A stretch of DNA of 52,279 nt from a virus. Each line of letters begins with the position of its first letter. Positions within the stretch are counted from its first letter, which is position 1. A program made the position numbers and the translations under genes. The stretch lies in the UHGV virus genome UHGV-0197780. One strand, written 5' to 3'. The notes below the pieces were generated by a model, which worked only from the letters and a program-made list of their open reading frames with translations, did not search any database and was not told where the DNA came from. Of this stretch, positions 1 to 52,279 are shown piece after piece.

Positions 1-116
1 ATGATTTCTGAAGCTTTAAACCAAAATGAACCCCAATATTTTTTCAAGTATTATATGTTAATGTTAAAACCCGCCATTAGGCGTACAACTAAGCTTGCTT
101 TAATGGCGGTTTTTAT

Positions 117-2417
117 TTACCCTAAGGCCTTATTAATTTGTTTTAGGAGTCTTCCGACGTTTCCAATTCTATTATCTTTATCGGCCTCTTCTCCCAGCCA
201 TTCTTTGGATTTTCTAAGATATCCTCGAGCCTTAGCATCCCTATACTTTCTCCAATATTTCAGTGACTGATCTGCATATGACATAGCATGAAATGCCTTT
301 CTTAAATCAGCATCATGGCATTGCTCTAACGACTCCATACTTTCATCTAATGCTTTTCTAACATCATTTGAATCCACCCTGCCAATATTTGCTTTAAACT
401 TAATAATCGCATAAGAGTTTCTGACAGACCAGTTACCGCTTCCACTTTTTGCTATGGCCTCATCAATAACAATAAATGCTCTTTCATGATTGCCTCTTCT
501 GCTTAAATAGAGGGCTTTCTGTTGCAAGTTGAAGGGAGATGCATGTTTCCTAAAGATAATGTCATATATTTTTTCACCATCACTGGTTTCTGGAAATGCT
601 TTTTCAAATAACCGAGCATCATAAGCGCGTCTTTTAAAAGCATCATAATTAGGAATGCAAAAACGTGATACATTATTGTGGAAGTTAACTAACATACAAG
701 CAAGCTCTTTTTCTGGAGCTATAGTTGTAATGTGTTCCGCCAGTAGATTTGAGCGAATTGAGAAGCAATCCTGATCACTCTCAGAATATTCACCAACATT
801 CTCGGATAAACAACTGCTCAATATCTTTATTAAGGCATATATTTCTTCATAGCCAACACGCCCCCCCTGAAAATAACTGTAAATAATATCCATTGATGTC
901 ACACTTCGGCTATTATGAAGATAACAAGCCAGCAAGAAAAGTTGTACTAACTTCTCATCTCTTTTCTTTAGCTCATTCAGAACGTTCTTGAATCTTTCTT
1001 TAATGCTTGGAGTGCGGCAGTTATTTTCAATTAATTCAAACAATGAATCGCCATCTTTTTTATTATAAAATTTTCTTGACTTTAAATCCACTGGTATATT
1101 ATCCGTAATCCCTTGGCAATCAGCATTAGTTATTTGAGTAATATCAATTATCTCGATGTTTTTCCTTAAAAAGTTCGACCTAGAAGCTGAGAGGTAAGCA
1201 TAATCCCTTTCAGCTATAACTAATCTTATATTTGGCTTGAGAGAAAGGTTGTTAAGAGCATCCATTGAAGTTTGCATGTTATCTACAAACAGAAGTACAG
1301 GAATATTTTTTAATCTTGTAGCCAGAGTTTCAGCTTTAGTTATAGATATATCCGAAAGAAATAATTTGATGCCATTAAAGTCATGAAATGCTGCCAACTG
1401 CATTAATAGTGTTGATTTCCCTGTGGCAGGCCCGCCTGTAATTAGTATATTCTTTCCGCTGTTTATATACTCTTCAACAATGGAGTAATAACTCAATCTA
1501 ATTACGCGAGATGAGTAAATATCACTCCAGGAAGGATTTGCTCCTTGGTAAAAGTCATTAATTGATCGTCTTTCTATCTCTGAATGAGACGGTACAGAAT
1601 ATTCCATAAACGGATTTTGATACTTATTATTTGTACTATCAAGGGAATCAATACTTTCGAAGCTAGATAAATAATCTAAAAACTCCTCTGTATCTGCACG
1701 TATTATCTTAAGGTCTAGTGATTGATAATATTCAATCTCACCCTCATCAACAAACTCAGGATGTACAATTATCCAAGCATTTTTCCTGTTTTTCTCATTC
1801 AGTGCATCTGCAAATACCTGTAAAGTTCCCGCATCCTTTAGGGCATATCCCCAAAAAACAGTTGGAAATTTATTCATTACAGATTTTAAATAATTCCACT
1901 TTGTTGGTTCACTTGAAAAAGCATTAGCAATATCAAGGTCGCCAAATATTAAATGAGACTCAGGATCACTGACAGAGCCGTGTAAATAAAAATAATCTAT
2001 AGCAATTTTATCTCTAAAGCTTACGCCATTAAACATTGCATTATTAACATATTTGTGAGGATTTCCTTTGAATATTTTCTCTACAAGATTATCTATATTT
2101 GTAGTAAATATATTTTTAATATTTACATTAGCTAGTTGCTGATATTTAGAACTAAAATCGCCAACTTCGTATCTAGCTCGTATGTAACGGTAAAGGTCCT
2201 CTCTCCTAGATTTAGAGATTAAAGTACACAATTGAGGTAGTTGTAGTATGGGTGGAGAACCTGGAAATTCTTTGAGAATTTCCTTCCTAAGCCCATCACC
2301 AATAGGAAGTGTTTTCCCATTTTGATCAGAAGCTAAAACAGAAAATCCAGCCCCAGTAAAAATATTAATACCTTCACGCAAAACTCGTTCAAAAGTATTT
2401 TTACTTTCAATTTCCAT
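117..2417 (-). CDS. SIR2-like (NADase-type) domain fused to P-loop NTPase (STAND/AAA-like) with a helical C-terminal region. Single-gene antiphage defence candidate (Avs5 / SIR2-STAND-like).
   Basis: The N-terminus carries SIR2 motifs GAGFS, TTNIDNL and LHGS. Downstream are a Walker A (GGPATGKST) and a Walker B-like (VLLFVDN) motif, then an alpha-helical C-terminal third. The listed ORF begins with TTG at 2459; the ATG at 2417 is preceded by AGGAAA. The region is AT-rich (1-2900) against GC-rich phage flanks. Confidence 0.6.
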   Translation of the reverse strand: MEIESKNTFERVLREGINIFTGAGFSVLASDQNGKTLPIGDGLRKEILKEFPGSPPILQLPQLCTLISKSRREDLYRYIRARYEVGDFSSKYQQLANVNIKNIFTTNIDNLVEKIFKGNPHKYVNNAMFNGVSFRDKIAIDYFYLHGSVSDPESHLIFGDLDIANAFSSEPTKWNYLKSVMNKFPTVFWGYALKDAGTLQVFADALNEKNRKNAWIIVHPEFVDEGEIEYYQSLDLKIIRADTEEFLDYLSSFESIDSLDSTNNKYQNPFMEYSVPSHSEIERRSINDFYQGANPSWSDIYSSRVIRLSYYSIVEEYINSGKNILITGGPATGKSTLLMQLAAFHDFNGIKLFLSDISITKAETLATRLKNIPVLLFVDNMQTSMDALNNLSLKPNIRLVIAERDYAYLSASRSNFLRKNIEIIDITQITNADCQGITDNIPVDLKSRKFYNKKDGDSLFELIENNCRTPSIKERFKNVLNELKKRDEKLVQLFLLACYLHNSRSVTSMDIIYSYFQGGRVGYEEIYALIKILSSCLSENVGEYSESDQDCFSIRSNLLAEHITTIAPEKELACMLVNFHNNVSRFCIPNYDAFKRRAYDARLFEKAFPETSDGEKIYDIIFRKHASPFNLQQKALYLSRRGNHERAFIVIDEAIAKSGSGNWSVRNSYAIIKFKANIGRVDSNDVRKALDESMESLEQCHDADLRKAFHAMSYADQSLKYWRKYRDAKARGYLRKSKEWLGEEADKDNRIGNVGRLLKQINKALG

Positions 2418-2908
2418 TAAAGGTTTCCTATATTTATTTAGAGATTGAAGGTTTTTCAAAAGAGATCATTGCCTTTAGTTGGATTTTCTGATCAGAAAAG
2501 CCTATGATTTTAACTTTAACGTTTATTCTACCAATTTTCAAATATTGATTAGAAAGATTCAAAAATGATATAAGCAATTTAAATATAATACTTTTATGAT
2601 ATTTCAATCATATTAACTAAAAACAATGTTCATTCTGTCCGTAAAGTTAAACACATAAATAAAAGAAATTACAACTTCGAGTCCGTGCAGTCAAGAGTCA
2701 CCACTGGGGGTGATGGCGGGGGACAAATTTTGACAACTCATACCCATCACTAATTGACTGACCTGTTCGCGGTTGGTTAACACACTATTATGTAATCTAA
2801 GTCCGCTCCTAGCACTCAGCGGACATCTCAGCTTTGCCTCACCCCGGAATAATTAAACTTAGCTTTGACATCCTGTACCAGCTGCAGTTGATTCTATTTA
2901 AGGCATAA

Positions 2909-3349
2909 TCAGCACCTCTCCGCATTGCGCAGGCAGCGGTTACGCATTTTGGCAAGCAACCAGAGTTCGTTTGCTGTTGTAGCCATCCCAAGCGTCGATG
3001 TGTAAACAGTCGCAGCCCGGCGCCACAGCTTTTTGTCTTCCAGCATCTTCGCCAGGGACAGTGCGTCTTGGACTTTTTTCACATATTCTTCAGATAATTG
3101 TGTTGCAGCCTGCGGCAGGGTAACATCGGGAACCTCAACGCCTGCAACAACCCGGTAGACATACTGGCAGCCGTTATGGGTACGATGGAGTTTTCCCGCG
3201 GCATGTAGCTGCCGCAGTAAGTTACCTGCTGTACTGGCTTGCAAGTCCAGCGCATCACAGACATCCTGCAGGACGCATTCTGGCGTCCGGCTAACGATGG
3301 CAAGCACCATCTGCGCTTTGGTTACTTTGGTTTTTGATTGTTTGGTCAT
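2909..3349 (-). CDS. hypothetical phage protein, N-terminal winged-helix-like
   Basis: The ORF lies downstream of the P-like gene on the same strand. Its ATG at 3349 is directly preceded by the recurring CGAGTTTTGACC motif. The ORF track began it at a TTG inside that motif. Confidence 0.45.
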   Translation of the reverse strand: MTKQSKTKVTKAQMVLAIVSRTPECVLQDVCDALDLQASTAGNLLRQLHAAGKLHRTHNGCQYVYRVVAGVEVPDVTLPQAATQLSEEYVKKVQDALSLAKMLEDKKLWRRAATVYTSTLGMATTANELWLLAKMRNRCLRNAERC

Positions 3350-3362
3350 GGTCAAAACTCGT

Positions 3363-4049
3363 TTACTTGGTTAAACCTGCCGCCTTGCGGCGTTTGTACT
3401 CTTCCATCAGAACCTGCGCTGGCGTCGGCCCTGCTGGATGTCTCGGTGCTGCCAACTGCTGACGAATTGGCGGAATCGAAAACCCGTTAGCCAGGTGTTT
3501 GGTCCATTTCGTGAGTAAGTTATCTGCCAGTTTTTTCAGCTCTCCCTCCGTCAGGTTCCTCTCAACTCCGGTTCTGCGCATTTCAATGCAAATGTGATAC
3601 AGAACATCCTGTTTCCATGGGTATTTGTCGCTTCCCGAATATCGGTAAGACTCGTTTCTCCAGCGTTTGTACTCCGCCATCACTGCATCGGATGTCAGAT
3701 TGAACGGGTTAGCACCGCTAGCAGATACCAGCGCGACGAACTCAGCGAGATCCGGCGGCCATGTGCTGCCCGCGGCGCAACGCTCCATGCACTGCCGGCA
3801 AACCAGCGTAATCTGGGCTTCACTCATCGACCCAATCTGAGCTATCCAGAGTTCTGATGGTTCCTCTCCGTTCTTCAGGATCCATCGGTTCGAAAAGATT
3901 TCGCCCATCACTTCCCATAGGCGCCACGCCGTTTCTACGGCCGTCTGTTCCTGCAGCTCGCAACCGTTGCTCACGGGCGGCTCGAATCTGTTGAACAGCT
4001 CTGGATGCTGCTGGCTCTGCTCGTACTCCCACATGATCGTTACCCCCAT
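3363..4049 (-). CDS. lambda P-like replication protein (DnaB helicase loader)
   Basis: The translation aligns by eye with lambda gpP (…YPWK…, [12 protein letters not shown] vs MEQVNAGMRVARRQ region). It sits immediately after the O-like gene. Confidence 0.65.
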
Positions 4050-4839
4050 TCACTGGTTTTTTCTGGCGGATTTCCGCACGGTTAAGATGTCTTGCTAGTT
4101 TTTGCTCCCACTGGACCTGGTGAAACGCCCTGCCTTCAGCCTGCCAGTACGCGATGAAGCTGCTCAACTCGGCAGCAAGATTTATCCCCGGTCTTAATGG
4201 CATTCCCCAAATCGTTGCCAGTCGGGGAAAATCCTCGGAAGGTTTCCACCCGAAATACATCACAAATTTTCCGAATGCTTGTGTTTCACCAAGAACTATT
4301 CCTGGTTGATTCGGATAGTCAGGCACAACTGGTTCGACCAGAACCTTATGTGTGGGGGTTATATCTTTTGGTTCCTCTGGTAGATTCCGGATCCCGTTTT
4401 TGGGATCGTTTGACGGAAAAAACGGGATCGTTTGGTTGTTTTGCGTACAGGAAACAGTCCCGTTTTCGGGCGCCTTTTCTGCTGTAACAACCCCGTTTTC
4501 GTGTGTGTTTAAACGATCCCGTTTTTGGTAATGTTCCCGTTTTTGGGTGTGTTCAATTTCTGCAACGCTTTCTTCCACACCAAGAAGTCGGTAAACCGGG
4601 ATTTGTTTAGTCTTTCCACGCCGTTCACCTGTATCTTCAATAAGCCCGATCGAAACCAGATACTGCAGGCTCGACTGGACCGTTTTCTTATCCAGCTCAG
4701 TTGCTTCTGCCAGCGCAGGAATGGATGGAAAAGCACAGAGATCAGCTCCGCACATGTCGGCCATCCAGGTTAGAACAGCTTTTGCAGAGGACTTCCCTGT
4801 CTTGACTTTTTTGGCCCATCGCATCGCGTCAATGCTCAT
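3820..4839 (-). CDS. lambda O-like replication initiator with intragenic iterons (origin)
   Basis: The N-terminus is an HTH. The middle is a low-complexity linker encoded by repeated CCCGTTTT/AAACGGGATCG elements. A strong GGGGGG SD precedes the ATG at 4839. The frame stays open 230 nt into the P-like gene. Confidence 0.6.
4380..4560. repeat. iteron cluster (ori-lambda-like) inside the O-like gene
   Basis: There are at least 5 copies of aaacgggatcg / cgatcccgttttt in direct and inverted orientation within 180 bp. Confidence 0.6.
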
Positions 4840-4883
4840 GAAGCCCCCCTATTTTCTGTACGGTACTCATTGTCAAAACTCGA

Positions 4884-5438
4884 TTAAAAAAACTGTGGCG
4901 CTACGGCGCTGATGCTCGCCAGAAGTGGTCCCGCCGCATCTGCAGGAAGCATGTTAAAAAGTGCAATTGCTGCCTCCCGAATTTCACGCTCTAACTTCTG
5001 CAACGGAGCACCAAGCAATTTTGCCTGGTGCGCTTCGCTACACTCTCTGATTGCTTGAGCCACCAGCTCGCTTTCAGTCAATCCACGTTTCAATCCGTGT
5101 TTGCGCGCAATCTCAATAGGCATCGCATCAGCGATCGCTCCTGAAAGCTGCATGACGTAGCTGGTGTACTTCTCTGATCCGGATTCGTTTTTCAGGTAGC
5201 GGTACAGATTCTGTTTATTGACGTTTATTCCGCGACCGTTTTGTTTTCTCCATTGCTCATCCACCAGCTGCGCGATGTGGTCCTGTGCACGTCCAGGTAA
5301 AGTCGACTCCCATTCCTGAACGGCAGCAAAAATTGCTCTACTCTTCATCCGAGCCCGGCGTAGACCGGAAAACTGATTTTCTGAGTTCAGTTGCAGGCCC
5401 ATTACCGGGTTATGCTTTTTAAAAGAGATGGTTTGCAT
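4884..5438 (-). CDS. phage regulatory protein in cII position (CII/CP76-like or YdaT-like)
   Basis: The ATG at 5438 has a perfect AAGGAG SD. It lies between the Cro-like and O-like genes. The call rests on position only. Confidence 0.35.
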   Translation of the reverse strand: MQTISFKKHNPVMGLQLNSENQFSGLRRARMKSRAIFAAVQEWESTLPGRAQDHIAQLVDEQWRKQNGRGINVNKQNLYRYLKNESGSEKYTSYVMQLSGAIADAMPIEIARKHGLKRGLTESELVAQAIRECSEAHQAKLLGAPLQKLEREIREAAIALFNMLPADAAGPLLASISAVAPQFF

Positions 5439-5440
5439 AC

Positions 5441-5662
5441 TTACTCCTTCGGTAATCCATCCGTTGGGTTTGGGTAGAGATCTGGTCTGAGTTCATGTGG
5501 AGTAACTTTCCACTCCAATGCCTTACTGACTTTCAGAACCAACTCGCCGGGAACTTTATGTTTGAACCAACCATTTACTGTTTGTGCTCGCCGATTAAGC
5601 CGCCGTCCGATTTCCGATTGGCTACACACGGCAAGTAATTTTTTTTGAAGGGATGGCTTCAT
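5441..5662 (-). CDS. Cro/YdaS-like HTH regulator
   Basis: The motif QSEIGRRLNRRAQTVNGW is a YdaS/Cro-type HTH. It is divergent from the CI-like gene. The probable ATG at 5662 has a GTGGAG SD; the listed ORF starts at a GTG at 5674. Confidence 0.6.
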   Translation of the reverse strand: MKPSLQKKLLAVCSQSEIGRRLNRRAQTVNGWFKHKVPGELVLKVSKALEWKVTPHELRPDLYPNPTDGLPKE

Positions 5663-5674
5663 GCGCTGCTCCAC

Positions 5675-5737
5675 TAAGCACTGTAAATTTGAATTACAGT
5701 TTAATCAGTTTATTTCGATAGTGTCAAATCATTCGAT
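5675..5737. promoter_or_regulatory. OR-like divergent promoter/operator region
   Basis: On the minus strand, TTGACA-N17-TTAAAC reads as a PR-like promoter. The palindrome ACTGTAA-N7-TTACAGT is an operator-like site. TCGATA half-sites (atttcgatag, cattcgatatg) overlap the -35. The same TATCGATA core recurs at 6300. Confidence 0.5.
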
Positions 5738-6187
5738 ATGAGGCCTGAAGAAAAAATCTGTATAATCTTTCTCATGTGTTTGTTTGGGTGGATGAAGATG
5801 AACTTTGGTGTTCGACTGCAACGAGTCTTAGATGAGATAGGAATGTCTCAATCAGAACTGGGGCGGAGGATCGGTGCGACATCCCAATCAGTGAATGGCT
5901 GGTGTCAGGCTGGAATCCTTCCCAGAAAAGAAATGCTTGAGCAACTTCCTGATATAACAGGAAAACCTTTGTATTGGTTTTTCATGACAGATGAAGACGA
6001 AGAGACGCTGCAGCCGCCAAGATCGGAAGATATCTATGTCCTTACCCCGGAGACCAAAAAGCTCATAGAAATTTACGATCAGCTTCCTCAAGTGGAGCAA
6101 GAACGATTCGTCGGGTTAATGCAGTTAAGGCTGGAAGAACTCGATGCTTTCATGAACGAATATTTAATGAAACGAAAGAAAGACTAG
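5738..6187 (+). CDS. CI-like repressor, XRE-family HTH
   Basis: The HTH motif is MSQSELGRRIGATSQSVNGW. A TATAAT at 5760-5765 inside the listed N-terminus suggests the true start is the ATG at 5804 (MNFGVRLQ…), which has a GGGTGG SD. It is followed by an intrinsic terminator. Confidence 0.6.
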   Translation: MRPEEKICIIFLMCLFGWMKMNFGVRLQRVLDEIGMSQSELGRRIGATSQSVNGWCQAGILPRKEMLEQLPDITGKPLYWFFMTDEDEETLQPPRSEDIYVLTPETKKLIEIYDQLPQVEQERFVGLMQLRLEELDAFMNEYLMKRKKD

Positions 6188-6210
6188 AACAGCCTTCCCC
6201 CCCTTCATAA

Positions 6211-6238
6211 GCGCCGCCTTCGGGCGGTTTTTTTGTGC
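6211..6238 (+). terminator. rho-independent terminator after the CI-like gene
   Basis: The sequence gcgccgccttcgggcgg is followed by seven Ts. Confidence 0.6.
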
Positions 6239-6282
6239 CTGCTCCCCACCTCACATCCAATTCTGAAATTTAAATCATCAGT

Positions 6283-6312
6283 TTTAATTGACAGCTGTAG
6301 TTTATATCGATA
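6283..6312 (+). promoter_or_regulatory. pL-like early-left promoter with operator core
   Basis: TTGACA, a 17-bp spacer, then TAATAC. The spacer contains TATCGATA, the same core as the OR half-sites. Confidence 0.4.
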
Positions 6313-6459
6313 ATACTATCTCCGTCCTATGACGTCATCGAGGCAGGAAGCCCACGAAGTAGCTGCCGGCGGCATACGAAACACCGGATGAGATGACAGC
6401 AATATCAATCGCAGCAGGTTCAACGTTCGGCTGCCCGGCCTTAAGGGAAGGAAATAAGT

Positions 6460-6582
6460 ATGGATAAAGCATACGAAGACTATTTTGAAAACCTCTCTGA
6501 AGGAGAAGAGGCACTGAGTTTCAGCGAGTTTACCGCGGCACTTTCAGGTAAGCCGGCAGATTGCGCCTCTTCTGAAATGTAA
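6460..6582 (+). CDS. small acidic protein (40 aa), first gene of the early-left operon
   Basis: Preceded by GGAAGGAAATAAGT before the ATG. The translation is MDKAYEDYFENLSEGEEALSFSEF…. It is below the ORF-track length threshold. Confidence 0.3.
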   Translation: MDKAYEDYFENLSEGEEALSFSEFTAALSGKPADCASSEM

Positions 6583-7002
6583 TGGAAATCCTGCGCGCTT
6601 CGTGGTGGTGAATTGCAGGGTGAAAAAGCTCAATCGTGAAGATCAGCGTCACGACACCACCGACGAAGCGCGTCGAAGTAGTGAAAATAAAAAGTCAGGG
6701 TTTGCAATGCGGTGAATGCGGCTATGCGCACGCGACACAGTTAAAAAAGTAAACATGGCGGTTATTCACACGTTGTGGGGAAAAAGTTGTCGGCGGTAGT
6801 TGTTAACTGGCTGCCGTCACCGGGAGGCACCCGGCGCCGCATTGCAAAACCACATCCTAATACTGAGTTAACTGGAGATAACTATGAAGGATTTTGCCCG
6901 AGTACCTACCGGGAACCAGGCGACCCGCCTGAACTGGTTAGAGGTGAGACTACGCCAGCTGTGTTACTTGCTGGCGCAGAAAGGAAACCCTGAGGCTGAG
7001 GC

Positions 7003-7197
7003 ATGAATACCCTGTTTGCCCTTGTCATCAGCGTTTGTGCTCTCACTGGTGAATGCTCTGATGTTCTGATCGGTGTTTATCCATCAGAGGCCAGTTGCAA
7101 CAGCAACGCCGATGAACAAAAAGTACAGGGCCAGTGCCTCCCCTACCGAAATGCACAAAACATGGCTGACGACCAACAGCCTGCAGTGAGTTTTTGA
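7003..7197 (+). CDS. small protein with N-terminal signal-like hydrophobic segment
   Basis: A GAGGCTGAGG SD precedes the start. The N-terminus reads MNTLFALVISVCALTG. Confidence 0.3.
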   Translation: MNTLFALVISVCALTGECSDVLIGVYPSEASCNSNADEQKVQGQCLPYRNAQNMADDQQPAVSF

Positions 7198-7215
7198 ATC
7201 GAGTTTTGACCAATG
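7197..7215 (+). repeat. 19-bp direct repeat AATCGAGTTTTGACCAATG (copy 1 of a recurring gene-start motif)
   Basis: An identical 19-mer recurs at 7633-7651. Related copies ending in the start ATG lie at 3347-3361 (reverse) and 4868-4885 (reverse). A fifth, cgagttttgataacc, is at 11667-11680. Confidence 0.6.
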
Positions 7216-7584
7216 GCCGTTACGGCCGGAGAAGTGATTATGGAATTTGGAATGAAACGCGTTCTGGCATCTGTCCAGGCCGCCGCCACTTTGAATAAGC
7301 TCTATGACGGCTCGCCCGTTTCACTGACGGCCATCAGTAAAGAGTCAAAGCTGTCTACTTCATACCTTGAGCAGATCTTCAAAAAGCTGCGGGCGGGTAA
7401 CCTGGTTATTTCACAGCGTGGCCCAGGTGGTGGTTATAGCCCCCGCGGCGATGACATCACCGTTACAGAAGTGATCACTGCGGTATCTAAACTGCCAGCC
7501 CATAAAACTTTTGAGCCTATCCTGCGAGCGCTTAACGACGTTCGCGTATCACAGCTGCTGCGGGGCGATTCGCCAGCCCCATAA
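7213..7584 (+). CDS. Rrf2-family-like transcriptional regulator, N-terminal HTH only
   Basis: The motif SYLEQIFKKLRAGNLVISQRGPGGGY matches the IscR/Rrf2 signature …LVxSxRGxxGGY. It lacks the Cys cluster. The gene is bracketed by the 19-bp direct repeats. Confidence 0.5.
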   Translation: MAVTAGEVIMEFGMKRVLASVQAAATLNKLYDGSPVSLTAISKESKLSTSYLEQIFKKLRAGNLVISQRGPGGGYSPRGDDITVTEVITAVSKLPAHKTFEPILRALNDVRVSQLLRGDSPAP

Positions 7585-7632
7585 AGCACAAAACCCGCGC
7601 AAGGCGGGTTTTGTGCCCGGTCAGCCGACCAA

Positions 7633-7651
7633 AGCTTTCCGGAATCGAGTT
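7633..7651 (+). repeat. 19-bp direct repeat AATCGAGTTTTGACCAATG (copy 2)
   Basis: Identical to 7197-7215. It ends in the ATG of a 32-codon ORF that overlaps the start of the exonuclease gene. Confidence 0.6.
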
Positions 7652-7725
7652 TTGACCAATGACCACCACCAGGGCGGCTGCCATCAGCTGCCGGGTATCT
7701 TACAATCCAAAGGAGCCCAAACGCA

Positions 7726-9864
7726 ATGAACAACTACCCGTATCTCATTAAAGCTAAGGCAAAAGCAAACGAAGCGAAAAGCCTCTTCTGCTGGTTCTCT
7801 GCTAAATCCGATTCTCGCGCCGAGCGCAAAATCCTGGACATCCTAGAAGACGCTGAAATTAACGTTGGCCGCGGCGCCAGCCATCAGCTGCCGATCCGCA
7901 CCAACTGGCTAATCGTTGATGACTTACCGGAAGAAGGTGTACTGGATGATACCTGGTGCGATCGTTACGAGCTTGGTGGTAAAGACGGGCTGACATGGAA
8001 AAAAATCGTTGCGCAGGCGGCTGCTGAACCACAGCCCTCCAGTAAACCAGAAAACGATATCTCTCCTGCAAATAGCGATGAAGAGGACTATTCGAACAAT
8101 GAAGAAGCACTCTTCAACCTGGCAGAAATGTCATTCCGCACGCAGCTGCTTGCCCAGTATATGGCCGACGAACGTCACGTGTATCACATTAGCATTCCTC
8201 ATCGTAACCGCCTTTCAGCGATGGAAATGGATACGGATAATCACGGTGTGCAGAATCTGCTGCTGACGGCAGAAAATATTCCGGAGCTTAAAAAATATGA
8301 TATGCCTGGCCTGTGGAAATTTACCAGTGCATTTAAGAGCGTATTTCCTGCGGGGAAACGCCATGAGCTCGGCAAGCAAATTCAGTTCGCCAAATTGTGG
8401 CTTGAAACGTCTCACATTGACCGCGGGATCCTTACAAAGGAATGGGCTGCTGGAAACTATATCACCTCAATAAACAAAACCGATACTGGCGCCAATGCTG
8501 GTGGCGGTAACAAAACTGACCGCAATCCGGATTATCAGCATTCGCTGGATACTCTGGATATAGAGATCGCCCTTGCGACGATGCCTATGGATTTTGATAT
8601 CTATAATTTTCCGGCATCAGTCCACCGCCGCGCGAAGGAAATAGTACAGAAGAAAGAAAGTCCATTTAAAGAATGGTCTGCAGCATTACGGAGCACACCA
8701 GGCATCCTTGATTATTCCCGTGCAGCGATTTTTGCACTGATCAGGGAAGCATCCAGTGGAATAACTCCTTTTCCAGATCGGTTGCGTGGCTACATCAACG
8801 CGAATCTGACTGAACATAAGCATGATACCCCAAGCGCTGAAATGCTTGCCAAGGCGGGACATATTCCATCTGCTGCAGTCACTCTGGATGCAATAAACCA
8901 AGCAATCGCCGGAGAGGATAGCAGCGCAAAACTGGAAACACTCTCCTCTGACTTTAAAGCAGTTGGCACCGAACTCGTAAAAGAAGCTCAAAAGCAGCGT
9001 CCGAACGCTAATCAGGTTCTGGCCGCCGAGCGCGGCGAATATGTCGAAGGGATTAGCGACCCTACTGATCCGAAGTGGGTAACCGAAGACCTTCCCAAAT
9101 CAAGGCAACCTGAGGTTTCAAAAATTGGGGACGGAGTATTTTCCATTGACGGTCTTGTTGACGTTACGGGCAAGGTTAACCAAAAAGAAAAAACAGATGA
9201 AGTTGTTCATCAAACGGATGCTGTAGATATTGAATCCGGTCCTCATAATAAGGAGGAAGATCAGCCTATTGATTATGTTCACGTTATGGTTGATCTGGAA
9301 ACCATGGGTAAAAAACATAACGCCCCTATCGTCGCTATTGGTGCGGTTGTTTTTGACCCGGCAACCGGCTCTATTGGAGAAAGTTTCTATAAAGTCGTAT
9401 GCCTTGAATCCTCTGTGAACTGGGGCGCCGTAATCGATCCATCTACTGTTATCTGGTGGCTTAAGCAGTCCTCCGAAGCACGCTCTGCGATCGTAAATGA
9501 TGATGCTATCCCGTTGCTGGATGCATTACTCCAGTTCAGAGAATTTGTCTCTGATAATGTTGCTGGCGGGAGCAAAAAGGCACAGGTATGGGGTAACGGT
9601 GCGTCATTCGATAACTCCATTCTGCGTTCTTCTTACGATTGCATTGCTGAAGATTATCCGTGGGAATACTGGAACGATCGGGACGTACGAACAATGGTAG
9701 AGCTCGGCCAGGCCATTGGCTTCGACCCCAAAACAACGATCCCGTTTGAAGGTGATCGTCACAATGCTCTCGCTGATGCTATTCATCAGGCCCGCTATGT
9801 ATCAGCAATCTGGCAGCGAATAATTTCCGGCAATCAGGTGCTGCAAAAATTGATGCAAAACTGA
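7726..9864 (+). CDS. phage exonuclease with a C-terminal DnaQ-like (DEDDh) 3'-5' exonuclease domain
   Basis: The C-terminal ~180 aa carry VMVDLETMG … GASFD … H…D motifs of DEDD exonucleases. An AAGGAG SD precedes the start. It occupies the position of the recombination genes in the pL operon. Confidence 0.55.
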   Translation: MNNYPYLIKAKAKANEAKSLFCWFSAKSDSRAERKILDILEDAEINVGRGASHQLPIRTNWLIVDDLPEEGVLDDTWCDRYELGGKDGLTWKKIVAQAAAEPQPSSKPENDISPANSDEEDYSNNEEALFNLAEMSFRTQLLAQYMADERHVYHISIPHRNRLSAMEMDTDNHGVQNLLLTAENIPELKKYDMPGLWKFTSAFKSVFPAGKRHELGKQIQFAKLWLETSHIDRGILTKEWAAGNYITSINKTDTGANAGGGNKTDRNPDYQHSLDTLDIEIALATMPMDFDIYNFPASVHRRAKEIVQKKESPFKEWSAALRSTPGILDYSRAAIFALIREASSGITPFPDRLRGYINANLTEHKHDTPSAEMLAKAGHIPSAAVTLDAINQAIAGEDSSAKLETLSSDFKAVGTELVKEAQKQRPNANQVLAAERGEYVEGISDPTDPKWVTEDLPKSRQPEVSKIGDGVFSIDGLVDVTGKVNQKEKTDEVVHQTDAVDIESGPHNKEEDQPIDYVHVMVDLETMGKKHNAPIVAIGAVVFDPATGSIGESFYKVVCLESSVNWGAVIDPSTVIWWLKQSSEARSAIVNDDAIPLLDALLQFREFVSDNVAGGSKKAQVWGNGASFDNSILRSSYDCIAEDYPWEYWNDRDVRTMVELGQAIGFDPKTTIPFEGDRHNALADAIHQARYVSAIWQRIISGNQVLQKLMQN

Positions 9865-9916
9865 TTTTTTATTTTCAGATACTGGCCCAGCAATGGGCCA
9901 TAATGAGGTAAAACAT

Positions 9917-10162
9917 ATGCTCCAGATGTTAACCCTTGAAGAGTGGGCAAACGAGAAATACAGAAGCAATCCTCCAAGTGTTTCCACTCTCAGGAATTAT
10001 GCTAAACAGAATATGTTTTCTCCCCCAGCCAAAAAAGAAGGTCGATTCTGGCGCGTCAGGGAGGATGCTGAGTTGGTCGGTACATTGACCACTCCAGTAG
10101 TAAAGAAAAGCGACCCTGTTCTTTTGCAGAGGATTTTGAACGATGGCTGCCAGACCACGTAA
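9917..10162 (+). CDS. excisionase-like protein
   Basis: Small basic protein directly upstream of int, overlapping it by 20 nt. The ATG at 9917 has a GAGGT SD. Confidence 0.5.
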   Translation: MLQMLTLEEWANEKYRSNPPSVSTLRNYAKQNMFSPPAKKEGRFWRVREDAELVGTLTTPVVKKSDPVLLQRILNDGCQTT

Positions 10163-11270
10163 AAATAATATATCTATTCCAAATTTATACCCGCTCTACA
10201 GTAGAAAGGTTAATAAAGTATACTGGCGTTATAAGCACCCGATAACTGGTAAGTTTCATAGTCTAGGTACAGATGAAGCAGAGGCCACGGCAATAGCTAT
10301 TGAAGCAAATAAAAGACTGGCGGAACAACAAACCCGCCAGATAATGGCAATCACTGACAGAATATCCACCAACTCAGGAAAATCAATATCAACTAACACC
10401 TGGCTTGAACGTTACTGGAAGATTCAGCAGGAAAGATTAAAGTCCGGAGATATTAAAGAAAACACTATCAAACAAAAAGCAAAACCAGTATCTCTGCTTA
10501 AGGAACGTGTAGGAATGAAATTAATATCCGCTGTCAATGTTCGAGATGTTGCGCAAATTCTTGATGAATATTTAGCGGAGGGACAACCCAGAATGGCTCA
10601 GGTCATTCGCTCTGTCCTAATAGATGTTTTTAAAGAAGCTCAGCATGCGGGAGAAGTACCTCCTGGTTATAACCCTGCACTAGCAACTAAACAACCTCGT
10701 AGAAAGATCACTCGCCAGCGCCTCACTCTTGAGGAATGGCAAAAGATTTTTGATATAGCCGATGAAAATCACAAATACATGGGGAACGCCATGCTTTTAG
10801 CCATAGTAACAGGACAGCGACTAGGTGATATATCCCGTATGAAATTCTCGGACATCTGGGACGATCATCTACACGTTGAGCAAGAGAAAACCGGAAGCAA
10901 AATCGCTATACCATTAGCTCTGCGTTGCAACGCAATCAACTGGAGCCTACGAGATGTAATCAGTCGTTGCCGGGATTATGCAGTAAGCCCTTATTTGGTT
11001 CATTTCTTTAGAACCACCTCACAGGCTGAGCGAGGAGCACAGGTGAAACCCAGAACACTGACCATGAACTTCAGCAAGGCAAGGGACAGTGCCAATATTG
11101 ACTGGGGACAAGGTACACCGGCAACTTTCCATGAACAAAGATCGCTTTCCGAGCGGTTATATAAAGCCCAGGGTATAAACACGAAAGATTTACTTGGACA
11201 CAAAACTCAACAACAAACGGATAGGTACCATGATGATCGAGGTAAGGGGTGGACAAAGGTGGCCTTATGA
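10143..11270 (+). CDS. tyrosine integrase (lambda Int family)
   Basis: The C-terminal catalytic region carries R…HExR…Y, ending …DRYHDDRGKGW. It is adjacent to the icd fragment. Confidence 0.8.
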   Translation: MAARPRKNNISIPNLYPLYSRKVNKVYWRYKHPITGKFHSLGTDEAEATAIAIEANKRLAEQQTRQIMAITDRISTNSGKSISTNTWLERYWKIQQERLKSGDIKENTIKQKAKPVSLLKERVGMKLISAVNVRDVAQILDEYLAEGQPRMAQVIRSVLIDVFKEAQHAGEVPPGYNPALATKQPRRKITRQRLTLEEWQKIFDIADENHKYMGNAMLLAIVTGQRLGDISRMKFSDIWDDHLHVEQEKTGSKIAIPLALRCNAINWSLRDVISRCRDYAVSPYLVHFFRTTSQAERGAQVKPRTLTMNFSKARDSANIDWGQGTPATFHEQRSLSERLYKAQGINTKDLLGHKTQQQTDRYHDDRGKGWTKVAL

Positions 11271-11286
11271 GGTTTTTCGGGAGGGG

Positions 11287-11320
11287 TTTTGATAACTTGT
11301 TTTGATAAAATTTTGATAAC
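11287..11320 (+). repeat. three direct TTTTGATAA(C) repeats, candidate Int arm-type sites
   Basis: ggTTTTGATAACttgTTTTGATAAaaTTTTGATAAC lies just 3' of int. A fourth copy, gagTTTTGATAACc, is at 11671-11680 on the other side of the icd core. Confidence 0.4.
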
Positions 11321-11330
11321 CGTTCGAAAA

Positions 11331-11365
11331 CTAATAATAAAAACGGGAACCACTAGGTTCCCGTT
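11331..11365 (-). terminator. icd transcription terminator
   Basis: On the minus strand a perfect 10-bp stem AACGGGAACC/GGTTCCCGTT with a 4-nt loop is followed by TTTTATTATT. It lies immediately downstream of the icd' stop. Confidence 0.55.
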
Positions 11366-11387
11366 CTGACATAATCTTAGGGGCAGA

Positions 11388-11552
11388 TTACATGTTCGCG
11401 ATAATTGCGTCGCCAAACTCGCTACATTTCAGCAGTTTAGCGCCTTCCATCAGACGTTCGAAGTCATAGGTCACGGTCTTGGCGGCGATAGCGCCTTCCA
11501 TGCCTTTGACGATCAGGTCTGCGGCTTCGAACCACTGCATGTGGCGCAGCAG
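11388..11552 (-). pseudogene. icd: icd 3' fragment (last ~54 codons of isocitrate dehydrogenase). Lambdoid att core at icd.
   Basis: The minus-strand translation [54 protein letters not shown] matches the Icd C-terminus. There is no upstream icd coding sequence. This is the 165-bp fragment type seen at e14/phage 21 att sites. Confidence 0.85.
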
Positions 11553-11694
11553 TAGTTCTCTGCATTGATCTTAATCCTTTGATTTTTTAAAAAAATATGT
11601 TTCTGAACACTTATCTAGAACCATTTTAATGTTAATTCTAACATGCTGATTACATGATAAATTATCCGAGTTTTGATAACCTATTTTCTCTCAA

Positions 11695-13191
11695 TCAGTA
11701 CTCTTTTGTTTGAACCTGCTTGTTCAAATCACGCACTTGTTTTGTTAACTCCTGCACCGTAAGAACAAGATCCGCGATGATGGCCGTATGGTCTACGTTA
11801 AGGATATTGATCTTCTCGCCATCAATTTCTACATCGCCGCTTTGAAAGGTGTAAATCGGGTCAACTTTTTCAGCTTGTTGAGCAATAAATCCACGCCTAC
11901 GGCGTGTTTCGCCTTTCATGTTGAACTCACATACCCCCAGCGCGTTAATACGCCTGGAGGCCCCTTCCTGGGATTCCGTAAAATCCTTTTTCAGCCGCAC
12001 GTCTGAGCCAGTGGTCATAACATCACCTTTAGGGGTGGAGATTGTCCCTCCGGTGTAAAAGAGCCAGGCATCTTTTTGGCCAAAACCGTCCATATACAGT
12101 ACCACCCGGTGGTTGTACCCAACGTATTCTTCAAGGTAGAAACCACCCCACGCTCCAGACGTGTCGCCGTTTCCTCCACGCCCTGTCATGCGGGACCGGA
12201 CTCTGCCACCGGAAACTAACGCGCCGATGGCAGGGGAACCGAAGTCGGTCTGCTGGGACACACAGTCATAGCGACACTGCATCCAGCTGCCGATGTCGGC
12301 CGCTTGCCCCACCCGCAGGTCTCTGTCTACCCCTAGATGACTTCCCTGAACACTAAGTTGATCTGCGGCTGTAGTGATGATGCGTGCGGTATAGTCGTTA
12401 GCACTTTTGTTATGATGAAAATCGATGTACGGAGTGCCCATCGACAGCTCTAACGCCTGGGAATACAGCTTGCCCTTTGCCGTATTATCGAAACCACCAC
12501 CGACAACCAAATCTCCGGGCAACGTCGTCTGGTTATTGGTGCCAATAACGAGGATGTCATCAAAGGTGTCTGCCGGTGATACAGTGGTAGCTCTTGAACG
12601 CTGAACCCTGAACGGTGTTCCCGAGCCAACGGCAATCGTCCCGCCTTGCCCCTGTTTTTTGAGCAGAGCCAGATCTGAATTCTTACCGAGAATAAAACCG
12701 GCATTATCGCTGGTTATAACCTGCGAGCCGTCGAGTTTGTTTCCTCCGGTGAGTTTTGCCAGCGCGTTAAGATCCGATGCTTTCGCCATCCCGGCTATCG
12801 CCGGCACGGTCACCTGCTTTCCTGTGATCGGATCAGTCAGGGTAATATTGCCGCTGCCGGTCAGGGCCATCGACCAGCCCTCCACTACACTACGCCAGAA
12901 TGCAAACGCGCTGGCCAGCTGGTTAGCAAACGACGAGGTGCTGGCGGTTTCAGCGGTAATAATGCCGTAACTGGCACCGGAAAATGCGGTGGTGATATTC
13001 CGGGTCAGCGTCAGTTGCGTGTCGCTGTCCACGGATTTGATCGCATACAGGTCAGCACTACCGCTGCGGTAGACCACTAGAATCGACCCGGGCAGTATCC
13101 CCAGCGCCTCCTGTGACCATTTTGTTGTCGCACCTGTCACCCGTGCCTGCGACGCGGCACCCGTGACGGTACCGACTTCATACATCGCCAT
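11695..13191 (-). CDS. side tail fibre protein with C-terminal S74-type intramolecular chaperone
   Basis: The body is Gly/Ser/Thr-rich fibre sequence. The C-terminus has GSDVRLKKDF…INALGVCEFNMKG, which fits the SDxRxK autocleavage motif of endosialidase-type chaperones. An AGGAGG SD precedes the start. Confidence 0.55.
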   Translation of the reverse strand: MAMYEVGTVTGAASQARVTGATTKWSQEALGILPGSILVVYRSGSADLYAIKSVDSDTQLTLTRNITTAFSGASYGIITAETASTSSFANQLASAFAFWRSVVEGWSMALTGSGNITLTDPITGKQVTVPAIAGMAKASDLNALAKLTGGNKLDGSQVITSDNAGFILGKNSDLALLKKQGQGGTIAVGSGTPFRVQRSRATTVSPADTFDDILVIGTNNQTTLPGDLVVGGGFDNTAKGKLYSQALELSMGTPYIDFHHNKSANDYTARIITTAADQLSVQGSHLGVDRDLRVGQAADIGSWMQCRYDCVSQQTDFGSPAIGALVSGGRVRSRMTGRGGNGDTSGAWGGFYLEEYVGYNHRVVLYMDGFGQKDAWLFYTGGTISTPKGDVMTTGSDVRLKKDFTESQEGASRRINALGVCEFNMKGETRRRRGFIAQQAEKVDPIYTFQSGDVEIDGEKINILNVDHTAIIADLVLTVQELTKQVRDLNKQVQTKEY

Positions 13192-13220
13192 AATAAAGTT
13201 CCTCCTGGATGGTTTTCCCT

Positions 13221-13248
13221 GGAAAAAGAAAAGGCCCCTTGCGGGGCC
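13221..13248 (-). terminator. intrinsic terminator between J-like gene and tail fibre gene
   Basis: On the minus strand GGCCCCGCAAGGGGCC is followed by TTTTCTTTTTCC. Confidence 0.5.
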
Positions 13249-13259
13249 ATATATTGTTA

Positions 13260-16200
13260 TCAGGTTGATGAACCGCGAATTACGTTGTTATTGCGCGCGG
13301 CGAAGGCGTCGAATCTTGAGAGGATGGTTAATACCATCTGTCCGTTACGGTCCAGGTAACAGCCATATCGCAGAACAGCGTCGCCAGTACCGGCAGGGAC
13401 GACAAATGACATGTTGTCTACGTTCATTGACTCTTGCGCCGTTAACAGGCGTGTTGCTCCACCTGTTTCATACATAAGCTCAATGCCTAGCTCCATACTG
13501 CCGCCACCAGACGTAGCGCCTGTGCCACGAAGAAGCATTGCATACGACAGATAGCCAGGATTCAGTCCGCCGTCAGCCCCTGGCGCGTAGGACATCCCCG
13601 CTCTGAGTTTCGCGCCGCCGTCGATAGTGATGCTATCCGTCTGGAGGAGTCCACCGCGAATATTGATCACCTGGTCGAAATTCTGCCGCCGGAACCGGGC
13701 CAGCTCAAACCACTGCCATGTAGCCTTCGGCACCTTGCGCGTGCGGTGCTGAGCGATGTTGATCGCAAATGACCCGATGTCGCCCTCGATGTGGTTCGCA
13801 TATACCGTACCCTGGAACCAGCCGTCAGTCGCATAAACCGCACCGCGAACGATCACGTTGTTGAACTGCGAAGAGCCATCCTTAGCGATACGCCAGCCGC
13901 GTGACCCGTCAACAAAGTCATTCGAGCGGATCTCGTGGCCGATCTTCGCGTTCGTGATGGAACCGTCCGCGATTTTGGTTGAGGTCAGGGAACTGTTTTT
14001 GATACGTGCCGTATCGATATACAGCTCATTGCCTTCGGCAACCATCACCGGAACAGCCGTCGCATTATTACGGTTAAACAGCGAGAAGCGGTCAGCGTAG
14101 AGGATCATGTCGCTCGTTTCACCATTGCTGCCCAGCGTAATCCCCGCGCCAACATTCTTCCCGTTAACCGTCTCAACCTTCATCGACCACAGCGAACTCA
14201 CCGTACCATTCACATCCGCCACGGTTTTGGCGGTGTTCTGAACGGAAGCACTGAGATCCCCGACACTGGATGTCAGGGTCGTCTGCTGCGTTGCCAGCGC
14301 CTCCAGTGCCGTTGCATGCGTCTGCTGGGTACTGGTGATACTGGCCACCGATTTAATCGTATTGTCCAGCGTCGTCTGGTTTTTGATGTTGGCGGCCGCC
14401 TGCGCGTCAATCTGCGACTGAAGCGAGGTATTCAGGCTGGCCTGTGTGCTCTGGCTGTCGCTTAGCGTCTTCGCCATGTTATCGACGCGGGAGTTGGCAT
14501 TATCCACTTTCGTGGCCAGTGCCGTCTGCTGCTGCGCCTGGGCGGTGATTTTCCCTTCGGCATCCGTTACGCGAGCCGTCAGACCGCTCACGGCACTCGC
14601 CGTCGCGTCAGAGGCATCCTGTGCCGCTTTCGCATCGGTAACATCCGTGATAACCAGATCGTCGATATACAGCGAATAACCGGGGGTGCCGCTGCCGGAG
14701 GCGCCACGGGTAGAGATCCAGACCACTGCGCGTGTTCTCCCACCCCCGTTGTTACTGGCAATACCCGTAAATTTCACCCACTTATCACGCCCACCAAGAG
14801 CGGCTTCGCTGACAGTGACCGCCGACTGCCAGGAGTTTTGACCGGCAGCATTCAGTGAGTTAATGCCGACCAGCGTTGTCCACCCGGAGGATGGCGCCTG
14901 ATCCGCCGGCATCATAGCCCAGAACTCAAACCGGAACTTCGCATCCTCACGGACTGACTGCCAGCTCCCAAGCTGTTTATCGCTGTTGCCGTTGTTGTTC
15001 GCTCCTCGACTCACCTGCAGGCTCATATTGCCGGTGAATTTCTGAGACGCCACCACAACGGCGGTGCCGCCCCCGCCCAGCACATGACCATCGCTGTAGC
15101 TTTCAAACGTACCGTCAACCCACGGATTAGCTCCCTGAGTACTGATGGTATTGATGCTGCTGGTCAGCGACGTGATACTCTGCGACTGGCTGGTGATAGT
15201 GTTTTCCACCTGGCTTACGCGACCAGTCAGTGAACTCACTGCAGTCGTGTCAGCCTTTTTACTCACCGTATCGTTTGTCGACCTGAGGCTGTTCTCCAGC
15301 GCCGTTATCGAGGAACTCAGGGAGTCAATATTACCCCCCTGGGTCTTCACTGTGTTCTGGAGCGTGGTAATTGCCGACGCGTTCGCATCAGCCTTCATCA
15401 TCACACCGCCGGCTGCACCCAGCCCCATCATTATCCCGTTCACAAATTCGACTGAGGTCGAAATGTGAGCGGTGGCATCTCCACCGGTTGGCGCACGCAG
15501 TTCCAGACCATCGCCAGGCTTCATACCTTTGCGACCAAGGAGAATGTACGCGCCGCGATATGGCAGAGAGTTGACTACTTCGGATGTACCACCAAGAGAT
15601 TCCAGAGCAGACAATAATCTACCTCGGTTGCCAGATGGCTCATCGAATGTCAGGACGCAAACGTAAGTGCCACTAGTCAACGCCCCGATATCAGCCGACA
15701 TCGTGTCGCCATTATTCGCGCTGCCAAAGACATCGTATGTTTTGGAGGTCGCAATCACCGCTGATCCGTCGCTTTGTTTTGCAAAAGTGACCAGCGCCCA
15801 GCTGCGACCAGGGCTAAACAGGTTCTTGCCGCTTTCATCAAAAACCCCAGGAGTTACGCTGTTGCCAAGTCCCCGTGCAGTGACAGTAAACACAGTGCGA
15901 CGGTTCATCGAGGCCTGCAGGCTGGTAATGCTACTGTTCGCCGCAGTTAAATCGCCCCCCTGAGATGTCACCGTGTTCCGGAGATCCTGCAATGCAGAAG
16001 CATCAGCCTTCCTGGCAATGTTGTTCTGAGCTGTCGACAGCCCGTTTTCCAGCGATGTGGTGCGATTACCGATAGAGCTTATGGAAGTGCCCTGCTGATT
16101 CACCGTACTCTGTAACGAAGACAGCGCAGAAGAGTCCGCTTTTTTAGCAACGTTTGCATCAGTTGTCGCCAGACTATTCTTCAGTAAAGAAATATCGCTG

Positions 16201-19200
16201 GACGCCGACGTTATATCCTTGCCCTGCTGAGTCACTTCGTTAGTGAGATCAGCGATCGCCTTGGCGTTCGCGATAGTACCGGCATTTCTGCGGGTCACCT
16301 TAATGTTATAGATCGTGAGCGTAATGGCGTTTCTGCTATAAGGTTGGAGATAGCCAGTTGTCGCGCCAGCCGGGACAGTGATGGTTCCAGTTACGGCTTT
16401 CTTCTCGCCAGCTGCATAATTTAACGCCTCCACGTAGACCGAGTTGTTCGTCAGGCTCGGGCCATCGAAGCGAATACCCCATGCCAGACCGTTGATTGCG
16501 ACACCAGCCAGACAAAGAAGACTAAAGTCTAGAATGTCGCCAGGTGTTACGGAAAACTTAGGTGAAGTTGGCGCCCATGCTGCTGTATCGATCACAGCCG
16601 GATAACCGTCAACAGTTGTTGCATGACCACCCCAACCCTGAGCGTTATTCAACATTGCGGAGTTTGGAACAATGTTGTCGCCCACCGTTAAAGTATTTTC
16701 TAACAACGTTACGCGATTACCCTGGCTCGTCAGAGCGTCGCCCTGAGAAGTCACGGTGTTCTGGAGAGCGTTCAGCGTAGTTGAGTCAGCCTTTTTACTG
16801 ACATTACTGTTTGTCGTGTTCAGGTTGTTCTGCAATGCAGTAATCTGGCTGCTCGCGGAGGTGATGTCTTTACCCTGCTGAGTAACGGTGTTTTGCAGCG
16901 TAGAGATAGCCGAGGCGTTAGCATCAGCCTTCATCATTACACCACCACCAGCGCCCAGACCTGACATGATGCCGTTAACAAACTCAACAGACGTTGAGAT
17001 GTACGAATCGGCCGCGCCGCCAGTAGGCGCACGTAACTCCAGACCGTCACCAGCTTTCATACCCTTGCGACCAAGCAGGATATAGGCGCCGCGATAAGGC
17101 AGAGAGTTCAAGACCTCCGCTGTGCCACCCAAAAGCTCCATTGCGGCTAAAATAGACGCACGGTTTCCGGCCGGCTCATCGTAGGTCAGCACACAAACAT
17201 AAGTGCCATTAGCCAGCGCCGCAATGTCGTCAGACATCGTTTTGCCGTTATTGGCAGAACCAAAAACGTCATACGTCTTGCTGGTGTCGATAGAGGTCGA
17301 GTTATCAGAATTTACCTTAAAGGTAATCATCGTGTAGCTACGACCAGGGCTAACCAGTTTATTTCCTGACTCATCGAACACGCCATCTTTCACGCTCGGA
17401 CCAATGCCTCTGGAGGTCACGGTGAACACGGTGCGGCGATTGATTGACGCCTGAAGGTTAGCGATGCTGCTGTTAGATGCCGAAATATCCTTGCCCTGTT
17501 GGGTCACGGTATTCTGCAGACTAGATAGCGCCGTCGCGTCAGCTTTCTTTGCAACGTTGGCATTGGTGGTGCTCAGGTTGTTCTGCAGGCTTGTAATGCT
17601 GCTTGAGGCTGAAGCAATGTCTTTGCCCTGCTGGGTAACCGTATTTTGCAGTGTCTGGAGAGCTGCGGCGTCCGCTTTTTTCGCGACGTTCGCGTTGGTC
17701 GTGTCCAGATTGTTTTTCAGATCCGTAATGCTGGTGGACTGCGACGCAATATCTTTACCCTGCTGGGTTACAGTATTCTGGAGAGAAGACAATGCGGAGG
17801 CGTTGGCGTCGATTTTGACACTATCTGTCACATCGATGACATAGAAATCATCAAAGCAACGACTCCCGGCTGTCAAACCGTTACTCAGCGTAACCGGGAG
17901 CTTGGCTGTCTCCGTGGCCTTCCAGCGACCGGAAATCAGCGTCCAGTCGGAACCGATCGTCCCGCTATTGTACGGTCGCTCAAACACCGGCTGACCAGCG
18001 GAGTTGCTGATCCGCAGCTTGTTGTTACCTGCTCCGTTATCAGTGGTCGCTCCGAGATCCTTAACCCATACCCCGATTTCATACGTCCGACCCTGTACAA
18101 AGCTTACATACTGTCCCGGTGACACATAACCAACACCAACCCTCAGCGCTCGTGTCCCACCATGTGGAGTGGAGGTCTCAACCACACTGGCTGCCGCTGA
18201 CTGTCCGATATAACCATCCAGTCCTCGCTCAAACGAGGGATTCACGACCAGGTTACCCGGTATCTTCCCGCTGGCATCGATATCTGCCGCGACCTGCGAG
18301 AGGCTGTTCGACAGGTTCGTCAGCGAATTGCTCTGGCTCTCCAGCGTTTTGCCCTGCTGCGTCACTTTCGTGTCGAGCGTAGCCAGCGCAGTCGCATCGG
18401 CTTTCTGCGCCAGCGCTTTATCGGTATTCGCCAGATTTCCGGTCAGCTTCGTGATGGCGCTGTTCGCAGCCGTCAGGTCATTGCCCAGCTGTGTGACGGT
18501 ATTGGTCAAATTCTGCACCGCTGTCGCATCAGCCTTTTTGGCCACTGCGGCATTGGTGGTTGCCAGCCCGTTTTCCAGCTGGGTTGTCCGGTTGCCGGTC
18601 GAGGTCAGCAGATTACCCTGTTGAGTCACGGTGGTGGTCAGGGAGTCAACCGCCGCCGCCGTGGCATCCGCAGTATCCTGAACCTTTTGCGCCGCTGTCA
18701 CATTTCGCATATGCCAGTCCGTAACGAACCATACGGTGCCGAATGGGCTGGACTGGTTAATTTGCAGGAATGGACGGAAGAAGCCGCGATCGACAATCCC
18801 CTGAGTAATTTTGAATCGCCAGGTTACTCGCTGCCATGTGGCCGACGCCTTGCGGTTGCCGCCGGATGACAGAGGCGCGCCCACGCTGCCGCTTGGCCTT
18901 GTTGCGGTTCCGAGATACAGGTTGAAATCAGCGGAGCCGGTACCACACGCGACGAGAGCAGACATTTCATAGACATCCCCCAATGTCGCCGGAATAGCAG
19001 CAAAATTGGGGTGATGGTCGCGAGCCGCAATGCGTGCAACATAAGCGTATGGGCAATTGGCTGGCACGCCCTCAGACGAGCTGGAAACCACAGTGAAGCC
19101 CATCTGACTAAACTCTGGGTCAAATGTCGGGTTGCTAATCAAATCGCCACTTGTCGCATTCCCTGCGCGTACAGATGAATTAAGCGCAGTGATACTGCTA

Positions 19201-22200
19201 TTCGCAGAGGATAAGCCCGATTCTGTTTGATCGACGCGCCCGGACAACACGCTTAAAGCGCTCTGATCAGCTTTTTTACTGACGTTGTTATTGGTCGTTG
19301 CCAGGTCATTTGTCAGTTTGGTGATGCTGTTACCCTGACTGGTGATCTGGTCACCCTGTTGGGAGACGGTCGAGTCCAGTGTCGAAATCGCATTGGCATT
19401 AGCGTCTGCTGTACTTTGCGCATTGTAGGCATCAGTCACTTCGGTAATGACCAGGTCATCAATGAGGAATGAGTTACCCGCCTTAACGCTGCTAACGTTA
19501 GGAATAGAAATCCTCACCATTGCCTGCTTAATACCGCTCTTTGTTGATTTCAGGTAACCAGAAACCTTCGTCCATTGAGCTGTAGACAGATCTTTCGCCG
19601 CTCTGGTTACTGCTGGCCACTGCCAGGAGTTGTCCTGATACTGGAGCGATAAGCCGACGGAAATCTGCACGTTCTCGGCCATAGCGGTACTCTTGGCATC
19701 CAGCTTAACCCAGCATTCCATATAGAAGACTGCGTTATCGCGAACCTGGAATCCGCTGAAAATGTGGGTATCAGTGTTGTCAGTTGCATTGGCATTGTAG
19801 TCATTCGGACGCGTCACACGAATGCATTTATTGCCGCCATGCGAGTCGTCAGTGGTCACGATGGCACGGTTATTCGCCAGATTGTGGCCAACCGCGTAGC
19901 TTTCAAAAGTGCCATCAGGAAGCAGATTAGCGCCGCGTTTGGATTGCTGGCTCAGAGAGCTGCTGAGCGACGTAATGTTGCTGTTCGCCGCCGTCAGACC
20001 GGACTCAGTCTTCTCCACGCGTCCGGTTAGCGAGTTCATCGCCGTCTGATCCGCTTTGCTGGCCACATTCGCGTCTGTCTGCGTCAGCGCATTCCGGAGC
20101 TGGGTGATGCTCTGCGAATTGCTGACCACATCATTGCCAATCTGGCTGACATTCGAGCTGAGTACGCCGGCTGCGTTTGCCAGCGCGGAAACACCGAGAC
20201 CGGAGTACATCTCAGCAACCTTGTCTGACAGCTTCAGGCCCAGGTTGATATACGCCTGGCCGGTCCACTGATTCACCAGAAACTCAACGGTATTCCAGCC
20301 GACTTTCAGTTCAAAACTGCCGGTAGTCCAGCTGGCATTCCCCCAGGCAACCTGAACGCCATTTACAAATACAGCGCCGGTATCATCAAAAATCCTGTTA
20401 CCGGGCGCCATTGTGATGGTGGTATCGGCGGCCACTTTCACCTGGCAGGAATACAGCGCGATCAGATAGCTGCCGGCGGATGTAAAGTCCAGTTTGGCCG
20501 CGTCGGACACCTCATCCACGACCACGGGCGCCACGGCGCGAATATCGCTGAATGACGGGACTGTCCCGGCATTAGCCAGCTGCACAGGATAGATCCGACG
20601 GGACCAGCTATTCGGCTGGCCATTGACCAGCTGATTCGACAGACTGGTGATGCTGTCAGTATTGCTTCGAATATCCTGGCCGTTTTGCTCTACCTGCTGC
20701 GTTAAGGCAGTGACCGCAGCCGCTTCGGCTTTCTTCGCCAGCGCGGCATTTGTCGTGCCCAAATCGCTCGTCAGTTTCGTGATGGACTGACCTTGGCTGG
20801 TTATCCTGTCGCCCTGCTGGGTAACCGTAGACTCCAGCCCGCTCAACGCCTCATTCGTACCAGCCAGGCCCGTTTCCGTCTGGCCCACCCGGTTAGTGAG
20901 TGATGTTAACGCGGCTCCCTGCGATGTCAGCGTGGCACCCTGTTGCTCAACTTTCTGCGTCAGGGACGTCAGCGCGGCTGCATCGGCTTTTTTCCCGAGG
21001 CTGGTTTCCAGGCCACCGATACGGCTCGCCTGCGCGCGCTGCTCTGTCGTCAGAGAACTCAGTTCACCAGAAACAGCAGCTTTGTTGTCGTTAAACTGCG
21101 TCTGCAGGGACTCTCTGGCCTTAACTTCCGCCGAGATGGCGGTAACGCGTGCGGTTTTTTCCTGGTACAGCAGCCCGGAGGTGACTTTCTCCAGATCGCT
21201 CCCATCATAGGAGCCACGCATCTGCGCCGCCAACGTGCTGCGTGCCTGCGCTTCGGCAGTCAGCGCGTTACTCAGCGTACTGCGCACATCCTGCAAAGCC
21301 GCCGTACTGGCGCCGGGTGCTGGCCGGCCAACGGCGATCCAGTCGAATTCGATAAAGTTGCTGGCATCCTGCTGGTTCGTCAGGTCCAGGCGAATACGAT
21401 CAATGTTCCCTGTCCACGGAATATCACGCACAGTCAGGGTTGCCACCCCATCGGCATATTCCGGCTCAGCAACAATGTATCGCTTCGTGTTATTGAAGTT
21501 TTCGCCGGCAGACACCCAGCGGATCTCACCCGCCCAGACTGGTTTACCGGTTTTACGAAAGCGCAGCATGATGAAGCGGTACGCCGCACCATCGACAGCC
21601 AGTCCGCCAGGAGAGGTAATGTACGGATCGGTGGCACTGTCCGCCGGGCGTAACCAGCCATCCTGGGACACACCCGGTACGCCGGCGCTGCCGGTCCAGC
21701 CCTCGGTCGTCTGATTGTTGAAATGCCAGATAACCTGCGAATCGAACTGGATATTAGCGCCGGCAGCGAGGCTGGACATTTCCCGCGCCAGATTCTCATC
21801 GGCAGTCTTCATCACCTGAGTCAGGCTCTCGATACTAGCCTCAATCCCCTGCGTTGCCGCCAGCAGTTCATCAGCGGCCTGTGCCGCCTTCGCGTTAACA
21901 TCGGCGATACGATCCGCGGTCTCCTGCTTCACTGCATTGGTCAGCGTGGTGTTAACCTGAGACAGCGACTGCTTCAGGCCATTTTCGGCAGTCTTTATCT
22001 GCGCATTCAATGCGGCATCGCCGTCGGCCAGCGTTTTGCTGACCCTGGCAATCTCCAGGTCGATGGTGGCGTTGATTTCCGCAGCCGTATCGGTGACTGA
22101 CTGTCTTACCTGGGTGATGCTGTCGGTCAACGACTTGTTCACAGTTGCGATCTGCTTGTTCGCATCTGCGACGGCGGATTTTGCCTCCTGAACGCCTTTG

Positions 22201-24947
22201 TTTGCCTGAGCCAGACCAGAATCGAGAGCCTCATTGACCGAGGTGATCTCATCCGTGATGGTTTTATTCACGGCGGAGATCTTCCCGTCAACATCAGCCG
22301 TGATGCTTTTCGCCGATGCATCAATATCCTGGCTGACCTGCTTCGCCTGGTCTTCGGCTTCCTTACGCAGAGCTTCAGCGGTCTGCTCCAGTTCCTGCTG
22401 CGTATTGCGGATACCTTCCTGTGTTTCGCTAATGGTGCGCTGCGTTTCCTCCCAGGCAGCCGTATCCTTGATCGCGTCGGTCAGGTTTTCGTAGTAGTCA
22501 TCAAAGTTATCGCTGGCCATCCCCTGGACCCAGCCGGTCCACGGGCTTTCATTGCCAAGACGATCCACAAGGCGCGCCCGATACCAGAATTCTGCGCCCA
22601 TACTGAGGCCCATCTGCTGATAGCTTTTCCCCGGATAGGCCACGTCTGATAACGGCATTGGCGCACTGCCGTCCTGGTTTTTGCTGTACTGCAGTTCCGT
22701 GCGCAGCGTATCCCCGGAGCCGGTCGGGAACTCCCAGCTAACCTGGACTCCATGAACCAGCGAACGGGTTGCCAGCGCCAGCGGTGCCAGCGGCTCGCCG
22801 ACCTTGCCGGTCAGGGTTTTCTCTTCGGAATACGCCCAGCCGCTCGAGATCTCCGCCGCATTGATCGCGCGGACGCGAACCAGGTAACGACCGGCATAAA
22901 TGCCGCTGACCTCAAACGAGGTGGTCGAGCTGCGCGGCACATTAATCCAGTTCCCGTCGTTACGGCGCCACTGCGCCTCGTAGGCAATAGCGCCGCTGAC
23001 CGCTGACCAGTTAACCTGCATCGTTTCGACGCTGATCCCCTGATTCACGACCGAGCGGGATGTGATGACAATATCGTCAGGAGGTGACTGGTTGCCCGCC
23101 GGCAATACGCTAACCGGGCGCTGATCGATAATCGCGCCGGTATCGATGCGGGCGAATTTATCCGGGTCATGTGACACGCCGGTGATCGTGAGGGTGGCAT
23201 CGCCGTTCTCTTTTACCCCTGTGACCCGGTACTGCTGCAGAAAGAGGTCATTAGATTCTACGGCCCAGACGCATTCCCGTTCTGGCGTCTCACTGTAAGC
23301 CGTTGTGACCGTAATCTGCCGGCGTCCGTTAACGGCCTGGATGGTCCGGCTCTGTGAGATCCCGGATGGCAGGTTTAGCTGGAGGCGGTCGCCAGGTTTG
23401 GCATCCACATCACGATCCAGCGTAATCACCCGGCCATTCATCGCGCTGATCCGCCCGCCGTTGACCCGTCCGGCCAGCAACTCATCCGCCAGGGCAATGA
23501 TATAACCGGGTTGAGGAATGCGCCCGTCCAGCCCCACATCAAACTCAACGACCCGGTCTTTGTTGTTGGTCAGTATGCCCCACAGCCCCTTACGGTGGGC
23601 TTCGCTCTGGCGCGTACAGCCAATCGCGGTCATTTCGAGCTGGTTAAAACTGTAGCGGGAAACCAGTTCCGGGATAAACGCCGGCTCCATTGCATCAGCA
23701 TAAGCATTATCCGGATCAGACCAGGAAACCAGGGCGTTGGTGTACCGAACCTGGCTGCTGCTGCTCGAATAACGGGGTTTGCCGACAATATTGGCGCGCG
23801 TATAGGTAAAATCGACATCACGCGGCATATCAGCCTGCACAACAATCTGCTCACCGTTCCAGCAGGTCATGCCCCGGAAAATGGCGGCAAAGTCTCGCAG
23901 CACGGTGTAAGCATCGTTGCGTTCCTGGACGTAGACGTTACAGGTATAGCGCGGCTCCATGCCGTCACCACCGCGCCCGTCAGGAACCAGCTGATCGCAG
24001 TACTGTGCAATCTGGTACAGCGTCCATTTCGAAATATTGGCGCTGCTCAGACGATTACCGAGACCAAAACGGTCAGCTGTAACAATGTCGTAATAGATCC
24101 AGGCCGGGTTATCCGTCCAGGCCCATTTAAACCCGCCGGTCCAGACGCCGGTATATTCGCGGGTTTCCGGATTGTAGTTATCCGGCACACGAATCACGCG
24201 CCCACGCGGCTCACAGGAAATTTGCGGAATGGAGCCATTAAACTGGCTGGAGTCGAACTCGATATAAAGCAGCGCGGTGTTGGGATAACGCAGCTTCGCG
24301 TCAATCACTTCGGTATAGCTCTGCAGCGTCATCACGTCGCCAACTTTGACACTGTTTGCATCCGGAGAGATTTTACGCAGGCGTAGCGTCCAGGTACTGC
24401 CGGCATGGGGCAGATCAATACGATGGCTCCGCTCATAACCGGAGGTGGTTTTACCCGTGACAGCGGTTTCCAGCACCGTCTGCCAGGCGCCGCCGTCGGT
24501 CTGCAGGTCAATCGCATACTTGACGGTATTGCCCACCACGTCGCCATCATCTTCCTGTTTCATCAGGGACGGCCATTTCAGGCGGACACGAACGGCAGAA
24601 AGCTGGGTATTAGTAAAGGTATGGGTCCAGGCTGTCTTGCTGGAAACTTCCGTTCCTACACTGATTTCATTTTCAGTACCGGGAATACCCTGAATATAAG
24701 TCTGAGCCTGCGTGCCGGGGCGAAATTCCCAGGACACGCCACTGAAGTTTTGCGAACCATCAGCATTTTCAAGCGGGGTGCCATCAAGATAAATATCTTT
24801 CCCGGTTAAACCACCTGCAAATTCACCCTCACCTAATGCGAGCAGAATTTTGGCTTTCGCAACAGACTGTAAATCATCCGGCTGTTCCGTCGGTGTACGC
24901 TGCTTTGAGCCGCCACCCTTGCGCCCTTTAATTATGTTATTTGCCAT
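13260..24947 (-). CDS. giant host-specificity / central tail fibre protein (lambda J-like N- and C-terminal regions with a ~2800-aa insertion)
   Basis: The first ~1100 aa align with lambda J (…CYPNTAL…, VPDNYNP.TR.Y.G.W.G, QYCDQ.VPDG.GG.EPR.TCN…). The C-terminal ~250 aa resemble the J receptor-binding end. The middle holds more than 20 copies of a ~45-aa TVTQQGKDI…NL.TTNANVAKKAD repeat. There are at least 5 NP(S/T)FE…DDLVITDVTD beta-sandwich CBM-like modules. A ~300-aa module is duplicated at ~80% identity, visible at nucleotide level (15300-15600 vs 16850-17150). Confidence 0.8.
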   Translation of the reverse strand: MANNIIKGRKGGGSKQRTPTEQPDDLQSVAKAKILLALGEGEFAGGLTGKDIYLDGTPLENADGSQNFSGVSWEFRPGTQAQTYIQGIPGTENEISVGTEVSSKTAWTHTFTNTQLSAVRVRLKWPSLMKQEDDGDVVGNTVKYAIDLQTDGGAWQTVLETAVTGKTTSGYERSHRIDLPHAGSTWTLRLRKISPDANSVKVGDVMTLQSYTEVIDAKLRYPNTALLYIEFDSSQFNGSIPQISCEPRGRVIRVPDNYNPETREYTGVWTGGFKWAWTDNPAWIYYDIVTADRFGLGNRLSSANISKWTLYQIAQYCDQLVPDGRGGDGMEPRYTCNVYVQERNDAYTVLRDFAAIFRGMTCWNGEQIVVQADMPRDVDFTYTRANIVGKPRYSSSSSQVRYTNALVSWSDPDNAYADAMEPAFIPELVSRYSFNQLEMTAIGCTRQSEAHRKGLWGILTNNKDRVVEFDVGLDGRIPQPGYIIALADELLAGRVNGGRISAMNGRVITLDRDVDAKPGDRLQLNLPSGISQSRTIQAVNGRRQITVTTAYSETPERECVWAVESNDLFLQQYRVTGVKENGDATLTITGVSHDPDKFARIDTGAIIDQRPVSVLPAGNQSPPDDIVITSRSVVNQGISVETMQVNWSAVSGAIAYEAQWRRNDGNWINVPRSSTTSFEVSGIYAGRYLVRVRAINAAEISSGWAYSEEKTLTGKVGEPLAPLALATRSLVHGVQVSWEFPTGSGDTLRTELQYSKNQDGSAPMPLSDVAYPGKSYQQMGLSMGAEFWYRARLVDRLGNESPWTGWVQGMASDNFDDYYENLTDAIKDTAAWEETQRTISETQEGIRNTQQELEQTAEALRKEAEDQAKQVSQDIDASAKSITADVDGKISAVNKTITDEITSVNEALDSGLAQANKGVQEAKSAVADANKQIATVNKSLTDSITQVRQSVTDTAAEINATIDLEIARVSKTLADGDAALNAQIKTAENGLKQSLSQVNTTLTNAVKQETADRIADVNAKAAQAADELLAATQGIEASIESLTQVMKTADENLAREMSSLAAGANIQFDSQVIWHFNNQTTEGWTGSAGVPGVSQDGWLRPADSATDPYITSPGGLAVDGAAYRFIMLRFRKTGKPVWAGEIRWVSAGENFNNTKRYIVAEPEYADGVATLTVRDIPWTGNIDRIRLDLTNQQDASNFIEFDWIAVGRPAPGASTAALQDVRSTLSNALTAEAQARSTLAAQMRGSYDGSDLEKVTSGLLYQEKTARVTAISAEVKARESLQTQFNDNKAAVSGELSSLTTEQRAQASRIGGLETSLGKKADAAALTSLTQKVEQQGATLTSQGAALTSLTNRVGQTETGLAGTNEALSGLESTVTQQGDRITSQGQSITKLTSDLGTTNAALAKKAEAAAVTALTQQVEQNGQDIRSNTDSITSLSNQLVNGQPNSWSRRIYPVQLANAGTVPSFSDIRAVAPVVVDEVSDAAKLDFTSAGSYLIALYSCQVKVAADTTITMAPGNRIFDDTGAVFVNGVQVAWGNASWTTGSFELKVGWNTVEFLVNQWTGQAYINLGLKLSDKVAEMYSGLGVSALANAAGVLSSNVSQIGNDVVSNSQSITQLRNALTQTDANVASKADQTAMNSLTGRVEKTESGLTAANSNITSLSSSLSQQSKRGANLLPDGTFESYAVGHNLANNRAIVTTDDSHGGNKCIRVTRPNDYNANATDNTDTHIFSGFQVRDNAVFYMECWVKLDAKSTAMAENVQISVGLSLQYQDNSWQWPAVTRAAKDLSTAQWTKVSGYLKSTKSGIKQAMVRISIPNVSSVKAGNSFLIDDLVITEVTDAYNAQSTADANANAISTLDSTVSQQGDQITSQGNSITKLTNDLATTNNNVSKKADQSALSVLSGRVDQTESGLSSANSSITALNSSVRAGNATSGDLISNPTFDPEFSQMGFTVVSSSSEGVPANCPYAYVARIAARDHHPNFAAIPATLGDVYEMSALVACGTGSADFNLYLGTATRPSGSVGAPLSSGGNRKASATWQRVTWRFKITQGIVDRGFFRPFLQINQSSPFGTVWFVTDWHMRNVTAAQKVQDTADATAAAVDSLTTTVTQQGNLLTSTGNRTTQLENGLATTNAAVAKKADATAVQNLTNTVTQLGNDLTAANSAITKLTGNLANTDKALAQKADATALATLDTKVTQQGKTLESQSNSLTNLSNSLSQVAADIDASGKIPGNLVVNPSFERGLDGYIGQSAAASVVETSTPHGGTRALRVGVGYVSPGQYVSFVQGRTYEIGVWVKDLGATTDNGAGNNKLRISNSAGQPVFERPYNSGTIGSDWTLISGRWKATETAKLPVTLSNGLTAGSRCFDDFYVIDVTDSVKIDANASALSSLQNTVTQQGKDIASQSTSITDLKNNLDTTNANVAKKADAAALQTLQNTVTQQGKDIASASSSITSLQNNLSTTNANVAKKADATALSSLQNTVTQQGKDISASNSSIANLQASINRRTVFTVTSRGIGPSVKDGVFDESGNKLVSPGRSYTMITFKVNSDNSTSIDTSKTYDVFGSANNGKTMSDDIAALANGTYVCVLTYDEPAGNRASILAAMELLGGTAEVLNSLPYRGAYILLGRKGMKAGDGLELRAPTGGAADSYISTSVEFVNGIMSGLGAGGGVMMKADANASAISTLQNTVTQQGKDITSASSQITALQNNLNTTNSNVSKKADSTTLNALQNTVTSQGDALTSQGNRVTLLENTLTVGDNIVPNSAMLNNAQGWGGHATTVDGYPAVIDTAAWAPTSPKFSVTPGDILDFSLLCLAGVAINGLAWGIRFDGPSLTNNSVYVEALNYAAGEKKAVTGTITVPAGATTGYLQPYSRNAITLTIYNIKVTRRNAGTIANAKAIADLTNEVTQQGKDITSASSDISLLKNSLATTDANVAKKADSSALSSLQSTVNQQGTSISSIGNRTTSLENGLSTAQNNIARKADASALQDLRNTVTSQGGDLTAANSSITSLQASMNRRTVFTVTARGLGNSVTPGVFDESGKNLFSPGRSWALVTFAKQSDGSAVIATSKTYDVFGSANNGDTMSADIGALTSGTYVCVLTFDEPSGNRGRLLSALESLGGTSEVVNSLPYRGAYILLGRKGMKPGDGLELRAPTGGDATAHISTSVEFVNGIMMGLGAAGGVMMKADANASAITTLQNTVKTQGGNIDSLSSSITALENSLRSTNDTVSKKADTTAVSSLTGRVSQVENTITSQSQSITSLTSSINTISTQGANPWVDGTFESYSDGHVLGGGGTAVVVASQKFTGNMSLQVSRGANNNGNSDKQLGSWQSVREDAKFRFEFWAMMPADQAPSSGWTTLVGINSLNAAGQNSWQSAVTVSEAALGGRDKWVKFTGIASNNGGGRTRAVVWISTRGASGSGTPGYSLYIDDLVITDVTDAKAAQDASDATASAVSGLTARVTDAEGKITAQAQQQTALATKVDNANSRVDNMAKTLSDSQSTQASLNTSLQSQIDAQAAANIKNQTTLDNTIKSVASITSTQQTHATALEALATQQTTLTSSVGDLSASVQNTAKTVADVNGTVSSLWSMKVETVNGKNVGAGITLGSNGETSDMILYADRFSLFNRNNATAVPVMVAEGNELYIDTARIKNSSLTSTKIADGSITNAKIGHEIRSNDFVDGSRGWRIAKDGSSQFNNVIVRGAVYATDGWFQGTVYANHIEGDIGSFAINIAQHRTRKVPKATWQWFELARFRRQNFDQVINIRGGLLQTDSITIDGGAKLRAGMSYAPGADGGLNPGYLSYAMLLRGTGATSGGGSMELGIELMYETGGATRLLTAQESMNVDNMSFVVPAGTGDAVLRYGCYLDRNGQMVLTILSRFDAFAARNNNVIRGSST

Positions 24948-24955
24948 ATTACGCC

Positions 24956-24981
24956 CATAAAAAAAGCCACCGCAAGGTGGC
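24956..24981 (-). terminator. terminator-like hairpin between tail assembly I and the J-like gene
   Basis: On the minus strand GCCACCTTGCGGTGGC is followed by TTTTTTT, 10 nt before the J ATG. Confidence 0.4.
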
Positions 24982-25009
24982 CTGAATTGGATGGTTTACT
25001 GAATAAAAA

Positions 25010-25603
25010 TTATTGCTGGTCTTCTACGTAAATACCGGCAGATATAATGGCGCCGCCAATTCGGCGTTTGCCATAAAGTAAAGGGACTGGGTATCCCTGA
25101 GAGGCAGTGTTCGTCACTCCCCCAAAGGCGTAGGACGCTTTATTGTCAGCGGATTCTTTTCGTGCCAGGCCAGCTGGCTGTGGGGAGAGCATCTGAACGA
25201 CGCCGCCGAGCATCATGGCGCCGCCAGCTTGAATACCATACGCGGCATTAGCCCAATCCTCTGTGAAAAAACCATAGACAACACTTGCCGCAACAATAAC
25301 TGCACCAAGGATTGTTTGGAGAATTCCTGCCTTCTTACTGCCAATGATAACAGGGACTATGCGGATAATTTCGCCACTTACAGGGTATCCTAAATCATCA
25401 TGCCCGATATTCTTATTCCCTTTAAATACTGCATAGGTCAATCCACGCTCCTCACTGGATATCATGAACCTTTCAAATCCAGGGATCGTCGCAGATAATG
25501 CCTCTCCGGCTTCATTGATGTTCTTTATTAAACGATAATGAACCTTCCCAAAGGTTTTACCTAGGACTCCAGACAGTTCTATTCTCGTCATGGTTTCTTG
25601 CAT
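25010..25603 (-). CDS. tail assembly protein I (lambda gpI-like)
   Basis: The C-terminus carries Gly/Ala-rich hydrophobic segments typical of gpI. It is positioned between K and J. Confidence 0.65.
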   Translation of the reverse strand: MQETMTRIELSGVLGKTFGKVHYRLIKNINEAGEALSATIPGFERFMISSEERGLTYAVFKGNKNIGHDDLGYPVSGEIIRIVPVIIGSKKAGILQTILGAVIVAASVVYGFFTEDWANAAYGIQAGGAMMLGGVVQMLSPQPAGLARKESADNKASYAFGGVTNTASQGYPVPLLYGKRRIGGAIISAGIYVEDQQ

Positions 25604-25619
25604 GCTTTATCCTTGCCAT

Positions 25620-26447
25620 TCAATTAAGATAACACTGTCTCTCCCACTCCTTATTAAAGGAAGTGGTGCCTTCATCTATTGCAGAAAAATTGACAGAAAA
25701 TATATAACGAGACTCCCCAGTGTAACCACCAAAACTATTTTTAGCGTTGATATGGCCACAGATAGCATCATTTTTTCCAATGAATTCACCAGAAAATTTA
25801 GCTGAGGAGGGGTCTTTTAGCATCCCTTTTATATGCTCCCTGGCGTTAAGGATATCATTTAGCTGTTGCTGATCTTCTTCCTTTGATTTCCTAGTAACTT
25901 CATTTTTCATTTCATCCCTCTGCTTTCTTAATTCATATGCTTCTCCAAATATTGGTGTCTGCGCATTAGTGAGGAACAAAAAGATTAAACATGCAGAGAT
26001 TGAACTCAACCCTAGGAAACCTTCTCCACCATGATTTTGGTTTGTAAAAACAAATGCAGCCATTATGGCTGGGATTAGAAAAACAAACGATATCGGTGCT
26101 CTGTAAGCATAAAAGCAGGTTATAATAAAAAATATTATGGCTATAACTAATGCTACTCTCCCAACAAGAAATTTTAGTCCACTACTATCATTGTTTTTTT
26201 GAGATGTACAGCATCGATTATCTTTATCAGTGTTTTTGGAAGATGCGTGTTTTACTGGTAAATATTCACCTACCGTTCCTGTATTAACAACGACTCCATC
26301 AGCAATCATCCTGTCCACAATTTCATCAAGAGTGTCAGGAGGAATGCGCAAGGCCTTAGATATATAATCAAAGCGCACACTCCCATCCATTTTATTAACG
26401 AAATTTACAACTTTATTGTATAACTGCTCAGTGATTGGCTCATTCAT
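25620..26447 (-). CDS. moron: wHTH-like N-domain, 3 TM helices and a C-terminal coiled-coil/soluble domain. Possible superinfection-exclusion or abortive-infection membrane protein.
   Basis: AT-rich (~33% GC) insert between the conserved K and I genes. The listed ORF begins with GTG; the ATG at 26447 has an AGGAG SD 7 nt upstream. Hydrophobic segments include FLVGRVALVIAIIFFIITCFYAY, ISFVFLIPAIMAAFVF and FLGLSSISACLIFLFL. Confidence 0.5.
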   Translation of the reverse strand: MNEPITEQLYNKVVNFVNKMDGSVRFDYISKALRIPPDTLDEIVDRMIADGVVVNTGTVGEYLPVKHASSKNTDKDNRCCTSQKNNDSSGLKFLVGRVALVIAIIFFIITCFYAYRAPISFVFLIPAIMAAFVFTNQNHGGEGFLGLSSISACLIFLFLTNAQTPIFGEAYELRKQRDEMKNEVTRKSKEEDQQQLNDILNAREHIKGMLKDPSSAKFSGEFIGKNDAICGHINAKNSFGGYTGESRYIFSVNFSAIDEGTTSFNKEWERQCYLN

Positions 26448-26493
26448 TCGCATGCTCCTGTAAATTGAATTAGGAGCATAATATACAGGCACC

Positions 26494-27204
26494 TTAAAAT
26501 AGTGAATGATGTCGCACGATTTTCATCGTCCTTTCCATCCAGTATCCACCATACGGCACGCGCTTGCTGAGATGGCCATACAGATGATGCAGGAGCATAT
26601 TTTCTTCCAGCAGAATCCCGGCGTGGTTCCACTTATCCGCCTGCACCTGCATGATCACCATATCACCCGGTTGTGGTGGACCATCAAACTCACGGAACCC
26701 GCATTCATACCAGCAGTCCTGATAAAAATTGTCCGGGTACTCCTTTTCCCACCACGGATAATCGACGCGGTAATCGTGCAGCTCGATGCCGTGGGTTTGC
26801 CGAAAATAGCTCATCACCAGGCCCCAGCAATCATAGTGGCCCAGCACGAATGGTCGCTCGAGGAGCGGCAACTCACCACGAGGGTGGATGGTACGGAGAT
26901 CGCCCTCTGGCCAGCTGATAATATGCCAGGGGAGAAGGGTCGCGTCGCATTGCGCTTTATCCAGTTCGCTCGGCTGGGTGGTGGCATCAGGATGGCTGTG
27001 AACAATACCGGTGATCGTTCCCCATTCCTCAACCTCCGCATAATCCTCCGGCGCCAGCACAAAATTATCTTTCGACTCTGTGGCCAGGTTCCGGCAGGGG
27101 AAATAACGCTCCGCTCGCCCCCTCTGGGCGACGAGGCCGCAGGCCTCGCGCGGATATTCTGTGGCCGCATGTTCCTGGATGGCCTTAATCGTTTTCTGAC
27201 GCAT
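26494..27204 (-). CDS. tail assembly protein K (lambda gpK-like, JAB/MPN + NlpC/P60)
   Basis: Carries the HSHP JAB motif and a C…H NlpC-like region. It sits upstream of L. Confidence 0.8.
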   Translation of the reverse strand: MRQKTIKAIQEHAATEYPREACGLVAQRGRAERYFPCRNLATESKDNFVLAPEDYAEVEEWGTITGIVHSHPDATTQPSELDKAQCDATLLPWHIISWPEGDLRTIHPRGELPLLERPFVLGHYDCWGLVMSYFRQTHGIELHDYRVDYPWWEKEYPDNFYQDCWYECGFREFDGPPQPGDMVIMQVQADKWNHAGILLEENMLLHHLYGHLSKRVPYGGYWMERTMKIVRHHSLF

Positions 27205-27205
27205 A

Positions 27206-27961
27206 TCAGCTCCTGATTAATGAGGTGCCGGGGAACCCGCCAAACGGCAGCTCACTATTCTCACCATGACGTAATTTGCAGGCCGTGAGCGTTCCGTTGC
27301 AGACATCCTGCGACGGGTCATCAACAGGCTGATTGTTCCTGTCAAAATACCGGGTGCCGGCATAGTCACACCCGTTACCGCTGCGGTATTGATTGCGGGT
27401 ACACCAGGTGCAAATCGCATGCAGCTGGCGAGTGGGGATCATCATCCCCTGCAGGGCAAACGGGCTGGAGAGAGTAAATTCCACCTTCTCATCGTCTTCA
27501 TAATGCTTTACATCAATGAAGAAAAGGCGCCGTTTCTCCTGCGTCGGATCAGCTGAGGCATTCCCGTCCGGAAAGTTCTTCGCATCGAGATACTGTTTTT
27601 GCGTGTCGTGGATGATAACCCGCGCCAGAGCCAGATCGTCGTAATGAAGACAGAGCGCGGATATTTTCCCGTCGATGTTCCCTACCCGCAGTGTTGGCTG
27701 CGCGTCGCTGCCAGTGGTGGATGACTCGATCCCTTCGATTACACATGGCCAGGCTTTATACTCCCGCCCCTGCCACCAGATGCTTTTCGCAGGCAGCTTA
27801 TCCAGGTCGCCGTCAGCTGCGAGGATTTCGGCTGCAGTATGGGGGACGTTATAGCCGTGGAAATACAAAATCTCATCCAGACCAAACGCCTGGCCATCGA
27901 TCTCCAGGAGACGAACCTCATCGCCTGGCTCTAATTTCTGATAATTCGCGTTAAGGCTCAT
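27206..27961 (-). CDS. minor tail protein L (lambda gpL-like)
   Basis: The sequence is gpL-like with a C-terminal Cys cluster. Gene order M-L-K-I matches lambda. Confidence 0.8.
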   Translation of the reverse strand: MSLNANYQKLEPGDEVRLLEIDGQAFGLDEILYFHGYNVPHTAAEILAADGDLDKLPAKSIWWQGREYKAWPCVIEGIESSTTGSDAQPTLRVGNIDGKISALCLHYDDLALARVIIHDTQKQYLDAKNFPDGNASADPTQEKRRLFFIDVKHYEDDEKVEFTLSSPFALQGMMIPTRQLHAICTWCTRNQYRSGNGCDYAGTRYFDRNNQPVDDPSQDVCNGTLTACKLRHGENSELPFGGFPGTSLIRS

Positions 27962-28296
27962 GGTTTAAATGCCTGAATAAATGTGGCTGACAGTGAGTAA
28001 TTTCCGCCGCCCAGCGGCACCGGTTTGTATTGTTCGCAGCGGTAAAGCCCCACCTCTTCCAGAGGCGGGGTCCACTGAAACGCGCGGGTGCCGGCATGAC
28101 GGTCGAGGAACTGCTTAATCGGACGGATATAGTCCTCCGTACCGACAAAACTCAGCTCCCAGTCCTGTGATCGGGTGTTAATACCATCGCCGGATACCTG
28201 CGCATACCCGTCACCGAATTGCGCCTTCCGGACACGAAAGTTAACGGTCTGCTGGGGATTAACCCGCGGACTCCAGGTGAATATCTCAATAGCCAT
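27958..28296 (-). CDS. minor tail protein M (lambda gpM-like)
   Basis: Size, position and sequence all fit gpM. The listed ORF starts on a TTG one codon upstream of the ATG. Confidence 0.75.
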   Translation of the reverse strand: MAIEIFTWSPRVNPQQTVNFRVRKAQFGDGYAQVSGDGINTRSQDWELSFVGTEDYIRPIKQFLDRHAGTRAFQWTPPLEEVGLYRCEQYKPVPLGGGNYSLSATFIQAFKP

Positions 28297-31200
28297 CAAC
28301 GTTGCCCTTTAACTGCATTCCAGACCATCCCGCCAGGGCGCATATCCTGCGCCATCAGCTCCCTGTATTTTTTCTCCACAAACGAGCCAATCTGCTGGCC
28401 AAACTGCTCAAAACCAGACGGTGCCTGCGTAGATGTGTTTCCGCCTTCAATCGTGATATAGACTTTTGGCCCTTCCGACGCGCCGGCGTTCTGTCCACTA
28501 CCCACCGCGCGTACCCCCAGTGAACCATCGCCGGCACGCGTCAGCGGCATGATGGCCTCCGGCCCGGCCTCGCCAAATACGCCGGCCCCTTTTGCGAAAG
28601 CGAAGAACTGCGGAGAGTCGTAGACCTGGTTGCTGTAGGCACTTAATGAAGGAGAGTCGAAGACACCGCCTTTGGCATAACCCGGTATTTGAAAGTTAAA
28701 GTTATTACCCGCATTCTGAATCGCAGTTCCTGCGCCGACATCAGCCGCTCCAGAAACACCACCTGCAATACTCACTCCAGCTCCCACCACACCCATGATG
28801 GTTTGCATGATGGTGCTGGTAACGAGAGCCTGAGCGGCCATATCAACGAGATTTTTTATGATTGACTGTGTGAGCGAGGAAAACAGGTCAGCCATGTTCT
28901 CCTTAAAGCTTCTCGTCCGCGTCAGCATGCTCGTCAGGAAGTTGCTAGAGCGCTCATGGGCCGTTTCAAATAACCCGACGGCCAAGCTCTGGAATTCGCC
29001 CTGCGATCGATATAACTCCAGCGACGTCTGATATTGCGAATCTGCAGAATCCTTCGTCGCCTTCTTCATCAGCATTTCGTACTGTTCTTTGCTGATCGCG
29101 CTGCTCTGATAGTACGACAGCAGCAAAGCCTGCCGCTGCGTTAACTGATTGCGGAGTGCTACCAGTGGATCAACCTCACCGGCGATATCCAGTTTAGGCG
29201 CCGCGATTTCGTCAGCCTTTGCCTGCAGCAGCTCTTTCGCGGTATCTCTGGCCAGCGTTATTCGTGCGGCCTGGTACTCTTTTTCATCAAGAAGGCGGGC
29301 TTTGAAAAGCTCAGCCAGGTCCCGGCTGGCTTCCTGCTCTTTTCGCAGAGTTTCCTGGGCGGGGGAATACTGCGCGGCCAGATCCAGTCGCTGTTTCTGG
29401 TAGTTCTCTGCATTCATTAACAGCGCGCGCTGCAGGTCAGCATCACTGGCGCCATTTTTCTTCGCCGCTTCCTGCAGCTCCCTGTTGCTGTCCTTTTCCT
29501 GCAGGTTAATTCTGGCCAGGCTGGATGCATGGGCTTCTTCAATTTGCTGCCGCAGCGTTTTGAACTGGTCGACCTGGGACTTACTGCCTTTCCCCGTGCC
29601 GGTACCGCCATCGCCGCCCCAGGGATTTCCATCTCCGGTCTCTTTGGGGGGCGTGCTTAACGCCCCTTTCAGATCGTCCGTAAGGGAGGTTATTTTTCCC
29701 GATAAACCCAGCTGAGCCAGTGTTTTTGCATCACTGACACGCTTAATGTTTTCCTCGGTTTTGCGGAGTCCCTCGTTAACGCTATCGAGATCCGCCCGCG
29801 CCCGCGTCTGGTCTTTTGTCACCCCTTCCAGCTGGCCGAAGGGGTCAAACCCTTTCAGGCTGTCGATACGACTGTCGGCATCCTGAATCTCTTTTATCAG
29901 CTGGTTACGCTGCACGACCTGGTTTTCGTACTTATCCTCCAGGTCGAACTGCTTCACATTTAACTGGTTAAGCGAGAGGCGCATCAGCGCTTCACTGGTT
30001 TCCACTACGGCATCTTTTAAATCAATGGCCGATTGCCGGGCTTCTTTTGCCTGTTGATGGAAATACAGTAATGCAGAGCCAGCCAGCGTCGCCGCGCCAA
30101 CCGGACCACCAACAAAAGCCAGGGCGCCTCTTGCCAGGCCCACCGCAACGGAGGCCGCACGGGCTGATATCGACAATTGCCGGTTTGCCGCTGCCAGTTT
30201 CAGTTTCGCCTGGCTGGCCAGATTGGTTTGCTCAGTTTCCTGCCGGATGAGGCGGGTAAACTCATCCTGGTAACTGATATTCATCCCGTACTGTTTAGCC
30301 GTCCGCTCCATCTGCCGGTAGTGGCCAAACTCAGCGTCGTTCTGTTTCAGGATGGCCGCTGTCGAATCCAGCGTTTTGCGGGCAATATCCGCATCAGCCT
30401 GCGCCCGCGCTTTTACCGCCGCCTGGCTTTCCCGCCAGGCCGCGATATTCTCCCGCAGCCCTGCAGTCAGTTTCGTGGATAACACGGGGATCAGGCTGTA
30501 AAGCGCCACGCTGGAGACGGTGTTGAAATTGTCTGCCAGGCTGTTCAGTGCCTCCGTGGCAACCTGAATCCCGCTGCGGAGTGGCCCGTTACTGCTCTGG
30601 CCGATCTTAATGACCATCCCTTCAAACGCACTGCTCAGCCCCAGCAAATCGCCGTTCAGGTTGTTAACCCTGATGGATGCCTGCTCATGCGCCGTTTTGG
30701 TACCGGTCAGGGAAGCGGTCAGTTCATCAAGCTTTGAACGGTTCTGGACCAGGATAGACGCCGCATTCAGGTTCTCCACGCCAAACAGTTTTACGGCCTG
30801 GGCCGTGGAGAGATTTTTCCCGGAAAGATTGGTCAGCGCCTGGCTGAGACCAACCACGGACGGCTTGAGGCTCTTGTCCGTGCCCTTTTCCAGATTCAGG
30901 ATGACGTTACGCAGCGCCGTGCCGGCTTCACCGCCTTTAATTTCACGCTCTGCCAGCACCTGAATCGCGGCATTCAGCTGCTCAAAACCAACGCCGGCCT
31001 GTGCGGCTGCAACGCCACCATTTTTAATGGCGGCCGCTGTATCCACAATCTCCGACGACCCGTACTTCGCGCCGGCGGCCAGCACGTTGATATAACGATC
31101 CGCTTCCTGCGCGCTCGCCCCGTACTGGTTTAAGGAGAGCGCCAGCGTTCTGGTCGCATCGGGCAGCGTTGTGCCGGCGGCCTGCGCCAGGATAAGCGCG

Positions 31201-31649
31201 CTGTTCGTAGCCTTCTGCAGTCCATCGGACGTTTTTAAAAGCTCCGGTTTAGCCGACGCCATCAGCTTTAACGCTTCGGCGGCCTGGCTGGCGCTGTACT
31301 CTGTCGTGCGCCCCATTTCCTGCGCAGCCAGATCCAGCGCTTTCATTTCAGCTGCAGTCGCACCGGTGATGGCCTGCAGATCTGATAACGCCTGTCCATA
31401 TTGTCTGGACGTGGTGACGATCGTACCGATGGAAAGGCCGGCTCCTGCCAGCCCCGCCAGCCGGCTGGCCATCCCGGATATCGACAGACCGACCTTCTTA
31501 TAGGCGTCTTCCGTCTTTTTCGCGTCCTCCTGGGCATTACGGTTAAACCGTCGTGACTGGTTCTCCGCATCGCCATACGCTCCCAGCAGCTGGGATTTAA
31601 AACTGGCTGCGTTCAGGTGCAGCCCGACCGCTAAAGATGCGACGTCTGC
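28296..31649 (-). CDS. tail tape measure protein
   Basis: A ~1120-aa helical Ala/Gln-rich protein between G-T and M. Its probable start is ATG 31649 (MADVASLAVG), overlapping the G-T stop (taATGg). The listed ORF starts at 31682. Confidence 0.8.
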   Translation of the reverse strand, partial: ADVASLAVGLHLNAASFKSQLLGAYGDAENQSRRFNRNAQEDAKKTEDAYKKVGLSISGMASRLAGLAGAGLSIGTIVTTSRQYGQALSDLQAITGATAAEMKALDLAAQEMGRTTEYSASQAAEALKLMASAKPELLKTSDGLQKATNSALILAQAAGTTLPDATRTLALSLNQYGASAQEADRYINVLAAGAKYGSSEIVDTAAAIKNGGVAAAQAGVGFEQLNAAIQVLAEREIKGGEAGTALRNVILNLEKGTDKSLKPSVVGLSQALTNLSGKNLSTAQAVKLFGVENLNAASILVQNRSKLDELTASLTGTKTAHEQASIRVNNLNGDLLGLSSAFEGMVIKIGQSSNGPLRSGIQVATEALNSLADNFNTVSSVALYSLIPVLSTKLTAGLRENIAAWRESQAAVKARAQADADIARKTLDSTAAILKQNDAEFGHYRQMERTAKQYGMNISYQDEFTRLIRQETEQTNLASQAKLKLAAANRQLSISARAASVAVGLARGALAFVGGPVGAATLAGSALLYFHQQAKEARQSAIDLKDAVVETSEALMRLSLNQLNVKQFDLEDKYENQVVQRNQLIKEIQDADSRIDSLKGFDPFGQLEGVTKDQTRARADLDSVNEGLRKTEENIKRVSDAKTLAQLGLSGKITSLTDDLKGALSTPPKETGDGNPWGGDGGTGTGKGSKSQVDQFKTLRQQIEEAHASSLARINLQEKDSNRELQEAAKKNGASDADLQRALLMNAENYQKQRLDLAAQYSPAQETLRKEQEASRDLAELFKARLLDEKEYQAARITLARDTAKELLQAKADEIAAPKLDIAGEVDPLVALRNQLTQRQALLLSYYQSSAISKEQYEMLMKKATKDSADSQYQTSLELYRSQGEFQSLAVGLFETAHERSSNFLTSMLTRTRSFKENMADLFSSLTQSIIKNLVDMAAQALVTSTIMQTIMGVVGAGVSIAGGVSGAADVGAGTAIQNAGNNFNFQIPGYAKGGVFDSPSLSAYSNQVYDSPQFFAFAKGAGVFGEAGPEAIMPLTRAGDGSLGVRAVGSGQNAGASEGPKVYITIEGGNTSTQAPSGFEQFGQQIGSFVEKKYRELMAQDMRPGGMVWNAVKGQR

Positions 31650-31885
31650 CATTACATTAATGCCCTCATGACTGCCGCGCATTCATCATCGACCCGGGAT
31701 GGCGCAGGTGTGGTTTCGGTAGGTGGCGCGTTTTCATCGCCAGGACGGCGGAAAGTGCCCTGTTTCAGGAAGTAGGCTCGCCAGTGGTACAGAGTGTTTG
31801 CCGGCAATGCGGCAATTTTGGATGGGTCAGGCTCGCCCCAGCGGTCGGCCAGCCAGAAGATCAGCTCCAGCCAGGGCGAGTCACT

Positions 31886-32250
31886 CAGTTTTTTTCCGCT
31901 TCCTCCAGCTTGCCGATTGCGTGTTGCTTCACTTTTTCCACAGCGGCCAGCAGTTCGGGGTTTTCATGGGCCTTCAGCAGCTCGGCTGCCGTGGGTTTAA
32001 ATTCATCCGGAATGGCCGTTCCATCCGGCTGAACCAGTGCATCGATGACGATCTGAATGACTTGCTCCGATGCCTCGCGCGCTGCGCCAGCTTTTGCGGT
32101 TTCAGCCATTTTCTCTTCGTAGCTGATGAGGTAATCCCCGGTCAGGCGGCGGATGAATACGGTGGCGCCAAATAACTCGGTTTTAATGACGGTTGGCTCC
32201 GATTTAAGCAACGCGGATTTCAGCGTGGACAGGTAATCTTTATCTTTCAC
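31886..32250 (-). CDS. tail assembly chaperone G. A -1 frameshift at A AAA AAC yields the G-T fusion ending at 31650.
   Basis: The GTG start has an AAGGA SD. The slippery heptamer AAAAAAC lies at 31889-31895 just before the G stop. The -1 frame is open from there for ~78 codons (KKLSDSPWLELIFWLADRWGEPD…), ending in a taa inside the tape-measure start region. Confidence 0.6.
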
Positions 32251-32260
32251 AGGTAGTCCT

Positions 32261-32288
32261 TAAAAATAAAAAGCCACCCGAAGGTGGC
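32261..32288 (-). terminator. intrinsic terminator after the major tail protein gene
   Basis: On the minus strand GCCACCTTCGGGTGGC is followed by TTTTTATTTTT. Confidence 0.5.
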
Positions 32289-32307
32289 TGTTTACAGGTT
32301 AAGTTAA

Positions 32308-32769
32308 TCAGGCGCCGCCGGAGACAGCGACAGTTCCCCAGGTGATCTTGTTCTGTTTACCCTGAACAGTGATCTGGATGACCTCATTCGCCGGAGCGGC
32401 GATTTCATTCATCTGCCACCCGGACAGCGCCAGGAGCATCGTCGCGGTTCGCTTGTTGGGTAATTCGACGTATAACTGGATGGTCTTGCGGGCCTCTGCT
32501 GCGTTCAGCAGCGCGGCAAAATCGGTATTGCCCGGATCATCAATGAAGCCCAGCGACTTTTCAGGCCCGTCAGGCAGATCGCTGATGGACTGTTTCTGCT
32601 TATCCAGTAACGTGGTGCAGTCGACAAAGCCCCCCGTCTGCCCCATTGCACCCAGCGCTTTACAGTTAATCAGCGGTTTCAGCGCTGACGTGGCAGCGCC
32701 AGGATCCCCGTATTTCACAATGGTGCCCGCCGGCAACATCGCATATTCAGGCGAAGTTTTATCAGCCAT
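32308..32769 (-). CDS. major tail (tube) protein
   Basis: The call rests on position, upstream of G, plus a strong downstream terminator. The probable ATG at 32769 gives MADKTSPEY…; the listed ORF begins at a TTG. Confidence 0.5.
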   Translation of the reverse strand: MADKTSPEYAMLPAGTIVKYGDPGAATSALKPLINCKALGAMGQTGGFVDCTTLLDKQKQSISDLPDGPEKSLGFIDDPGNTDFAALLNAAEARKTIQLYVELPNKRTATMLLALSGWQMNEIAAPANEVIQITVQGKQNKITWGTVAVSGGA

Positions 32770-32800
32770 GTTTCTCTCTCTTTTTATACGGCAGCGGATG

Positions 32801-33202
32801 CTACCTGTTTTCAATGCCGTTTCGGATTTCCACGGTTAACACGCGCAAAACGGTCTGGAGGTTGTAATCCAGGGCGGGTCGGATAAAGGGGTCTGCAACC
32901 TGTTTAACCGTGCCAAACTCCTGCGCCAGCGCCTTCATATGGTGCTGCTTGCTGGGGCCGACACGGAGCGTTACAACCGCGTTCCCTTTACCCTTGCGGG
33001 TGGAAGAGCGGATTTTGATTGAGTCCCGCATGTGCGGCCCGGCAGACGTTTCGTCAAAGCCGGCATGCTGCTTCATATCTTCCTCGACGACCTTTAGCGC
33101 TTCGCGCCCGGCATCCCGCAATACCTTCGTCGCCACTTTTTCGCCCAGGGCCATTAACTGCCGCTCCAGCTCATCCAGCCCTTTAACTTCCATTCGGATC
33201 AC
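32801..33202 (-). CDS. HK97 gp10-family tail component
   Basis: The N-terminus MEVKGLDELERQL is typical of the HK97 gp10 family. Confidence 0.55.
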   Translation of the reverse strand: MIRMEVKGLDELERQLMALGEKVATKVLRDAGREALKVVEEDMKQHAGFDETSAGPHMRDSIKIRSSTRKGKGNAVVTLRVGPSKQHHMKALAQEFGTVKQVADPFIRPALDYNLQTVLRVLTVEIRNGIENR

Positions 33203-33588
33203 GAGGAGTCCTCCACGTAGTGAATGATGAAATCGCGGGTCAGGCGATACTGAATGCGACGATTCGTCAGCTGGTTTTTATCCTGATGGATACCGCCTCG
33301 CTCCACATACTGAACCGGGATACCCTCCAGCTGGCCATGAACGACGGACTTCAGTTCCGTCCAGATTTTTTTATCCAGCTGCAGCAGTGAGGTGTAATCA
33401 TCGAGACGGTACAGATTCACCTGGATACGGGCAGAGACGATCCCCGTTCGCAACATTCCCGAGACCATTTCCGGGTCAGAGATACGCTGAAAGGTCGCTC
33501 CTTCCTGGACTGTGTCCGGCAGTAAAAGCGGATACGCATTCATGCCGGTGATGCGCTCCAGCGCACCCTTAATCGCCAGCTCTATCAT
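33199..33588 (-). CDS. head-tail joining protein (gp9-like)
   Basis: Called by position in the connector module. The ATG is at 33588; the listed ORF is extended by an upstream out-of-context frame. Confidence 0.4.
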   Translation of the reverse strand: MIELAIKGALERITGMNAYPLLLPDTVQEGATFQRISDPEMVSGMLRTGIVSARIQVNLYRLDDYTSLLQLDKKIWTELKSVVHGQLEGIPVQYVERGGIHQDKNQLTNRRIQYRLTRDFIIHYVEDSS

Positions 33589-33907
33589 GCCGCCCGTCAG
33601 CCTCCCCCGTGATAATGATCCGGTCCGTTTTACGGTCGATATTCCGGACGGTATAAACCAGATTTTTCGTCGTGATTTTCCAGTCAATATCAACCAGCAC
33701 GCCCGGATAGACCGTAAACAGGCAGGTTTCCACCACCTGCTGCTGATCCAGCGTGCGGACTTTCCGCCCCGATACCAGCTCCCGTTTTGCCCACGCTTTT
33801 CCCGATTCAACCTGCTTTTCCGGTAGCGGTTCGCCCAGCGGCCCCCGACCGGACTGAACGTAGCTAATCGCAATGCGACAGTTCATATCACCCGGTTTCA
33901 GGCTCAT
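33569..33907 (-). CDS. head-tail adaptor / head closure protein (Phage_H_T_join-like)
   Basis: LKPGDMNCRIAI matches the conserved PGDL..RI.I N-terminal motif. The ATG is at 33907. Confidence 0.5.
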   Translation of the reverse strand: MSLKPGDMNCRIAISYVQSGRGPLGEPLPEKQVESGKAWAKRELVSGRKVRTLDQQQVVETCLFTVYPGVLVDIDWKITTKNLVYTVRNIDRKTDRIIITGEADGRHDRAGD

Positions 33908-34221
33908 AGCGTATGCTCCTGCAGGGGGAAAAGAAGATGCCTCACCGCAGCGGTTTCCAGCCACTGTCCGGTATGGCCATTCAGATACGCATCGCTGACC
34001 AGAAACTGAATGGCCAGCCGGATATCTTCATCCGCGATAAATCCGCGGACGGTCTCCGGGAGTGCCTGCAGCTCTTCATCACTGGTGACCAGCTTGCAGT
34101 AATAATCACGCTCGATGCTCCGCTGCGCGGCATTCACCATTTGCGTGAGCATGGCGTCATGCTCCGTGAAGTCCAGTTCCAGGCGTAGCTGGGTTTTCAC
34201 ATCATCCAATGTCAGTATCAA
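33904..34221 (-). CDS. gp6-like head-tail connector
   Basis: The N-terminus LTLDDVKTQLRLELDFTEHDAML is typical of gp6-like connectors. The apparent start is TTG with a GGGAGA SD. Confidence 0.5.
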   Translation of the reverse strand: MILTLDDVKTQLRLELDFTEHDAMLTQMVNAAQRSIERDYYCKLVTSDEELQALPETVRGFIADEDIRLAIQFLVSDAYLNGHTGQWLETAAVRHLLFPLQEHTL

Positions 34222-34474
34222 AATCGCTGTCTCCCGGTTTCGGTTTCAGCGCGCGTTCGGCATCCTTTGGCCATACCGCGATACGGCGCTTAACCAGCTC
34301 TTCCGCATGCTGGCGTTCAAAACACGCAACATCACCACGGGAATAACGATGATGCGGTCCAAGAAACACCACTGCTTCGCGTTCTGGGCTACTTACCGCC
34401 TGTGCGACCACGGTCGCATGGCTATCCTCTGCAACCGTTTCTTCCGGTTCCACGGACTTATTTTTCACAGCCAT
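34202..34474 (-). CDS. hypothetical head-associated protein
   Basis: An AAGGAG SD lies 7 nt before the ATG at 34474. It sits between the capsid and connector genes. Confidence 0.35.
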   Translation of the reverse strand: MAVKNKSVEPEETVAEDSHATVVAQAVSSPEREAVVFLGPHHRYSRGDVACFERQHAEELVKRRIAVWPKDAERALKPKPGDSDFDTDIG

Positions 34475-34532
34475 AACATTCTCCTTAAATGGAAAGGCCC
34501 GCATATGCGAGCCTTATTAACAGGGGGAAGGG

Positions 34533-35819
34533 TTAGAACAGAACGCCAGTACCCAGCACCAGACCTTCCGGGTGACGGAAACCAATATCGTGTTCAGTAA
34601 CCACGCGGATAAGAGACTGATTACGGGAGAACGCCGATACCAGGTTGCCATCGGCGTCGATATAAGAGGCCTCTTTCGAGAAATCGACCTTCATATTGCC
34701 GTCTTCACCAATAACCACGTCATTGAAGTCGGCAAAGTAGATCTCGGACTCCTTACCGCCGGTACCCAGATTGGCAGGAATAGCGCTGGTACGCTGAATC
34801 GGGTAGCCTTTGAGTAATCCCTGAGCAATTTCCGGGTAAACTTTGTTCCCGTTGCCGTCACGCAGTCCGAACAACTTCATGTAGGTACGGTTAGACATGC
34901 CCCAGCCACTGTTGATCATGTTGCTGTTACCGTCCATCGCCTTCAAAATGATGTTGTCCAGATACTCGTCAATCGTGTTCATGTTGATTGCTGCATCAGC
35001 TTCCCACGGCAGCAGACGGTTCCACTGAGTTGCGCGCGCTTTCATACCAATCGGCGTATCGCCGGTACCATCATCACGCATAAAAGCTTTATCTTCACGA
35101 ACGGAGATAGCTGTCAGAATATCCTGCAGGACCAGCTGCTCTACGTTAAATCCGGCACGCCCGATCAGCGCATTGGAAATCGGCACCATCGCAATCAGGG
35201 TTTTCGCTGTCAATTTTACGTCATCGAAGCGTGTTTCTGATGTTTTAGCGTCTTTGTTTTCACCGGTATAGCCAGCCGTTGCACCACCGGCTACGCGTGG
35301 CAGCGCTATATTACCATTCGGCAGCGGAATGGAACGGGCACCCAGCTTACGGACGATGGTGCGGTCACTCAGCAGCTCGATCACTTCACTGTGCAGGTTC
35401 TGCGGAATAAGTACGCCACCGGATGCCGCCGCCGTGGAGATGGCCATCGATACCGACTGATCATTCAGTTCCTCTGCAGCGAACTTTGCCGCGTCCTGCA
35501 GATTACCTGCGCCTGCGGCGACAGACATAACCAGTCGGGTCATGCCAGCACCGGTGTACTGTTTCGGCTCCTGCTTAACAATAATTCCGGGGGCCTGCTG
35601 AGTCGCTTTCACGGGCTTTGCGACCAGCGCCGCAGCACGTTCGGCGGCTTCCAGGCGTTCAATTTTGGCGCTGATATCAGTGAACTGCTGCTGCAAGCTC
35701 GCAAATTCGGTCAACTGCTCTGCTGCCAGCGTCCCGCCGCTCGCTTCAATGGTTGCCAGGGCCTGAACCTGTTCGTTGATACCCGCACGCTGACGACGCA
35801 ATTCTTCAATCTGTGGCAT
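34533..35819 (-). CDS. major capsid protein, HK97 fold/family
   Basis: The N-terminal delta domain is a coiled coil followed by the HK97-type capsid body. It lies downstream of the prohead protease. Confidence 0.8.
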   Translation of the reverse strand: MPQIEELRRQRAGINEQVQALATIEASGGTLAAEQLTEFASLQQQFTDISAKIERLEAAERAAALVAKPVKATQQAPGIIVKQEPKQYTGAGMTRLVMSVAAGAGNLQDAAKFAAEELNDQSVSMAISTAAASGGVLIPQNLHSEVIELLSDRTIVRKLGARSIPLPNGNIALPRVAGGATAGYTGENKDAKTSETRFDDVKLTAKTLIAMVPISNALIGRAGFNVEQLVLQDILTAISVREDKAFMRDDGTGDTPIGMKARATQWNRLLPWEADAAINMNTIDEYLDNIILKAMDGNSNMINSGWGMSNRTYMKLFGLRDGNGNKVYPEIAQGLLKGYPIQRTSAIPANLGTGGKESEIYFADFNDVVIGEDGNMKVDFSKEASYIDADGNLVSAFSRNQSLIRVVTEHDIGFRHPEGLVLGTGVLF

Positions 35820-35840
35820 TTGATTTCTCTCTTTTTAGAC

Positions 35841-35866
35841 ATAAAAAAAGCAGCCTGCTGGCTGCT
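35841..35866 (-). terminator. terminator-like hairpin between protease and capsid genes
   Basis: On the minus strand GCAGCCAGCAGGCTGC is followed by TTTTTTT. Confidence 0.4.
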
Positions 35867-35896
35867 TAAGGTGACGCGGTTTGTGTTTGCGCCGGG

Positions 35897-36817
35897 TTAC
35901 ATTTTGGTTTGCAGGTCCATCGCGGCTGCCTGCATCTGAATGGAGGTTTTTTGACGGGGTTGCTGATACTTTGTCGCGATAGCATTGATCGCCGCCTGGG
36001 GGTCAGAGACTTCATCCGCCAGGCCGGCAGACACCGCGCCAGGGCCAAAATACAGCCCCGCCTGCGTATCAATGACGGCCTGCTGATTCAGGCCGCGATA
36101 TTCGGCCACCGACCCCGTAAACGTCTCGTACATTTCGTCGATCATGCCCTGGAACATACCCAGCGACTCTTCACTCAGTGGTTCATGTTGGGTGCCGTTA
36201 TTTTTGTTATCTCCCCGGTAAATGGTGGTGAACGTCAGCCCCATTTTTTCTTCCATCTTCGACGTATCGAGGTGCTCCATGATCACACCAATCGACCCCA
36301 CGCCACTGGTCTGGCTGACGATGATTTTGCTGCAGGCCGATGCGATGAAATACGCGGCGGAATACGCGCTGTAGTTCACAATCGCCGTGATGGGTTTCGT
36401 GTCACGAGACTGATAAATGTAATCGGCCAGCTCCTTGCACCCCACCGCTGCGCCGCCGCCGGAGTTAATATCCAGAACGATTTCGCTGATTGAGGGGTCG
36501 TTTAACGCCGCCTGCAACTGCCCGCGGATCCGCTCGTAGCTGGTCAGCTCGGAGCACATCGCCGTAATCTGCCCCCGGCGTGGAACGAGAATGCCATGAA
36601 CGGGGATCACCGCCACCCCGCCGGTGGGCTGGACCTGCTCAGCTGCAGGTGATTTACCCGGATTCAGCGCCATCTGAATGACGGCATCTTCGGTGATCCC
36701 CTGAATACGGGGGATGAGCACCGCTTTCACGGAGTCCATTGTTTGCCGCGTCACGTAATGCGGCACACCAAAGACCATATCTGCCAGGTGCGGCAGGTTA
36801 ATTAATTTCGTTGTCAT
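35897..36817 (-). CDS. prohead protease, S49 (SppA/ClpP-like) family
   Basis: Motifs DINSGGG…, SAAYFIASA… and GSIGV are characteristic of S49 peptidases. Confidence 0.75.
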   Translation of the reverse strand: MTTKLINLPHLADMVFGVPHYVTRQTMDSVKAVLIPRIQGITEDAVIQMALNPGKSPAAEQVQPTGGVAVIPVHGILVPRRGQITAMCSELTSYERIRGQLQAALNDPSISEIVLDINSGGGAAVGCKELADYIYQSRDTKPITAIVNYSAYSAAYFIASACSKIIVSQTSGVGSIGVIMEHLDTSKMEEKMGLTFTTIYRGDNKNNGTQHEPLSEESLGMFQGMIDEMYETFTGSVAEYRGLNQQAVIDTQAGLYFGPGAVSAGLADEVSDPQAAINAIATKYQQPRQKTSIQMQAAAMDLQTKM

Positions 36818-36853
36818 GTTGTCTTCCAGGTCATCCCGCGTGGCGGGAAATAA

Positions 36854-38113
36854 TCAGGCTCTGGCCAGAAGGGTTTCGATTTCGGCCAGCTGTTTTGCTG
36901 TCGGCGATTTATCGCCAGGAAGGATCTTCGCGCTGTCGACCATATTGAGCGGCGTCAGGTATTTATCCCCGCCGGCAATTGGCGGCAGATTCTCCATACG
37001 CCGGATATCGTTAGTGGATAGCCATCCCCACTGGCGGCCCAGCGCATAAGATTCATAGCGTGATTTCTGATCGCCTCGCAGCAGCCCGGAAACATTGAAC
37101 TCGATGTACAAATCGCGGCGTTCGCTGGGCAGAAGCAGATCGCGCTGCAGCGCACCCTCATGGCGTTTCAGCCAGGCCAGTAGCGTATACATCACGAACT
37201 GCAGGCCCTGGTGCTCGATGTTGTTGTTGGTTGCTTTCGCCAGCATCTGCACCATATGTGGCGGGATTTTATAGAGCCGGCAGACCTCTTCCACGCCCCA
37301 CTGCCGCGACTGTAGCAGCTGCGCCTTTTCGTTATCCTGCGACAGTTGTTTGTAGCTCATGCCCTCCTGCAGCAATGCCACAGAGAACATATTGTGAATA
37401 CCGGAATGGCGCTCGGTCCATTTCGCCAGCAGGCGATCAATAGCATCCTGGCTTTTAATGGTCGCGGCCTCTTTCGGACGCTCTATCACCCCGCTCATCG
37501 TTGTCCCGCGCCGGAATGTCGCGGCCGCATGCTCCTCAACCGCCAGATTTAGCCCCAGAACATCGGCGTTCGTCTGAATGGGGGAACTGCCGATATAGCC
37601 ATCCAGAGAAAAGACCTTCACATGGTGCATCATGCGCATCGGCAGAATTTCGCCGACTTCCGGGAGTTGGTAATACGGCATACCGTCCGGCCCTTTCAGC
37701 ACAATGACCTTTTTCGGGTTAATGGGGATCAGCTCTTTCGGGTAGCCTTTTCCGTCCCGTTCGATGATCGAGTAGCAATTTCCCTCCAGCCCCAGCAACC
37801 CCTGCTGCTGCTCAAAATACTCGAATGAGGTGTCTTTCCTGTTGGGCTGGGAGTGAATCAGGTCATAAACCGGGTGATCCGTCGCACGCTGGCGCCCGCC
37901 TTTTTTATCCCGTCGGTAAAGTTCGCACGGCAGCTGCGCGACGGACTCAGCCAGGAGGGTGACACAGGCCCGGACCGCTGAAAGTCCCAGAGCGGTTTCC
38001 GGCGTGATTATGATGCCAGTTTTGCTCTGGCTTGAACGAACCCCGCCCAGCATGGCTTCCCAGAAGCTATTACCCGAGTATTGTCGGCCCCTGAACATCT
38101 GGGGTAGGAACAT
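36854..38113 (-). CDS. portal protein (HK97 family)
   Basis: Size and position between terL and the protease fit a portal. The sequence is portal-like. Confidence 0.8.
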   Translation of the reverse strand: MFLPQMFRGRQYSGNSFWEAMLGGVRSSQSKTGIIITPETALGLSAVRACVTLLAESVAQLPCELYRRDKKGGRQRATDHPVYDLIHSQPNRKDTSFEYFEQQQGLLGLEGNCYSIIERDGKGYPKELIPINPKKVIVLKGPDGMPYYQLPEVGEILPMRMMHHVKVFSLDGYIGSSPIQTNADVLGLNLAVEEHAAATFRRGTTMSGVIERPKEAATIKSQDAIDRLLAKWTERHSGIHNMFSVALLQEGMSYKQLSQDNEKAQLLQSRQWGVEEVCRLYKIPPHMVQMLAKATNNNIEHQGLQFVMYTLLAWLKRHEGALQRDLLLPSERRDLYIEFNVSGLLRGDQKSRYESYALGRQWGWLSTNDIRRMENLPPIAGGDKYLTPLNMVDSAKILPGDKSPTAKQLAEIETLLARA

Positions 38114-38114
38114 T

Positions 38115-38291
38115 ATTTACCTCCGCCATTGCTGACGCCGGAGGAAAAGGCCCGGGTTGTCATATATGACCAGCCCAGACAAATAATCCCTCCTGTTATC
38201 AATCCCACTGATGGAGAAATAAGCCAGGCACCTGCGGATAACAATCCAGCACCAGTGAGGCCGACAATAAAACTCAGAACTGAAATTAGCA
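38115..38291 (-). CDS. small 2-TM membrane protein (59 aa) between terL and portal
   Basis: Translates as MLISVLSFIVGLTGAGLLSAGAWLISPSVGLITGGIICLGW…. It is below the ORF-track length threshold. Confidence 0.3.
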
Positions 38292-40007
38292 TGCTATATC
38301 TTCCTCATCGTATACGGATGTCATCACTGAACTGTTAAGCATGGCGCGCCCCAGCCCCATCATTAAACCAACCGCACCATCTATCTTGTTCTGCCGCCCT
38401 TCTTTCCCGGGACGCACAATATCGTCACTTCCGGGAAGGTACTGGCCGACGATATTGGAAATACACCAGTTCATGACAGGGTGTCCGTCATGATGGAATC
38501 TCCCCGAGATGAGCGCAGCCTCAATCTCTCTCATAGGATCACTCATATGGGTAAAATTTTGTCTTATCTCGACAGGCTCAAGCCCCTCTTCCTCAAGCAT
38601 GTGACGTAATGAAGTCGCGCCATAAGGATCAATGGGGCATTGGGCAATTTTTACGGTATTCCGCAGCTTCAGGATCGTTTCAAATATCAGCCTGTAATCA
38701 ACTTCGCCACCATCGGTCGGGATCAACTTACCCTGCCGGACAAAGGACTGATAACGTTCTGCGGTACTTTTCAGCGCGGTCTCCTGCGAGTAAATGGTTT
38801 CTTCTGGTGCCCAAAACAGAGGAGAAACACAGTAAAAATGTGTTATTCCGTCTATTTCACGACGAAAAACTGGAACCACGGCATTGAGGTCAACTTTCGA
38901 GGCCAGATCGATACCCAGCCAGCATTCTTCCCCTTCAAAATCTGACAACTTAAGGTTTTTATCGGCTGCATCCATCCATTTTCTCAGGTCGTAATAAGCT
39001 GATTTTGCGCTTACCCAGCGATTGAAATGCTTGGTCAGAATCTTGTTTGTCTGCCCGGGCGTCGACATACCCAATAATTGTTTAGCCCGGAGAAAATCTG
39101 CTTTTACCGAAATGCCATAGTTGGGGTTTGCCTTGATTAATGCCTCAGGAGTCGTCCAGTCATCATCGTCATCAAGGCCATAAATCAGACCAAATATGGT
39201 TTCATTTTCCTCGCCATTACGGGTTCTCCGCAGGATCTCTACAACCTGAGTACGCTTTTCATAGCAAGGGGATGTAATGTCATAGCCGGCAGTGGTGATG
39301 ATCAGTGTCATCGGTTGTTCACGAGCCCCCATACCGGTGGTCATGGTGGTGTAAAGCGCATCAGTAGTATGTTCGTGATATTCATCAATGATGGCGCATG
39401 ATGGCGAATCACCATCCCCCGGGTCACCGATCACAGGCGCAAAAACCGAACCGTCAGGGCGCGTCATTTTTTTTGCCCAGGGTTTTATCGAGAATTTTTG
39501 CCGCAATGCCGGCAGCTTTTTCACCATTTGCAGCGCCGGAGAAAATACCTTCCATGCCTGTTTTTCAGTCGTGGCGCCGCAATAGACTTCTGCACCATGC
39601 TCGCCATCTGCACAAAACATATAATTTCCTACAGCAGCGGCAATAGCGGATTTCCCGTTCTTCCTGGGCACCTCGATATAGATTTCAGAGAAACGACGCA
39701 GGCCTGTCTTCTTGTGTACCCATCCAAACGGTACGCCAAGAGCGAACTTCTGCCAGGCTTCAAATTCAATCCGGAGTTTACGCCGGGCCCATTCCCCTGA
39801 GGTATGAGGCATTTTCTGGGCAAAACGAAGAAATCGTTCTGCTTTGTTTTTATCGAAGCGGTAGGGCCAGTGGGGATCCTTTGCTCGTTCGAGGTCGTCC
39901 AGATGTCGCTGACAGGCAAGTACCGTTAACTGACACGCCAGAATCTTCCCGCCAACGATATCCCGCGCATACTGGTTCGCCGCATTGACGTTCGGATAGG
40001 TAGCCAT
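38286..40007 (-). CDS. terminase large subunit
   Basis: It has an ATPase N-domain and a nuclease C-domain. Its ATG overlaps the terS stop (ATGA). Confidence 0.85.
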   Translation of the reverse strand: MATYPNVNAANQYARDIVGGKILACQLTVLACQRHLDDLERAKDPHWPYRFDKNKAERFLRFAQKMPHTSGEWARRKLRIEFEAWQKFALGVPFGWVHKKTGLRRFSEIYIEVPRKNGKSAIAAAVGNYMFCADGEHGAEVYCGATTEKQAWKVFSPALQMVKKLPALRQKFSIKPWAKKMTRPDGSVFAPVIGDPGDGDSPSCAIIDEYHEHTTDALYTTMTTGMGAREQPMTLIITTAGYDITSPCYEKRTQVVEILRRTRNGEENETIFGLIYGLDDDDDWTTPEALIKANPNYGISVKADFLRAKQLLGMSTPGQTNKILTKHFNRWVSAKSAYYDLRKWMDAADKNLKLSDFEGEECWLGIDLASKVDLNAVVPVFRREIDGITHFYCVSPLFWAPEETIYSQETALKSTAERYQSFVRQGKLIPTDGGEVDYRLIFETILKLRNTVKIAQCPIDPYGATSLRHMLEEEGLEPVEIRQNFTHMSDPMREIEAALISGRFHHDGHPVMNWCISNIVGQYLPGSDDIVRPGKEGRQNKIDGAVGLMMGLGRAMLNSSVMTSVYDEEDIAC

Positions 40008-40441
40008 CAGTCAAACTCATCGAATTCATTCCCGTCATCGTCCGGATCCTTTTGTCCGCTGGTCATGCGAAGACGACTGAGCGGATCTAACCCCAACAGA
40101 GAGCCGAGGCGGGCAAGCTGGGAAACCGAGTCATTGCGGACATTAACTGCAGGGTGTTTTTTCAAGCCCCCCATTTCACTTTCTGAGGTCAGTCCGCTGG
40201 CCAGCATTTTTTCGGCTTCGAGCATCAGATGAAAAGCATTGCAGTAAGCCAGCAACAAAGGTGCGTCCTCCAGCTCAAACACCCCTCGGTCGATGAGTAT
40301 TTTGCTTTGCGTCTTCCACATTCTTATTGCCGCCTCCCCCATTAACTCAGCGGGAGGCGCAATACGTGTTAATTTGCTTTTTTGCCCGGTGGGTAAAGTG
40401 GGTTTTCGGCCACCACCGGACGATCGAATTCCTCCGGCCAT
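40007..40441 (-). CDS. terminase small subunit (P27 family)
   Basis: The sequence is P27-family-like. It lies directly upstream of terL. Confidence 0.7.
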   Translation of the reverse strand: MAGGIRSSGGGRKPTLPTGQKSKLTRIAPPAELMGEAAIRMWKTQSKILIDRGVFELEDAPLLLAYCNAFHLMLEAEKMLASGLTSESEMGGLKKHPAVNVRNDSVSQLARLGSLLGLDPLSRLRMTSGQKDPDDDGNEFDEFD

Positions 40442-40690
40442 AAACGTTCCTTTGATAGATGAAACCTTCCGGAAAAAAGTTTCTTATTTCTGGCGTGTAA
40501 AAATAGACTTCAACGGGCAGTCCCGAAGTGCGAAAGGGGTCAGGGATTTGATCCCCCCTTCCCCCTGGCTGCAGCTGCCTCAGTCGAGGTGGAGGTCGTC
40601 ATTCCGGCTGCGCCGGCGGCGAATACGGTTCGCACTGCGTGGGCCGGCATATATCAGACGTTCAATGAACACCAGTTGTTATACCGGCGG

Positions 40691-41122
40691 TCAGGATCCT
40701 GTCGCTGTAGCAGATCCTCCATCGGCCTGCAGTACGCTTTCTGGAAGCCGTTCATCTAATGGCTGGTTCTCGAAAACCTTCATCCCAAACTGACCAATCC
40801 AGGTGCTAACTGAGTTGATGTTCCCTGCGATGAAGTCGGTCACCTCGGCGATCAATCCTTTAACGACGACATCCGTGCTCTGACGCCAGTAATTCTCAAT
40901 CGCGACCAGCAACGGATCGGAACCATTACTGACAGATTGTTCACCTACGCTATACGTTTTTTTCTTCGCGCTATCGGTTATACATCGCAGCTGGCTGGTC
41001 TGGACGGCTCCAACCTCTGCTGCAATTACCTGCATCGTCAACGTAGCCACTTTGTTCCCGTCTGCATCAGCGCTGGATGCATAGAACATGGAGAGCGTCA
41101 GATCCGTGCGTTTATACATCAT
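40691..41122 (-). CDS. hypothetical protein
   Basis: An ORF with a plausible ATG ATG start, lying between HNH and terS. Confidence 0.35.
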   Translation of the reverse strand: MMYKRTDLTLSMFYASSADADGNKVATLTMQVIAAEVGAVQTSQLRCITDSAKKKTYSVGEQSVSNGSDPLLVAIENYWRQSTDVVVKGLIAEVTDFIAGNINSVSTWIGQFGMKVFENQPLDERLPESVLQADGGSATATGS

Positions 41123-41391
41123 TGCTTACCTCCCCTACGATGGCGGGAACGACGACCGCCGGGAAACGGAGATTGTTGATCCTGTACCAGCTCACCCACT
41201 AAAGGTTCCTGGGCCGACTCAGCAGCCGGTGCCGGTGCAATATCATGCGCAATCGTCAGTTTCAGCAGTGGGCGGCCGCCCTGGACATGCTCAAAATGGA
41301 TGCCATGCACGGCTTCATTCATTCGTGACTGACCATCAGTCTCCAGAACGGTCAAAACGCCATCAACGTATTCAATTTTGAAACTCTTCAT
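41119..41391 (-). CDS. hypothetical protein
   Basis: The ATG at 41391 gives MKSFKIEYVDG…. The listed ORF starts with GTG further upstream. Confidence 0.3.
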   Translation of the reverse strand: MKSFKIEYVDGVLTVLETDGQSRMNEAVHGIHFEHVQGGRPLLKLTIAHDIAPAPAAESAQEPLVGELVQDQQSPFPGGRRSRHRRGGKQ

Positions 41392-41750
41392 CGGGTTCTC
41401 TCTGTTGCTGTTTTCTTGCTGTGGCAGGTCCAGCACAATGACTCCAGATTAAAGTCATCATCGGTACCACCATGAGCTTTAGGAATGATGTGGTCGACAC
41501 TTGAAGCTTTCGTGGCAATACCGTCTCGCCTGCAGTTCTGACAAAGGTATTTATCCCTCTTCATGATACGGGCCCGTTTAATTTCCCACGGACGACCATA
41601 ACCACGTTCATGCCGAGTTTTTCCGGGCTGATAGTTACGCCAGCCATCACCGGCGTGTTGCTGCCGATGGATCTCACAGAACCCACTGACATCATTCGTT
41701 ACTGCCGTGCATCCTTTGTGCCGGCAAGGTCGTTTAGCGCGTGGAGGCAT
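41388..41750 (-). CDS. HNH endonuclease (terminase-associated, cos-type packaging)
   Basis: Cys/His clusters CRHKGC…C…H and HIIPKAHGG…N…CWTCH mark an HNH domain. The position upstream of terS fits HK97-like phages. Confidence 0.7.
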   Translation of the reverse strand: MPPRAKRPCRHKGCTAVTNDVSGFCEIHRQQHAGDGWRNYQPGKTRHERGYGRPWEIKRARIMKRDKYLCQNCRRDGIATKASSVDHIIPKAHGGTDDDFNLESLCWTCHSKKTATERTR

Positions 41751-41903
41751 AACTTTTTCCGAAGTTAGTGATAACGCAGTCGTTAACACCGTTTTGTGTT
41801 ACAGGGATGATGCCAGGGTGAACTTGGGTGAACTTGATGCCATATTCACCCCAATAAAAAGCCCCGCATAAGCGGGGCTGTAGATTCAGAAATATGGTTT
41901 TGG

Positions 41904-42128
41904 CTACTGGTAGGTATATGCGAAATGCCCTTCGATCTGAGATCTGACATCAACAGTTTCGTCTAACTTTAAGGAATCATAGCCCTTAATATGGAAATGA
42001 GGCTCATATGCATAAATCGTAATAAATGCATATGACCCTTCATCTCCCGTGAAAATCTCATATTTGACGCGAGAAAGACCGGCACCAACTAACATGTATG
42101 TATCCAGAAGCTTCTGGGTATTCATCAT
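41904..42128 (-). CDS. hypothetical 74-aa protein (AT-rich moron region)
   Basis: A clean ATG ATG start in low-GC DNA. Confidence 0.3.
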   Translation of the reverse strand: MMNTQKLLDTYMLVGAGLSRVKYEIFTGDEGSYAFITIYAYEPHFHIKGYDSLKLDETVDVRSQIEGHFAYTYQ

Positions 42129-42231
42129 CCATTCCTTTTCCTTTAAAAATCCTTATCAGCATACATGAATTCGATGGATGACGACTGCAATGAATTCTTG
42201 CAGGCTTCAAAAAAACCTCAACATCAGTAAG

Positions 42232-42420
42232 TTAATACCCATACAGCCCCCCAAATATGCCAAAAAATAAAGCAGAAAGCAGCCAGGCAAGTGCAGTCTT
42301 CTTCATTAGCACTCCGTAAAATGCTATAGACATTGCTAGACACATCGTTATAAAAACTGGCCACATAGTCAATAAAAAAAGCAAATAACCAAAAAACCCA
42401 CTATTAATAGTTATATTCAC
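42232..42420 (-). CDS. small hydrophobic 2-TM peptide (62 aa)
   Basis: GTG start. The peptide has two strongly hydrophobic segments. Confidence 0.25.
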   Translation of the reverse strand: MNITINSGFFGYLLFLLTMWPVFITMCLAMSIAFYGVLMKKTALAWLLSALFFGIFGGLYGY

Positions 42421-42999
42421 CGCTAACTTAACCCTGACGTTCTAAATATGAGCTGTATCGCATGACACCATGCAATCTGTTCTTTCTGGCGAACTATAGC
42501 ATTATCAAAGCCACTTAGTGAATGCTTGATGCCTTAGCCGCTGAGCTCCGTTAACTGATTTACACCCGCTACGCTTGTTATATCCGGAGTGTTGTCTAAA
42601 CTATCTAATGACTTTGCTCTGCCACGACAAAGTCCGTCGTTCTACCTGTGAGCTTAGGGATGAGCCACTTCCTGTAGTATCTGGCCTTCCATTTTTTCTC
42701 AAAACCAGTAGAAAAACATCCCGCAATCTGACTATACTCCTACATTGGCTGCCCCTGCAGCACCCCGTCAATCTGTCGGATTTACTCCACGGGGTTTTTT
42801 ATAACCTGAAACTGCTGGACAAAAGACTCCAAGAACTAAGCCCACCAGCAGCACATTTCCAGGATATCCATAAACAGGATACCTAAGAGTTGTTATGTCC
42901 TTCGAACATATAAGGCGCGTATGATGATTAGTTATATTCAAACCTGAGCTCATCAAGCCTTAATGGTTTTCTTATAAAAGTATTTTTGCATTAGATAAT

Positions 43000-43372
43000 G
43001 AGTATCTGCCCCTCGCACAATGCGCAAAGCATAGGGGAGGATTCATCGTAATCACCATTTCCATCGGTGTAATTATTAACCACCCAAAGAGTGTAATCAA
43101 TCGTGTCATCTCTGACAAGATTGATATTCCCAGCATTCTGTTCACCTCGTAAAATATACTTACCTTGCTTATCTTTTATACCATGAGAGAGAGTCCCACT
43201 CCTTTATTAAAATAATAGATAAAATCTTAAGTCCACCATCTGATACAAGTACTTCCAATGACAGTTTGTCACCTGAAGCTGGATCAGACATTCTTGCATA
43301 ACATTTTCTAATCACAACCAACCTACTCATTTTTGGGTAGGGTATAAGCAAGGCAGGGACTGAATTCAACAA
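43000..43372 (-). pseudogene. frameshifted gene remnant in AT-rich spacer
   Basis: A 67-codon ORF (43169-43372) is followed in the +1 frame by a further ~70 stop-free codons (…HGIKDKQGKYILRGEQNAGNINLVRDDTIDYTLWVVNNYTDGNGDYDESSPMLCALCEGQILII*). That length is unusual for 30% GC DNA. Confidence 0.25.
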
Positions 43373-43381
43373 GAAAATAAC

Positions 43382-43624
43382 CTATCGGGCTATCGCTTTA
43401 TAATAAGCCTGCCAGCGGTACTTATCCAATCTCAGTTGCCGCAAGCACTGAGTGCTTTCAATATCAGCCTGCAGATCTTCGTCGCTGTCCTTCGCGGCGT
43501 CACTTGCTTTGCACGGCGGGCTCATCAAATCCGGGGATGGAGTTGGCAGCATCGATGGCGCGCTGACGCAGCTGCACAGCATCATCATCAAACCTGCATA
43601 CAATACGATTCGGAGACTGAACAT
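43382..43624 (-). CDS. Rz1-like o-spanin lipoprotein, overlapping the 3' end of Rz in another frame
   Basis: A lipobox-like LCSC is followed by the Pro-rich segment [17 protein letters not shown]. It is out of frame with Rz. Confidence 0.4.
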   Translation of the reverse strand: MFSLRIVLYAGLMMMLCSCVSAPSMLPTPSPDLMSPPCKASDAAKDSDEDLQADIESTQCLRQLRLDKYRWQAYYKAIAR

Positions 43625-43850
43625 ATTTCACCACGTCACGGGTTATTGTTTTGTAGATGACCTTACCCGCTTCGTTAGCAGTAGCGGCCTTTTCCTCTAC
43701 AGGCTTAATGGTACTCTCGGCCTTCTCTCTCTTCTTTGAAGCTTGAGCATTGATGTGATCAGCGTGAGAACTCCAGCCTGAGCGCCACGAAATCACGTTA
43801 GAGGCCAGCAGGATTGTTATAGCGATGATAACGGCGGTTAAGCGACTCAT
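43500..43850 (-). CDS. Rz-like i-spanin
   Basis: An N-terminal TM is followed by a charged coiled coil. The ATG at 43850 overlaps the endolysin stop (ATGA) and has a GGGAG SD. Confidence 0.55.
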
Positions 43851-44350
43851 CTTTGCTCCCATAAACAAACTTCACGCTCAACTTCCCTCCGGGTAATAAG
43901 TCCTTTCCACTGCTTACCTTTGGCATAGGTCCAGCGACGTAGCTGATCACATGCCCCTTTCTGGTCACCCTGGTTGATTCTGCGCAGTAGCGTTGAGGTC
44001 CGAAAGTTACCAGCGCCGACGTTATAGGCGAACGAGTACAGAGCCCCACGCATCGTTTCGGGGATCGGCTTCTGGATGTATGGGTCAATCTGGCGGGCAA
44101 CGGTGTTCAGGTCTTTACTAAGCAGCGCGCGGCATTCAGCCTCGGTGTACCTCTTACCGAGCATTATGTCTTTGCCAGTGTGGCCATAGCAGACAGTCCA
44201 GACACCAACCACATCCTGATAGGGATCGTATCGCACACCCTCAAGGCCATCGTTACCGGTCGGGCCGGTGATGAGCGCTGAAGCAATGGCTATGGCTCCC
44301 CCGCCGACGGCAGCGATAACGCTATTCCTCAGCCTTGTTGACATAGCCAT
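43847..44350 (-). CDS. SAR endolysin (T4-lysozyme-like muramidase with signal-anchor-release domain)
   Basis: The N-terminus [18 protein letters not shown] is a Gly/Ala-rich SAR segment. The catalytic motif is E-x8-D-x5-T ([18 protein letters not shown]). Confidence 0.8.
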
Positions 44351-44591
44351 TGAGCCGGTCCTCTCGTTCTTTTCTTCGGTAATACCAGTTCACGCCGCAG
44401 GTAATAACGGTGCATGAGATACCGACAATGATTGCCCAGTCACTCAGGGTCAGCCCTGCAATTTTGTCGGCCAAAATCCATACCTCTGTTTTAGCTGTGT
44501 CAGCGTATGCCTTTGCGGAGACACCGCAGCCCGTCAGTGCGGTACCGGTGCCGTAGGAAAGTCTGCTGTATATGGTGCTCATTCTTGTCAT
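44322..44591 (-). CDS. holin with dual-start motif (MTRMST…), pinholin-like partner of the SAR endolysin
   Basis: A strong GGAGGTGAGG SD precedes the ATG at 44591. A second Met lies 3 codons later after an Arg, the S107/S105-like antiholin/holin arrangement. The protein has two TM segments and its end overlaps the endolysin start. Confidence 0.6.
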
Positions 44592-44771
44592 AACCTCACC
44601 TCCGCTGATTACGGATGGCGCTGTGTGCATGAAGGGGTCAGGCCCATCGGGCTGATTTGACAACGAGCCGTATCGATGATGATTCCCGTGAGCCTGAAAA
44701 AAGAAAGGCCACGCAAAGCGCAGCCTTCAAACGATGTTTTCCTTTGGTTACTGAATCGCCTGATTGATGGC

Positions 44772-44797
44772 GTAAAAAAGCCCGCCGTGAGGCGGGC
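44772..44797 (-). terminator. tR'-like intrinsic terminator upstream of the lysis cassette
   Basis: On the minus strand GCCCGCCTCACGGCGGGC is followed by TTTTTTACGCC. It sits ~110 nt upstream of the holin start and ~500 nt downstream of hicB. Confidence 0.5.
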
Positions 44798-45305
44798 ACA
44801 AAGTAGGCATTCTAGGTAGTAACGAAACGAAGGCATCCCTAATAGTCCGAGCTACCGATTTACCAGGAAGCATTCACTTTTGCCGTTACGTTCTATAAAC
44901 ATAGAAGGGCAACCGTAAAAGTAAACCCACTATGAAATATTCAATATGCTTAGTGACAGTGTGGTGCCGGGTGCCTCCCGGTGAGCATGCCCCAGTCGGC
45001 ATGGCCCGCGCTGCATTTACAGGTTTCTGTAACTGACTGGTCGCCCCTCCGCACAGGGGGATTCACCACATCAATACCTTATGATGGGAAGATTCTATAC
45101 GTCAATACCATAGGCGTATTGCTAAGCCACCAGCTATGCAGCAACTCCATCAGAAATAACCAGTTATCGAGGTAATGGCATTTTCAGAGCCCCCCGGATT
45201 ACATTAGGATGGTTTGGATAAAGGACTCAGCTGATTTAGCAACAAGCCGTATCCATAAATGAAAAGGCCGCCAGTACGGCGACCTTTGATTAGGATATAT
45301 AGAGA

Positions 45306-45713
45306 TTAGTGGACGACAATTTCCATCTTTTGCCCCAACGCTGATAGCGCTTTTTGGATCGTATCGATTTTGGTGCTGTGACCAAGAGACACGATGCGCT
45401 GCACTTCCTGTGGGCGCGTGTTAATCATGCGGGCGAGATCAGCATTGCTGGTGTTGGTGCTGACCAGACGGTTTAACAGCAATACTTTAGCTGCCACGCT
45501 GGCCGGAACCTCAACAAACGCATCACCTTCTGCTGATGGAGCGGGAATCTCCCGGCGGTCGTCAAAGTAAAAATCAAACGCCGTCACCAGGGCATCTTGC
45601 GCCATTTCTAACGCTTCCTCCCTGGTCTCTCCTCCCGTCATTGCCTCTGGGATATCCGGAAAGAATACCGCCCAGCCGGTTTCGTCATGCTCAAAAATTA
45701 CCGGGTATCGCAT
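45306..45713 (-). CDS. hicB: HicB antitoxin (RNase-H-like N-domain + C-terminal HTH)
   Basis: The N-terminus MRYPVIFEHDETGWAVFFPDIPEAMTGGETREEALEMAQDAL is the canonical HicB N-domain. Confidence 0.8.
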   Translation of the reverse strand: MRYPVIFEHDETGWAVFFPDIPEAMTGGETREEALEMAQDALVTAFDFYFDDRREIPAPSAEGDAFVEVPASVAAKVLLLNRLVSTNTSNADLARMINTRPQEVQRIVSLGHSTKIDTIQKALSALGQKMEIVVH

Positions 45714-45760
45714 ATTGATTAAGTGAACCTCCGCGAGTACCAGCCCCGAGGGGCTGGATT

Positions 45761-45934
45761 TTATTTGATACCGAGTTGCTTAAGAATTGCCTTCCTCAGC
45801 GGTTCCGGTATTTCCTTCCCCGGATGTCTCGGCATTACCGTTTGCTTGCCGTTGAGATAGATTTTCAAGTGGTTAGTACCATCTTTAAATTCTGCCCCTT
45901 GAGCTGCAAGCCAACGCCTCAACTCGCTTTGCTT
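45761..45934 (-). CDS. hicA: HicA mRNA-interferase toxin
   Basis: LNGKQTVMPRHPGKEIPEPLRKAILKQLGI is the HicA motif. The GTG start has a perfect GGAGGAGGAA SD. The listed ORF is extended upstream from a TTG. Confidence 0.75.
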   Translation of the reverse strand, partial: KQSELRRWLAAQGAEFKDGTNHLKIYLNGKQTVMPRHPGKEIPEPLRKAILKQLGIK

Positions 45935-45970
45935 CACTTCCTCCTCCTGTCTGTTTAACTTGAGACAAGT

Positions 45971-46022
45971 ATAAACATTTTTGTTTATAGCATCAAGCAA
46001 AGAATAAACATTTTTGTTTATA
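45971..46022. promoter_or_regulatory. two copies of the palindrome ATAAACAtttttGTTTAT upstream of hicAB (candidate HicB operator/promoter)
   Basis: Exact 18-bp palindromes lie at 45971-45988 and 46004-46021. Confidence 0.5.
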
Positions 46023-46333
46023 TAAATAACAGAGGGAGCTATTGCCCAACACCTCTACGCCACGGTGAGGCGAAGCAAATCAATTATGCGATATACGACG
46101 ATGTGACAAGGGTACTGATGCAATGCATCTCGCGAATACCCCCTGTCGTATCGCCGGAAAGCAAAAACCCCGCCGAGCGGCAGGGTTCTAATGGTTAAGC
46201 GGTGTGTCGAAGTGACCACTCTTAACAGATTACGATAGTTTTTGCGTACGCGTTAGTGTTTTTATATGATATTAGAAAAATCAACACGGAAGTACAAAAC
46301 GTGAGCGAGATCATAAAATTAAGAGGGCTGATG

Positions 46334-48085
46334 AGTTCAAAAACCATAGAGCCGTTCATCCGACACATTAGGTTTCCTTTCTATAAAAATCTTGAAGAGT
46401 TCAGTGTAATTAATTTTAATTATCCTATCACAGCATTAGTAGGACAAAACGGAACAAATAAGAGTTCGGTTTTAAGGGCCCTCTATGGCTCTCCTAATAA
46501 CTACTCTCTTGGTAGCTTGTGGTTTTCCACTGACATTGATGAAATAAAAGATGATGGAAGATCAAGATTCATATATGGTTATTTCGATTATTCAATCAAA
46601 GAAGTTGTCGAAGTAATTAAAACAAGGATCGTTGACCCTGATGATCCTGATCTTTGGGAAACATCTAGACCACTTGCAGGTGATGGCATGAAAAAAATGC
46701 CAAAAAATATTGTTTCCCCAAATCAACAAAAGTCGCGATGGAAACAAATTGATAAATTAGTTACCTATATCGACTTCAGGGCATCAATAAGTGCTTTTGA
46801 CAAATTTTTTTACCACTCTGACTTTAATCTTTATCCTAAGAAAACTTTTTTACGTAAAAGAAGCCACATATTAAAAGATGTAATTGAAAACAATTCATCC
46901 AGCTGCAAACCTTTCAAGGGTAAAAAGGAGAGGTTATATAATAACGAACTTCTTTCCAAAGAGAAAGTTGAAATTATAAGCCATATTTTAGGTCGAACTT
47001 ATAAAAGCATCAGACTAGTGGAGCATGCCCTCTTCACTAATGATAAAGCATCTACAGTTATACTGGAATCAAACAGTCTTAACTATTCTGAAGCCTTTGC
47101 AGGCAGTGGTGAATTTGCAGTAACTTTATTGGTTAATCAGATAATAAACGCCCCAAATGCTTCTTTAATCTTATTAGATGAACCAGAAGTTTCGCTCCAT
47201 CCTGCTGCACAAATAAGACTCATGGAATTTTTAAACCAAATTTGTCTTAAAAACAAACATCAGGTTGTTATTTCGACCCATTCGTCATCAATTGTAAGGG
47301 ATCTTCCTCAAGAGTCTATAAAACTTTTTACATTAAATTCCACAACAGGCAAAGTAAGTATTCTTGAAAATGTTAGTCCAGAGGAGGCATTTTTCACTCT
47401 CGGTGACAGACTGTCAAAAAAAACAATTTTCGTCGAAGATAAACTCGCTCAGAAATTCGTTGAAAAGGCTTTAAAAACTGGTGGTTCAGCTTTAGTCAAT
47501 ACATTTGATATAATTTACTGTCCTGCTGGAGCAACCACTTTACTAGGTAATATTGCTGTCCCGTTATTTTTATCCAATGTAACTAATGCAGTATTTTTAT
47601 TGGATGGAGATCAAAAAACACTTACTGACTTTATAAAGTCCACCCAAATTCCAGAAGACCAAGATCCTGCTCTATCTGAAATATTAAAAAGCATCCTTGG
47701 GTGTGAAATAAAAATTCCGACAGATGGAAATGGCGGCAAACCTAATGAGAAGCAAAAAAAGCTTCTTCATCGTGGATTTATTGATTTCTCATATAATTTC
47801 ATAGGTTATTTACCGGTAATAAACCCAGAGGTTTTTTTAATCGAAAACCTACCTGACTTTTATTTAGATTTAATCAAAGACAAGGACACAGCAGGCCTAT
47901 CACCCAAAGAAATAACCGTGGAAATATGTAAAAATGATATTGGGAGCAATGAAATTACATCAGATGATATATTTGCCACGCAAATCAGAATCCTATCAAA
48001 AATACCTGATAATCATCCTGCATTTATAGAAACAAGAGAGATGCTGAAATTTTTTCTTGAACATGGTATGATCAGGGATAAGTAA
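46334..48085 (+). CDS. OLD-family nuclease: N-terminal ABC-type ATPase + C-terminal TOPRIM (P2 Old / PARIS AriAB-like)
   Basis: ATPase motifs are Walker A ALVGQNGTNKSSVLRAL, Walker B/D-loop LILLDEPEVSLHP and H-loop VISTHS. The C-terminal TOPRIM-like motifs are TIFVEDK (Glu) and VFLLDGDQ (DxD). The ATG at 46334 gives a 583-aa product. The gene is AT-rich, on the opposite strand to the phage genes, and ends 4 nt before the MTase gene. Confidence 0.65.
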   Translation, partial: SSKTIEPFIRHIRFPFYKNLEEFSVINFNYPITALVGQNGTNKSSVLRALYGSPNNYSLGSLWFSTDIDEIKDDGRSRFIYGYFDYSIKEVVEVIKTRIVDPDDPDLWETSRPLAGDGMKKMPKNIVSPNQQKSRWKQIDKLVTYIDFRASISAFDKFFYHSDFNLYPKKTFLRKRSHILKDVIENNSSSCKPFKGKKERLYNNELLSKEKVEIISHILGRTYKSIRLVEHALFTNDKASTVILESNSLNYSEAFAGSGEFAVTLLVNQIINAPNASLILLDEPEVSLHPAAQIRLMEFLNQICLKNKHQVVISTHSSSIVRDLPQESIKLFTLNSTTGKVSILENVSPEEAFFTLGDRLSKKTIFVEDKLAQKFVEKALKTGGSALVNTFDIIYCPAGATTLLGNIAVPLFLSNVTNAVFLLDGDQKTLTDFIKSTQIPEDQDPALSEILKSILGCEIKIPTDGNGGKPNEKQKKLLHRGFIDFSYNFIGYLPVINPEVFLIENLPDFYLDLIKDKDTAGLSPKEITVEICKNDIGSNEITSDDIFATQIRILSKIPDNHPAFIETREMLKFFLEHGMIRDK

Positions 48086-48089
48086 AGTT

Positions 48090-49139
48090 ATGGCGGGTTT
48101 TATAATGAGCAAAAAGATCAGAGTTTTCGATTTTTTCTCTGGCTGCGGTGGCACTAGCCAAGGTCTAAAAACTGCTGGTTGTGAGATTGTTTTTGGCCTA
48201 GATTTTGATTATGACTCAAGCGAAACCTTTAAGGCTAACAATCCTGATGCCGTATTCATCAATGATGACATTAGGTCAGTTGATGTTGCTGACATCTCTC
48301 AATTAGTTGAAACGGCAAAAAAAGATGCAAAGATTCTGTTCTGCGGGTGCGCTCCATGCCAACCTTTTTCAAAGCAAAATCAGAATAAAACCACTTCAGA
48401 TCCCAGAAGAGGTTTGTTATCAGAATTCGGTCGCTTTGTCGAATTCTACGAACCCGATTATGTATTGATAGAAAATGTGCCTGGTTTACAAAAAGTGGAT
48501 GTAAATGACGGTCCTCTCTATGGTTTTATTTCTATTCTAAAAAATAGGAATTACAATCTTGTTTATGGCGTTATTCCAGCATTATGGTATGGTGTTCCGC
48601 AAACGCGTGAAAGATTTGTTTTAATGGCCTCTCTTGAATCTCAAATTCATTTACCGGAGCGCACTCATAATGGAACTGATATTCCATTCGCTACGGTTAG
48701 AGATTGGATTGGTAACATACCCTCTATTGAAGCCGGGGAATCTCATCCGTTGGTGAAAGACCATGTTAGTGCAAAACTTTCAGAGCTGAATTTAAAACGA
48801 ATTAGATGCACCCCTGAAGGTAAAGGACGAGAATATTGGCCAAGAGAACTTTTGCTTGAATGCCACAAGAAGCATACAGGTCATAGCGACGTTTATGGGC
48901 GTTTGGCATGGGATAAACCAGCAAGTGGGTTAACTACACGATGCATTAGTTACTCAAACGGCCGGTTTGGACATCCCGAACAAGACAGAGCTATTTCTGT
49001 TCGGGAGGCGGCCCTACTTCAAACGTTTCCAATAGATTACATTTTTAAAGGCTCCATGCTATCTAAGGCGAAACAAATAGGTAATGCTGTTCCGCCAAAA
49101 ATGGCTGAGTCAATAGGAAATGTTTTTATCAATATTTAA
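48090..49139 (+). CDS. DNA (cytosine-5)-methyltransferase
   Basis: Motif I FDFFSGCGG, motif IV GCAPCQPFS (PC catalytic Cys), ENVPG, QTRERF and motif X GNAVPP. Confidence 0.85.
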   Translation: MAGFIMSKKIRVFDFFSGCGGTSQGLKTAGCEIVFGLDFDYDSSETFKANNPDAVFINDDIRSVDVADISQLVETAKKDAKILFCGCAPCQPFSKQNQNKTTSDPRRGLLSEFGRFVEFYEPDYVLIENVPGLQKVDVNDGPLYGFISILKNRNYNLVYGVIPALWYGVPQTRERFVLMASLESQIHLPERTHNGTDIPFATVRDWIGNIPSIEAGESHPLVKDHVSAKLSELNLKRIRCTPEGKGREYWPRELLLECHKKHTGHSDVYGRLAWDKPASGLTTRCISYSNGRFGHPEQDRAISVREAALLQTFPIDYIFKGSMLSKAKQIGNAVPPKMAESIGNVFINI

Positions 49140-49159
49140 GCTGGAGCCCTAGCTCCAGC
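49140..49159. terminator. bidirectional hairpin terminator between convergent MTase and Q genes
   Basis: GCTGGAGCcctaGCTCCAGC is a perfect 8-bp stem. Confidence 0.5.
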
Positions 49160-49163
49160 TAGT

Positions 49164-49505
49164 CTAAAGCATCATTAAAACCCCTTCAATAAACCCCATG
49201 GCATTATGCAATTCTTTCCTGATGGTACCATCAGAGCATTTAAGTTTCTTAGCGATGCTACGTAAGGAGATTCCGATAATAAAATGAGCAATAATTAACT
49301 CATACTCTTCTGGCTTATATTTCCGCAATCGCGCTACACAACCGTCAATCATGATACCTTCATCATCATCGCATTGCTGGCGTGTTTTCTTTCCATGAGG
49401 TAGCAAACCTTTAAACCCAGCAGCAATGGGTTGCCAGTCAACACCACTATTGTCAGATGCCGCCCAAGCTCCCCAGCGGTCCAATATTTCGTACATATCT
49501 CTCAT
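49164..49505 (-). CDS. late antiterminator Q-like protein
   Basis: The size and a Cys-containing motif (…DGCVARLRKYKPEEYELIIAHF…) fit the phage 82/21-type Q family. A GAGGAG SD precedes the start. It lies upstream of the lysis genes. Confidence 0.55.
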   Translation of the reverse strand: MRDMYEILDRWGAWAASDNSGVDWQPIAAGFKGLLPHGKKTRQQCDDDEGIMIDGCVARLRKYKPEEYELIIAHFIIGISLRSIAKKLKCSDGTIRKELHNAMGFIEGVLMML

Positions 49506-49517
49506 TTTTAAAGCTCC

Positions 49518-50549
49518 TCAGGAAAGAACGCCGAGCGCGTATGCCCGGTCCAGCAATTTAATAATCAATACCGGCTGGGTGCCGTATTCACGCTCAAAAG
49601 CGGCAGGGTCATGGTGCAAAGCACGGTGGTGCTTGCGGCATAATGGGATCGTAAAAATATCGTGGGCCTTGGTGCCTACGCCGCCCTGCCCCCAGCCAAT
49701 AAGGTGGTGTGCATCATCTGCAGGCTGCCCGCAGCACATACACGGCTGTTTTTTAACCCATGAGATAAAGTCAGCTGATAACCATCGGCTCCGCTTAGGT
49801 CTCGCGAATAGTGTCGCCGGTGCAACAGGATCGACGTTCACAGGAACCAGAGGTTTGCCCGGCGTTGTTATTGCCGTTGGCTTGATTGCTTTTTCGAGAC
49901 GGGGAGAAAGAATGCTGGTGGCCGGTACCGACGGAACAATCTCACTCTCCCTGTAAACCGATTTAATGCCATCGTCTTTAATACGCAGGGATCGGCGCGC
50001 CATTTCTTCTGTAATTTCATCGCCAATCCCGGCGCCTACCGCCCACCAGCATAGCTCCGCCAGTGACAATGAGCGCTGAGCGTCCAGACCAAGCGCGATG
50101 CGGGCAGTGTCGATTACCCAGTCAGCGTTGTTAACACCTACCAGTTGATCGAGGGTTTGTTCCGTTTGGTTTTTCAGCTCATTATCACAGTGCCAGCATG
50201 CGATTATTACACCCGTCGAATGGCGAAACGGGACGAGCTCATGGTGATGGTAATCGGAATGTGTCCACTGACAGTTTTTAACCTGCCTACGCAACCATGA
50301 CTCGAGGGCACTAACTCCACCAGCTGCAGTGATAACTGCCTTCTTCATGAAAAAAGGTCTGATCCCCACATCATCCCGCAACGGCTGCCGGGCATCAGGA
50401 AGACGTCCACTGGGTATCTTTTTCATGCTTGCCGGCGGCATTTCAACAAGAACTCGGCCGGCACCGAATAACGGCATTAATTCACTACCCGGCTTAAGCA
50501 GCACAATTCCAAGATGGCGTGCAATATCCACGTTAAGCAAAGCTCGCAT
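49518..50549 (-). CDS. DUF968/NinG-like protein with C-terminal Cys/His (HNH-like zinc) motif
   Basis: The C-terminus is CMCCGQPADDAHHL…GTKAHDIFTIPLCRKHHRALHHDP. The ATG at 50549 has a GGAGGGA SD. It sits in the nin-region position upstream of Q. Confidence 0.4.
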   Translation of the reverse strand: MRALLNVDIARHLGIVLLKPGSELMPLFGAGRVLVEMPPASMKKIPSGRLPDARQPLRDDVGIRPFFMKKAVITAAGGVSALESWLRRQVKNCQWTHSDYHHHELVPFRHSTGVIIACWHCDNELKNQTEQTLDQLVGVNNADWVIDTARIALGLDAQRSLSLAELCWWAVGAGIGDEITEEMARRSLRIKDDGIKSVYRESEIVPSVPATSILSPRLEKAIKPTAITTPGKPLVPVNVDPVAPATLFARPKRSRWLSADFISWVKKQPCMCCGQPADDAHHLIGWGQGGVGTKAHDIFTIPLCRKHHRALHHDPAAFEREYGTQPVLIIKLLDRAYALGVLS

Positions 50550-50752
50550 CAGTCCCTCCACATCTTCTGTATGTAGGTCCTGTCAATCCGTGGCGGCTTC
50601 TTCGATTCCGGCAACAACACGCGGATCTCCCACGATGCAAAGTCTCTGGATAAGCTCTTCTCAACCACACAGTTATTTTTACGGTATCGCTCCACCAGCT
50701 CTGTAGCCTCAGCCTCTGAAAGCTGCTCGTGTAAAAACCAACTTTTCTTCAT
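50549..50752 (-). CDS. hypothetical 67-aa nin-region protein
   Basis: Its ATG overlaps the upstream stop (ATGA). Confidence 0.3.
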   Translation of the reverse strand: MKKSWFLHEQLSEAEATELVERYRKNNCVVEKSLSRDFASWEIRVLLPESKKPPRIDRTYIQKMWRD

Positions 50753-51141
50753 GGCTGATCACCGAACAGTCGCAAAAACTCAATCGCTCTTTCCCGCGCT
50801 CCGGGTTCTTCAGCGATCATTTCCTGCAGCAGCTGCACGGCGAGCATAGGCTCCTTTCGCCCGACGATGGAAATTCCTCTGGAGACACGGCGAGAGAGTT
50901 TTATAAAATTTTTTCTCTCTAACGCACGCAGATGCAACAGGACAGCATTAGACGAGCTAACGCCGAGCATATCGGCCAGCTCAGATAGCGTAGGTGGGTA
51001 GCCATGCTGATTGATGTAGGCCACCAGCAGATCGAAAACTTCCTGCTGGCGAAAAGTTAGTTTTGAAGACGAAAGCAAACCGGCGCTCGATGAAGGAGCA
51101 CCAGTCTGATGGGATTTTGATACTTCGGGGGTTTGCGTCAT
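50749..51141 (-). CDS. LexA-like DNA-binding-domain protein lacking the peptidase domain
   Basis: [53 protein letters not shown] aligns with the LexA N-terminal wHTH ([30 protein letters not shown]…). There is no S24 Ser/Lys domain. The ATG at 51141 has a GGAGAG SD; the listed ORF is extended from a TTG. Confidence 0.55.
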   Translation of the reverse strand: [130 protein letters not shown]

Positions 51142-51181
51142 GGTTTCTCTCCGCGACGCAGCAGGTATAGGTTGTTCAGGC

Positions 51182-51472
51182 CTATGACGGGATTGTAACA
51201 GAACCAGGAGGAACCTGGTAACCAACTCCAGACTTAGCCTTTTCAATCATCTGTGAAAAAAGAGAGAGCGTCCCCACGATCTCATCCGGCTGCAAAGGCA
51301 TAAACGAAACAGTGTCGCCGCGCCGGTACATTAAAGCGCGCTCACACACAGGAAAGGATGTCAGACGGGCAACGATCACCCCATCGTCGCATCTGATAAT
51401 TGCATAGCCGGTGTTCGGCATTTCTTGTTTTTTACTCACAGCAAAATCCTCAAAATAAACCAGGCAAGCCAC
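51182..51472 (-). CDS. hypothetical protein
   Basis: An ORF between the DinI-like and LexA-DBD genes. Its start is uncertain. Confidence 0.25.
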   Translation of the reverse strand: MACLVYFEDFAVSKKQEMPNTGYAIIRCDDGVIVARLTSFPVCERALMYRRGDTVSFMPLQPDEIVGTLSLFSQMIEKAKSGVGYQVPPGSVTIPS

Positions 51473-51483
51473 TGGACCTTAAC

Positions 51484-51717
51484 TTAACAGAACCAGTCAT
51501 CAGCGCTTTCCCAGGTGTCTTGCAGGATTTCCTCTACACGTGTTTTATCTCCGTCCATTCCACCAAGCACGGTCAACCCATCAGAGCTGGCCCGACGAAT
51601 CACAAGACTGCAGTTATTAAAGTTTTGATCCAATCGCCGCAGTAGCTCCTTCTCCAGAGCAGGCACAGCGCCATCCGGCAATTTTTTTTGGCGATCAATT
51701 GTGATTTCCACTTTCAT
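51484..51717 (-). CDS. dinI: DinI-family protein
   Basis: MKVEITIDRQKKLPDGAVPALEKEL…EEILQDTWESADDWF matches E. coli DinI nearly end to end. A GAGGAG SD precedes the start. Confidence 0.8.
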   Translation of the reverse strand: MKVEITIDRQKKLPDGAVPALEKELLRRLDQNFNNCSLVIRRASSDGLTVLGGMDGDKTRVEEILQDTWESADDWFC

Positions 51718-51736
51718 AACTAGCTCCTCACGCAGA

Positions 51737-51756
51737 TACTGTACAAATAAACAGTA
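51737..51756. promoter_or_regulatory. LexA (SOS) box upstream of the DinI-like gene
   Basis: TACTGTACAAATAAACAGTA fits the CTGT-N8-ACAG consensus. It lies 20 nt upstream of the dinI-like start. Confidence 0.7.
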
Positions 51757-52279
51757 TACTTGTTAGTTAAAATGTTCAAGCGTTTAATGCCACTTTTCGC
51801 TAACCCATGCTCATGTTTAGATTGATCTTTTCTCCACAAAGGACGAAACCCACTATCACAGGGATACAGTCATTTTTGTGGTGATCAACACCGTTGATAA
51901 GAAACGATGCTACCTCTGACGCTCCAGACTCCGCTATTGGCACAGAGCGGACAATCTGAATGGGATGAAGGTCTGCTTCGAGCGAGGAGCGGACATTGAC
52001 ATATCTGTTTAAGTGGCCAAATTTAGCTATCCACAACAGTTGTTTGTGGTTGCTCAGGATTATATGCAAAGATCGCCGCTATACAGTTGGCCAGTAATCA
52101 GGGACTGGTTGGTTAATTTTGGTGATAAAATGAATAGATTAGAGTAAAAAAACATAGATTCAAAAGAGGTTATGAGAATATAATTTAACTATATACCCGA
52201 GGGTACCCTTAAACTGATTTTATGCACCCTGCAATGAGCGATAATTAAGCACCAAGGTTTTTCTTAAACCTTTTATTAA

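Follow-up and report, generated by a model that had tools for sequence, protein, structure and literature searches.

An Avs5-like SIR2-STAND gene, probably an anti-phage sensor, at a cargo hotspot of an icd-integrating Klebsiella lambdoid phage

We found that a gene in the analysed window (52,279 nucleotides of phage DNA) quite probably codes for an anti-phage sensor that resembles NLRs, consists of one protein and belongs to the SIR2-STAND (Avs5) type. The gene would be lysogenic-conversion cargo of an icd-integrating Klebsiella lambdoid phage. As judged by sequence comparison, its 766-residue product is a distant relative of known Avs5 sensors, whose destruction of NAD+ kills the infected cell. 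The observations supporting this reading are a three-part architecture, invariant catalytic and ATP-binding residues, homology to Avs5 over the whole length, a free-standing gene with a terminator-like hairpin, and location in a slot occupied in other phages by known defence systems. By analogy with Avs5, we infer anti-phage function and NADase activity for the protein.

The open reading frame spans 117..2459 on the minus strand. An AGGA Shine-Dalgarno sequence (2426-2429) lies 8 nt 5′ of an ATG at 2417, and starting there the gene occupies 117..2417, stop codon included, and encodes 766 aa. The same start is used in the public gene call P0001, found 100% identical in many Klebsiella assemblies. 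The N-terminal SIR2 effector domain (1668..2417; aa 1-250) contains GAGFS (22-26), TTNID (105-109) and LHG (145-147), motifs that point to N107 and H146 as probable catalytic residues. It precedes a STAND nucleotide-binding domain (1143..1556; aa ~288-425) with a Walker A motif, GGPATGKST (328-336, K334), and a Walker B motif, LLFVD (375-379), in which D379 is followed by N380. The helical and winged-helix part of the NOD (720..1142; aa ~426-566, approximate boundaries) and an all-helical, TPR-like C-terminus, the putative sensor (120..719; aa ~567-766), complete the protein, all four parts being encoded on the minus strand. In Pfam, SIR2_2 (PF13289) scored 52.8 bits against a cut-off of 24.5 and nSTAND_NTPase5 (PF25199; aa 288-406) 50.9 bits against 34; since both scores exceed their cut-offs, the SIR2 and NTPase motif matches are not due to chance. 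PF20720 scored 17.7 bits, and NCBIfam returned only sub-threshold P-loop noise. The NTPase classified as STAND-type, with nSTAND5 and nSTAND3 as best Pfam matches. Together with an AF2 model (pLDDT 86.4, pTM 0.80), these data confirmed the SIR2 motifs, Walker A/B motifs and helical C-terminus reported in the initial annotation.

The Avs5-like domain logic proposed there was likewise supported, by the pairing of SIR2_2 with nSTAND_NTPase5, by alignment to EfAvs5 and by structural searches. A family profile searched against the PDB matched EfAvs5 (9JAP, an identity that we confirmed) with E 4.3e-12 over the SIR2 domain and NOD. Alignment of the family with the EfAvs5 family by hhalign gave 99.8% probability and E 5.5e-28 over 716 columns. 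It ran from 18 to 761 in the query and from 32 to 799 of 843 in the template, consistent with whole-length homology, and revealed an (S/D)P(Y/H)xxxQxA motif common to both C-termini. N107 aligned with EfAvs5 N141, and Arg404 occupied the position of R453 in the alignment to EfAvs5 K379, D426 and R453. Foldseek placed EfAvs5 (9e-23) and PaAvs5 (1.6e-17) at the top, with full-length alignments to 9JAP and 9NC9, and DSR2 and ThsA behind at ~1e-8. As a control, EfAvs5 itself scored 33.6 for nSTAND3 and 33.5 for nSTAND5, and its relatives carry both Pfam matches.

A phmmer search of PDB sequences with the single protein returned no Avs5, EfAvs5 being reached only by the family profile. A search of PDB sequences with the EfAvs5-family profile missed PaAvs5 (9NC9) at E ≤1e-3; 9NC9 is possibly absent from that set, and we draw nothing about distance from this result. 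PADLOC 2.0 gave no Avs5 match for the 766-aa protein; because a fragment of validated EfAvs5 also went unrecognised, we dropped this result as evidence against membership. The protein does not appear in Table S1 of PMC12931631, a list compiled by BLAST with PaAvs5-1 as query; the Avs5 tree of that paper has four clades. The family accessions were mentioned neither in the searchable literature nor in the Avs5 homologue table of that paper. The length of ~766 aa, initially remarked on as short, is correct but not odd for Avs5, the sensor of which PMC11897194 describes as unusually short (EfAvs5, 849 aa; PaAvs5-1, 828 aa).

The family is large: clustering at 50% identity gives as many as 493 clusters. 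It extends from Gammaproteobacteria to Planctomycetes, Actinobacteria and a metagenome bin that bears the label Hodarchaeales. In 50 homologues, drawn from phyla as far apart as Proteobacteria and Planctomycetes and from the Hodarchaeales-labelled bin, N107, H146, K334 and D379 were invariant. Walker B read D-N, not D-D/E, in 44 of these 50, which suggests a switch that works by nucleotide binding and hydrolyses little, in line with measurements on EfAvs5. The protein shares only 12-15% identity with validated Avs5 proteins, so that it could depart from them in its trigger, in its oligomeric form and even in its effector chemistry. One such difference would be a SIR2 domain that, within the same sensor architecture, is not a bulk NADase but ADP-ribosylates or deacylates a target or makes a signalling nucleotide. 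Such chemistry would fit the canonical Asn...His pair, which the family has in common with protein-modifying sirtuins and of which EfAvs5 has lost the His; we nevertheless consider it unlikely and favour NAD+ hydrolysis.

The window covers a single phage genome in circularly permuted form, position 1 joining 52279 (locus L006). In it, int lies at 10143-11270 and an ExoVIII-like gene at 7726-9864. The initial annotation had assigned the gene to a left prophage; no second prophage was seen in the examined parts of the window (~13.5-43 kb not in detail), and the single permuted genome replaces that picture. It follows that the DNA to the left of the window is its right end, from 52279 downwards. 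Partner genes had been suspected there, and we rejected them, as this end holds a terminator-like hairpin, repeats and dinI instead. The right backbone neighbour (51484..51756, minus strand) comprises dinI (51484-51717) and a LexA box, TACTGT-N8-ACAGTA (51737-51756). The proposed position past the replication genes proved correct: the left neighbour is a wHTH/PerC-like gene (2909..3349, minus strand; 146 aa, weak Pfam matches to PerC and HTH_IclR), accompanied by P-like (3363-4049) and O-like (3820-4839) genes. Within the early-right operon region, the SIR2-STAND gene has the replication genes on one side and Q on the other. Among 79 IMG/VR prophage loci bearing the wHTH gene, 78 have it at ≥86% identity and one at 65%, and the SIR2-STAND gene is absent from all 79. 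The wHTH gene is phage backbone, not a cargo partner, and its presence in these loci whatever the cargo leaves a special link to the SIR2-STAND gene unsupported. Megablast of 1-3400 found no match in complete E. coli genomes, and in GenBank phages matched the wHTH flank alone.

With the wHTH gene 490 nt upstream and SOS-linked genes downstream, one might suppose that the SIR2-STAND gene is not self-contained and needs a partner, either adjacent (e.g., the wHTH protein, dinI or a LexA-like protein) or elsewhere. This is very improbable, given that the neighbours are backbone genes and that validated Avs5 proteins work alone (PMC11897194, PMC12931631). Moreover, no conserved neighbour gene was found in a comparison that took in ten Klebsiella loci and homologues from seven further genera (Erwinia, Shewanella, Pseudomonas, Aeromonas, Chromobacterium, Paludisphaera and Pectobacterium). 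The SIR2-STAND gene is free-standing, without conserved partners. Beyond the phage slot, the homologues examined are lone islets amid housekeeping genes, not members of multi-system defence islands.

The AT-rich island noted at the outset was borne out by a GC content of 0.30-0.37 across 1-2800 against ~0.52 next door. Homology to other prophages ends at ~2801, and 2801-2908 is conserved phage backbone. The leader had been put at 450 bp; it is indeed AT-rich, but its cargo-specific part measures 383 nt (2418..2800, minus strand), the rest being backbone. Besides the AGGA, this leader contains weak sigma-70-like sites (2507-2541). Promoter-like sites were no commoner than in shuffles, and we therefore claim no promoter. 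No leader element was conserved across genera, the leader of the Erwinia homologue sharing only a short patch (~2507-2534), and Rfam gave no match on 1-3400 at E ≤1. Directly past the stop codon lies a terminator-like hairpin with a T-run (66..109, minus strand; -18.8 kcal/mol, z -3.3 against shuffles). Trailing 3′ cargo DNA occupies 1..116 and continues across the join at 51995..52279 (both minus strand), where it is AT-rich and holds no ORF with family support.

The gene might instead chiefly serve the phage, as an addiction or selfish stabilising module or in its own lytic cycle, with defence absent or incidental. Location within the early-right operon region would suit such a role, as would the HicAB and methylase/ATPase pair carried in a second cargo island of the same phage. 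However, the hairpin 3′ of the gene and a base composition unlike the backbone speak against it, and absence from all 79 sister loci means that the gene is dispensable for the phage. The family also occurs outside prophages in many phyla and persists in an apparently decayed prophage in Citrobacter, where the homologue adjoins icd; its close relatives in architecture are proven defence proteins. We thus judge a phage-serving role quite unlikely and retain that of an anti-phage sensor.

The proposed prophage defence hotspot was confirmed. In 55 related prophages, 34 cargo types occupy the same slot between the wHTH gene and dinI, many of them known defence genes. PADLOC matches among them were PtuA, AriA, retron RT + ATPase, CBASS E1-E2, AbiU, ThsB, DarG and AbiL, so that parts of Septu, retron, CBASS, Thoeris and DarTG systems are included, and several cargoes had no family match at all. 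The hotspot reading of the wHTH-dinI slot is strongly supported. A literature search on this hotspot or on "nSTAND5" found nothing relevant.

The slot is sharply bounded by 24-nt inverted repeats. On the left, the flank conserved among 46 related slots stops at an A-type repeat, GTCCGCTGAGTGCTAGGAGCGGAC (2801..2824, minus strand). On the right, the conserved flank of 54 related slots begins at a boundary (51929..51994, minus strand) made of a B-type repeat (51971-51994), an 18-nt spacer and an A′-type repeat (51929-51952). The repeats follow an imperfectly palindromic consensus, GTCCGCT-N10-AGCGGAC, the centre of which is conserved as GTGCCA or TCGCTC. Each cargo unit has an A-type repeat ahead and a B-type behind, B-A pairs separate successive units, and identical units recur in differing combinations and arrays. 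We rejected RNA hairpins or terminators as an account of the repeats, since single-sequence folds were unremarkable and compensatory covariation was absent (82.5% paired; shuffles, 82.7%). A more speculative proposal, which we advance only tentatively, is that icd-integrating Klebsiella lambdoid phages carry a previously undescribed, repeat-bounded cassette array in which the SIR2-STAND gene is one cassette, and that its Avs5-like clade has its own trigger and assembly mode. The features tied to this last idea are the SIR2 His of the clade, its D-N Walker B and the missing EfAvs5 C-terminal tail. If true, the array would offer an integron-like or short-homology recombineering route for shuffling defence genes between phages.

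The Avs5 literature (PMC11897194, PMC12931631) suggests how the sensor might work. In a lysogen, the 766-aa protein would be ATP-bound, closed and inactive. A protein of a superinfecting phage would be recognised, probably through the C-terminal helical repeats, whereupon the NOD and SIR2 domains would oligomerise. The oligomers would complete the SIR2 active sites and hydrolyse NAD+ to ADP-ribose and nicotinamide. Loss of NAD+ could then halt infection ahead of progeny, so that both the lysogen population and the prophage would be protected.

These results add to the SIR2-STAND/Avs5 sensors a large, phylogenetically wide clade of candidate members. The latest STAND survey, whose tree has 589 clades, applied a 400-residue sensor cut-off (PMC12803255); the post-NTPase region of the clade is ~340 residues, so that the survey may have skipped it. 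The copy in the Klebsiella prophage lends itself to studying what short sensors recognise, whether the canonical SIR2 His is important, and how prophages protect clinical Klebsiella from therapeutic phages. The wHTH-dinI slot itself, with its clean limits, is a rich place to look for candidate defence genes.

Among known systems, Thoeris ThsA (a SIR2-SLOG NADase) differs in that the 766-aa protein has no SLOG domain and no ThsB/TIR partner gene nearby, and has a STAND NTPase and a helical putative sensor after SIR2; PADLOC matches to ThsA were limited to the SIR2 part (aa 13-217), and we did not class the protein as ThsA. DSR1 and DSR2 are also SIR2 NADases encoded by one gene, and bind phage proteins through long helical sensor regions, but they lack a P-loop NTPase, whereas the 766-aa protein has one with invariant Walker motifs; its structural likeness to them (~1e-8) is far weaker than to Avs5, and it falls outside that group. 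It is not a SIR2-HerA (Nezha) system, as no HerA gene adjoins it and similarity is confined to the SIR2 domain. Nor does it belong to the bNACHT/NACHT clade: Pfam gave no NACHT match at E ≤0.1, and NLRP3 and NOD2 were distant fold matches only. Likeness to human SAMD9/SAMD9L, also reported for Avs5 (PMC12680541, PMC12931631), is a fold resemblance, not family membership, SAMD9 having SAM, AlbA_2 nuclease and other domains and being twice as long.

The closest comparison is with Avs5 (EfAvs5, 9JAP; PaAvs5-1, 9NC9). Shared with it are a single gene, an N-terminal SIR2_2 effector with catalytic Asn, a central NTPase that belongs to the nSTAND3/nSTAND5 group and has the Lys of Walker A, the Asp of Walker B and the sensor Arg, and a short helical-repeat C-terminus, the putative sensor, homologous to that of Avs5. 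The 766-aa protein is 60-80 residues shorter, and the family differs from EfAvs5 in keeping the canonical SIR2 His (H146), which is Asn in EfAvs5, in its Walker B (D-N against D-D) and in lacking the C-terminal tail (about 45-50 residues; profile positions 800-843). EfAvs5 and PaAvs5 form filaments, and the EfAvs5 tail includes a basic end required for bundling (PMC11897194, PMC12931631). The slot differs from P2/P4 prophage hotspots (PMC9122126) in phage type and site, but like them offers interchangeable defence cargo at a fixed site amid conserved phage genes. Its 24-nt repeats are far shorter than attC and have no integron integrase nearby; yet, as in integron cassette arrays, inverted-repeat motifs recur at the edges of the units, which are re-used in varying combinations.

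The SIR2-STAND gene is a single long ORF on the minus strand (117..2459), which from an ATG at 2417, with AGGA 8 nt upstream, encodes 766 aa. The product is identical to that of P0001, a gene annotated in numerous public assemblies; 'SIR2 family protein' is the name given to the members of its cluster, which come from the Klebsiella pneumoniae complex, Citrobacter, Enterobacter and Rahnella. All SIR2 and Walker motifs which the initial annotation had read in 117-2900 were found, and they belong to genuine domains: HMM classification placed both SIR2_2 (52.8 bits, aa 102-229; cut-off 24.5) and nSTAND_NTPase5 (50.9 bits, aa 288-406; cut-off 34) above the Pfam cut-offs. The AT-rich island was equally evident, with a GC content of 0.30-0.37 over 1-2800 versus ∼0.52 in the adjoining replication genes. 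Both the observation and its core interpretation hold.

A database search recovered 159 relatives of the protein, most of them carrying both Pfam domains; nearly all full-length relatives measure 757-806 aa, and a few reach 831. They occur in Erwinia, Pectobacterium, Shewanella, Pseudomonas, Aeromonas, Chromobacterium and Desulfuromonas, in Planctomycetes, Acidobacteria and Actinobacteria, and in a metagenome bin labelled Hodarchaeales. When 1.84 billion representatives were searched exhaustively with the profile, 493 clusters had E ≤1e-30 and 2604 had E ≤1e-10; the 150 matches listed were full-length proteins or fragments of the same size class. In an alignment of 50 family members, invariant residues were G22 and S26 of GAGFS, T105, T106, N107 and D109 of TTNID, H146 and G147 of LHG, G328, G333 and K334 of Walker A, and D379 of Walker B, the latter followed by Asn in 44/50. 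R404, whose position matches the EfAvs5 gamma-phosphate sensor R453, is Arg in 40/50.

Gene order was the same in all 10 Klebsiella loci compared: icd, int, xis, ExoVIII-like, Rrf2, YdaS/YdaT, a DnaT-domain O-like gene, a lambda-P-like gene, a 146-aa wHTH gene, a 490-nt gap, the SIR2-STAND gene, a 680-nt gap, dinI, a small ORF, a LexA-DNA-binding protein, DUF968, Q, a variable region and lysis genes. This order bears out the placement of the SIR2-STAND gene after the O/P replication genes. The longest ORFs of the O-like (3820-4839 (-)) and P-like (3363-4049 (-)) genes overlap by ∼230 nt, and public annotations differ in where the P-like gene begins, so that its product is 154, 181 or 223 aa long. 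The integrase gene lies at 10143-11270, and homology to the icd 3′ end reaches near 11.5 kb (about 11551).

Comparison with L006, a related locus on Klebsiella chromosome CP044050.1, showed that L006 12417 corresponds to window 1 and L006 12418 to window 52279. Since the window ends are adjacent there, the window represents a single 52.3-kb lambdoid phage genome in circularly permuted form, and the left flank thought to lie outside it, and to hold possible partner genes, is the window's right end. Inspection of this flank revealed no partner gene; besides 400 nt of non-coding, AT-rich sequence that includes a terminator-like hairpin (66-109; -18.8 kcal/mol, z -3.3), it contains repeats, a LexA box and dinI. 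The LexA box is perfect (TACTGT-N8-ACAGTA, 51737-51756 (-)) and precedes the start codon of the phage dinI by 19 nt; the gene for the LexA-DNA-binding-domain protein (50749-51141) is two genes past dinI.

With the wHTH protein as query we obtained 79 prophage loci from IMG/VR; its identity was 86-98% in all except two, and the SIR2-STAND gene was present in none of the 79. In the 55 loci having both the wHTH gene and dinI, the DNA between them was of 34 unrelated kinds, mostly AT-rich and 1.4-6.7 kb long, which encode 92 protein clusters. A PADLOC scan of 70 of the 92 cluster representatives (E up to 1e-5) gave matches to Septu PtuA, PARIS AriA, retron RTs with their ATPase, CBASS E1-E2, AbiU, AbiL, Thoeris ThsB, DarG and MADS components. 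As the wHTH gene is kept across loci with varied, defence-matching cargo, it is a backbone gene and the slot a hotspot of defence cargo, as the initial annotation had suspected. In one sister prophage (L087 7725-10160 (+)) the slot is occupied by a different 812-aa SIR2 + P-loop protein, whose low scores on the SIR2-STAND (34.5 bits) and EfAvs5 (20.5 bits) family HMMs indicate a third SIR2-STAND lineage outside both families. In GenBank Klebsiella phage Kp4865-4 (OK490419.1, L011 4039-5643 and 3106-3924) the slot holds three ORFs of 259-275 aa, possible defence cargo, which gave no Pfam match and in PADLOC only a faint candidate, PDC-M02B.

Less expected than the gene itself was that the slot is organised in cassettes bounded by repeats. 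Homology to other slots ends 108 nt past the wHTH stop (window 2801) and resumes ∼280 nt before dinI (∼51994). At these borders lie 24-nt imperfect palindromes, an A-type repeat (2801-2824; GTCCGCT GAGTGCYANN AGCGGAC, centre GTGCCA) and, after the cargo, a B-type repeat (51971-51994; GTCCGCT cctCGCTCgaa GCAGAC, centre TCGCTC), with an A′-type repeat 18 nt beyond the latter (51929-51952). The A-type repeat was counted 67 times and the B-type 35 times across the 34 slot types. Where a slot has several units, B-A pairs separate them, forming arrays of the type A-unit-B.A-unit-B.A-dinI (related loci L012-L090), and units encoding 587-aa GGDEF/EAL-like, 234-238-aa and 428-aa proteins are re-used with different companions. 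An RNA hairpin is disfavoured: the repeat arms lack compensatory covariation (82.5% of cells paired versus 82.7% in shuffles), so that the repeats probably act as a DNA-level site, and their single-sequence folds are unremarkable. Units may be exchanged either by recombination over short homologies or by a site-specific enzyme.

A second AT-rich cargo island lies directly downstream of Q (46256-49139 (+) and 45306-45713 (-)), where sister phages carry other genes. It encodes a 609-aa OLD/ABC-type ATPase, an adjoining 349-aa C5 cytosine methyltransferase and HicB, with HicA nearby. The top PADLOC match of the ATPase is candidate HEC-04 (1e-35), others being retron ATPase-Toprim, PtuA, AriA and GajA-like.

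No neighbour was common to the homologues examined in other genera. The Erwinia homologue adjoins integrases, that of Pectobacterium is flanked by IS3-type and Mutator-type transposases, and that of Pseudomonas is near HicAB and a transposase fragment, while those of Shewanella, Aeromonas, Chromobacterium and Paludisphaera are solitary islets amid housekeeping genes. In Citrobacter (L098, L099 9001-13621) a copy >90% identical has icd on one side and a short pseudo-copy of the icd 3′ end on the other, with an HNH gene as sole companion; the locus resembles a degenerate prophage, integrated at icd, in which the gene was kept.

The 766-aa sequence alone as query found no Avs5 in the PDB; the family profile matched 9JAP, which is EfAvs5 (PMC11897194), across SIR2 and NOD (E 4.3e-12). 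We rebuilt EfAvs5 residues 46-573 from the printed 9JAP alignment as control and family seed. PADLOC 2.0 made no Avs5 call for the SIR2-STAND protein; because it made none for this control either, its silence is uninformative and was dropped as evidence against membership. Against Pfam, the EfAvs5 fragment reached 33.6 bits with nSTAND3 and 33.5 with nSTAND_NTPase5, and members of its family bear the same labels as the SIR2-STAND family (PF13289, PF25199, PF20720). Profile-profile comparison of the two families gave 99.8% probability (E 5.5e-28; 15% identity) over 716 aligned columns, pairing columns 18-761 with 32-799 of 843, and homology therefore reaches through the C-terminal helical region. 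With a confident AlphaFold model (pLDDT 86.4, pTM 0.80), the top Foldseek matches were EfAvs5 (9.4e-23) and the PaAvs5 filament 9NC9 (1.6e-17), with DSR2, ThsA and KomC far below (∼1e-8). Resemblance to SAMD9 is a published trait of Avs5 (PMC12680541, PMC12931631).

EfAvs5 requires N141, K379 and D426, binds ATP without hydrolysing it and forms filaments that activate its NADase, the trigger being T7 gp1.7 (PMC11897194); PaAvs5 is triggered by JADA and converts NAD+ to ADP-ribose and nicotinamide (PMC12931631). By homology, the SIR2-STAND protein would most likely work in this order: a closed, ATP-loaded monomer would recognise a phage protein, oligomerise via NOD and SIR2 and deplete NAD+, leading to abortive infection. 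The analysis establishes architecture, residues, homology and context of the protein; its activity, trigger and assembly are predicted from homology to these two proteins.

Accessions of the family were absent both from the searchable literature and from the list of Avs5 homologues in the Mol Cell 2026 paper; most proteins in that list measure 707-846 aa, a few being marked as partial, and they share at least ∼34% identity with PaAvs5-1 (PMC12931631). The most recent STAND survey left post-NTPase regions <400 aa out of its sensor clustering (PMC12803255); that of the SIR2-STAND protein is ∼340 aa. The family retains the SIR2 His, whereas EfAvs5 has N180 in its place, and its Walker B reads D-N instead of D-D. 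The protein is 60-80 residues shorter than EfAvs5, whose C-terminal tail has no aligned counterpart in the family; in EfAvs5, both bundle formation and defence depend on the last six basic residues of this tail (PMC11897194). The SIR2-STAND gene represents a new candidate clade within an already known kind rather than a new kind of system.

Follow-up and report, generated by a model that had tools for sequence, protein, structure and literature searches.

Introduction

Nut sites of lambda-type phages comprise a conserved linear element (boxA) followed by a hairpin (boxB), and they occur on the sense strand of both early operons. In termination-reinitiation coupling, an AUG lies a few nucleotides past the upstream stop codon and a conserved sequence is normally not needed. 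The RegA operators of phage T4 are found at early start codons. The linker idea is said to originate with Susskind and Botstein in 1978, and seven lambdoid boundary sequences were reportedly described by Clark, Inwood, Cloutier and Dhillon in 2001 (J Mol Biol 311:657).

As cited in PMC3029335, lambdoid boundary sequences are short conserved sequences between the early ("metabolic") modules of lambda-like phages, proposed as recombination foci that assort these modules and that possibly regulate expression. Here we analyse a recurring motif in a 52,279-nt stretch of viral DNA (the window). Compared by description, the motif shares with the boundary sequences its conservation between differing flanks, its position at module boundaries and the joints at its edges; it differs in that one sequence serves four boundaries of a single genome and keeps a constant register relative to the stop codon before it and the start codon after it. 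The Start-Associated Sequences (SAS) known from Cluster K mycobacteriophages (PMC3203893) are likewise asymmetric (about 13 bp), keep one orientation and lie only a few bases from start codons, mostly ATG, before a subset of non-structural genes of different families and sometimes including the upstream stop; they too are lineage-specific. However, SAS hold the Shine-Dalgarno core AGGAG 3-7 bp before the start and number 11-19, whereas the motif has no proper Shine-Dalgarno sequence, extends into the ATG and second codon and is present in 4 copies; the hosts are unrelated and the sequences dissimilar. Compared with the SAS consensus GGGATAGGAGCCC, with its Shine-Dalgarno core, the motif proved unrelated, sharing only a GAG that stands about 10 nt away from the ATG. 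In Cluster A mycobacteriophages, the stoperators (PMC9283540) resemble the motif in being asymmetric (13-mers there), in occupying short intergenic spaces and in an orientation that follows transcription. Their sequence, however, is that of the early promoter operator and exceeds 20 copies, whereas the early promoters here are without the motif, of which there are four copies.

Results

Four copies in two divergent early operons

Exact CGAGTTTTGAC occurs four times in the window, in the early region only, against 0.03 copies expected from dinucleotide shuffles, and none of 100 shuffles reached four copies. A four-copy motif ending in an ATG at early genes, as proposed in an initial annotation of this DNA, is therefore present. 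Three of the coordinate pairs given there stand and the fourth was off by 10 bases (7633-7651, actually 7643-7661); the two forward copies are indeed identical 19-mers (AATCGAGTTTTGACCAATG, 7197-7215 and 7643-7661), but with starts 446 bp apart they leave a gap of 427 bp rather than 436 bp. The related copy said to lie next to the att core is at chance level: cgagttttgataacc at 11667 differs from the motif at 2 of 12 positions, and 9 matches of that stringency were found where 4.3 are expected. With a match count near chance and no CAATG, it was rejected as a fifth member.

All four copies (Table 1) lie on the sense strand of two divergent early operons (PR, PL), and relatives with three or four copies all share this two-plus-two orientation. 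At sites A, B and C the motif immediately follows the stop codon of one gene and leads into an ATG, and it makes up essentially the entire spacer between two cistrons. Judged from the sequence, the element appears to be about 22 nt long (shared stretch about 19-23 bp) and to read (stop codon) A A/U CGAGUUUUGAC(C)(A) AUG ACC.

Table 1. Positions of the motif copies and associated features in the window
Feature	Position	Strand	Description
CGAGTTTTGAC copies	3351-3361, 4872-4882	-	exact match
CGAGTTTTGAC copies	7200-7210, 7646-7656	+	exact match
PR-like promoter	5698..5727	-	TTGACA-18-TAAACT; drives YdaS, YdaT, [B], O, P, [A], PerC-like operon
Site A	3344..3365	-	TAA (P-like gene stop) A CGAGTTTTGACC ATG ACC; junction replication/PerC-like
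Hairpin near site A	3378..3392	-	GCCGC-AAG-GCGGC; last codons of P-like gene, ~15 nt upstream of site A
Site B	4865..4886	-	TAA (YdaT-like gene stop) T CGAGTTTTGAC A ATG AGT; junction immunity/replication
13-codon upstream ORF	4829..4870	-	opened by site B ATG (4870-4868); overlaps start of O-like gene
Replication module	3363..4839	-	O-like 3820-4839, P-like 3363-4049; bracketed by sites B and A
PL-like promoter	6288..6317	+	TTGACA-18-AATACT; drives small ORFs, DUF1482, [C], Rrf2, [D], exonuclease, xis, int
Site C 5' hairpin	7164..7181	+	GGCTG-ACGACCAA-CAGCC; within last codons of DUF1482 gene
Site C	7195..7218	+	TGA (DUF1482 gene stop) AT CGAGTTTTGACC A ATG GCC; junction small early genes/accessory slot
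Site C 3' hairpin	7215..7227	+	GGCCG-TTA-CGGCC; begins at G of ATG
Rrf2-like gene	7240..7584	+	fills the C-D slot here; GGAG before ATG 7240
D block	7582..7725	+	conserved, structured, non-coding leader (~140 nt) of exonuclease gene
D block hairpins	1: 7586-7616; 2: 7617-7642; 3: 7673-7692	+	hairpin 2 loop CGACCAA; unpaired motif after hairpin 2
Site D	7643..7664	+	AAT CGAGTTTTGACC A ATG ACC; no adjoining stop codon; junction slot/recombination-integration

As the motif contains TTGAC, we asked whether it might act as DNA, be it as a promoter -35 element (TTGACC), as the site of a phage DNA-binding protein or as a stoperator-like roadblock bound by a repressor. Its asymmetry and its orientation along transcription recall the mycobacteriophage stoperators (PMC9283540), and ATCGA also occurs in the PR and PL operator regions. 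However, no copy is followed by a -10 element 16-19 bp downstream, where the sequence is variable, and a promoter scan lists no promoter at the motifs, so that TTGACC as a shared promoter, raised in the annotation, finds no support. Stoperators share their sequence with a true operator, whereas PR and PL are without a copy of the motif even at 2 mismatches. The published boxes of YdaT (CII-like), ATGATT-N6-AATCAA, are unlike the motif; no box of this inverted-repeat type, (T/A)TGATT-N6-AATCAA, was found in the early region, and the motif itself is not palindromic. As the Rrf2-like and PerC-like genes are, in addition, missing from some relatives that bear the motif, we consider a DNA-level site very unlikely.

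Stop and start codons at sites A and B

The ATG of site A (3349-3347) is used as a real start, that of the winged-HTH/PerC-like gene. A start later than this ATG is not available to the gene because its Pfam HTH match begins at residue 9, and in the NCBI annotation of an E. coli relative the PerC-family gene starts about at the end of the motif variant. In Shine-Dalgarno scoring of the site A start in relatives, none scored. Relatives with an unrelated P-gene end have AGCC..GGCU or ACCC..GGGU in place of the hairpin upstream of site A.

At site B, the short ORF opened by the motif ATG reaches its TGA 8 nt inside the O-like gene, which has its own ATG at 4839, preceded by a GGGGGG Shine-Dalgarno sequence. 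At least six unrelated O-gene starts are found downstream of site B in relatives, and in most of these O-gene types the short ORF ends about -5 to +8 nt from the start led by a Shine-Dalgarno sequence.

Our preferred reading, held tentatively and resting on sequence comparison, is that the motif would be a lineage-specific module-junction element which combines a Shine-Dalgarno-poor restart site with a short identity island for module exchange. Ribosomes terminating on the upstream gene would restart 12-19 nt further on, at the motif AUG, which would have to manage without a proper Shine-Dalgarno sequence, having before it just a U-run and, about 10 nt away, an invariant GAG. At A (PerC-like gene) and, in relatives, at C (gene X) and B (some O-gene types), this AUG would be where the next gene truly starts; otherwise (B and some variants of C) it would open a short ORF terminating at or close to the following Shine-Dalgarno-led start. 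Restart would thereby couple the expression of each module to that of the preceding one; and as each module would begin with the same 19-23 bp, recombination among related phages could swap modules and leave expression intact, the swapped modules being replication O+P (B to A), the accessory slot (C to D) and different PerC-like genes after A. Restart with coupling and crossovers inside the island are what we infer from these arrangements, as is what maintains the exact sequence. With termination-reinitiation coupling and RegA operators the motif has in common an AUG after a stop, short ORFs ending on the next start and a sequence shared by early starts; no RegA-like protein was identified.

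Conservation among relatives

Relatives were sampled via the neighbouring YdaT protein and not via the motif, so the set is free of motif-selection bias. The motif follows the YdaT stop with 0-1 mismatch at all 21 species-level genome loci, from at least 10 enterobacterial genera, and the site B motif follows YdaT at 79 of 80 loci in IMG/VR viral contigs. It is thus conserved at, rather than absent from, gene boundaries in related phages, as had been anticipated. For the stop codon and the following 12 nt, mean pairwise identity is 0.89, far above the neutral sites represented by third codon positions of the adjacent gene (0.51); first and second positions of that gene give 0.83. All variants of A, B and C have a stop codon 0-5 nt ahead of CGAG.

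Two complete phage records were scanned: Kp4865-4 carries the motif at its four early sites only, and Chris1 has only B, D and a decayed C. None of the other INPHARED phage records contains it, and it is absent from Rac of K-12.

Sites C and D and their leader structures

The site C ATG (7213) shares its frame with the Rrf2-like gene; 9 codons further on is ATG 7240, preceded by GGAG and likely the true start of that gene. Across 31 sequences, 99.4% of the cells of the 5' hairpin are paired, with one compensatory pair (G-C to A-U), and in relatives without DUF1482 this hairpin ends a different gene. The 3' hairpin is represented in relatives by GGCTG..CAGCC, GGCC..GGCC and G-U variants; the 40 nt downstream of site C give a mean z of -1.4.

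Site D is at odds with a restart. The closest upstream stop codon is about 75 nt off; the ORF begun by the ATG (7659) has 30 codons here and overlaps the start of the exonuclease gene, and in relatives its end ranges from -56 to +181 nt around that start; and in Citrobacter-type relatives the ATG is changed to ATA with CGAGTTTTGACC intact, an ATA that is also found in some B and C copies (loci L132, L134, L135 and L144). Moreover, site D is embedded in a structured leader, the D block, which has a fold z-score of -4.8, leaves the motif unpaired in the consensus structure of 24 sequences and shows covariation in hairpin 2 (locus L010).

Because of this misfit, a sequence-specific reader of the mRNA remains a serious rival, even if we rate it unlikely. 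The motif would then be the recognition site of a trans-acting factor (a protein of the host or the phage, a small RNA or an RNase) that controls four delayed-early modules in concert. The role of the site could be that of a translational operator, of a site for processing or of a site for non-canonical antitermination, and restart would be secondary. Restart needs little beyond a nearby AUG, so the near-invariant CGAG..UUUU..GAC..CAAU, kept in at least 10 host genera far above the level of synonymous sites, points to such a reader. So do the strictly sense-strand orientation, the retention of the site D motif without an upstream stop and even without an ATG, and its unpaired position between hairpins at both C and D, some of them with compensatory changes; SAS (PMC3203893) and the T4 RegA operators offer precedents of like shape. 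The early leaders are, furthermore, without a canonical boxA, which leaves the passage of early transcripts through internal hairpins to be explained.

With nut sites the motif shares a linear element plus hairpin, presence in both early operons and the sense strand, and by eye about 6-7 of 11-12 positions match boxA. However, the consensus YGCUCUU(U)A is not matched, there being no sense-strand occurrence in the early region, and there are two sites per operon here, far from the promoters. Hairpins at C are unlike those at D, those at B are weak and A has none; their weakness or absence at A and B also speaks against a common reader. No N-like gene or arginine-rich early ORF was recognised and no candidate reader was found. 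Searches for complementary RNA elsewhere in the early region and for an Rfam family match were negative, and pairing with 16S rRNA was no better than that of shuffled motifs. Finally, motif variants are not concerted within genomes, contrary to what co-evolution with a phage-encoded reader would produce.

Mosaic joints at the motif edges

In a joint analysis for which some loci were found by the motif pattern itself, flank similarity broke off, in the median, 0 nt past the ATG on the downstream side (305 pairs) and 3 nt ahead of CGAG on the upstream side (39 pairs), and four-gamete quartets, which mark reassortment of the flanks, numbered three at A/B and one at C. Novel joints thus coincide with the motif, as the initial annotation had suggested. 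Such joints and reassorting flanks, together with the bracketing of the two most exchangeable modules, would also be produced by a recombination linker without any role in expression, an identity island kept by repeated exchange among co-infecting relatives; lambdoid boundary sequences are a precedent for the idea (Clark et al. 2001, via PMC3029335). Without direct selection, however, a 15-nt stretch should drift as synonymous sites do (0.51) and not hold 0.89, and a linker acting as DNA needs neither the stop/start register nor the sense orientation nor an ATG that serves as a real start. Nor does it account for the D block, which is conserved as one whole, with no joints within. We therefore regard a pure linker as distinctly improbable.

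Within our preferred reading of a junction element with restart, the case for recombination is indirect, as 19-23 bp is short for homologous recombination and joints at gene boundaries would be equally expected from selection on random illegitimate recombinants. On that reading, the motif would clearly exemplify a conserved "linker" of modules which probably doubles as a site of translation restart.

In this phage the Rrf2-like gene is the sole content between the forward copies, as first noted. A single gene flanked by identical 19-mers could suggest that insertion of the Rrf2 gene produced the two copies, as a target-site duplication or cassette footprint. We consider this scarcely credible, since D is present without C in L141 and L143, the conserved flanks of C differ from those of D in all genera, and the other operon carries two further copies. 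Copies C and D are each part of a different larger conserved unit. Similarly, the proposal that the Rrf2-like gene is a cassette inserted by recombination at the linker found no support, for both copies persist, 96 bp apart, where the slot is empty (L132, L133), and D survives without C. A flanked segment without repeats in all relatives, which the annotation had named as refuting its proposal, is not what the relatives show. The slot between C and D contains Rrf2, the unrelated gene X, both or nothing in relatives, and the ends of these variants fall outside the motif. Deletions that start from an arrangement with both gene X and Rrf2, and whose ends lie outside the motif, explain these states equally well, and the junction sequence of L025 and L099 is the same as that of the empty-slot loci L132 and L133.

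Motif copies and genome context

The 52,279 bases of the window form a lambda-like temperate phage genome in vegetative order. Downstream of int lies a 272-bp icd 3' fragment, an attachment site of the phage 21/e14 type, and next come the virion genes, among them those for tail fibres, on the minus strand. The nearest deposited phage is Klebsiella phage Kp4865-4, with 94% identity across parts of the early region.

The sequence CGAGTTTTGAC was found exactly four times in the window, compared with 0.03 copies expected in shuffles, and these copies lie only at four early gene junctions (sites A and B on the minus strand, C and D on the plus strand). As 19-mers, the copies at C and D are identical. 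The initial annotation had listed the four copies, all of which are real, and had placed the fourth at 7633-7651, 10 bases off its actual position. Its statement that an ATG closes every copy was confirmed at all four sites. By contrast, a related copy that it had reported near att (11667) has 2 mismatches in 12 and no CAATG tail, and is at chance level, with 9 matches of this stringency seen versus 4.3 expected.

Positions of the motif copies and other features in the window
Feature	Position	Strand	Remarks
SIR2 + STAND NTPase gene	117-2459	minus	directly after PerC-like gene
Site A, CGAGTTTTGAC	3351-3361	minus	P-like/PerC-like junction
Repeated units in O-like gene	4385-4555	both
Site B, CGAGTTTTGAC	4872-4882	minus	YdaT-like/O-like junction
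PR-like promoter	5698-5727	minus	drives YdaS-like, YdaT-like, O-like, P-like, winged-HTH/PerC-like genes
YdaS-like gene			cro position, PR-like operon
YdaT-like gene			cII position, PR-like operon
CI-like gene	5738-6187
PL-like promoter	6288-6317	plus	drives small ORFs, DUF1482, Rrf2-like, RecE-like exonuclease, xis, int
Conserved segment immediately 3' of PL	6337-6395
STnc100 match (sub-threshold)	6703-6848		PL leader
40-aa protein	6884-7006
Site C 5' hairpin region	7164-7197		hairpin itself at 7164-7181
19-mer at site C	7197-7215	plus
Site C, CGAGTTTTGAC	7200-7210	plus	DUF1482/Rrf2-like junction
D block	7582-7725		structured leader around site D
D block hairpin 1	7586-7616
19-mer at site D	7643-7661	plus
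Site D, CGAGTTTTGAC	7646-7656	plus	leader of exonuclease gene
"Exonuclease VIII" gene	7726-9864		712 aa
STnc150 match (sub-threshold)	11299-11371		icd 3' fragment
Peptidase_S74 tail-fibre gene	11695-13191
3895-aa single ORF	13260-24947	minus	beside Peptidase_S74 gene

Anatomy of the four junctions

All four copies are oriented along the transcription of their own operon, and at sites A, B and C the motif makes up essentially the entire intercistronic spacer, with an extended consensus of TAA-T-CGAGTTTTGACC-A-ATG-ACC. At site A, the ATG is the genuine start of the PerC-like gene, whose HTH domain begins from residue 9, and it has no Shine-Dalgarno sequence. The ATG of site B begins an ORF of 13 codons, and the stop of this ORF overlaps the start of the O-like gene, which is itself led by a Shine-Dalgarno sequence. 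The ATG of site C lies in the Rrf2-like frame, 9 codons 5' of a GGAG-led ATG, and in relatives it opens ORFs of 2-8 codons or starts another gene. The initial annotation had offered a promoter as an alternative role for the motif. No −10 element follows the motif and neither PR nor PL contains it, so the motif is unlikely to serve as a promoter or operator.

Site C has a hairpin on either side: the 5' one carries the loop CGACCAA, as at site D, and the 3' one shows G-C/A-U as well as G-U variants. These hairpins show modest covariation, and the 5' one has a single compensatory pair. Hairpins are weak at site B, and none was found downstream of site A. The 5' hairpin of site C, GGCUG-ACGACCAA-CAGCC, also codes for a protein tail, ..ADDQQP... 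A comparison of the window with L111, L126, L134 and L139 revealed that this tail ends DUF1482 here and the 40-aa protein in relatives without DUF1482. From this, DUF1482 looks like an insertion between the 40-aa protein and its old tail.

Conservation among relatives

A pattern scan of IMG/VR with the motif listed at least 120 stretches. Among the matches listed, about 70 belong to the same four site types, 13 have all four copies in the two-plus-two orientation, and the other stretches look like chance hits. To avoid a motif-based choice, loci were also fetched via the YdaT-like protein. This gave 21 species-level genomes (62-98% protein identity) from Klebsiella, Kluyvera, Enterobacter, Citrobacter, Scandinavium, Atlantibacter, Dryocola, Buttiauxella, Pluralibacter and Phytobacter. 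In all 21 of these loci, the motif directly follows the YdaT stop with no more than one mismatch, and sites A, C and D are also present in most of them. Among IMG/VR loci fetched in the same way, it was found in 79 of 80, with four copies in 59. Mean pairwise identity over 19 genome loci was 0.89 for the stop codon and the next 12 nt; within the YdaT-like gene it was 0.83 at first and second codon positions and 0.51 at third positions. The difference between 0.89 and 0.51 indicates that the motif is under constraint or constantly homogenised.

The motif was not found in Rac of E. coli K-12, and a search of the INPHARED phage collection recovered it in Kp4865-4 and Citrobacter phage Chris1 only. 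Scanning of the complete records located it only at the four early sites of Kp4865-4, and in Chris1 only at B, at D and, in decayed form, at C, the place of A being taken by an ars operon. A wider IMG/VR search for distant YdaT relatives returned close ones only (84-99% identity), and a literature search with the motif sequence gave unrelated primers only and no paper containing it. We conclude that this junction element is real, conserved and specific to its lineage.

Mosaic joints at the motif edges

At site B, at least six unrelated O-gene starts follow a conserved YdaT end, and at site A several P-gene ends are joined to several PerC-like starts in different combinations. When the upstream flank was the same and the downstream flank different, similarity collapsed right behind the ATG (median 0 nt, IQR 0-3, 305 pairs). 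In the converse situation, it collapsed 3 nt before CGAG (0-5, 39 pairs). With two upstream and two downstream flank types, all four combinations were found. This collapse at both edges, together with the reassortment of flanks, identifies the motif as a shared island between joints. The initial proposal of a recombination linker is thus largely borne out, with the joints among relatives mapping to the motif edges.

The replication module lies between sites B and A, and sites C and D enclose an accessory slot (the C-D slot), which contains Rrf2 alone in most relatives (about 445 bp). In other relatives it holds gene X, an unrelated gene, either alone or followed by Rrf2. L132 and L133 have an empty slot, their motif copies standing 96 bp apart, and the same junction sequence is present in L025 and L099; site C is wholly missing from L141 and L143. 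Because both copies stay in the empty slots, the insertion cassette initially suggested is not supported, and a target-site duplication is likewise contradicted. On one side the slot differences end past the C hairpin, on the other at the TAA opening the D block; both points are outside the motif. The C and D copies each belong, as a constant part, to a different conserved unit and are not an insertion footprint, and a deletion series from gene X plus Rrf2 accounts for the slot states at least as well. Gene X (~100-160 aa, MSANDLALKFSTAPAEQLIG...) occurs in L009, L061, L070 and L136, alone in the slot or upstream of Rrf2, and gave no Pfam match. Its reading frame is one long ORF from the motif ATG in some relatives and is split in others.

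The structured leader of the exonuclease gene

Site D lies within a 140-nt non-coding exonuclease leader, with two hairpins upstream and one downstream, and the nearest stop codon is ~75 nt away. This D block (~140 nt, three hairpins) folds far better than shuffles (z = −4.8) and is >90% conserved across genera; the motif is unpaired in its consensus structure from 24 relatives. The preceding gene, whichever it is, ends in a TAA within the first bases of the D block. No Rfam family matched the D block, and among 5426 complete E. coli genomes a single one has it. Here its hairpin 1 precedes TTTTGTG and resembles an intrinsic terminator; most relatives have TAAGTA after it instead. Pairing of the motif with CAAAGCUU of hairpin 2 was considered and rejected, as judged by eye it is not kept in L010, L111 and L129.

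Putative role of the motif

The best-supported reading of the motif's role has two parts. It may act as a Shine-Dalgarno-poor restart site at which ribosomes would pass from module to module, directly or via a short ORF. Being identical at every junction, it could also serve as a site where related phages swap modules with expression undisturbed. The copies sit in a stop-to-start position, their ATG is used, and short ORFs end on the next start; the restart itself is what we infer. The joints are likewise observed, and crossovers would fall within the shared island.

Three observations speak against restart: site D does not fit, several copies have ATA in place of ATG, and sequence conservation exceeds what restart needs. 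They make an RNA reader, for which the motif would be a translational operator or a site of processing or antitermination, a serious rival. In its specific form, which we regard as possible and rather doubtful, the 22-mer would be the operator of a putative sequence-specific reader, which could come from the host, as a factor shared across Enterobacteriaceae, or be a phage product that is conserved. It would bind early mRNAs at the four junctions, gating replication, two regulators and the recombination/integration genes at once. Searches for such a reader were all negative. Pairing of the motif with 16S rRNA was no better than that of shuffled motifs: the best duplex (11 bp, nucleotides 902-912) is buried, and 78% of shuffled motifs matched its energy. 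Nor was a complementary phage RNA found, the search for an antisense partner giving nothing beyond noise on sense transcripts, at about −16 kcal/mol. No Rfam family covers the motifs, and their variants are not concerted inside genomes. A boxA and any resemblance to YdaT boxes were likewise not found, and the boxA/nut and YdaT/CII-type operator readings were rejected, respectively.

Relation to known systems

The motif finds its closest kind in lambdoid boundary sequences, proposed as foci of recombination between modules (Clark et al. 2001, as cited in PMC3029335), of which it is a new and unusually clean member in a different lineage. Reviews state that at most mosaic boundaries conserved sequences cannot be found (PMC3029335), and the linker hypothesis of phage mosaicism has few clear examples. 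Here a single short sequence occupies four boundaries, with hundreds of pairwise joints at its edges in phages of Klebsiella, Enterobacter and Citrobacter, which makes the hypothesis directly testable. In form, the motif is similar to a set of repeats of still unknown function in Cluster K mycobacteriophages, the Start-Associated Sequences (PMC3203893), and less so to stoperators (PMC9283540). If an RNA reader did operate, the motif would correspond in enterobacteria to the Start-Associated Sequences or to T4 RegA control, and the same standardised junction would also let modules be exchanged.

The motif further provides a defined Shine-Dalgarno-poor start site in use by real genes. Together with the structured exonuclease leader, it offers a concrete target for studying the coupling or gating of early expression in a prophage lineage that is widespread and whose hosts are clinically important. 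For phage engineering, the junction could be a natural standard connector, if it is as portable as the comparisons suggest.

Other features of the genome

The SIR2-STAND gene (~765-780 aa, low GC) is probably a phage-borne anti-phage defence gene; in Chris1, the ars operon (L148 41010-45317) lies at about its place. The O-like gene contains repeated (GAT)CCCGTTTT(TGG) units that resemble origin iterons. The protein annotated as "exonuclease VIII" has only the N-terminal region of ExoVIII, and its C-terminal domain is not the classical RecE nuclease domain but a Rv2179c-like one (E = 4e-70), of the 3'-5' exoribonuclease type. Sub-threshold Rfam matches were to STnc100 (34.6 bits, E = 1e-4) and STnc150 (42 bits). 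In the PL leader, the single-sequence fold of 6326-6440 equals that of shuffles (z = 0), and the ~60 nt immediately 3' of PL (TCATCGAGGCAGGA.GCCCACGAAGTAGCTGCCGGCGGCATACGAAACACCGGATGAGATG) are near-unchanged in the distant relatives L132 and L139. The 3895-aa ORF encodes a tail-fibre or host-recognition protein of very large size.

What the first reader, a model, noticed from the sequence alone, without database searches (positions are those of the whole stretch)
13260..24947. 3895-aa J-like central tail fibre: lambda J ends separated by ~2.8 kb of repeats, CBM-like modules and a duplicated 300-aa domain
The N-terminal ~1100 aa and C-terminal ~250 aa are recognisably gpJ. In between are more than 20 tandem ~45-aa repeats (TVTQQGKDI…TTNANVAKKAD) and at least five NP(S/T)FE…DDLVITDVTD beta-sandwich, lectin/CBM4_9-like modules. 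A ~300-aa module (…GVFDESG…LPYRGAYILLGRKGMK.GDGLELRAPTGG…) is present twice at ~80% nucleotide identity. This would make an exceptionally long, multi-lectin central fibre, over three times the length of lambda J. The internal repeats are prone to recombinational length variation. Intrinsic terminators flank the gene on both sides.
Basis: seen in the sequence. Interest (0 to 1): 0.6.

Follow-up and report, generated by a model that had tools for sequence, protein, structure and literature searches.

The report
Giant lectin-studded phage tail fibre
This is a real, intact 3,895-residue version of the lambda J tail-tip protein from a Klebsiella temperate phage, in which a long coiled-coil stalk carrying nine sugar-binding-like modules is inserted at one point of J; the gene class has been known since phage phiKO2 (2004), so it is a well-dissected new member and not a new kind of thing.

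Summary
ORF 13260-24947 (-) is uninterrupted (3,895 aa), and the identical protein is encoded on at least 24 independent public contigs, so it is not an assembly artefact. It is a TipJ/lambda-J family central tail fibre. Residues 12-844 align with lambda J 4-840 and residues 3564-3662 with lambda J 840-941, so about 2,700 aa are inserted at a single point. The insert is not one tandem array. It holds 20-21 copies of a 44-aa repeat (four hendecads, predicted helical) in short blocks that alternate with nine globular modules. Five modules are CBM4/9/16/22-like, two are FAM3/ILEI ("GG") fold, one is probably PA14-like (lectin-like) and one resembles the megatron carbohydrate-binding domain. The "duplicated 300-aa domain" is real, but it is 68% identical in protein and only 64% in DNA, with synonymous sites saturated, so it is old and not recombinogenic. 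Relatives are phiKO2 gp21 (3,433 aa), telomere phages, SSU5-like phage-plasmids and a 48-kb sewage-derived phage. Their J proteins span 2,978-4,294 aa and reshuffle the same pool of modules, with breakpoints in the repeat blocks. This is a known kind: phrog_2589 and RefSeq "TipJ family" proteins. Glycan binding, trimer geometry and the receptor are inferred and remain untested.

The parts
22413..24947 (-). aa 1-845: J hub / tip-attachment core (includes FNIII-A_GpJ at 91-217 and FN3 domains)
   Evidence: BLASTP to lambda J 4-840 gives 31% identity, E=2e-116. Pfam PF24801 E=1.9e-47. PDB matches: F2-pyocin fibre, 9l9p_S, 23gd_D, lambda J 8iyk.
21753..22412 (-). aa 846-1065: first coiled-coil segment (CC1)
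   Evidence: No self-repeat hits. The hydrophobic Fourier peak lies at period 3.6-3.67. This segment varies among relatives, 44-100% identity.
21273..21752 (-). aa 1066-1225: module M0, similar to the megatron carbohydrate-binding domain
   Evidence: phmmer E=3.1e-10 to 8gtc_M residues 493-641. The authors of that structure name residues 482-629 the carbohydrate-binding domain (PMC10276861).
20988..21272 (-). aa 1226-1320: linker L1, helical by sequence periodicity
   Evidence: Conserved in all relatives. Fourier peak at period 3.6.
20625..20987 (-). aa 1321-1441: repeat block R1 (3 copies of the 44-aa repeat)
   Evidence: Repeat HMM domains at 1321-1357, 1366-1406 and 1407-1441.
20193..20624 (-). 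aa 1442-1585: module M1, lectin-like (probably PA14-like) beta-sandwich
   Evidence: The family profile A3 hits PDB lectins 6t0q/6t1d/6kbj at E~3e-7, RTX protein 36gk at 1e-4 and Lap adhesin 6m8m at 0.026. Pfam Cadherin-like beta sandwich is hit by 9 of 17 members and PA14 by 1 of 17. The domain occurs in 55 cluster representatives of giant proteins.
19935..20192 (-). aa 1586-1671: repeat block R2 (2 copies)
   Evidence: Mosaic breakpoints with relatives fall at R2+45 and R2+74.
19413..19934 (-). aa 1672-1845: module M2, CBM_4_9-like
   Evidence: Pfam PF02018 E=1.7e-4, 22.4 bits, just below the gathering score of 25.9. hhalign of the M2/M6 family against the M4 family gives 96.7% probability.
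19149..19412 (-). aa 1846-1933: repeat block R3 (2 copies)
   Evidence: Breakpoint at R3+46.
18678..19148 (-). aa 1934-2090: module M3, CBM_4_9-like (distant)
   Evidence: hhalign against the M4 family gives 88.5% probability over 143 columns. There is no direct Pfam hit.
18285..18677 (-). aa 2091-2221: repeat block R4 (3 copies)
   Evidence: Fourier peak at period 3.67.
17814..18284 (-). aa 2222-2378: module M4, CBM_4_9 / CBM16-like
   Evidence: Pfam PF02018 28.4 bits, above the gathering score of 25.9, E=2.3e-6. PDB CBM16 entries 2zew/2zex/3oea at E~1.5e-4.
17439..17813 (-). aa 2379-2503: repeat block R5 (3 copies, best conserved)
   Evidence: Repeat HMM E=1e-18 to 1e-26. Predicted as a continuous helix in the I1 model.
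16932..17438 (-). aa 2504-2672: module I1, FAM3/ILEI ('GG') fold, copy 1
   Evidence: Pfam PF15711 E=1.5e-10. AF2 model pLDDT 76.5. The top 20 Foldseek PDB hits are all FAM3B, FAM3C, TMEM2 or the POMGnT1 stem domain, with E from 6e-6 to 6e-4, and the next hit is at 0.16.
16677..16931 (-). aa 2673-2757: repeat block R6 (2 copies)
   Evidence: Helical in both AF2 models.
16284..16676 (-). aa 2758-2888: module M5, CBM4/16/22-fold beta-jelly-roll
   Evidence: AF2 pLDDT 82.4, core above 90. Foldseek hits CBM16 2zey/2zex, CBM4 1gui and CBM22 4xuo at E~1e-7, probability 1.00.
15903..16283 (-). aa 2889-3015: repeat block R7 (3 copies)
   Evidence: Breakpoint at R7+59/60 shared by three relatives.
15396..15902 (-). 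aa 3016-3184: module I2, FAM3/ILEI fold, copy 2
   Evidence: Second stretch of PF15711. 67-87% aa identity to I1 in windows. 92-93% identical to the single copy in Kp4865-4, 48ST307 and the SSU5-like plasmid.
15141..15395 (-). aa 3185-3269: repeat block R8 (2 copies)
   Evidence: Breakpoints at R8+35 and R8+43/45.
14613..15140 (-). aa 3270-3445: module M6, CBM_4_9-like (same family as M2)
   Evidence: Clusters with M2 in module family F0. That family matches the M4 family at 96.7% by hhalign.
14259..14612 (-). aa 3446-3563: distal coiled coil CC2 (heptad periodicity)
   Evidence: Fourier peak at period 3.5. One weak repeat match at 3448-3488.
13818..14258 (-). aa 3564-3710: J tail-tip fibre domain (Phage_Tail_Tip / DUF1983)
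   Evidence: Pfam PF09327 E=6.6e-35. Aligns to lambda J 840-941, and to 23gd_D, 25vf and 8xcj.
13263..13817 (-). aa 3711-3895: distal C-terminal domain, putative receptor-binding domain
   Evidence: No Pfam or PDB sequence match beyond about residue 3727. Covered by phrog_5269. 98-100% conserved in KpLi5, CRKP-1 and Kp4865-4, but replaced in phiKO2, NAR688 and the SSU5-like element.
24964..24983 (-). terminator-like hairpin plus T-run, ending 12 nt before the J start codon
   Evidence: Consensus scan, sequence, fold -15.6 kcal/mol. Conserved at the same offset in 14 loci, and annotated as a putative terminator in phiKO2.
13233..13248 (.). GC-rich hairpin with T-runs on both strands, between the J stop codon and the side-fibre gene
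   Evidence: phiKO2 has a 'putative bidirectional' terminator at the equivalent place.
11695..13191 (-). downstream side tail fibre gene (498 aa) with a C-terminal Peptidase_S74 intramolecular chaperone
   Evidence: Pfam PF13884. phrog_1980 tail fiber protein, E=3e-116.

Best explanation
The gene encodes the central tail fibre / tip-attachment protein (TipJ, lambda gpJ family) of a lambdoid temperate Klebsiella siphophage, in the giant form first seen as phiKO2 gp21.

Shown:
- The first ~845 residues are homologous to the part of lambda J that builds the tail-tip hub.
- Residues 3564-~3727 are the J tail-tip fibre domain.
- About 2,700 residues are inserted between them at a single point.
- The insert consists of helical segments (CC1, L1, eight blocks of a 44-residue repeat with 11/3 periodicity, CC2) alternating with nine globular modules.
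- Every module resembles a carbohydrate-binding domain. Five are CBM4/9/16/22-like, two have the FAM3/ILEI/POMGnT1-stem fold, one is probably PA14-like, and one resembles the megatron carbohydrate-binding domain.
- No enzymatic or depolymerase domain was detected.

Inferred:
- As in lambda, three copies form the hub.
- The three chains continue as a long, straight, parallel coiled coil. If all ~1,280 helical residues are collinear it would be of the order of 190 nm long.
- This stalk would display up to 27 lectin-like modules laterally.
- These modules would give multivalent, reversible binding to capsule and/or O-antigen polysaccharide. That would let a phage with no recognisable depolymerase hold on to and thread through the Klebsiella surface layer.
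- The distal tip domain and the variable last ~170-185 residues would then engage the final, probably outer-membrane, receptor and trigger ejection as in lambda.

Evolution:
- The modules form a shared cassette pool. They are exchanged between integrative prophages, telomere (N15/phiKO2-type) phages, SSU5-like phage-plasmids and ~48-kb sewage phages.
- The junctions of these exchanges lie in the repeat blocks.
- Within one gene the repeat copies are anciently diverged at the DNA level and therefore stable.
For: 1. Intact ORF.
2. Homology to lambda J at both ends with one insertion point. Pfam FNIII-A_GpJ and Phage_Tail_Tip. Solved J-like proteins as best PDB matches. phrog_2589 'tail protein' at 4,364 bits and phrog_31 'central tail fiber J'.
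3. Gene order is tape measure-M-L-K-(moron)-I-J-side fibre.
4. Repeat map. Periodicity of 11/3. Repeats are predicted as continuous 30-50-residue helices flanking the domains in two AF2 models.
5. Module folds: M4 by Pfam CBM_4_9 above the gathering score and PDB CBM16. M2, M6 and M3 by hhalign at 96.7% and 88.5%. M5 by Foldseek to CBM16/4/22 at E~1e-7. I1 and I2 by Pfam ILEI and an exclusive FAM3/POMGnT1/TMEM2 fold match. M0 by the megatron carbohydrate-binding domain at E=3e-10. M1 by PDB lectins at E~3e-7.
6. Relatives span 2,978-4,294 aa and reorder nine module families. Breakpoints lie in the repeat blocks, 8 of 10 distinct internal breakpoints.
7. The exact protein is found in at least 24 contigs.
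8. NAR688, which has a related giant J, makes virions with a 133-nm tail, a central tail spike and multiple long fibres (PMC12042878).
Against: - No glycan binding has been measured for any module. Fold similarity to CBMs does not prove a sugar site, and ligand-binding residues were not examined.
- The trimeric parallel coiled coil and the lateral display of modules are extrapolated from lambda J and from sequence periodicity. Only monomer models of two short segments were made.
- The M1 assignment is weak. The best matches cover only ~40-90 profile positions.
- M3 and M6 rest on profile-profile links, and M2 is below Pfam's threshold.
- The NAR688 micrograph description mentions a 'central tail spike' plus long fibres, not an obvious ~190-nm central fibre.
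- The receptor is unknown.
- The absence of a depolymerase rests only on the lack of hits within J. Only domain scans were run on the side fibre.
Confidence: 0.8

Rival explanations
1. The giant ORF is an assembly artefact (repeat collapse or expansion), or a fusion of separate J and fibre genes created by sequencing error.
For: The gene is repetitive at the protein level. Homologue searches return mostly fragments below 600 aa, labelled 'partial', on 1-2 kb contigs, which shows that such genes often break short-read assemblies. In Kpn74 and 48ST307 the gene is split into several ORFs.
Against: The identical 3,895-aa protein is encoded on at least 24 contigs from NCBI, ENA and Logan assemblies, including a 5.14-Mb chromosomal contig. 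No exact repeat of 20 nt or more exists in the gene. Complete-genome relatives carry intact genes of 3,433-4,294 aa.
Confidence: 0.02
2. The globular modules are not lectins. On this reading they are inert structural beads or spacers (like Ig/FN3 decorations) whose role is to set fibre length and stiffness or to shield the stalk. Host recognition would rest only on the C-terminal domain and the side fibre.
For: No binding data exist. CBM-like jelly rolls and FAM3-like domains also serve structural roles, for example T4-type gp35 hinge connectors with the same fold as I1/I2. The proximal modules M0 and M1 are conserved among relatives, while host range presumably differs.
Against: All nine modules fall into four different fold classes whose characterised members bind carbohydrate. 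The number and order of modules turn over quickly between otherwise 96-98% identical phages. That is the pattern expected for specificity determinants and not for spacers.
Confidence: 0.12
3. The insert carries a cryptic enzymatic activity (a depolymerase or esterase acting on capsule), so the fibre would degrade the capsule and not merely bind it.
For: CBMs are usually appended to glycoside hydrolases. The Foldseek lists for M5 include tailspike proteins with enzymatic domains (CBA120 TSP4, K2-2 TSP), though the match is only to their beta-sandwich parts.
Against: No catalytic family was detected by Pfam or PHROGs in any segment. There is no pectate-lyase beta-helix, SGNH or GH domain. Every inter-repeat segment is only 130-180 aa and is accounted for by a binding-module fold.
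Confidence: 0.04

Closest known systems
Klebsiella phage phiKO2 gp21 (3,433 aa, 'similar to lambda J protein'), with its close relatives in telomere phages NAR688, 020009, KpLi5 and 48ST307, and the RefSeq 'TipJ family phage tail tip protein' WP_181726858.1 (4,234 aa)
   Same: The family is the same (phrog_2589). The N-terminal ~1,660 aa and the C-terminal ~670 aa are 95-99% identical in DNA to KpLi5 and CRKP-1. The repeat is the same and the modules come from the same pool. The position after M-L-K-I is the same, and so are the flanking terminator-like hairpins.
   Different: The number and order of modules differ. The window has two FAM3/ILEI modules and an M5 module, which KpLi5, CRKP-1, NAR688 and phiKO2 lack. 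It lacks module families F4 and F6, which they have. The carrier here is an integrase-bearing lambdoid phage, not a linear plasmid prophage.
Bacteriophage lambda gpJ (tip attachment protein J, 1,132 aa; PDB 8iyk, 8xcg-8xck)
   Same: The hub region (31% identity over ~860 aa) and the tail-tip fibre domain (27% over ~100 aa) are homologous. The gene context is the same.
   Different: Lambda has nothing between residues ~840 and ~840 where this protein has ~2,700 aa. Lambda's LamB-binding C-terminal domain has no detectable counterpart here.
Giant 'phage tail tip fiber proteins' of SSU5-like ~110-kb phage-plasmids (e.g. WP_134736790.1, 4,052 aa) and of ~48-kb Klebsiella siphophages (RCIP0100, 3,294 aa)
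   Same: They share the beads-on-a-string design, the same 44-aa repeat and the same modules. M2, M3 and I2 are 92-97% identical to the SSU5-like protein. I1 is ~96% identical in DNA to RCIP0100-type phages.
   Different: Their hub domains are only ~32% identical to this one, so the similarity comes from exchanged cassettes and not from common descent of the whole gene.
Carbohydrate-binding-module decorations of other siphophage tail tips: the R4C/RcGTA megatron carbohydrate-binding domain, and (from general knowledge) the CBM-bearing Dit/Tal extensions of lactococcal phages
   Same: Lectin-like modules are grafted onto conserved tail-tip scaffold proteins for adhesion to polysaccharide. M0 is a sequence homologue of the megatron carbohydrate-binding domain.
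   Different: Those proteins carry one or a few modules inserted in the hub. Here nine modules are strung along a repeat-built coiled-coil stalk.
FAM3/ILEI/'GG' domain proteins: FAM3B PANDER, FAM3C ILEI, the POMGnT1 stem domain, TMEM2, and T4-type gp35 hinge connectors
   Same: I1 and I2 match Pfam PF15711 and have this fold. The fold is already found in many phage tail proteins.
   Different: Sequence identity is only 14-21%. Here the domain is embedded between coiled-coil repeats of a J protein. Whether it binds sugar like the POMGnT1 stem domain is untested.

Membership tests
TipJ / lambda gpJ central tail fibre family | N-terminal hub region homologous to lambda J (~residues 1-840), including the FNIII-A_GpJ domain | tested here: met
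   BLASTP E=2e-116, 31% identity. PF24801 160.9 bits against a cutoff of 27. PDB J-like proteins at E=1e-123 to 3e-279.
TipJ / lambda gpJ central tail fibre family | Tail-tip fibre domain (Pfam Phage_Tail_Tip / DUF1983) C-terminal to the hub | tested here: met
   PF09327 107-120 bits against a cutoff of 22. Aligns to lambda J 840-941 and to 23gd_D, 25vf and 8xcj.
TipJ / lambda gpJ central tail fibre family | Encoded after the tape measure and the M, L, K and I tail-tip genes | tested here: met
   ORF map. I = phrog_32. Identical order in annotated relatives and in independent contigs with Phage_tail_L and NLPC_P60 upstream.
TipJ / lambda gpJ central tail fibre family | Trimeric virion component at the tail tip | not testable with these tools
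   Needs virion proteomics or cryo-EM. The only indirect support is the NAR688 micrograph description (PMC12042878).
TipJ / lambda gpJ central tail fibre family | Lambda-type C-terminal receptor-binding domain (LamB-binding). This is a feature of lambda itself and is not required for family membership. | tested here: not met
   No similarity beyond about residue 3727 to lambda J or to any PDB chain.
Giant phiKO2-gp21-type J (phrog_2589) | Match along the whole length to the 3,686-position family profile | tested here: met
   4,364 bits in 11 stretches. Megablast at 95-99% to both ends of the relatives' genes.
CBM_4_9 (Pfam PF02018) / CBM4-16-22 beta-jelly-roll | Sequence match at or above Pfam's gathering score | tested here: inconclusive
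   M4 is met (28.4 vs 25.9 bits). M2 is below (22.4 bits, E=1.7e-4). M3, M5 and M6 have no direct hit. M2/M6 and M3 link to M4 by hhalign at 96.7% and 88.5%.
CBM_4_9 (Pfam PF02018) / CBM4-16-22 beta-jelly-roll | Beta-jelly-roll fold superposable on solved CBM4/16/22 modules | tested here: met
   Tested for M5 only. AF2 pLDDT 82. Foldseek E~1e-7, probability 1.00, TM (target-normalised) 0.54-0.66.
CBM_4_9 (Pfam PF02018) / CBM4-16-22 beta-jelly-roll | Demonstrated carbohydrate binding, or a conserved binding cleft | not tested
ILEI / FAM3 (Pfam PF15711) | Sequence match above the gathering score, and the FAM3 fold | tested here: met
   72.3 bits for two stretches and 41.9 bits for I1 alone, against a cutoff of 27. 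The top 20 Foldseek PDB hits are all FAM3B/C, POMGnT1 stem or TMEM2.
PA14-like lectin domains | Significant match to PA14, or to solved PA14-type lectins | tested here: inconclusive
   The M1 family profile hits PDB lectins at E~3e-7, but over ~40 positions. RTX protein at 1e-4 over ~90 positions and Lap adhesin at 0.026. Pfam PA14 is hit by only 1 of 17 members, at E=0.028. No model was built.
Hendecad (11/3) coiled coil | Hydrophobic periodicity of 3.67 and helical conformation | tested here: met
   Fourier peak at 3.67 in R4, R5, R7 and CC1. Invariant hydrophobic positions at 6, 9, 13, 20, 27, 30, 34 and 41. Continuous helices in the AF2 models. The oligomeric state is not testable.
Intrinsic (Rho-independent) terminators | GC-rich hairpin followed by a U-run, in an intergenic position | tested here: met
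   The upstream site is conserved in 14 loci. Termination activity itself is not testable, and the folding z-scores are modest (-1.8 and -1.5).

The most novel reading that the evidence does not exclude
The 44-residue hendecad repeat may be more than a spacer. It could be a dedicated, in-frame 'splice site' for cassette exchange. Each lectin module would travel with flanking repeat units, so that any two phages co-resident in Klebsiella (integrative, telomeric, SSU5-like plasmid or lytic) could swap or add glycan-binding beads without disrupting the coiled-coil register.

The resulting long multi-lectin stalk would be the way depolymerase-poor temperate Klebsiella phages cope with capsule diversity. 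This would be a binding-based alternative to the enzyme-based strategy of virulent phages.
Probability: 0.3. Interest if true: 0.6.

Novelty: new member of a known kind. Interest (0 to 1): 0.3.

Why it matters
Host range in Klebsiella phages is usually explained by capsule depolymerases, yet temperate phages often lack them.

A central fibre carrying up to 27 lectin-like modules per virion is a plausible non-enzymatic route to capsule and LPS recognition. The modules come from a pool shared among prophages, telomere phages and large phage-plasmids. Such a fibre would also be a natural scaffold for engineering host range by swapping cassettes at the repeat linkers.

Practically, the work shows three things. 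These giant genes are genuine. Their repeats are stable at the DNA level. The fragmented 'hypothetical protein, partial' entries that litter Klebsiella draft genomes are pieces of such fibres.

None of this changes the classification. It is a J protein of a kind recognised since phiKO2.

Tried and rejected
- Self-BLASTP of the whole protein returned only the identity hit. I replaced it with chopped 60-aa queries.
- A whole-protein search of the 5.8-billion-protein index timed out.
- Searches with I1, the R6-M5-R7 segment and M1 returned almost only fragments below 600 aa. They could not give a length distribution of full-length homologues. I took that from annotated genomes instead.
- The phiKO2 genome paper (PMC355964) is not in the library. 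What it says about gp21 is known to me only through the GenBank annotation.
- The M1 homologue set usable for structure prediction was too shallow (66-95% identity). I built no M1 model and used a profile from the representative library instead. The PA14 idea stays a lead.
- phmmer of I1 against PDB sequences gave only FAM3A at E=1.2. The assignment rests on the Pfam profile and the predicted fold.
- I tested whether codon usage between repeat copies is actively diversified to avoid recombination. It is not: 0.396 observed vs 0.389 random. It is simply saturated.
- Literature searches found no study of the architecture of these giant J proteins.
- I considered and rejected an in-situ recent tandem duplication for the ILEI module. 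The two copies have different nearest relatives. I1 matches RCIP0100-type phages at ~96% (DNA), and I2 matches Kp4865-4, 48ST307 and the SSU5-like element at 92-93% (protein).

Full report

The window contains one uninterrupted ORF on the minus strand, 13260-24947, with an ATG start, encoding 3,895 aa. The exact protein sequence is recorded on at least 24 contigs (32 index blocks) from independent NCBI, ENA and Logan assemblies. These include a 5.14-Mb chromosomal contig and a 52,244-bp metagenome contig of nearly the window's length. The gene contains no exact direct repeat of 20 nt or more; the longest is 19 nt, against 12-14 nt in shuffled sequence. Assembly artefact and hidden frameshift are therefore excluded as far as sequence can show.

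**2. What element carries it?**

Megablast places the gene and the adjacent virion module among Klebsiella temperate siphophages. These are ST846-OXA48phi9.1, Kp4865-4 and the linear-plasmid 'telomere' phages NAR688, 020009, KpLi5, 48ST307 and phiKO2.

The gene order is tape measure-M-L-K-(low-GC ORF)-I-J-side fibre. In this window the side-fibre gene is followed by a convergent lambda-type integrase at 10143-11270. The telomere phages have parAB at that position. In chromosomal copies host genes follow instead. The window is therefore an integrative lambdoid phage written in vegetative order, and it shares its virion module with phage-plasmids.

**3. The two J-like ends**

- Residues 12-844 align with lambda J residues 4-840 (31% identity, E=2e-116).
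- Residues 3564-3662 align with lambda J 840-941 (27% identity, E=5e-8).
- Pfam finds FNIII-A_GpJ at 91-217 and Phage_Tail_Tip at 3569-3709.
- The best PDB sequence matches are J-like proteins: F2-pyocin fibre, 9l9p_S, 23gd_D and lambda J.

About 2,720 residues are thus inserted at a single point of the J scaffold, where the chains leave the hub and the central fibre begins. The last ~170 residues match nothing solved and nothing in lambda J. They are 98-100% conserved in some relatives and replaced in others, as expected of a terminal receptor-binding domain. That role is an inference.

**4. Anatomy of the insert**

A dot-plot with chopped queries and a repeat HMM show 20-21 significant copies of a 44-residue repeat. 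The consensus is ANASAISTLQNTVTQQGKDITSASSSITKLENNLATTNANVAKK. The copies lie in eight blocks of 2-3, plus one weak copy in the distal coil. They do not form one tandem array.

Strongly hydrophobic residues are invariant at positions 6, 9, 13, 20, 27, 30, 34 and 41. The Fourier peak is at 3.67 residues, which is 11/3, so each repeat is four hendecads. Two AlphaFold2 models predict the repeats as continuous 30-50-residue helices on both sides of the globular domains. CC1 (846-1065) has similar periodicity. CC2 (3446-3563) is heptad-like.

Nine globular modules lie between the helical segments:

| Module | Residues | Assignment | Evidence |
|---|---|---|---|
| M0 | 1066-1225 | like the megatron carbohydrate-binding domain | sequence homologue of residues 493-641 of roseophage R4C megatron, E=3e-10; the authors name residues 482-629 the carbohydrate-binding domain (PMC10276861) |
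| M1 | 1442-1585 | lectin-like, probably PA14-like | family present in 55 cluster representatives of giant proteins up to 6,542 aa; profile hits solved lectins at E~3e-7 and RTX/Lap adhesin sugar-binding domains; no model built |
| M2 | 1672-1845 | CBM_4_9-like | Pfam 22.4 bits, just below the gathering score of 25.9; family linked to M4 by hhalign at 96.7% |
| M3 | 1934-2090 | CBM_4_9-like (distant) | linked to M4 by hhalign at 88.5% |
| M4 | 2222-2378 | CBM_4_9 / CBM16-like | passes Pfam's gathering score; matches solved CBM16 modules |
| I1 | 2504-2672 | FAM3/ILEI fold | Pfam ILEI; I1 model (pLDDT 76.5); top 20 PDB fold matches all FAM3B, FAM3C, TMEM2 or the carbohydrate-binding stem domain of POMGnT1, then a gap in E-value from 6e-4 to 0.16 |
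| M5 | 2758-2888 | CBM4/16/22 fold | no sequence link; confident model (pLDDT 82); Foldseek to CBM16/CBM4/CBM22 at E~1e-7 |
| I2 | 3016-3184 | FAM3/ILEI fold | second Pfam ILEI stretch; paralogue of I1 |
| M6 | 3270-3445 | CBM_4_9-like | same module family as M2, linked to M4 at 96.7% |

The FAM3/ILEI fold is already common in phage fibre proteins. Examples are the Acinetobacter phage Presley tail protein, Bacillus phage G gp431, T4-type gp35 hinge connectors and several proteins annotated as ILEI-domain proteins. No catalytic domain was found anywhere in the insert.

**5. The duplication and the recombination claim**

The duplicated stretch is 2381-2741 vs 2893-3260. It is 68% identical in protein and 64-67% in DNA.

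Across 55 pairs of repeat units, and across the duplicated module, positions with the same amino acid use the same codon 39.6% of the time. Random synonymous choice with this gene's codon usage would give 38.9%. Synonymous sites are saturated. The copies are old and are kept alike by selection on the protein. There is no sign of recent duplication or gene conversion.

The two ILEI copies also have different nearest relatives. I1 is ~96% identical in DNA to 48-kb phages such as RCIP0100. I2 is 92-93% identical in protein to the copy in Kp4865-4, 48ST307 and an SSU5-like plasmid. They were most likely brought together by recombination between phages.

**6. Comparison with relatives**

Intact J genes in relatives encode:

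| Element | J length (aa) |
|---|---|
| Kp4865-4 | 2,978 |
| RCIP0100 | 3,294 |
| phiKO2 gp21 | 3,433 |
| KpLi5 | 3,792 |
| SSU5-like plasmid | 4,052 |
| CRKP-1 plasmid | 4,234 |
| NAR688 | 4,294 |

The inter-repeat modules of ten such proteins cluster into nine families, and the window has six of them. The proximal part (hub to M1) and the distal part (M6 to the end) are conserved. The middle is reshuffled.

High-identity segments shared with relatives end inside repeat blocks in 8 of 10 distinct internal breakpoints, several of them near the boundary between two repeat units. Repeat blocks make up ~40% of the variable region, so by my own binomial estimate P is about 0.01. This is an estimate only and not a rigorous test. 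Length variation by recombination is therefore real between phages, but it is not expected within this gene.

**7. Flanking signals**

A GC-rich hairpin followed by a T-run ends 12 nt before the start codon (24983-24964). Another lies between the stop codon and the side-fibre gene (13248-13233).

The upstream element is conserved at the same offset in 14 related loci, including phiKO2, whose 2004 annotation calls it a putative terminator. Terminator-like sites are not enriched in the region overall, and activity is untested. If the upstream site is functional, late-operon antitermination would be needed to express J. The site might also lower J output relative to upstream genes. Both points are inferences.

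**8. How it most likely works**

Shown: a J hub, a helical repeat-built stalk, nine carbohydrate-binding-like modules, a J tip domain and a variable terminal domain.

Inferred from lambda J structures and from the periodicity:
- Three chains form the hub and continue as a straight parallel coiled coil.
- About 1,280 helical residues would span roughly 190 nm if collinear.
- The stalk would display up to 27 lectin-like modules.
- These modules would bind capsule and/or O-antigen multivalently and reversibly.
- The tip and terminal domain would then reach an outer-membrane receptor.

For the related phage NAR688, virions were described with a 133-nm tail, a central tail spike and multiple long fibres (PMC12042878). 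This is compatible with the model but does not prove it.

**9. Novelty**

The gene class is known:
- phiKO2 gp21, 'similar to lambda J protein'.
- PHROG family 2589, with a 3,686-position profile.
- RefSeq 'TipJ family phage tail tip protein' of 4,234 aa.
- NCBI names for fragments such as 'carbohydrate binding domain-containing protein' and 'interleukin-like EMT inducer domain-containing protein'.

I found no paper in the library that dissects the architecture. The module inventory, the hendecad nature of the repeat, the saturated synonymous divergence and the placement of breakpoints may therefore be useful detail. They do not make this a new kind of system. It is a new member of a known kind, of modest interest.

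Noticed in passing
window 25620-26492 (-): A low-GC (~43%) 290-aa ORF is wedged between tail genes K and I. It matches phrog_16400 (unknown function). It has a soluble N-terminal part, about three predicted transmembrane stretches and a C-terminal domain. Its position is the same as the 'putative moron' gp19 of phiKO2. It could be a lysogenic-conversion or superinfection-exclusion gene.
   Followed up: partly
window 117-2459 (-): A 780-aa protein combines a SIR2-like domain and a STAND NTPase domain, in a 34-36% GC island. PADLOC matches are weak (ThsA-like SIR2). It looks like a phage-borne anti-phage defence gene.
   Followed up: partly
window 46256-49139 (+): A low-GC pair of genes: a 609-aa AAA_21/AAA_15 ATPase (PADLOC HEC-04 at E=1e-35, also OLD/Gabija/Septu-like) followed by a C5 cytosine DNA methyltransferase. 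It may be another defence or anti-restriction cassette.
   Followed up: partly
window 10143-13191, and loci L012-L017: The window has the vegetative order J-side fibre-(att)-integrase. In chromosomal copies of the same phage, host genes (ArsR-type HTH) follow the side-fibre gene. An ENA metagenome contig of 52,244 bp carrying the same J is almost the same length as the window. This suggests a circularly closed or permuted complete phage genome.
   Followed up: partly
window 27000-46000: The head and tail module is 95-96% identical both to an integrative prophage (ST846-OXA48phi9.1) and to linear-plasmid telomere phages (NAR688, 48ST307, 020009). The same virion is therefore coupled to two different lysogeny lifestyles.
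   Followed up: partly
window 7726-9864 (+): A 712-aa fusion of an exonuclease VIII (RecE-like) N-terminal region with an Rv2179c-like 3'-5' exoribonuclease domain lies in the recombination/early region.
   Followed up: no
proteins P0001-P0117: Database homologues of the insert are overwhelmingly fragments below 600 aa, labelled 'partial', on 0.5-2 kb contigs from Klebsiella draft genomes. There are also some from Acinetobacter baumannii, Pantoea and Pseudomonas. These fibre genes routinely shatter short-read assemblies, probably because several co-resident elements share cassettes.
   Followed up: partly
proteins P0126, P0141, P0150, P0161: Other giant phage-tail-like proteins of 2,800-6,500 aa, from unidentified sources, use the same construction principle. 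Short helical 'TVTQQGN.ITSQ'-type repeats alternate with M1-like, CBM-like and ILEI-like modules. The design therefore extends well beyond Klebsiella phages.
   Followed up: no

What the first reader, a model, noticed from the sequence alone, without database searches (positions are those of the whole stretch)
25604..26493. AT-rich membrane-protein moron wedged between conserved tail assembly genes K and I
The lambda-like block M-L-K-I-J is otherwise contiguous. A ~0.9-kb 33%-GC insert encodes a protein with a cytoplasmic wHTH-like N-domain, three TM helices and a coiled-coil plus small C-terminal domain. Morons at this spot are rare. The architecture suggests an envelope-located superinfection-exclusion or abortive-infection factor. 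It could alternatively be a lysogenic-conversion membrane sensor expressed from its own promoter.
Basis: inference. Interest (0 to 1): 0.6.

Follow-up and report, generated by a model that had tools for sequence, protein, structure and literature searches.

The report
Lysogen-expressed membrane moron in tail operon
A horizontally acquired AT-rich gene between two tail-assembly genes of a Klebsiella prophage encodes an inner-membrane protein with a periplasmic domain; a near-identical copy is made in lysogens and relatives occupy the same tail-operon hot spots in many prophages, which suggests an uncharacterised phage-exclusion factor, though that function is untested.

Summary
The 890-bp interval between tail genes K and I holds one minus-strand gene (25620-26447, 275 aa; 36.7% GC against about 55% in K and L).

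It is under purifying selection. It matches phage family phrog_16400 but no Pfam, NCBIfam or PADLOC family.

The predicted structure is an acidic cytoplasmic winged helix, a disordered linker, three membrane helices, a roughly 40-residue charged helix and a small two-cysteine periplasmic domain.

The slot is a cargo hot spot, not a rare site. Sister Klebsiella phages carry two unrelated lipoproteins, a secreted protein or nothing there.

The orthologue, NAR688 gp6 (97.5% identical), was one of nine phage proteins detected by mass spectrometry in lysogens (Byers et al. 2025). Those authors filed it under genome maintenance from its annotation alone.

Relatives recur in tail operons: directly upstream of the tape-measure gene (the HK97 gp15 position), at K-I junctions, or beside repressors. 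The periplasmic domain is unnamed and widespread (about 9,850 clusters).

Best reading: a lysogen-expressed moron that probably blocks superinfecting phage DNA entry at the inner membrane. Moron status, topology and expression are supported; the exclusion function is inferred. It is a new variant of a known kind, of moderate interest.

The parts
25620..26447 (-). Coding sequence of the insert, 275 aa (MNEPITEQ...). An alternative upstream ATG at 26453 gives 277 aa; the 290-aa GTG form is unlikely.
   Evidence: ORF list. Sequence shows AGGAG, 7 nt, then ATG. Database orthologues are 275 aa. phrog_16400 at E 1.7e-143. dN/dS 0.22-0.31.
26478..26506 (-). Sigma-70-like promoter candidate, TTCACT-17-TATTAT. 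The -35 lies in the last codons of K and the -10 lies in the insert.
   Evidence: Consensus scan. No such site in the empty-slot phage L002. The 90 bp upstream of the ORF are 92% conserved across alleles whose coding sequence is about 85% identical. This is a consensus match only; function was not shown.
26455..26459 (-). Shine-Dalgarno AGGAG
   Evidence: Read from the sequence. Invariant in four alleles.
26256..26429 (-). Cytoplasmic winged-helix domain, residues 9-66 (H1-b1-H2-H3-b2-b3), net acidic
   Evidence: AlphaFold pLDDT 81-85. Foldseek matches FtsK-gamma, Z-alpha and GntR winged helices at rmsd 1.7-1.8 A over about 60 residues. Net charge -2 to -8 in 18 of 20 family members. dN/dS 0.14.
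26178..26246 (-). Disordered, poorly conserved cytoplasmic linker, residues 70-92
   Evidence: pLDDT 32-34. dN/dS 0.69.
25959..26177 (-). Three transmembrane helices, residues 93-165, with conserved R118 and N163
   Evidence: Hydropathy analysis. AlphaFold helices. Conserved columns. In relatives, a basic insertion in loop 2 marks that loop as cytoplasmic.
25821..25958 (-). Juxtamembrane motif T-P-I-F-G-E-x-Y (P167, G170 and Y173 invariant or nearly so) followed by a charged helix of about 40 residues, 171-211
   Evidence: Alignments A1 and A5. AlphaFold pLDDT 88-92.
25623..25820 (-). Periplasmic C-terminal domain, residues 212-277. Motif LKDPSSAKF...CG-x-[VI]NAKNSFGGY-x-G; two invariant cysteines, C232 and C274.
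   Evidence: Domain-only AlphaFold model, pLDDT 94. Invariant columns. 9,850 clusters at E<=1e-3, always C-terminal to a signal peptide, lipobox or TM anchor. dN/dS 0.15.
26494..27204 (-). Flank: tail assembly gene K (Prok-JAB + NlpC/P60). Not part of the insert.
   Evidence: Pfam.
25010..25603 (-). Flank: tail assembly gene I. It starts 16 bp after the insert's stop codon, with no terminator between.
   Evidence: Weak Pfam Lambda_tail_I match. Annotated as I in KpLi5. Terminator scan.
24964..24983 (-). Intrinsic-terminator-like hairpin between I and J. This is the first terminator downstream of the insert. It is a backbone feature, not cargo.
   Evidence: Scan and fold. Identical hairpin in phages with the insert, with lipoprotein cargo and with an empty slot.

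Best explanation
Supported by the data: this is a horizontally acquired accessory gene (a moron) in a cargo hot spot between tail genes K and I of a Klebsiella lambdoid prophage. It encodes an inner-membrane protein. An acidic winged-helix domain faces the cytoplasm. Three membrane helices carry a conserved periplasm-facing motif. A charged helix of about 6 nm holds a small disulfide-bonded domain in the periplasm. The near-identical orthologue is made in lysogens.

Inferred: the protein benefits the lysogen by superinfection exclusion at the DNA-entry step. The tethered periplasmic domain and the membrane module would meet the tape-measure or tail-tip complex of an incoming siphovirus, or the host inner-membrane proteins it uses. 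This would stop formation of the DNA channel, as HK97 gp15 and P22 SieA do. The winged helix, absent from most relatives, would be an accessory protein-binding module, not a DNA binder.
For: Moron status:
- GC is 36.7% against about 55% in the flanks.
- The slot is empty in Kp4865-4, with a 31-bp K-I gap.
- Sister phages with flanks about 89-97% identical to the window carry unrelated envelope proteins there. These are a 140-aa lipoprotein (phrog_890), a 116-aa lipoprotein (phrog_914) and a 115-aa secreted protein (phrog_13007).
- Only 53 of 180 related plasmid-prophage records carry this cargo.
- The cassette's dS (0.38-0.46) is far below that of flanking K (1.2) and I (2.8-3.9) in the same phage pairs, so it was exchanged more recently.

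Expression:
- NAR688 gp6 lies between the I and K homologues (Table S1). It is 97.5% identical to the window protein.
- It was one of nine phage proteins detected by MS in a mid-log lysogen. Capsid, TMP, K, I and J were not detected (PMC12042878).
- A conserved promoter-like site and RBS lie upstream.

Topology:
- Three TM helices are predicted.
- The C-domain has two invariant cysteines.
- In thousands of relatives that domain follows a signal peptide, lipobox or TM anchor.

Context pointing to exclusion:
- 454 relatives were found in viral contigs.
- Among 29 distinct clusters from the best 80 loci, 10 sit immediately upstream of the tape-measure gene, 2 sit one ORF away, 3 sit at K-I junctions and 1 sits among distal tail genes before J.
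- The same placements recur in the Serratia, E. coli/Atlantibacter, Rosenbergiella, Yersinia, Pseudomonas and Klebsiella loci examined individually.
- The position upstream of TMP is that of HK97 gp15, an inner-membrane exclusion protein whose action depends on the incoming tail (PMC3594210).
- Other relatives sit divergently beside Xre/cI-like repressors, or in a P4-like element.
Against: - No functional test exists for any family member.
- There is no sequence or profile similarity to HK97 gp15 or P22 SieA, no PADLOC hit and no solved structural relative of the C-domain.
- The G/T-TMP and K-I junctions may simply be permissive insertion sites, so position need not reflect function.
- The gene lies in the late operon without its own terminator. 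It is therefore also made late in lytic growth.
- The NAR688 lysogen signal could partly reflect spontaneous induction, because the tail-tube protein was also detected.
- The conserved winged helix (dN/dS 0.14) is not explained by a simple blocking model.
- About 13 of 29 viral clusters lie in contexts I could not classify.
Confidence: 0.45

Rival explanations
1. Lysogenic-conversion envelope factor with no anti-phage role. The periplasmic domain would alter envelope physiology, for example stress tolerance, bacteriocin or telocin uptake, or host interaction. This would parallel lambda Bor/Lom, or Cor's protection against colicin M.
For: It is expressed in lysogens. The alternative cargo at the same slot consists of lipoproteins and secreted proteins of unknown function. 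The C-domain family is very widespread, and in the records listed every member with a name is called hypothetical, so it need not be phage-specific. Telomere phages of this group do arm their hosts with envelope-acting toxins.
Against: The strong, repeated placement next to TMP and tail-tip genes in at least 16 of 29 distinct viral clusters is not predicted by a general envelope role. Chromosomal relatives that were examined sit in prophages or mobile elements.
Confidence: 0.2
2. Membrane-tethered sensor or regulator. The periplasmic domain senses an envelope signal and the cytoplasmic winged helix passes it on to DNA or to a partner protein. The output would be prophage maintenance or the lysis-lysogeny decision. 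Byers et al. grouped gp6 with genome regulation and maintenance proteins.
For: The architecture resembles ToxR/CadC-type and RodZ-type proteins: cytoplasmic (w)HTH, TM segment, periplasmic domain. The winged helix is fold-similar to FtsK-gamma and GntR winged helices. It is under strong purifying selection. NAR688 gp6 is annotated 'DNA recombinase/translocase domain-containing'.
Against: The winged helix is net acidic in 18 of 20 members. Its 'recognition' helix (PDTLDEIVDRMIAD) and wing lack conserved basic residues. There is no Pfam FtsK_gamma or OmpR-type hit. Most relatives lack the winged helix altogether yet occupy the same genomic positions, including a K-I junction in Serratia. The gene is replaceable by lipoproteins or by nothing, so it cannot be needed for maintenance. 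The published grouping rests on annotation only.
Confidence: 0.12
3. Abortive-infection effector. The three-helix membrane module is held inactive. It permeabilises the inner membrane when the periplasmic domain detects an incoming tail, killing the infected cell.
For: The TM module has conserved polar and juxtamembrane residues beyond what an anchor needs (R118, N163, P167, G170, Y173). The same prophage carries other AT-rich candidate defence genes, SIR2-STAND and an AAA_21 ATPase.
Against: No similarity to known Abi or pore-forming defence proteins. Carriage of NAR688 did not change the growth rate of its lysogens, in one of which gp6 was detected. C-domain relatives with only a signal peptide or lipid anchor have no membrane effector.
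Confidence: 0.1
4. Structural or assembly component of the tail tip, needed for virion production.
For: It lies inside the tail operon on the same strand, 16 bp before I, with no terminator.
Against: It is absent from, or replaced by unrelated genes in, phages with near-identical K, I, L and J. It has deviant GC. It is a polytopic membrane protein. dN/dS is six-fold higher than for K and I.
Confidence: 0.03

Closest known systems
Klebsiella telomere phage NAR688 gp6 (Byers et al., Sci Adv 2025, PMC12042878)
   Same: Orthologue: 97.5% identical protein in the same K-X-I arrangement, with 98.7% DNA identity over 2.4 kb. Detected in the lysogen proteome.
   Different: NAR688 is a linear-plasmid (telomere) prophage. 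This window is an integrative lambdoid prophage with a lambda-type integrase that shares the structural cassette. The paper annotated gp6 as a DNA recombinase/translocase-domain protein and grouped it with genome maintenance. It did not note the membrane topology, the moron status or the periplasmic domain.
HK97 gp15 (YebO-like), the first described moron, a superinfection-exclusion protein
   Same: A tail-operon moron, expressed from the prophage, located in the inner membrane. Its exclusion depends on the incoming phage's tail. Many relatives of the present protein occupy the same position directly upstream of the tape-measure gene.
   Different: No sequence similarity. gp15 is 62 aa with a single pass. 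This protein is 275 aa with three TM helices plus folded domains on both sides. gp15 has its own terminator; this gene does not.
P22 SieA
   Same: [quoted passage not shown] Its gene sits beside the ejection-protein genes.
   Different: No sequence or profile similarity. SieA acts on podovirus ejection proteins. SieA is transcribed opposite to its neighbours from its own promoter.
Cor and Llp-type exclusion lipoproteins (phi80, N15, T1, T5)
   Same: Small envelope proteins encoded next to tail or receptor-binding genes, protecting the lysogen (for Cor). The alternative cargo at this K-I slot consists of lipoproteins.
   Different: Cor and Llp act on the outer-membrane receptor FhuA and are lipid-anchored. 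The present protein is an integral inner-membrane protein, and no similarity was seen. This comparison rests partly on my own knowledge and was not tested by alignment.
ToxR/CadC-like and RodZ-like bitopic proteins (cytoplasmic HTH, TM, periplasmic domain)
   Same: The overall layout: a cytoplasmic (winged) helix-turn-helix, a membrane segment and a periplasmic domain.
   Different: Three TM helices instead of one. The winged helix is acidic with no conserved basic surface. No Pfam match to Trans_reg_C, HTH_25 or DUF4115. The winged helix is dispensable in most relatives.

Membership tests
Moron (Juhala/Hendrix definition) | Extra DNA present in some, but absent from other, otherwise collinear relatives | tested here: met
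   Empty slot in Kp4865-4 (31-bp gap). Different genes in ST846-OXA48phi9.1, p1_040035 and a K. aerogenes plasmid.
Moron (Juhala/Hendrix definition) | Base composition differs from the surrounding genes | tested here: met
   GC 36.7%, GC3 30%, against K 55%/64% and L 54%/63%.
Moron (Juhala/Hendrix definition) | Own promoter | tested here: inconclusive
   TTCACT-17-TATTAT matches 9 of 12 positions, and such matches are no more frequent than in shuffled sequence. It is conserved across diverged alleles and absent from the empty-slot phage. No transcript data.
Moron (Juhala/Hendrix definition) | Own terminator | tested here: not met
   Only 16 bp separate the stop codon from the I start, with no hairpin. 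The first terminator-like site is the backbone hairpin between I and J.
Moron (Juhala/Hendrix definition) | Expressed from the repressed prophage | not testable with these tools
   Published MS detected the 97.5%-identical NAR688 gp6 in a mid-log lysogen, among only nine phage proteins (PMC12042878). Spontaneous induction was not excluded.
PHROG phrog_16400 | Full-length profile match | tested here: met
   E 1.7e-143, profile positions 1-272 of 272. The family has no annotated function.
HK97 gp15 / YebO family | Sequence similarity | tested here: not met
   BLASTP finds no alignment at E<=100.
P22 SieA family | Sequence or profile similarity | tested here: not met
   BLASTP best E 0.39 over 11 residues. 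hhalign probability 1%.
FtsK-gamma / DNA-binding winged helix (basis of the NAR688 annotation) | Winged-helix fold | tested here: met
   Foldseek: 2j5p at rmsd 1.7 A over 59 columns, TM 0.72 normalised to the target; also Z-alpha and GntR winged helices. E-values are weak (0.02-0.2).
FtsK-gamma / DNA-binding winged helix (basis of the NAR688 annotation) | Family-level sequence match and a basic DNA-contacting helix and wing | tested here: not met
   No FtsK_gamma Pfam hit; only sub-threshold RPA_C and PCI matches. Domain net charge is -2 to -8 in 18 of 20 members, and H3 and the wing are acidic or neutral.
Known anti-phage defence systems (PADLOC-DB 2.0) | Match to any defence-protein model | tested here: not met
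   No families at E<=0.1.
Superinfection-exclusion proteins (functional class) | Blocks infection after adsorption when expressed alone | not testable with these tools
   Needs plating and DNA-entry assays. Only contextual evidence was obtained here.
Periplasmic or extracytoplasmic location of the C-domain | Export signals and disulfide cysteines | tested here: met
   Two invariant Cys. Homologous domains follow signal peptides, lipoboxes or TM anchors in all 150 best representatives inspected. An odd number of TM helices plus a basic cytoplasmic loop-2 insertion in relatives. This is prediction only.

The most novel reading that the evidence does not exclude
The roughly 80-residue C-terminal domain (LKDPxSAxF...CGxVNAKNSFGGYxG...W...C) has about 9,850 clusters at 50% identity and no Pfam or NCBIfam name. 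It may define a large, unrecognised class of prophage-encoded, membrane-tethered periplasmic proteins that exclude siphoviruses. They would do so by engaging the tape-measure or tail-tip complex during DNA entry. The winged-helix plus three-TM form found here would add a cytoplasmic output, coupling detection of an incoming tail to a response inside the cell.
Probability: 0.25. Interest if true: 0.75.

Novelty: new variant of a known kind. Interest (0 to 1): 0.5.

Why it matters
Few inner-membrane proteins that block phage DNA entry have been studied (HK97 gp15, P22 SieA, T4 Imm). How siphovirus DNA crosses the periplasm and inner membrane is still poorly understood.

This gene belongs to a family that repeatedly sits beside the tape-measure and tail-tip genes of many prophages. 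Its near-identical orthologue is demonstrably made in lysogens of a phage group reported in about 11.6% of surveyed Klebsiella genomes (Byers et al. 2025). Its periplasmic domain is very widespread and unnamed.

If the family excludes phages, three things would follow:
- It would affect phage-therapy host range in Klebsiella.
- It would give a new handle on the DNA-entry step.
- It would correct a published annotation that files the protein under genome maintenance.

If it does not, it is still a clean example of a cargo hot spot inside a tail operon.

Tried and rejected
Searches that found nothing:
- Pfam, NCBIfam and PADLOC scans of the protein, and Pfam scans of ten diverse C-domain relatives, gave nothing above threshold.
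- A PDB sequence search gave only noise.
- Foldseek of the C-domain model against the PDB gave no hit better than E 0.3, with faint SnoaL/NTF2-like matches.
- Foldseek against BFVD gave only uncharacterised phage proteins.
- A homologue search with the bare C-domain was limited by the word index and returned only Klebsiella fragments. A profile search returned 1,097 proteins; among the 120 best listed, every source name was hypothetical or 'secreted protein' and no Pfam domain covered the C-domain.

Ideas considered and rejected:
- An inhibitor of K's NlpC/P60 peptidase, analogous to T4 Spackle or IseA. Many relatives sit beside TMP and not beside K, and the IseA-complex Foldseek hit was at noise level (E 1.2).
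- A holin or lysis function. The gene is not in a lysis cassette and has folded soluble domains on both sides of the membrane.
- A DNA-binding role for the winged helix, because of its acidic surface.
- The I-J terminator as part of the insert. It is identical in phages without the insert.
Full report
**1. The observation**

The tail genes lie on the minus strand in lambda order: tape measure H 28296-31682, M 27958-28299, L 27206-27961, K 26494-27204 (Prok-JAB + NlpC/P60), I 25010-25603 and a 3,895-aa J 13260-24947. M, L and K abut or overlap.

That interval holds one long minus-strand ORF. The mechanical GTG start gives 290 aa. The sequence shows AGGAG followed by two ATGs. The second (26447) lies 7 nt from the Shine-Dalgarno and gives the 275-aa product found in all database orthologues. 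Residue numbers below run from the first ATG (26453); subtract 2 for the 275-aa form.

GC is 36.7% (GC3 30%). K has 55% (GC3 64%), L 54% and I 47%; the window mean is 50%.

The ORF is a real gene. It matches phage family phrog_16400 end to end at E 1.7e-143. Between alleles about 85% identical in nucleotides, dN/dS is 0.22-0.31.

**2. Anatomy**

An AlphaFold2 model built on 14 homologues (mean pLDDT 76) gives:
- a winged helix H1-b1-H2-H3-b2-b3 at residues 9-66;
- a disordered segment at 70-92;
- three hydrophobic helices at 91-116, 121-140 and 144-165;
- one long helix at 171-211;
- a compact helix, four-strand, helix domain to the C-terminus.

A domain-only model of the last 88 residues, built on 115 homologues, reaches pLDDT 94.

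The N-domain superposes on small winged helices (FtsK-gamma, Z-alpha, GntR-type) at 1.7-1.8 A over about 60 residues.

The long helix is E/K/R-rich without a heptad hydrophobic pattern. I read it as a single-helix spacer of about 6 nm and not a coiled coil; this is inference from the sequence.

The topology N-in/C-out rests on four points:
- The number of TM helices is odd.
- The segment before TM1 is basic.
- Relatives carry a basic insertion in loop 2.
- The C-domain has two invariant cysteines, C232 and C274. In 150 inspected relatives the homologous domain always follows a signal peptide, a lipobox, a single TM anchor or a zinc ribbon plus TM.

Selection is strongest on the two end domains: winged helix 0.14 and C-domain 0.15. 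It is weakest on the linker at 0.69.

The membrane module is more than an anchor. R118, N163 and the juxtamembrane motif T-P-I-F-G-E-x-Y (P167, G170, Y173) are invariant or nearly so across the family.

**3. The K-I junction is a cargo hot spot**

- In Klebsiella phage Kp4865-4, K and I are 31 bp apart with nothing between them.
- In ST846-OXA48phi9.1 the slot holds an unrelated 116-aa lipoprotein with lipobox LTGC (phrog_914).
- In plasmid-prophage p1_040035 it holds a 140-aa lipoprotein (phrog_890).
- In a K. aerogenes element it holds a 115-aa secreted protein (phrog_13007).
- Of 180 PLSDB records that match the flanks, 53 carry the present gene. Some have an ISKpn26 in the region.

Homology with the empty-slot phage ends at the K stop codon and resumes at the I start. 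The insert is therefore precisely intergenic.

Between the same phage pairs, synonymous divergence of the insert (0.38-0.46) is much lower than that of K (1.2) or I (2.8-3.9). The cassette has thus moved between backbones more recently than the backbones diverged.

**4. Expression**

A sigma-70-like site (TTCACT-17-TATTAT, 26506-26478) lies just upstream. The -35 falls in K's last codons and the -10 in the insert.

It is only a 9-of-12 match, and such matches are not enriched over shuffled sequence. However, the 90 bp upstream are 92% conserved among alleles whose coding sequence is about 85% identical. No such site exists in the empty-slot phage.

There is no terminator before I. The first is a hairpin between I and J, identical in phages with and without the insert, so it belongs to the backbone.

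The decisive evidence is published. In the Klebsiella telomere phage NAR688, gp6 is the gene between gp5 (tail assembly protein) and gp7 (C40 peptidase) (Table S1). The NAR688 region is 98.7% identical to the window over 2.4 kb in one piece, and the protein is 97.5% identical.

gp6 was one of only nine phage proteins detected by mass spectrometry in a mid-log lysogen. The major tail-tube protein was the only structural protein detected; capsid, TMP, K, I and J are not among the nine (PMC12042878). [quoted passage not shown] They did not examine it further.

One caveat applies. The tail-tube protein was also seen, so some signal from spontaneously induced cells cannot be excluded.

**5. Where relatives are found**

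Close and distant homologues are few at full length: 15 in the indexed search and 33 clusters at E<=1e-30 in the exhaustive search. Many lack the winged helix.

Their positions are informative:
- Serratia: K-I junction.
- E. coli/Atlantibacter and Rosenbergiella: directly upstream of the tape-measure gene, among other morons such as YafO, Arc and Bro/Ant.
- Yersinia: between the major tail and tape-measure genes.
- Klebsiella phage vB_VIPKPNMC05: directly upstream of the tape measure.
- A Pseudomonas prophage: a C-domain-only form directly upstream of the tape measure.
- Edaphovirga: a full-length form in an integrase-AlpA-primase (P4-like) element.
- Xanthomonas and Stenotrophomonas: C-domain-only forms divergent from Xre/cI-like repressors, one next to an AbiJ-like gene.

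A scan of IMG/VR found 454 relatives. I grouped the best 80 loci into 29 clusters at 60% identity:
- 10 clusters sit immediately upstream of a tape-measure(-like) gene.
- 2 sit one small ORF away.
- 3 sit at K-I junctions, including 129-131-aa C-domain-only forms.
- 1 sits between distal tail genes and DUF6950-J.
- 13 were unclassified.

The gene calling in that survey was crude, and tape-measure genes were recognised by seed homology or length. The counts are approximate.

**6. The C-terminal domain**

A profile search of 1.84 billion representatives found 9,850 clusters at E<=1e-3 and 1,993 at E<=1e-10. Most are proteins of 80-230 aa.

**7. The winged helix**

It is net acidic in 18 of 20 family members. 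Its third helix (PDTLDEIVDRMIAD here) and its wing carry no conserved basic residues. Pfam gives only sub-threshold RPA_C and PCI matches, both protein-binding winged helices.

A DNA-binding or translocase role is therefore unlikely. A protein-protein role is more plausible; this is inference.

**8. Mechanism**

Supported by the data:
- It is a dispensable, horizontally acquired cassette.
- It encodes an N-in/C-out inner-membrane protein.
- It is made in lysogens.
- Its family recurs in prophages at tail-operon junctions and beside repressors.

Inferred: the protein protects the lysogen by interfering with DNA entry of superinfecting siphoviruses at the periplasm and inner membrane.

The reasons are:
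- The position upstream of TMP is that of HK97 gp15, an inner-membrane exclusion protein whose effect depends on the incoming tail (PMC3594210).
- P22 SieA is likewise an inner-membrane protein, encoded beside the ejection-protein genes, that blocks the DNA conduit.
- The alternative cargo at this slot consists of envelope proteins.
- The same prophage carries other AT-rich candidate defence genes.

I put this at about 0.45. The rivals are:
- an envelope conversion factor unrelated to phage (0.2);
- a membrane-tethered sensor or regulator using the winged helix (0.12);
- an abortive-infection membrane effector (0.1);
- a structural tail component (0.03).

The main weaknesses are three. No family member has been tested. 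These junctions may simply be permissive insertion sites. The blocking model does not explain why the winged helix is so well conserved.

**9. Comparison with known systems**

It works like a moron but fails one classical criterion, an own terminator. It is not a member of the gp15/YebO or SieA families, nor of any PADLOC family. It is the orthologue of NAR688 gp6 and a member of phrog_16400, both without assigned function.

**10. Verdict**

The gene is already catalogued, and its expression in lysogens has been reported in passing.

Three things appear not to have been described:
- its identity as an inner-membrane moron;
- the recurrent association of its family with tape-measure and tail-tip junctions;
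- the size of the unnamed periplasmic domain family.

I rate it a new variant of a known kind, with interest 0.5.

Noticed in passing
window 117-2459 (-): AT-rich (33-37% GC) 780-aa ORF with SIR2_2 and novel STAND NTPase 5 domains. It is a candidate SIR2-STAND (Avs-like) anti-phage defence gene at the prophage edge.
   Followed up: partly
window 46256-49139 (+): A second AT-rich island (34-42% GC). It holds a 609-aa AAA_21/AAA_15 ATPase (AbiEii/OLD-like) followed by a C5 cytosine DNA methylase, a possible defence or modification pair.
   Followed up: partly
window 10143-11270 (+), 7726-9864 (+), 3820-4839 (-), 5738-6187 (+): The window is an integrative lambdoid prophage: lambda-type integrase, a RecE/ExoVIII-like protein with an Rv2179c-like exonuclease domain, a DnaT/HTH_36 replication protein and a cI-like HTH_3 protein. 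Its structural module is near-identical to that of linear-plasmid telomere phages such as NAR688. The same tail cassette therefore circulates between integrative and telomere phages.
   Followed up: partly
window 13260-24947 (-): The J-type tip/host-specificity protein is 3,895 aa, more than three times lambda J. It has long internally repeated coiled and Ig-like/carbohydrate-binding segments. Orthologues in relatives range from roughly 3,100 to 4,230 aa by annotated gene length.
   Followed up: no
window 24964-24983 (-): A strong terminator-like hairpin (8-bp stem, T-run) lies inside the late operon between I and J. It is identical in all relatives examined. It would end any lysogenic transcript from the K-I cargo before J.
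   Followed up: partly
L001 2238-2588; L018 1031-1453; L019 1062-1409: Alternative cargo at the same K-I slot: two unrelated lipoproteins (116 aa phrog_914; 140 aa phrog_890) and a 115-aa secreted protein (phrog_13007). All are envelope-targeted and of unknown function.
   Followed up: partly
L017 861-959 (HK97 13560-13658): The 320-bp K-I gap of HK97 contains an unannotated 32-aa hydrophobic ORF (MYTVGFGWIFVGIFIGLILWFFINRASVRANR) upstream of the annotated putative terminator. It may be a tiny membrane-protein moron at the equivalent junction.
   Followed up: no
proteins P0051, P0052, P0059, P0065, P0070 and others: A large sub-class of C-domain proteins has a conserved N-terminal cytoplasmic zinc ribbon (MALxKCKECGxxVSxxAxxCPxCG), one TM helix and then the periplasmic domain. 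This is a second architecture pairing a small cytoplasmic module with this domain.
   Followed up: no
L005 3803-8828: A full-length relative (30% identical, with the winged helix) sits as cargo after the primase gene of a small integrase-AlpA-D5 primase element in Edaphovirga, next to a Fic gene. This resembles a P4-like satellite or defence-hot-spot position.
   Followed up: no
PLSDB hits H73 and H79 (NZ_CP087648.1, NZ_CP074117.1): In some Klebsiella phage-plasmids an IS5-family ISKpn26 is annotated within the K-I span, which is about 1.2 kb longer than in sister records.
   Followed up: no
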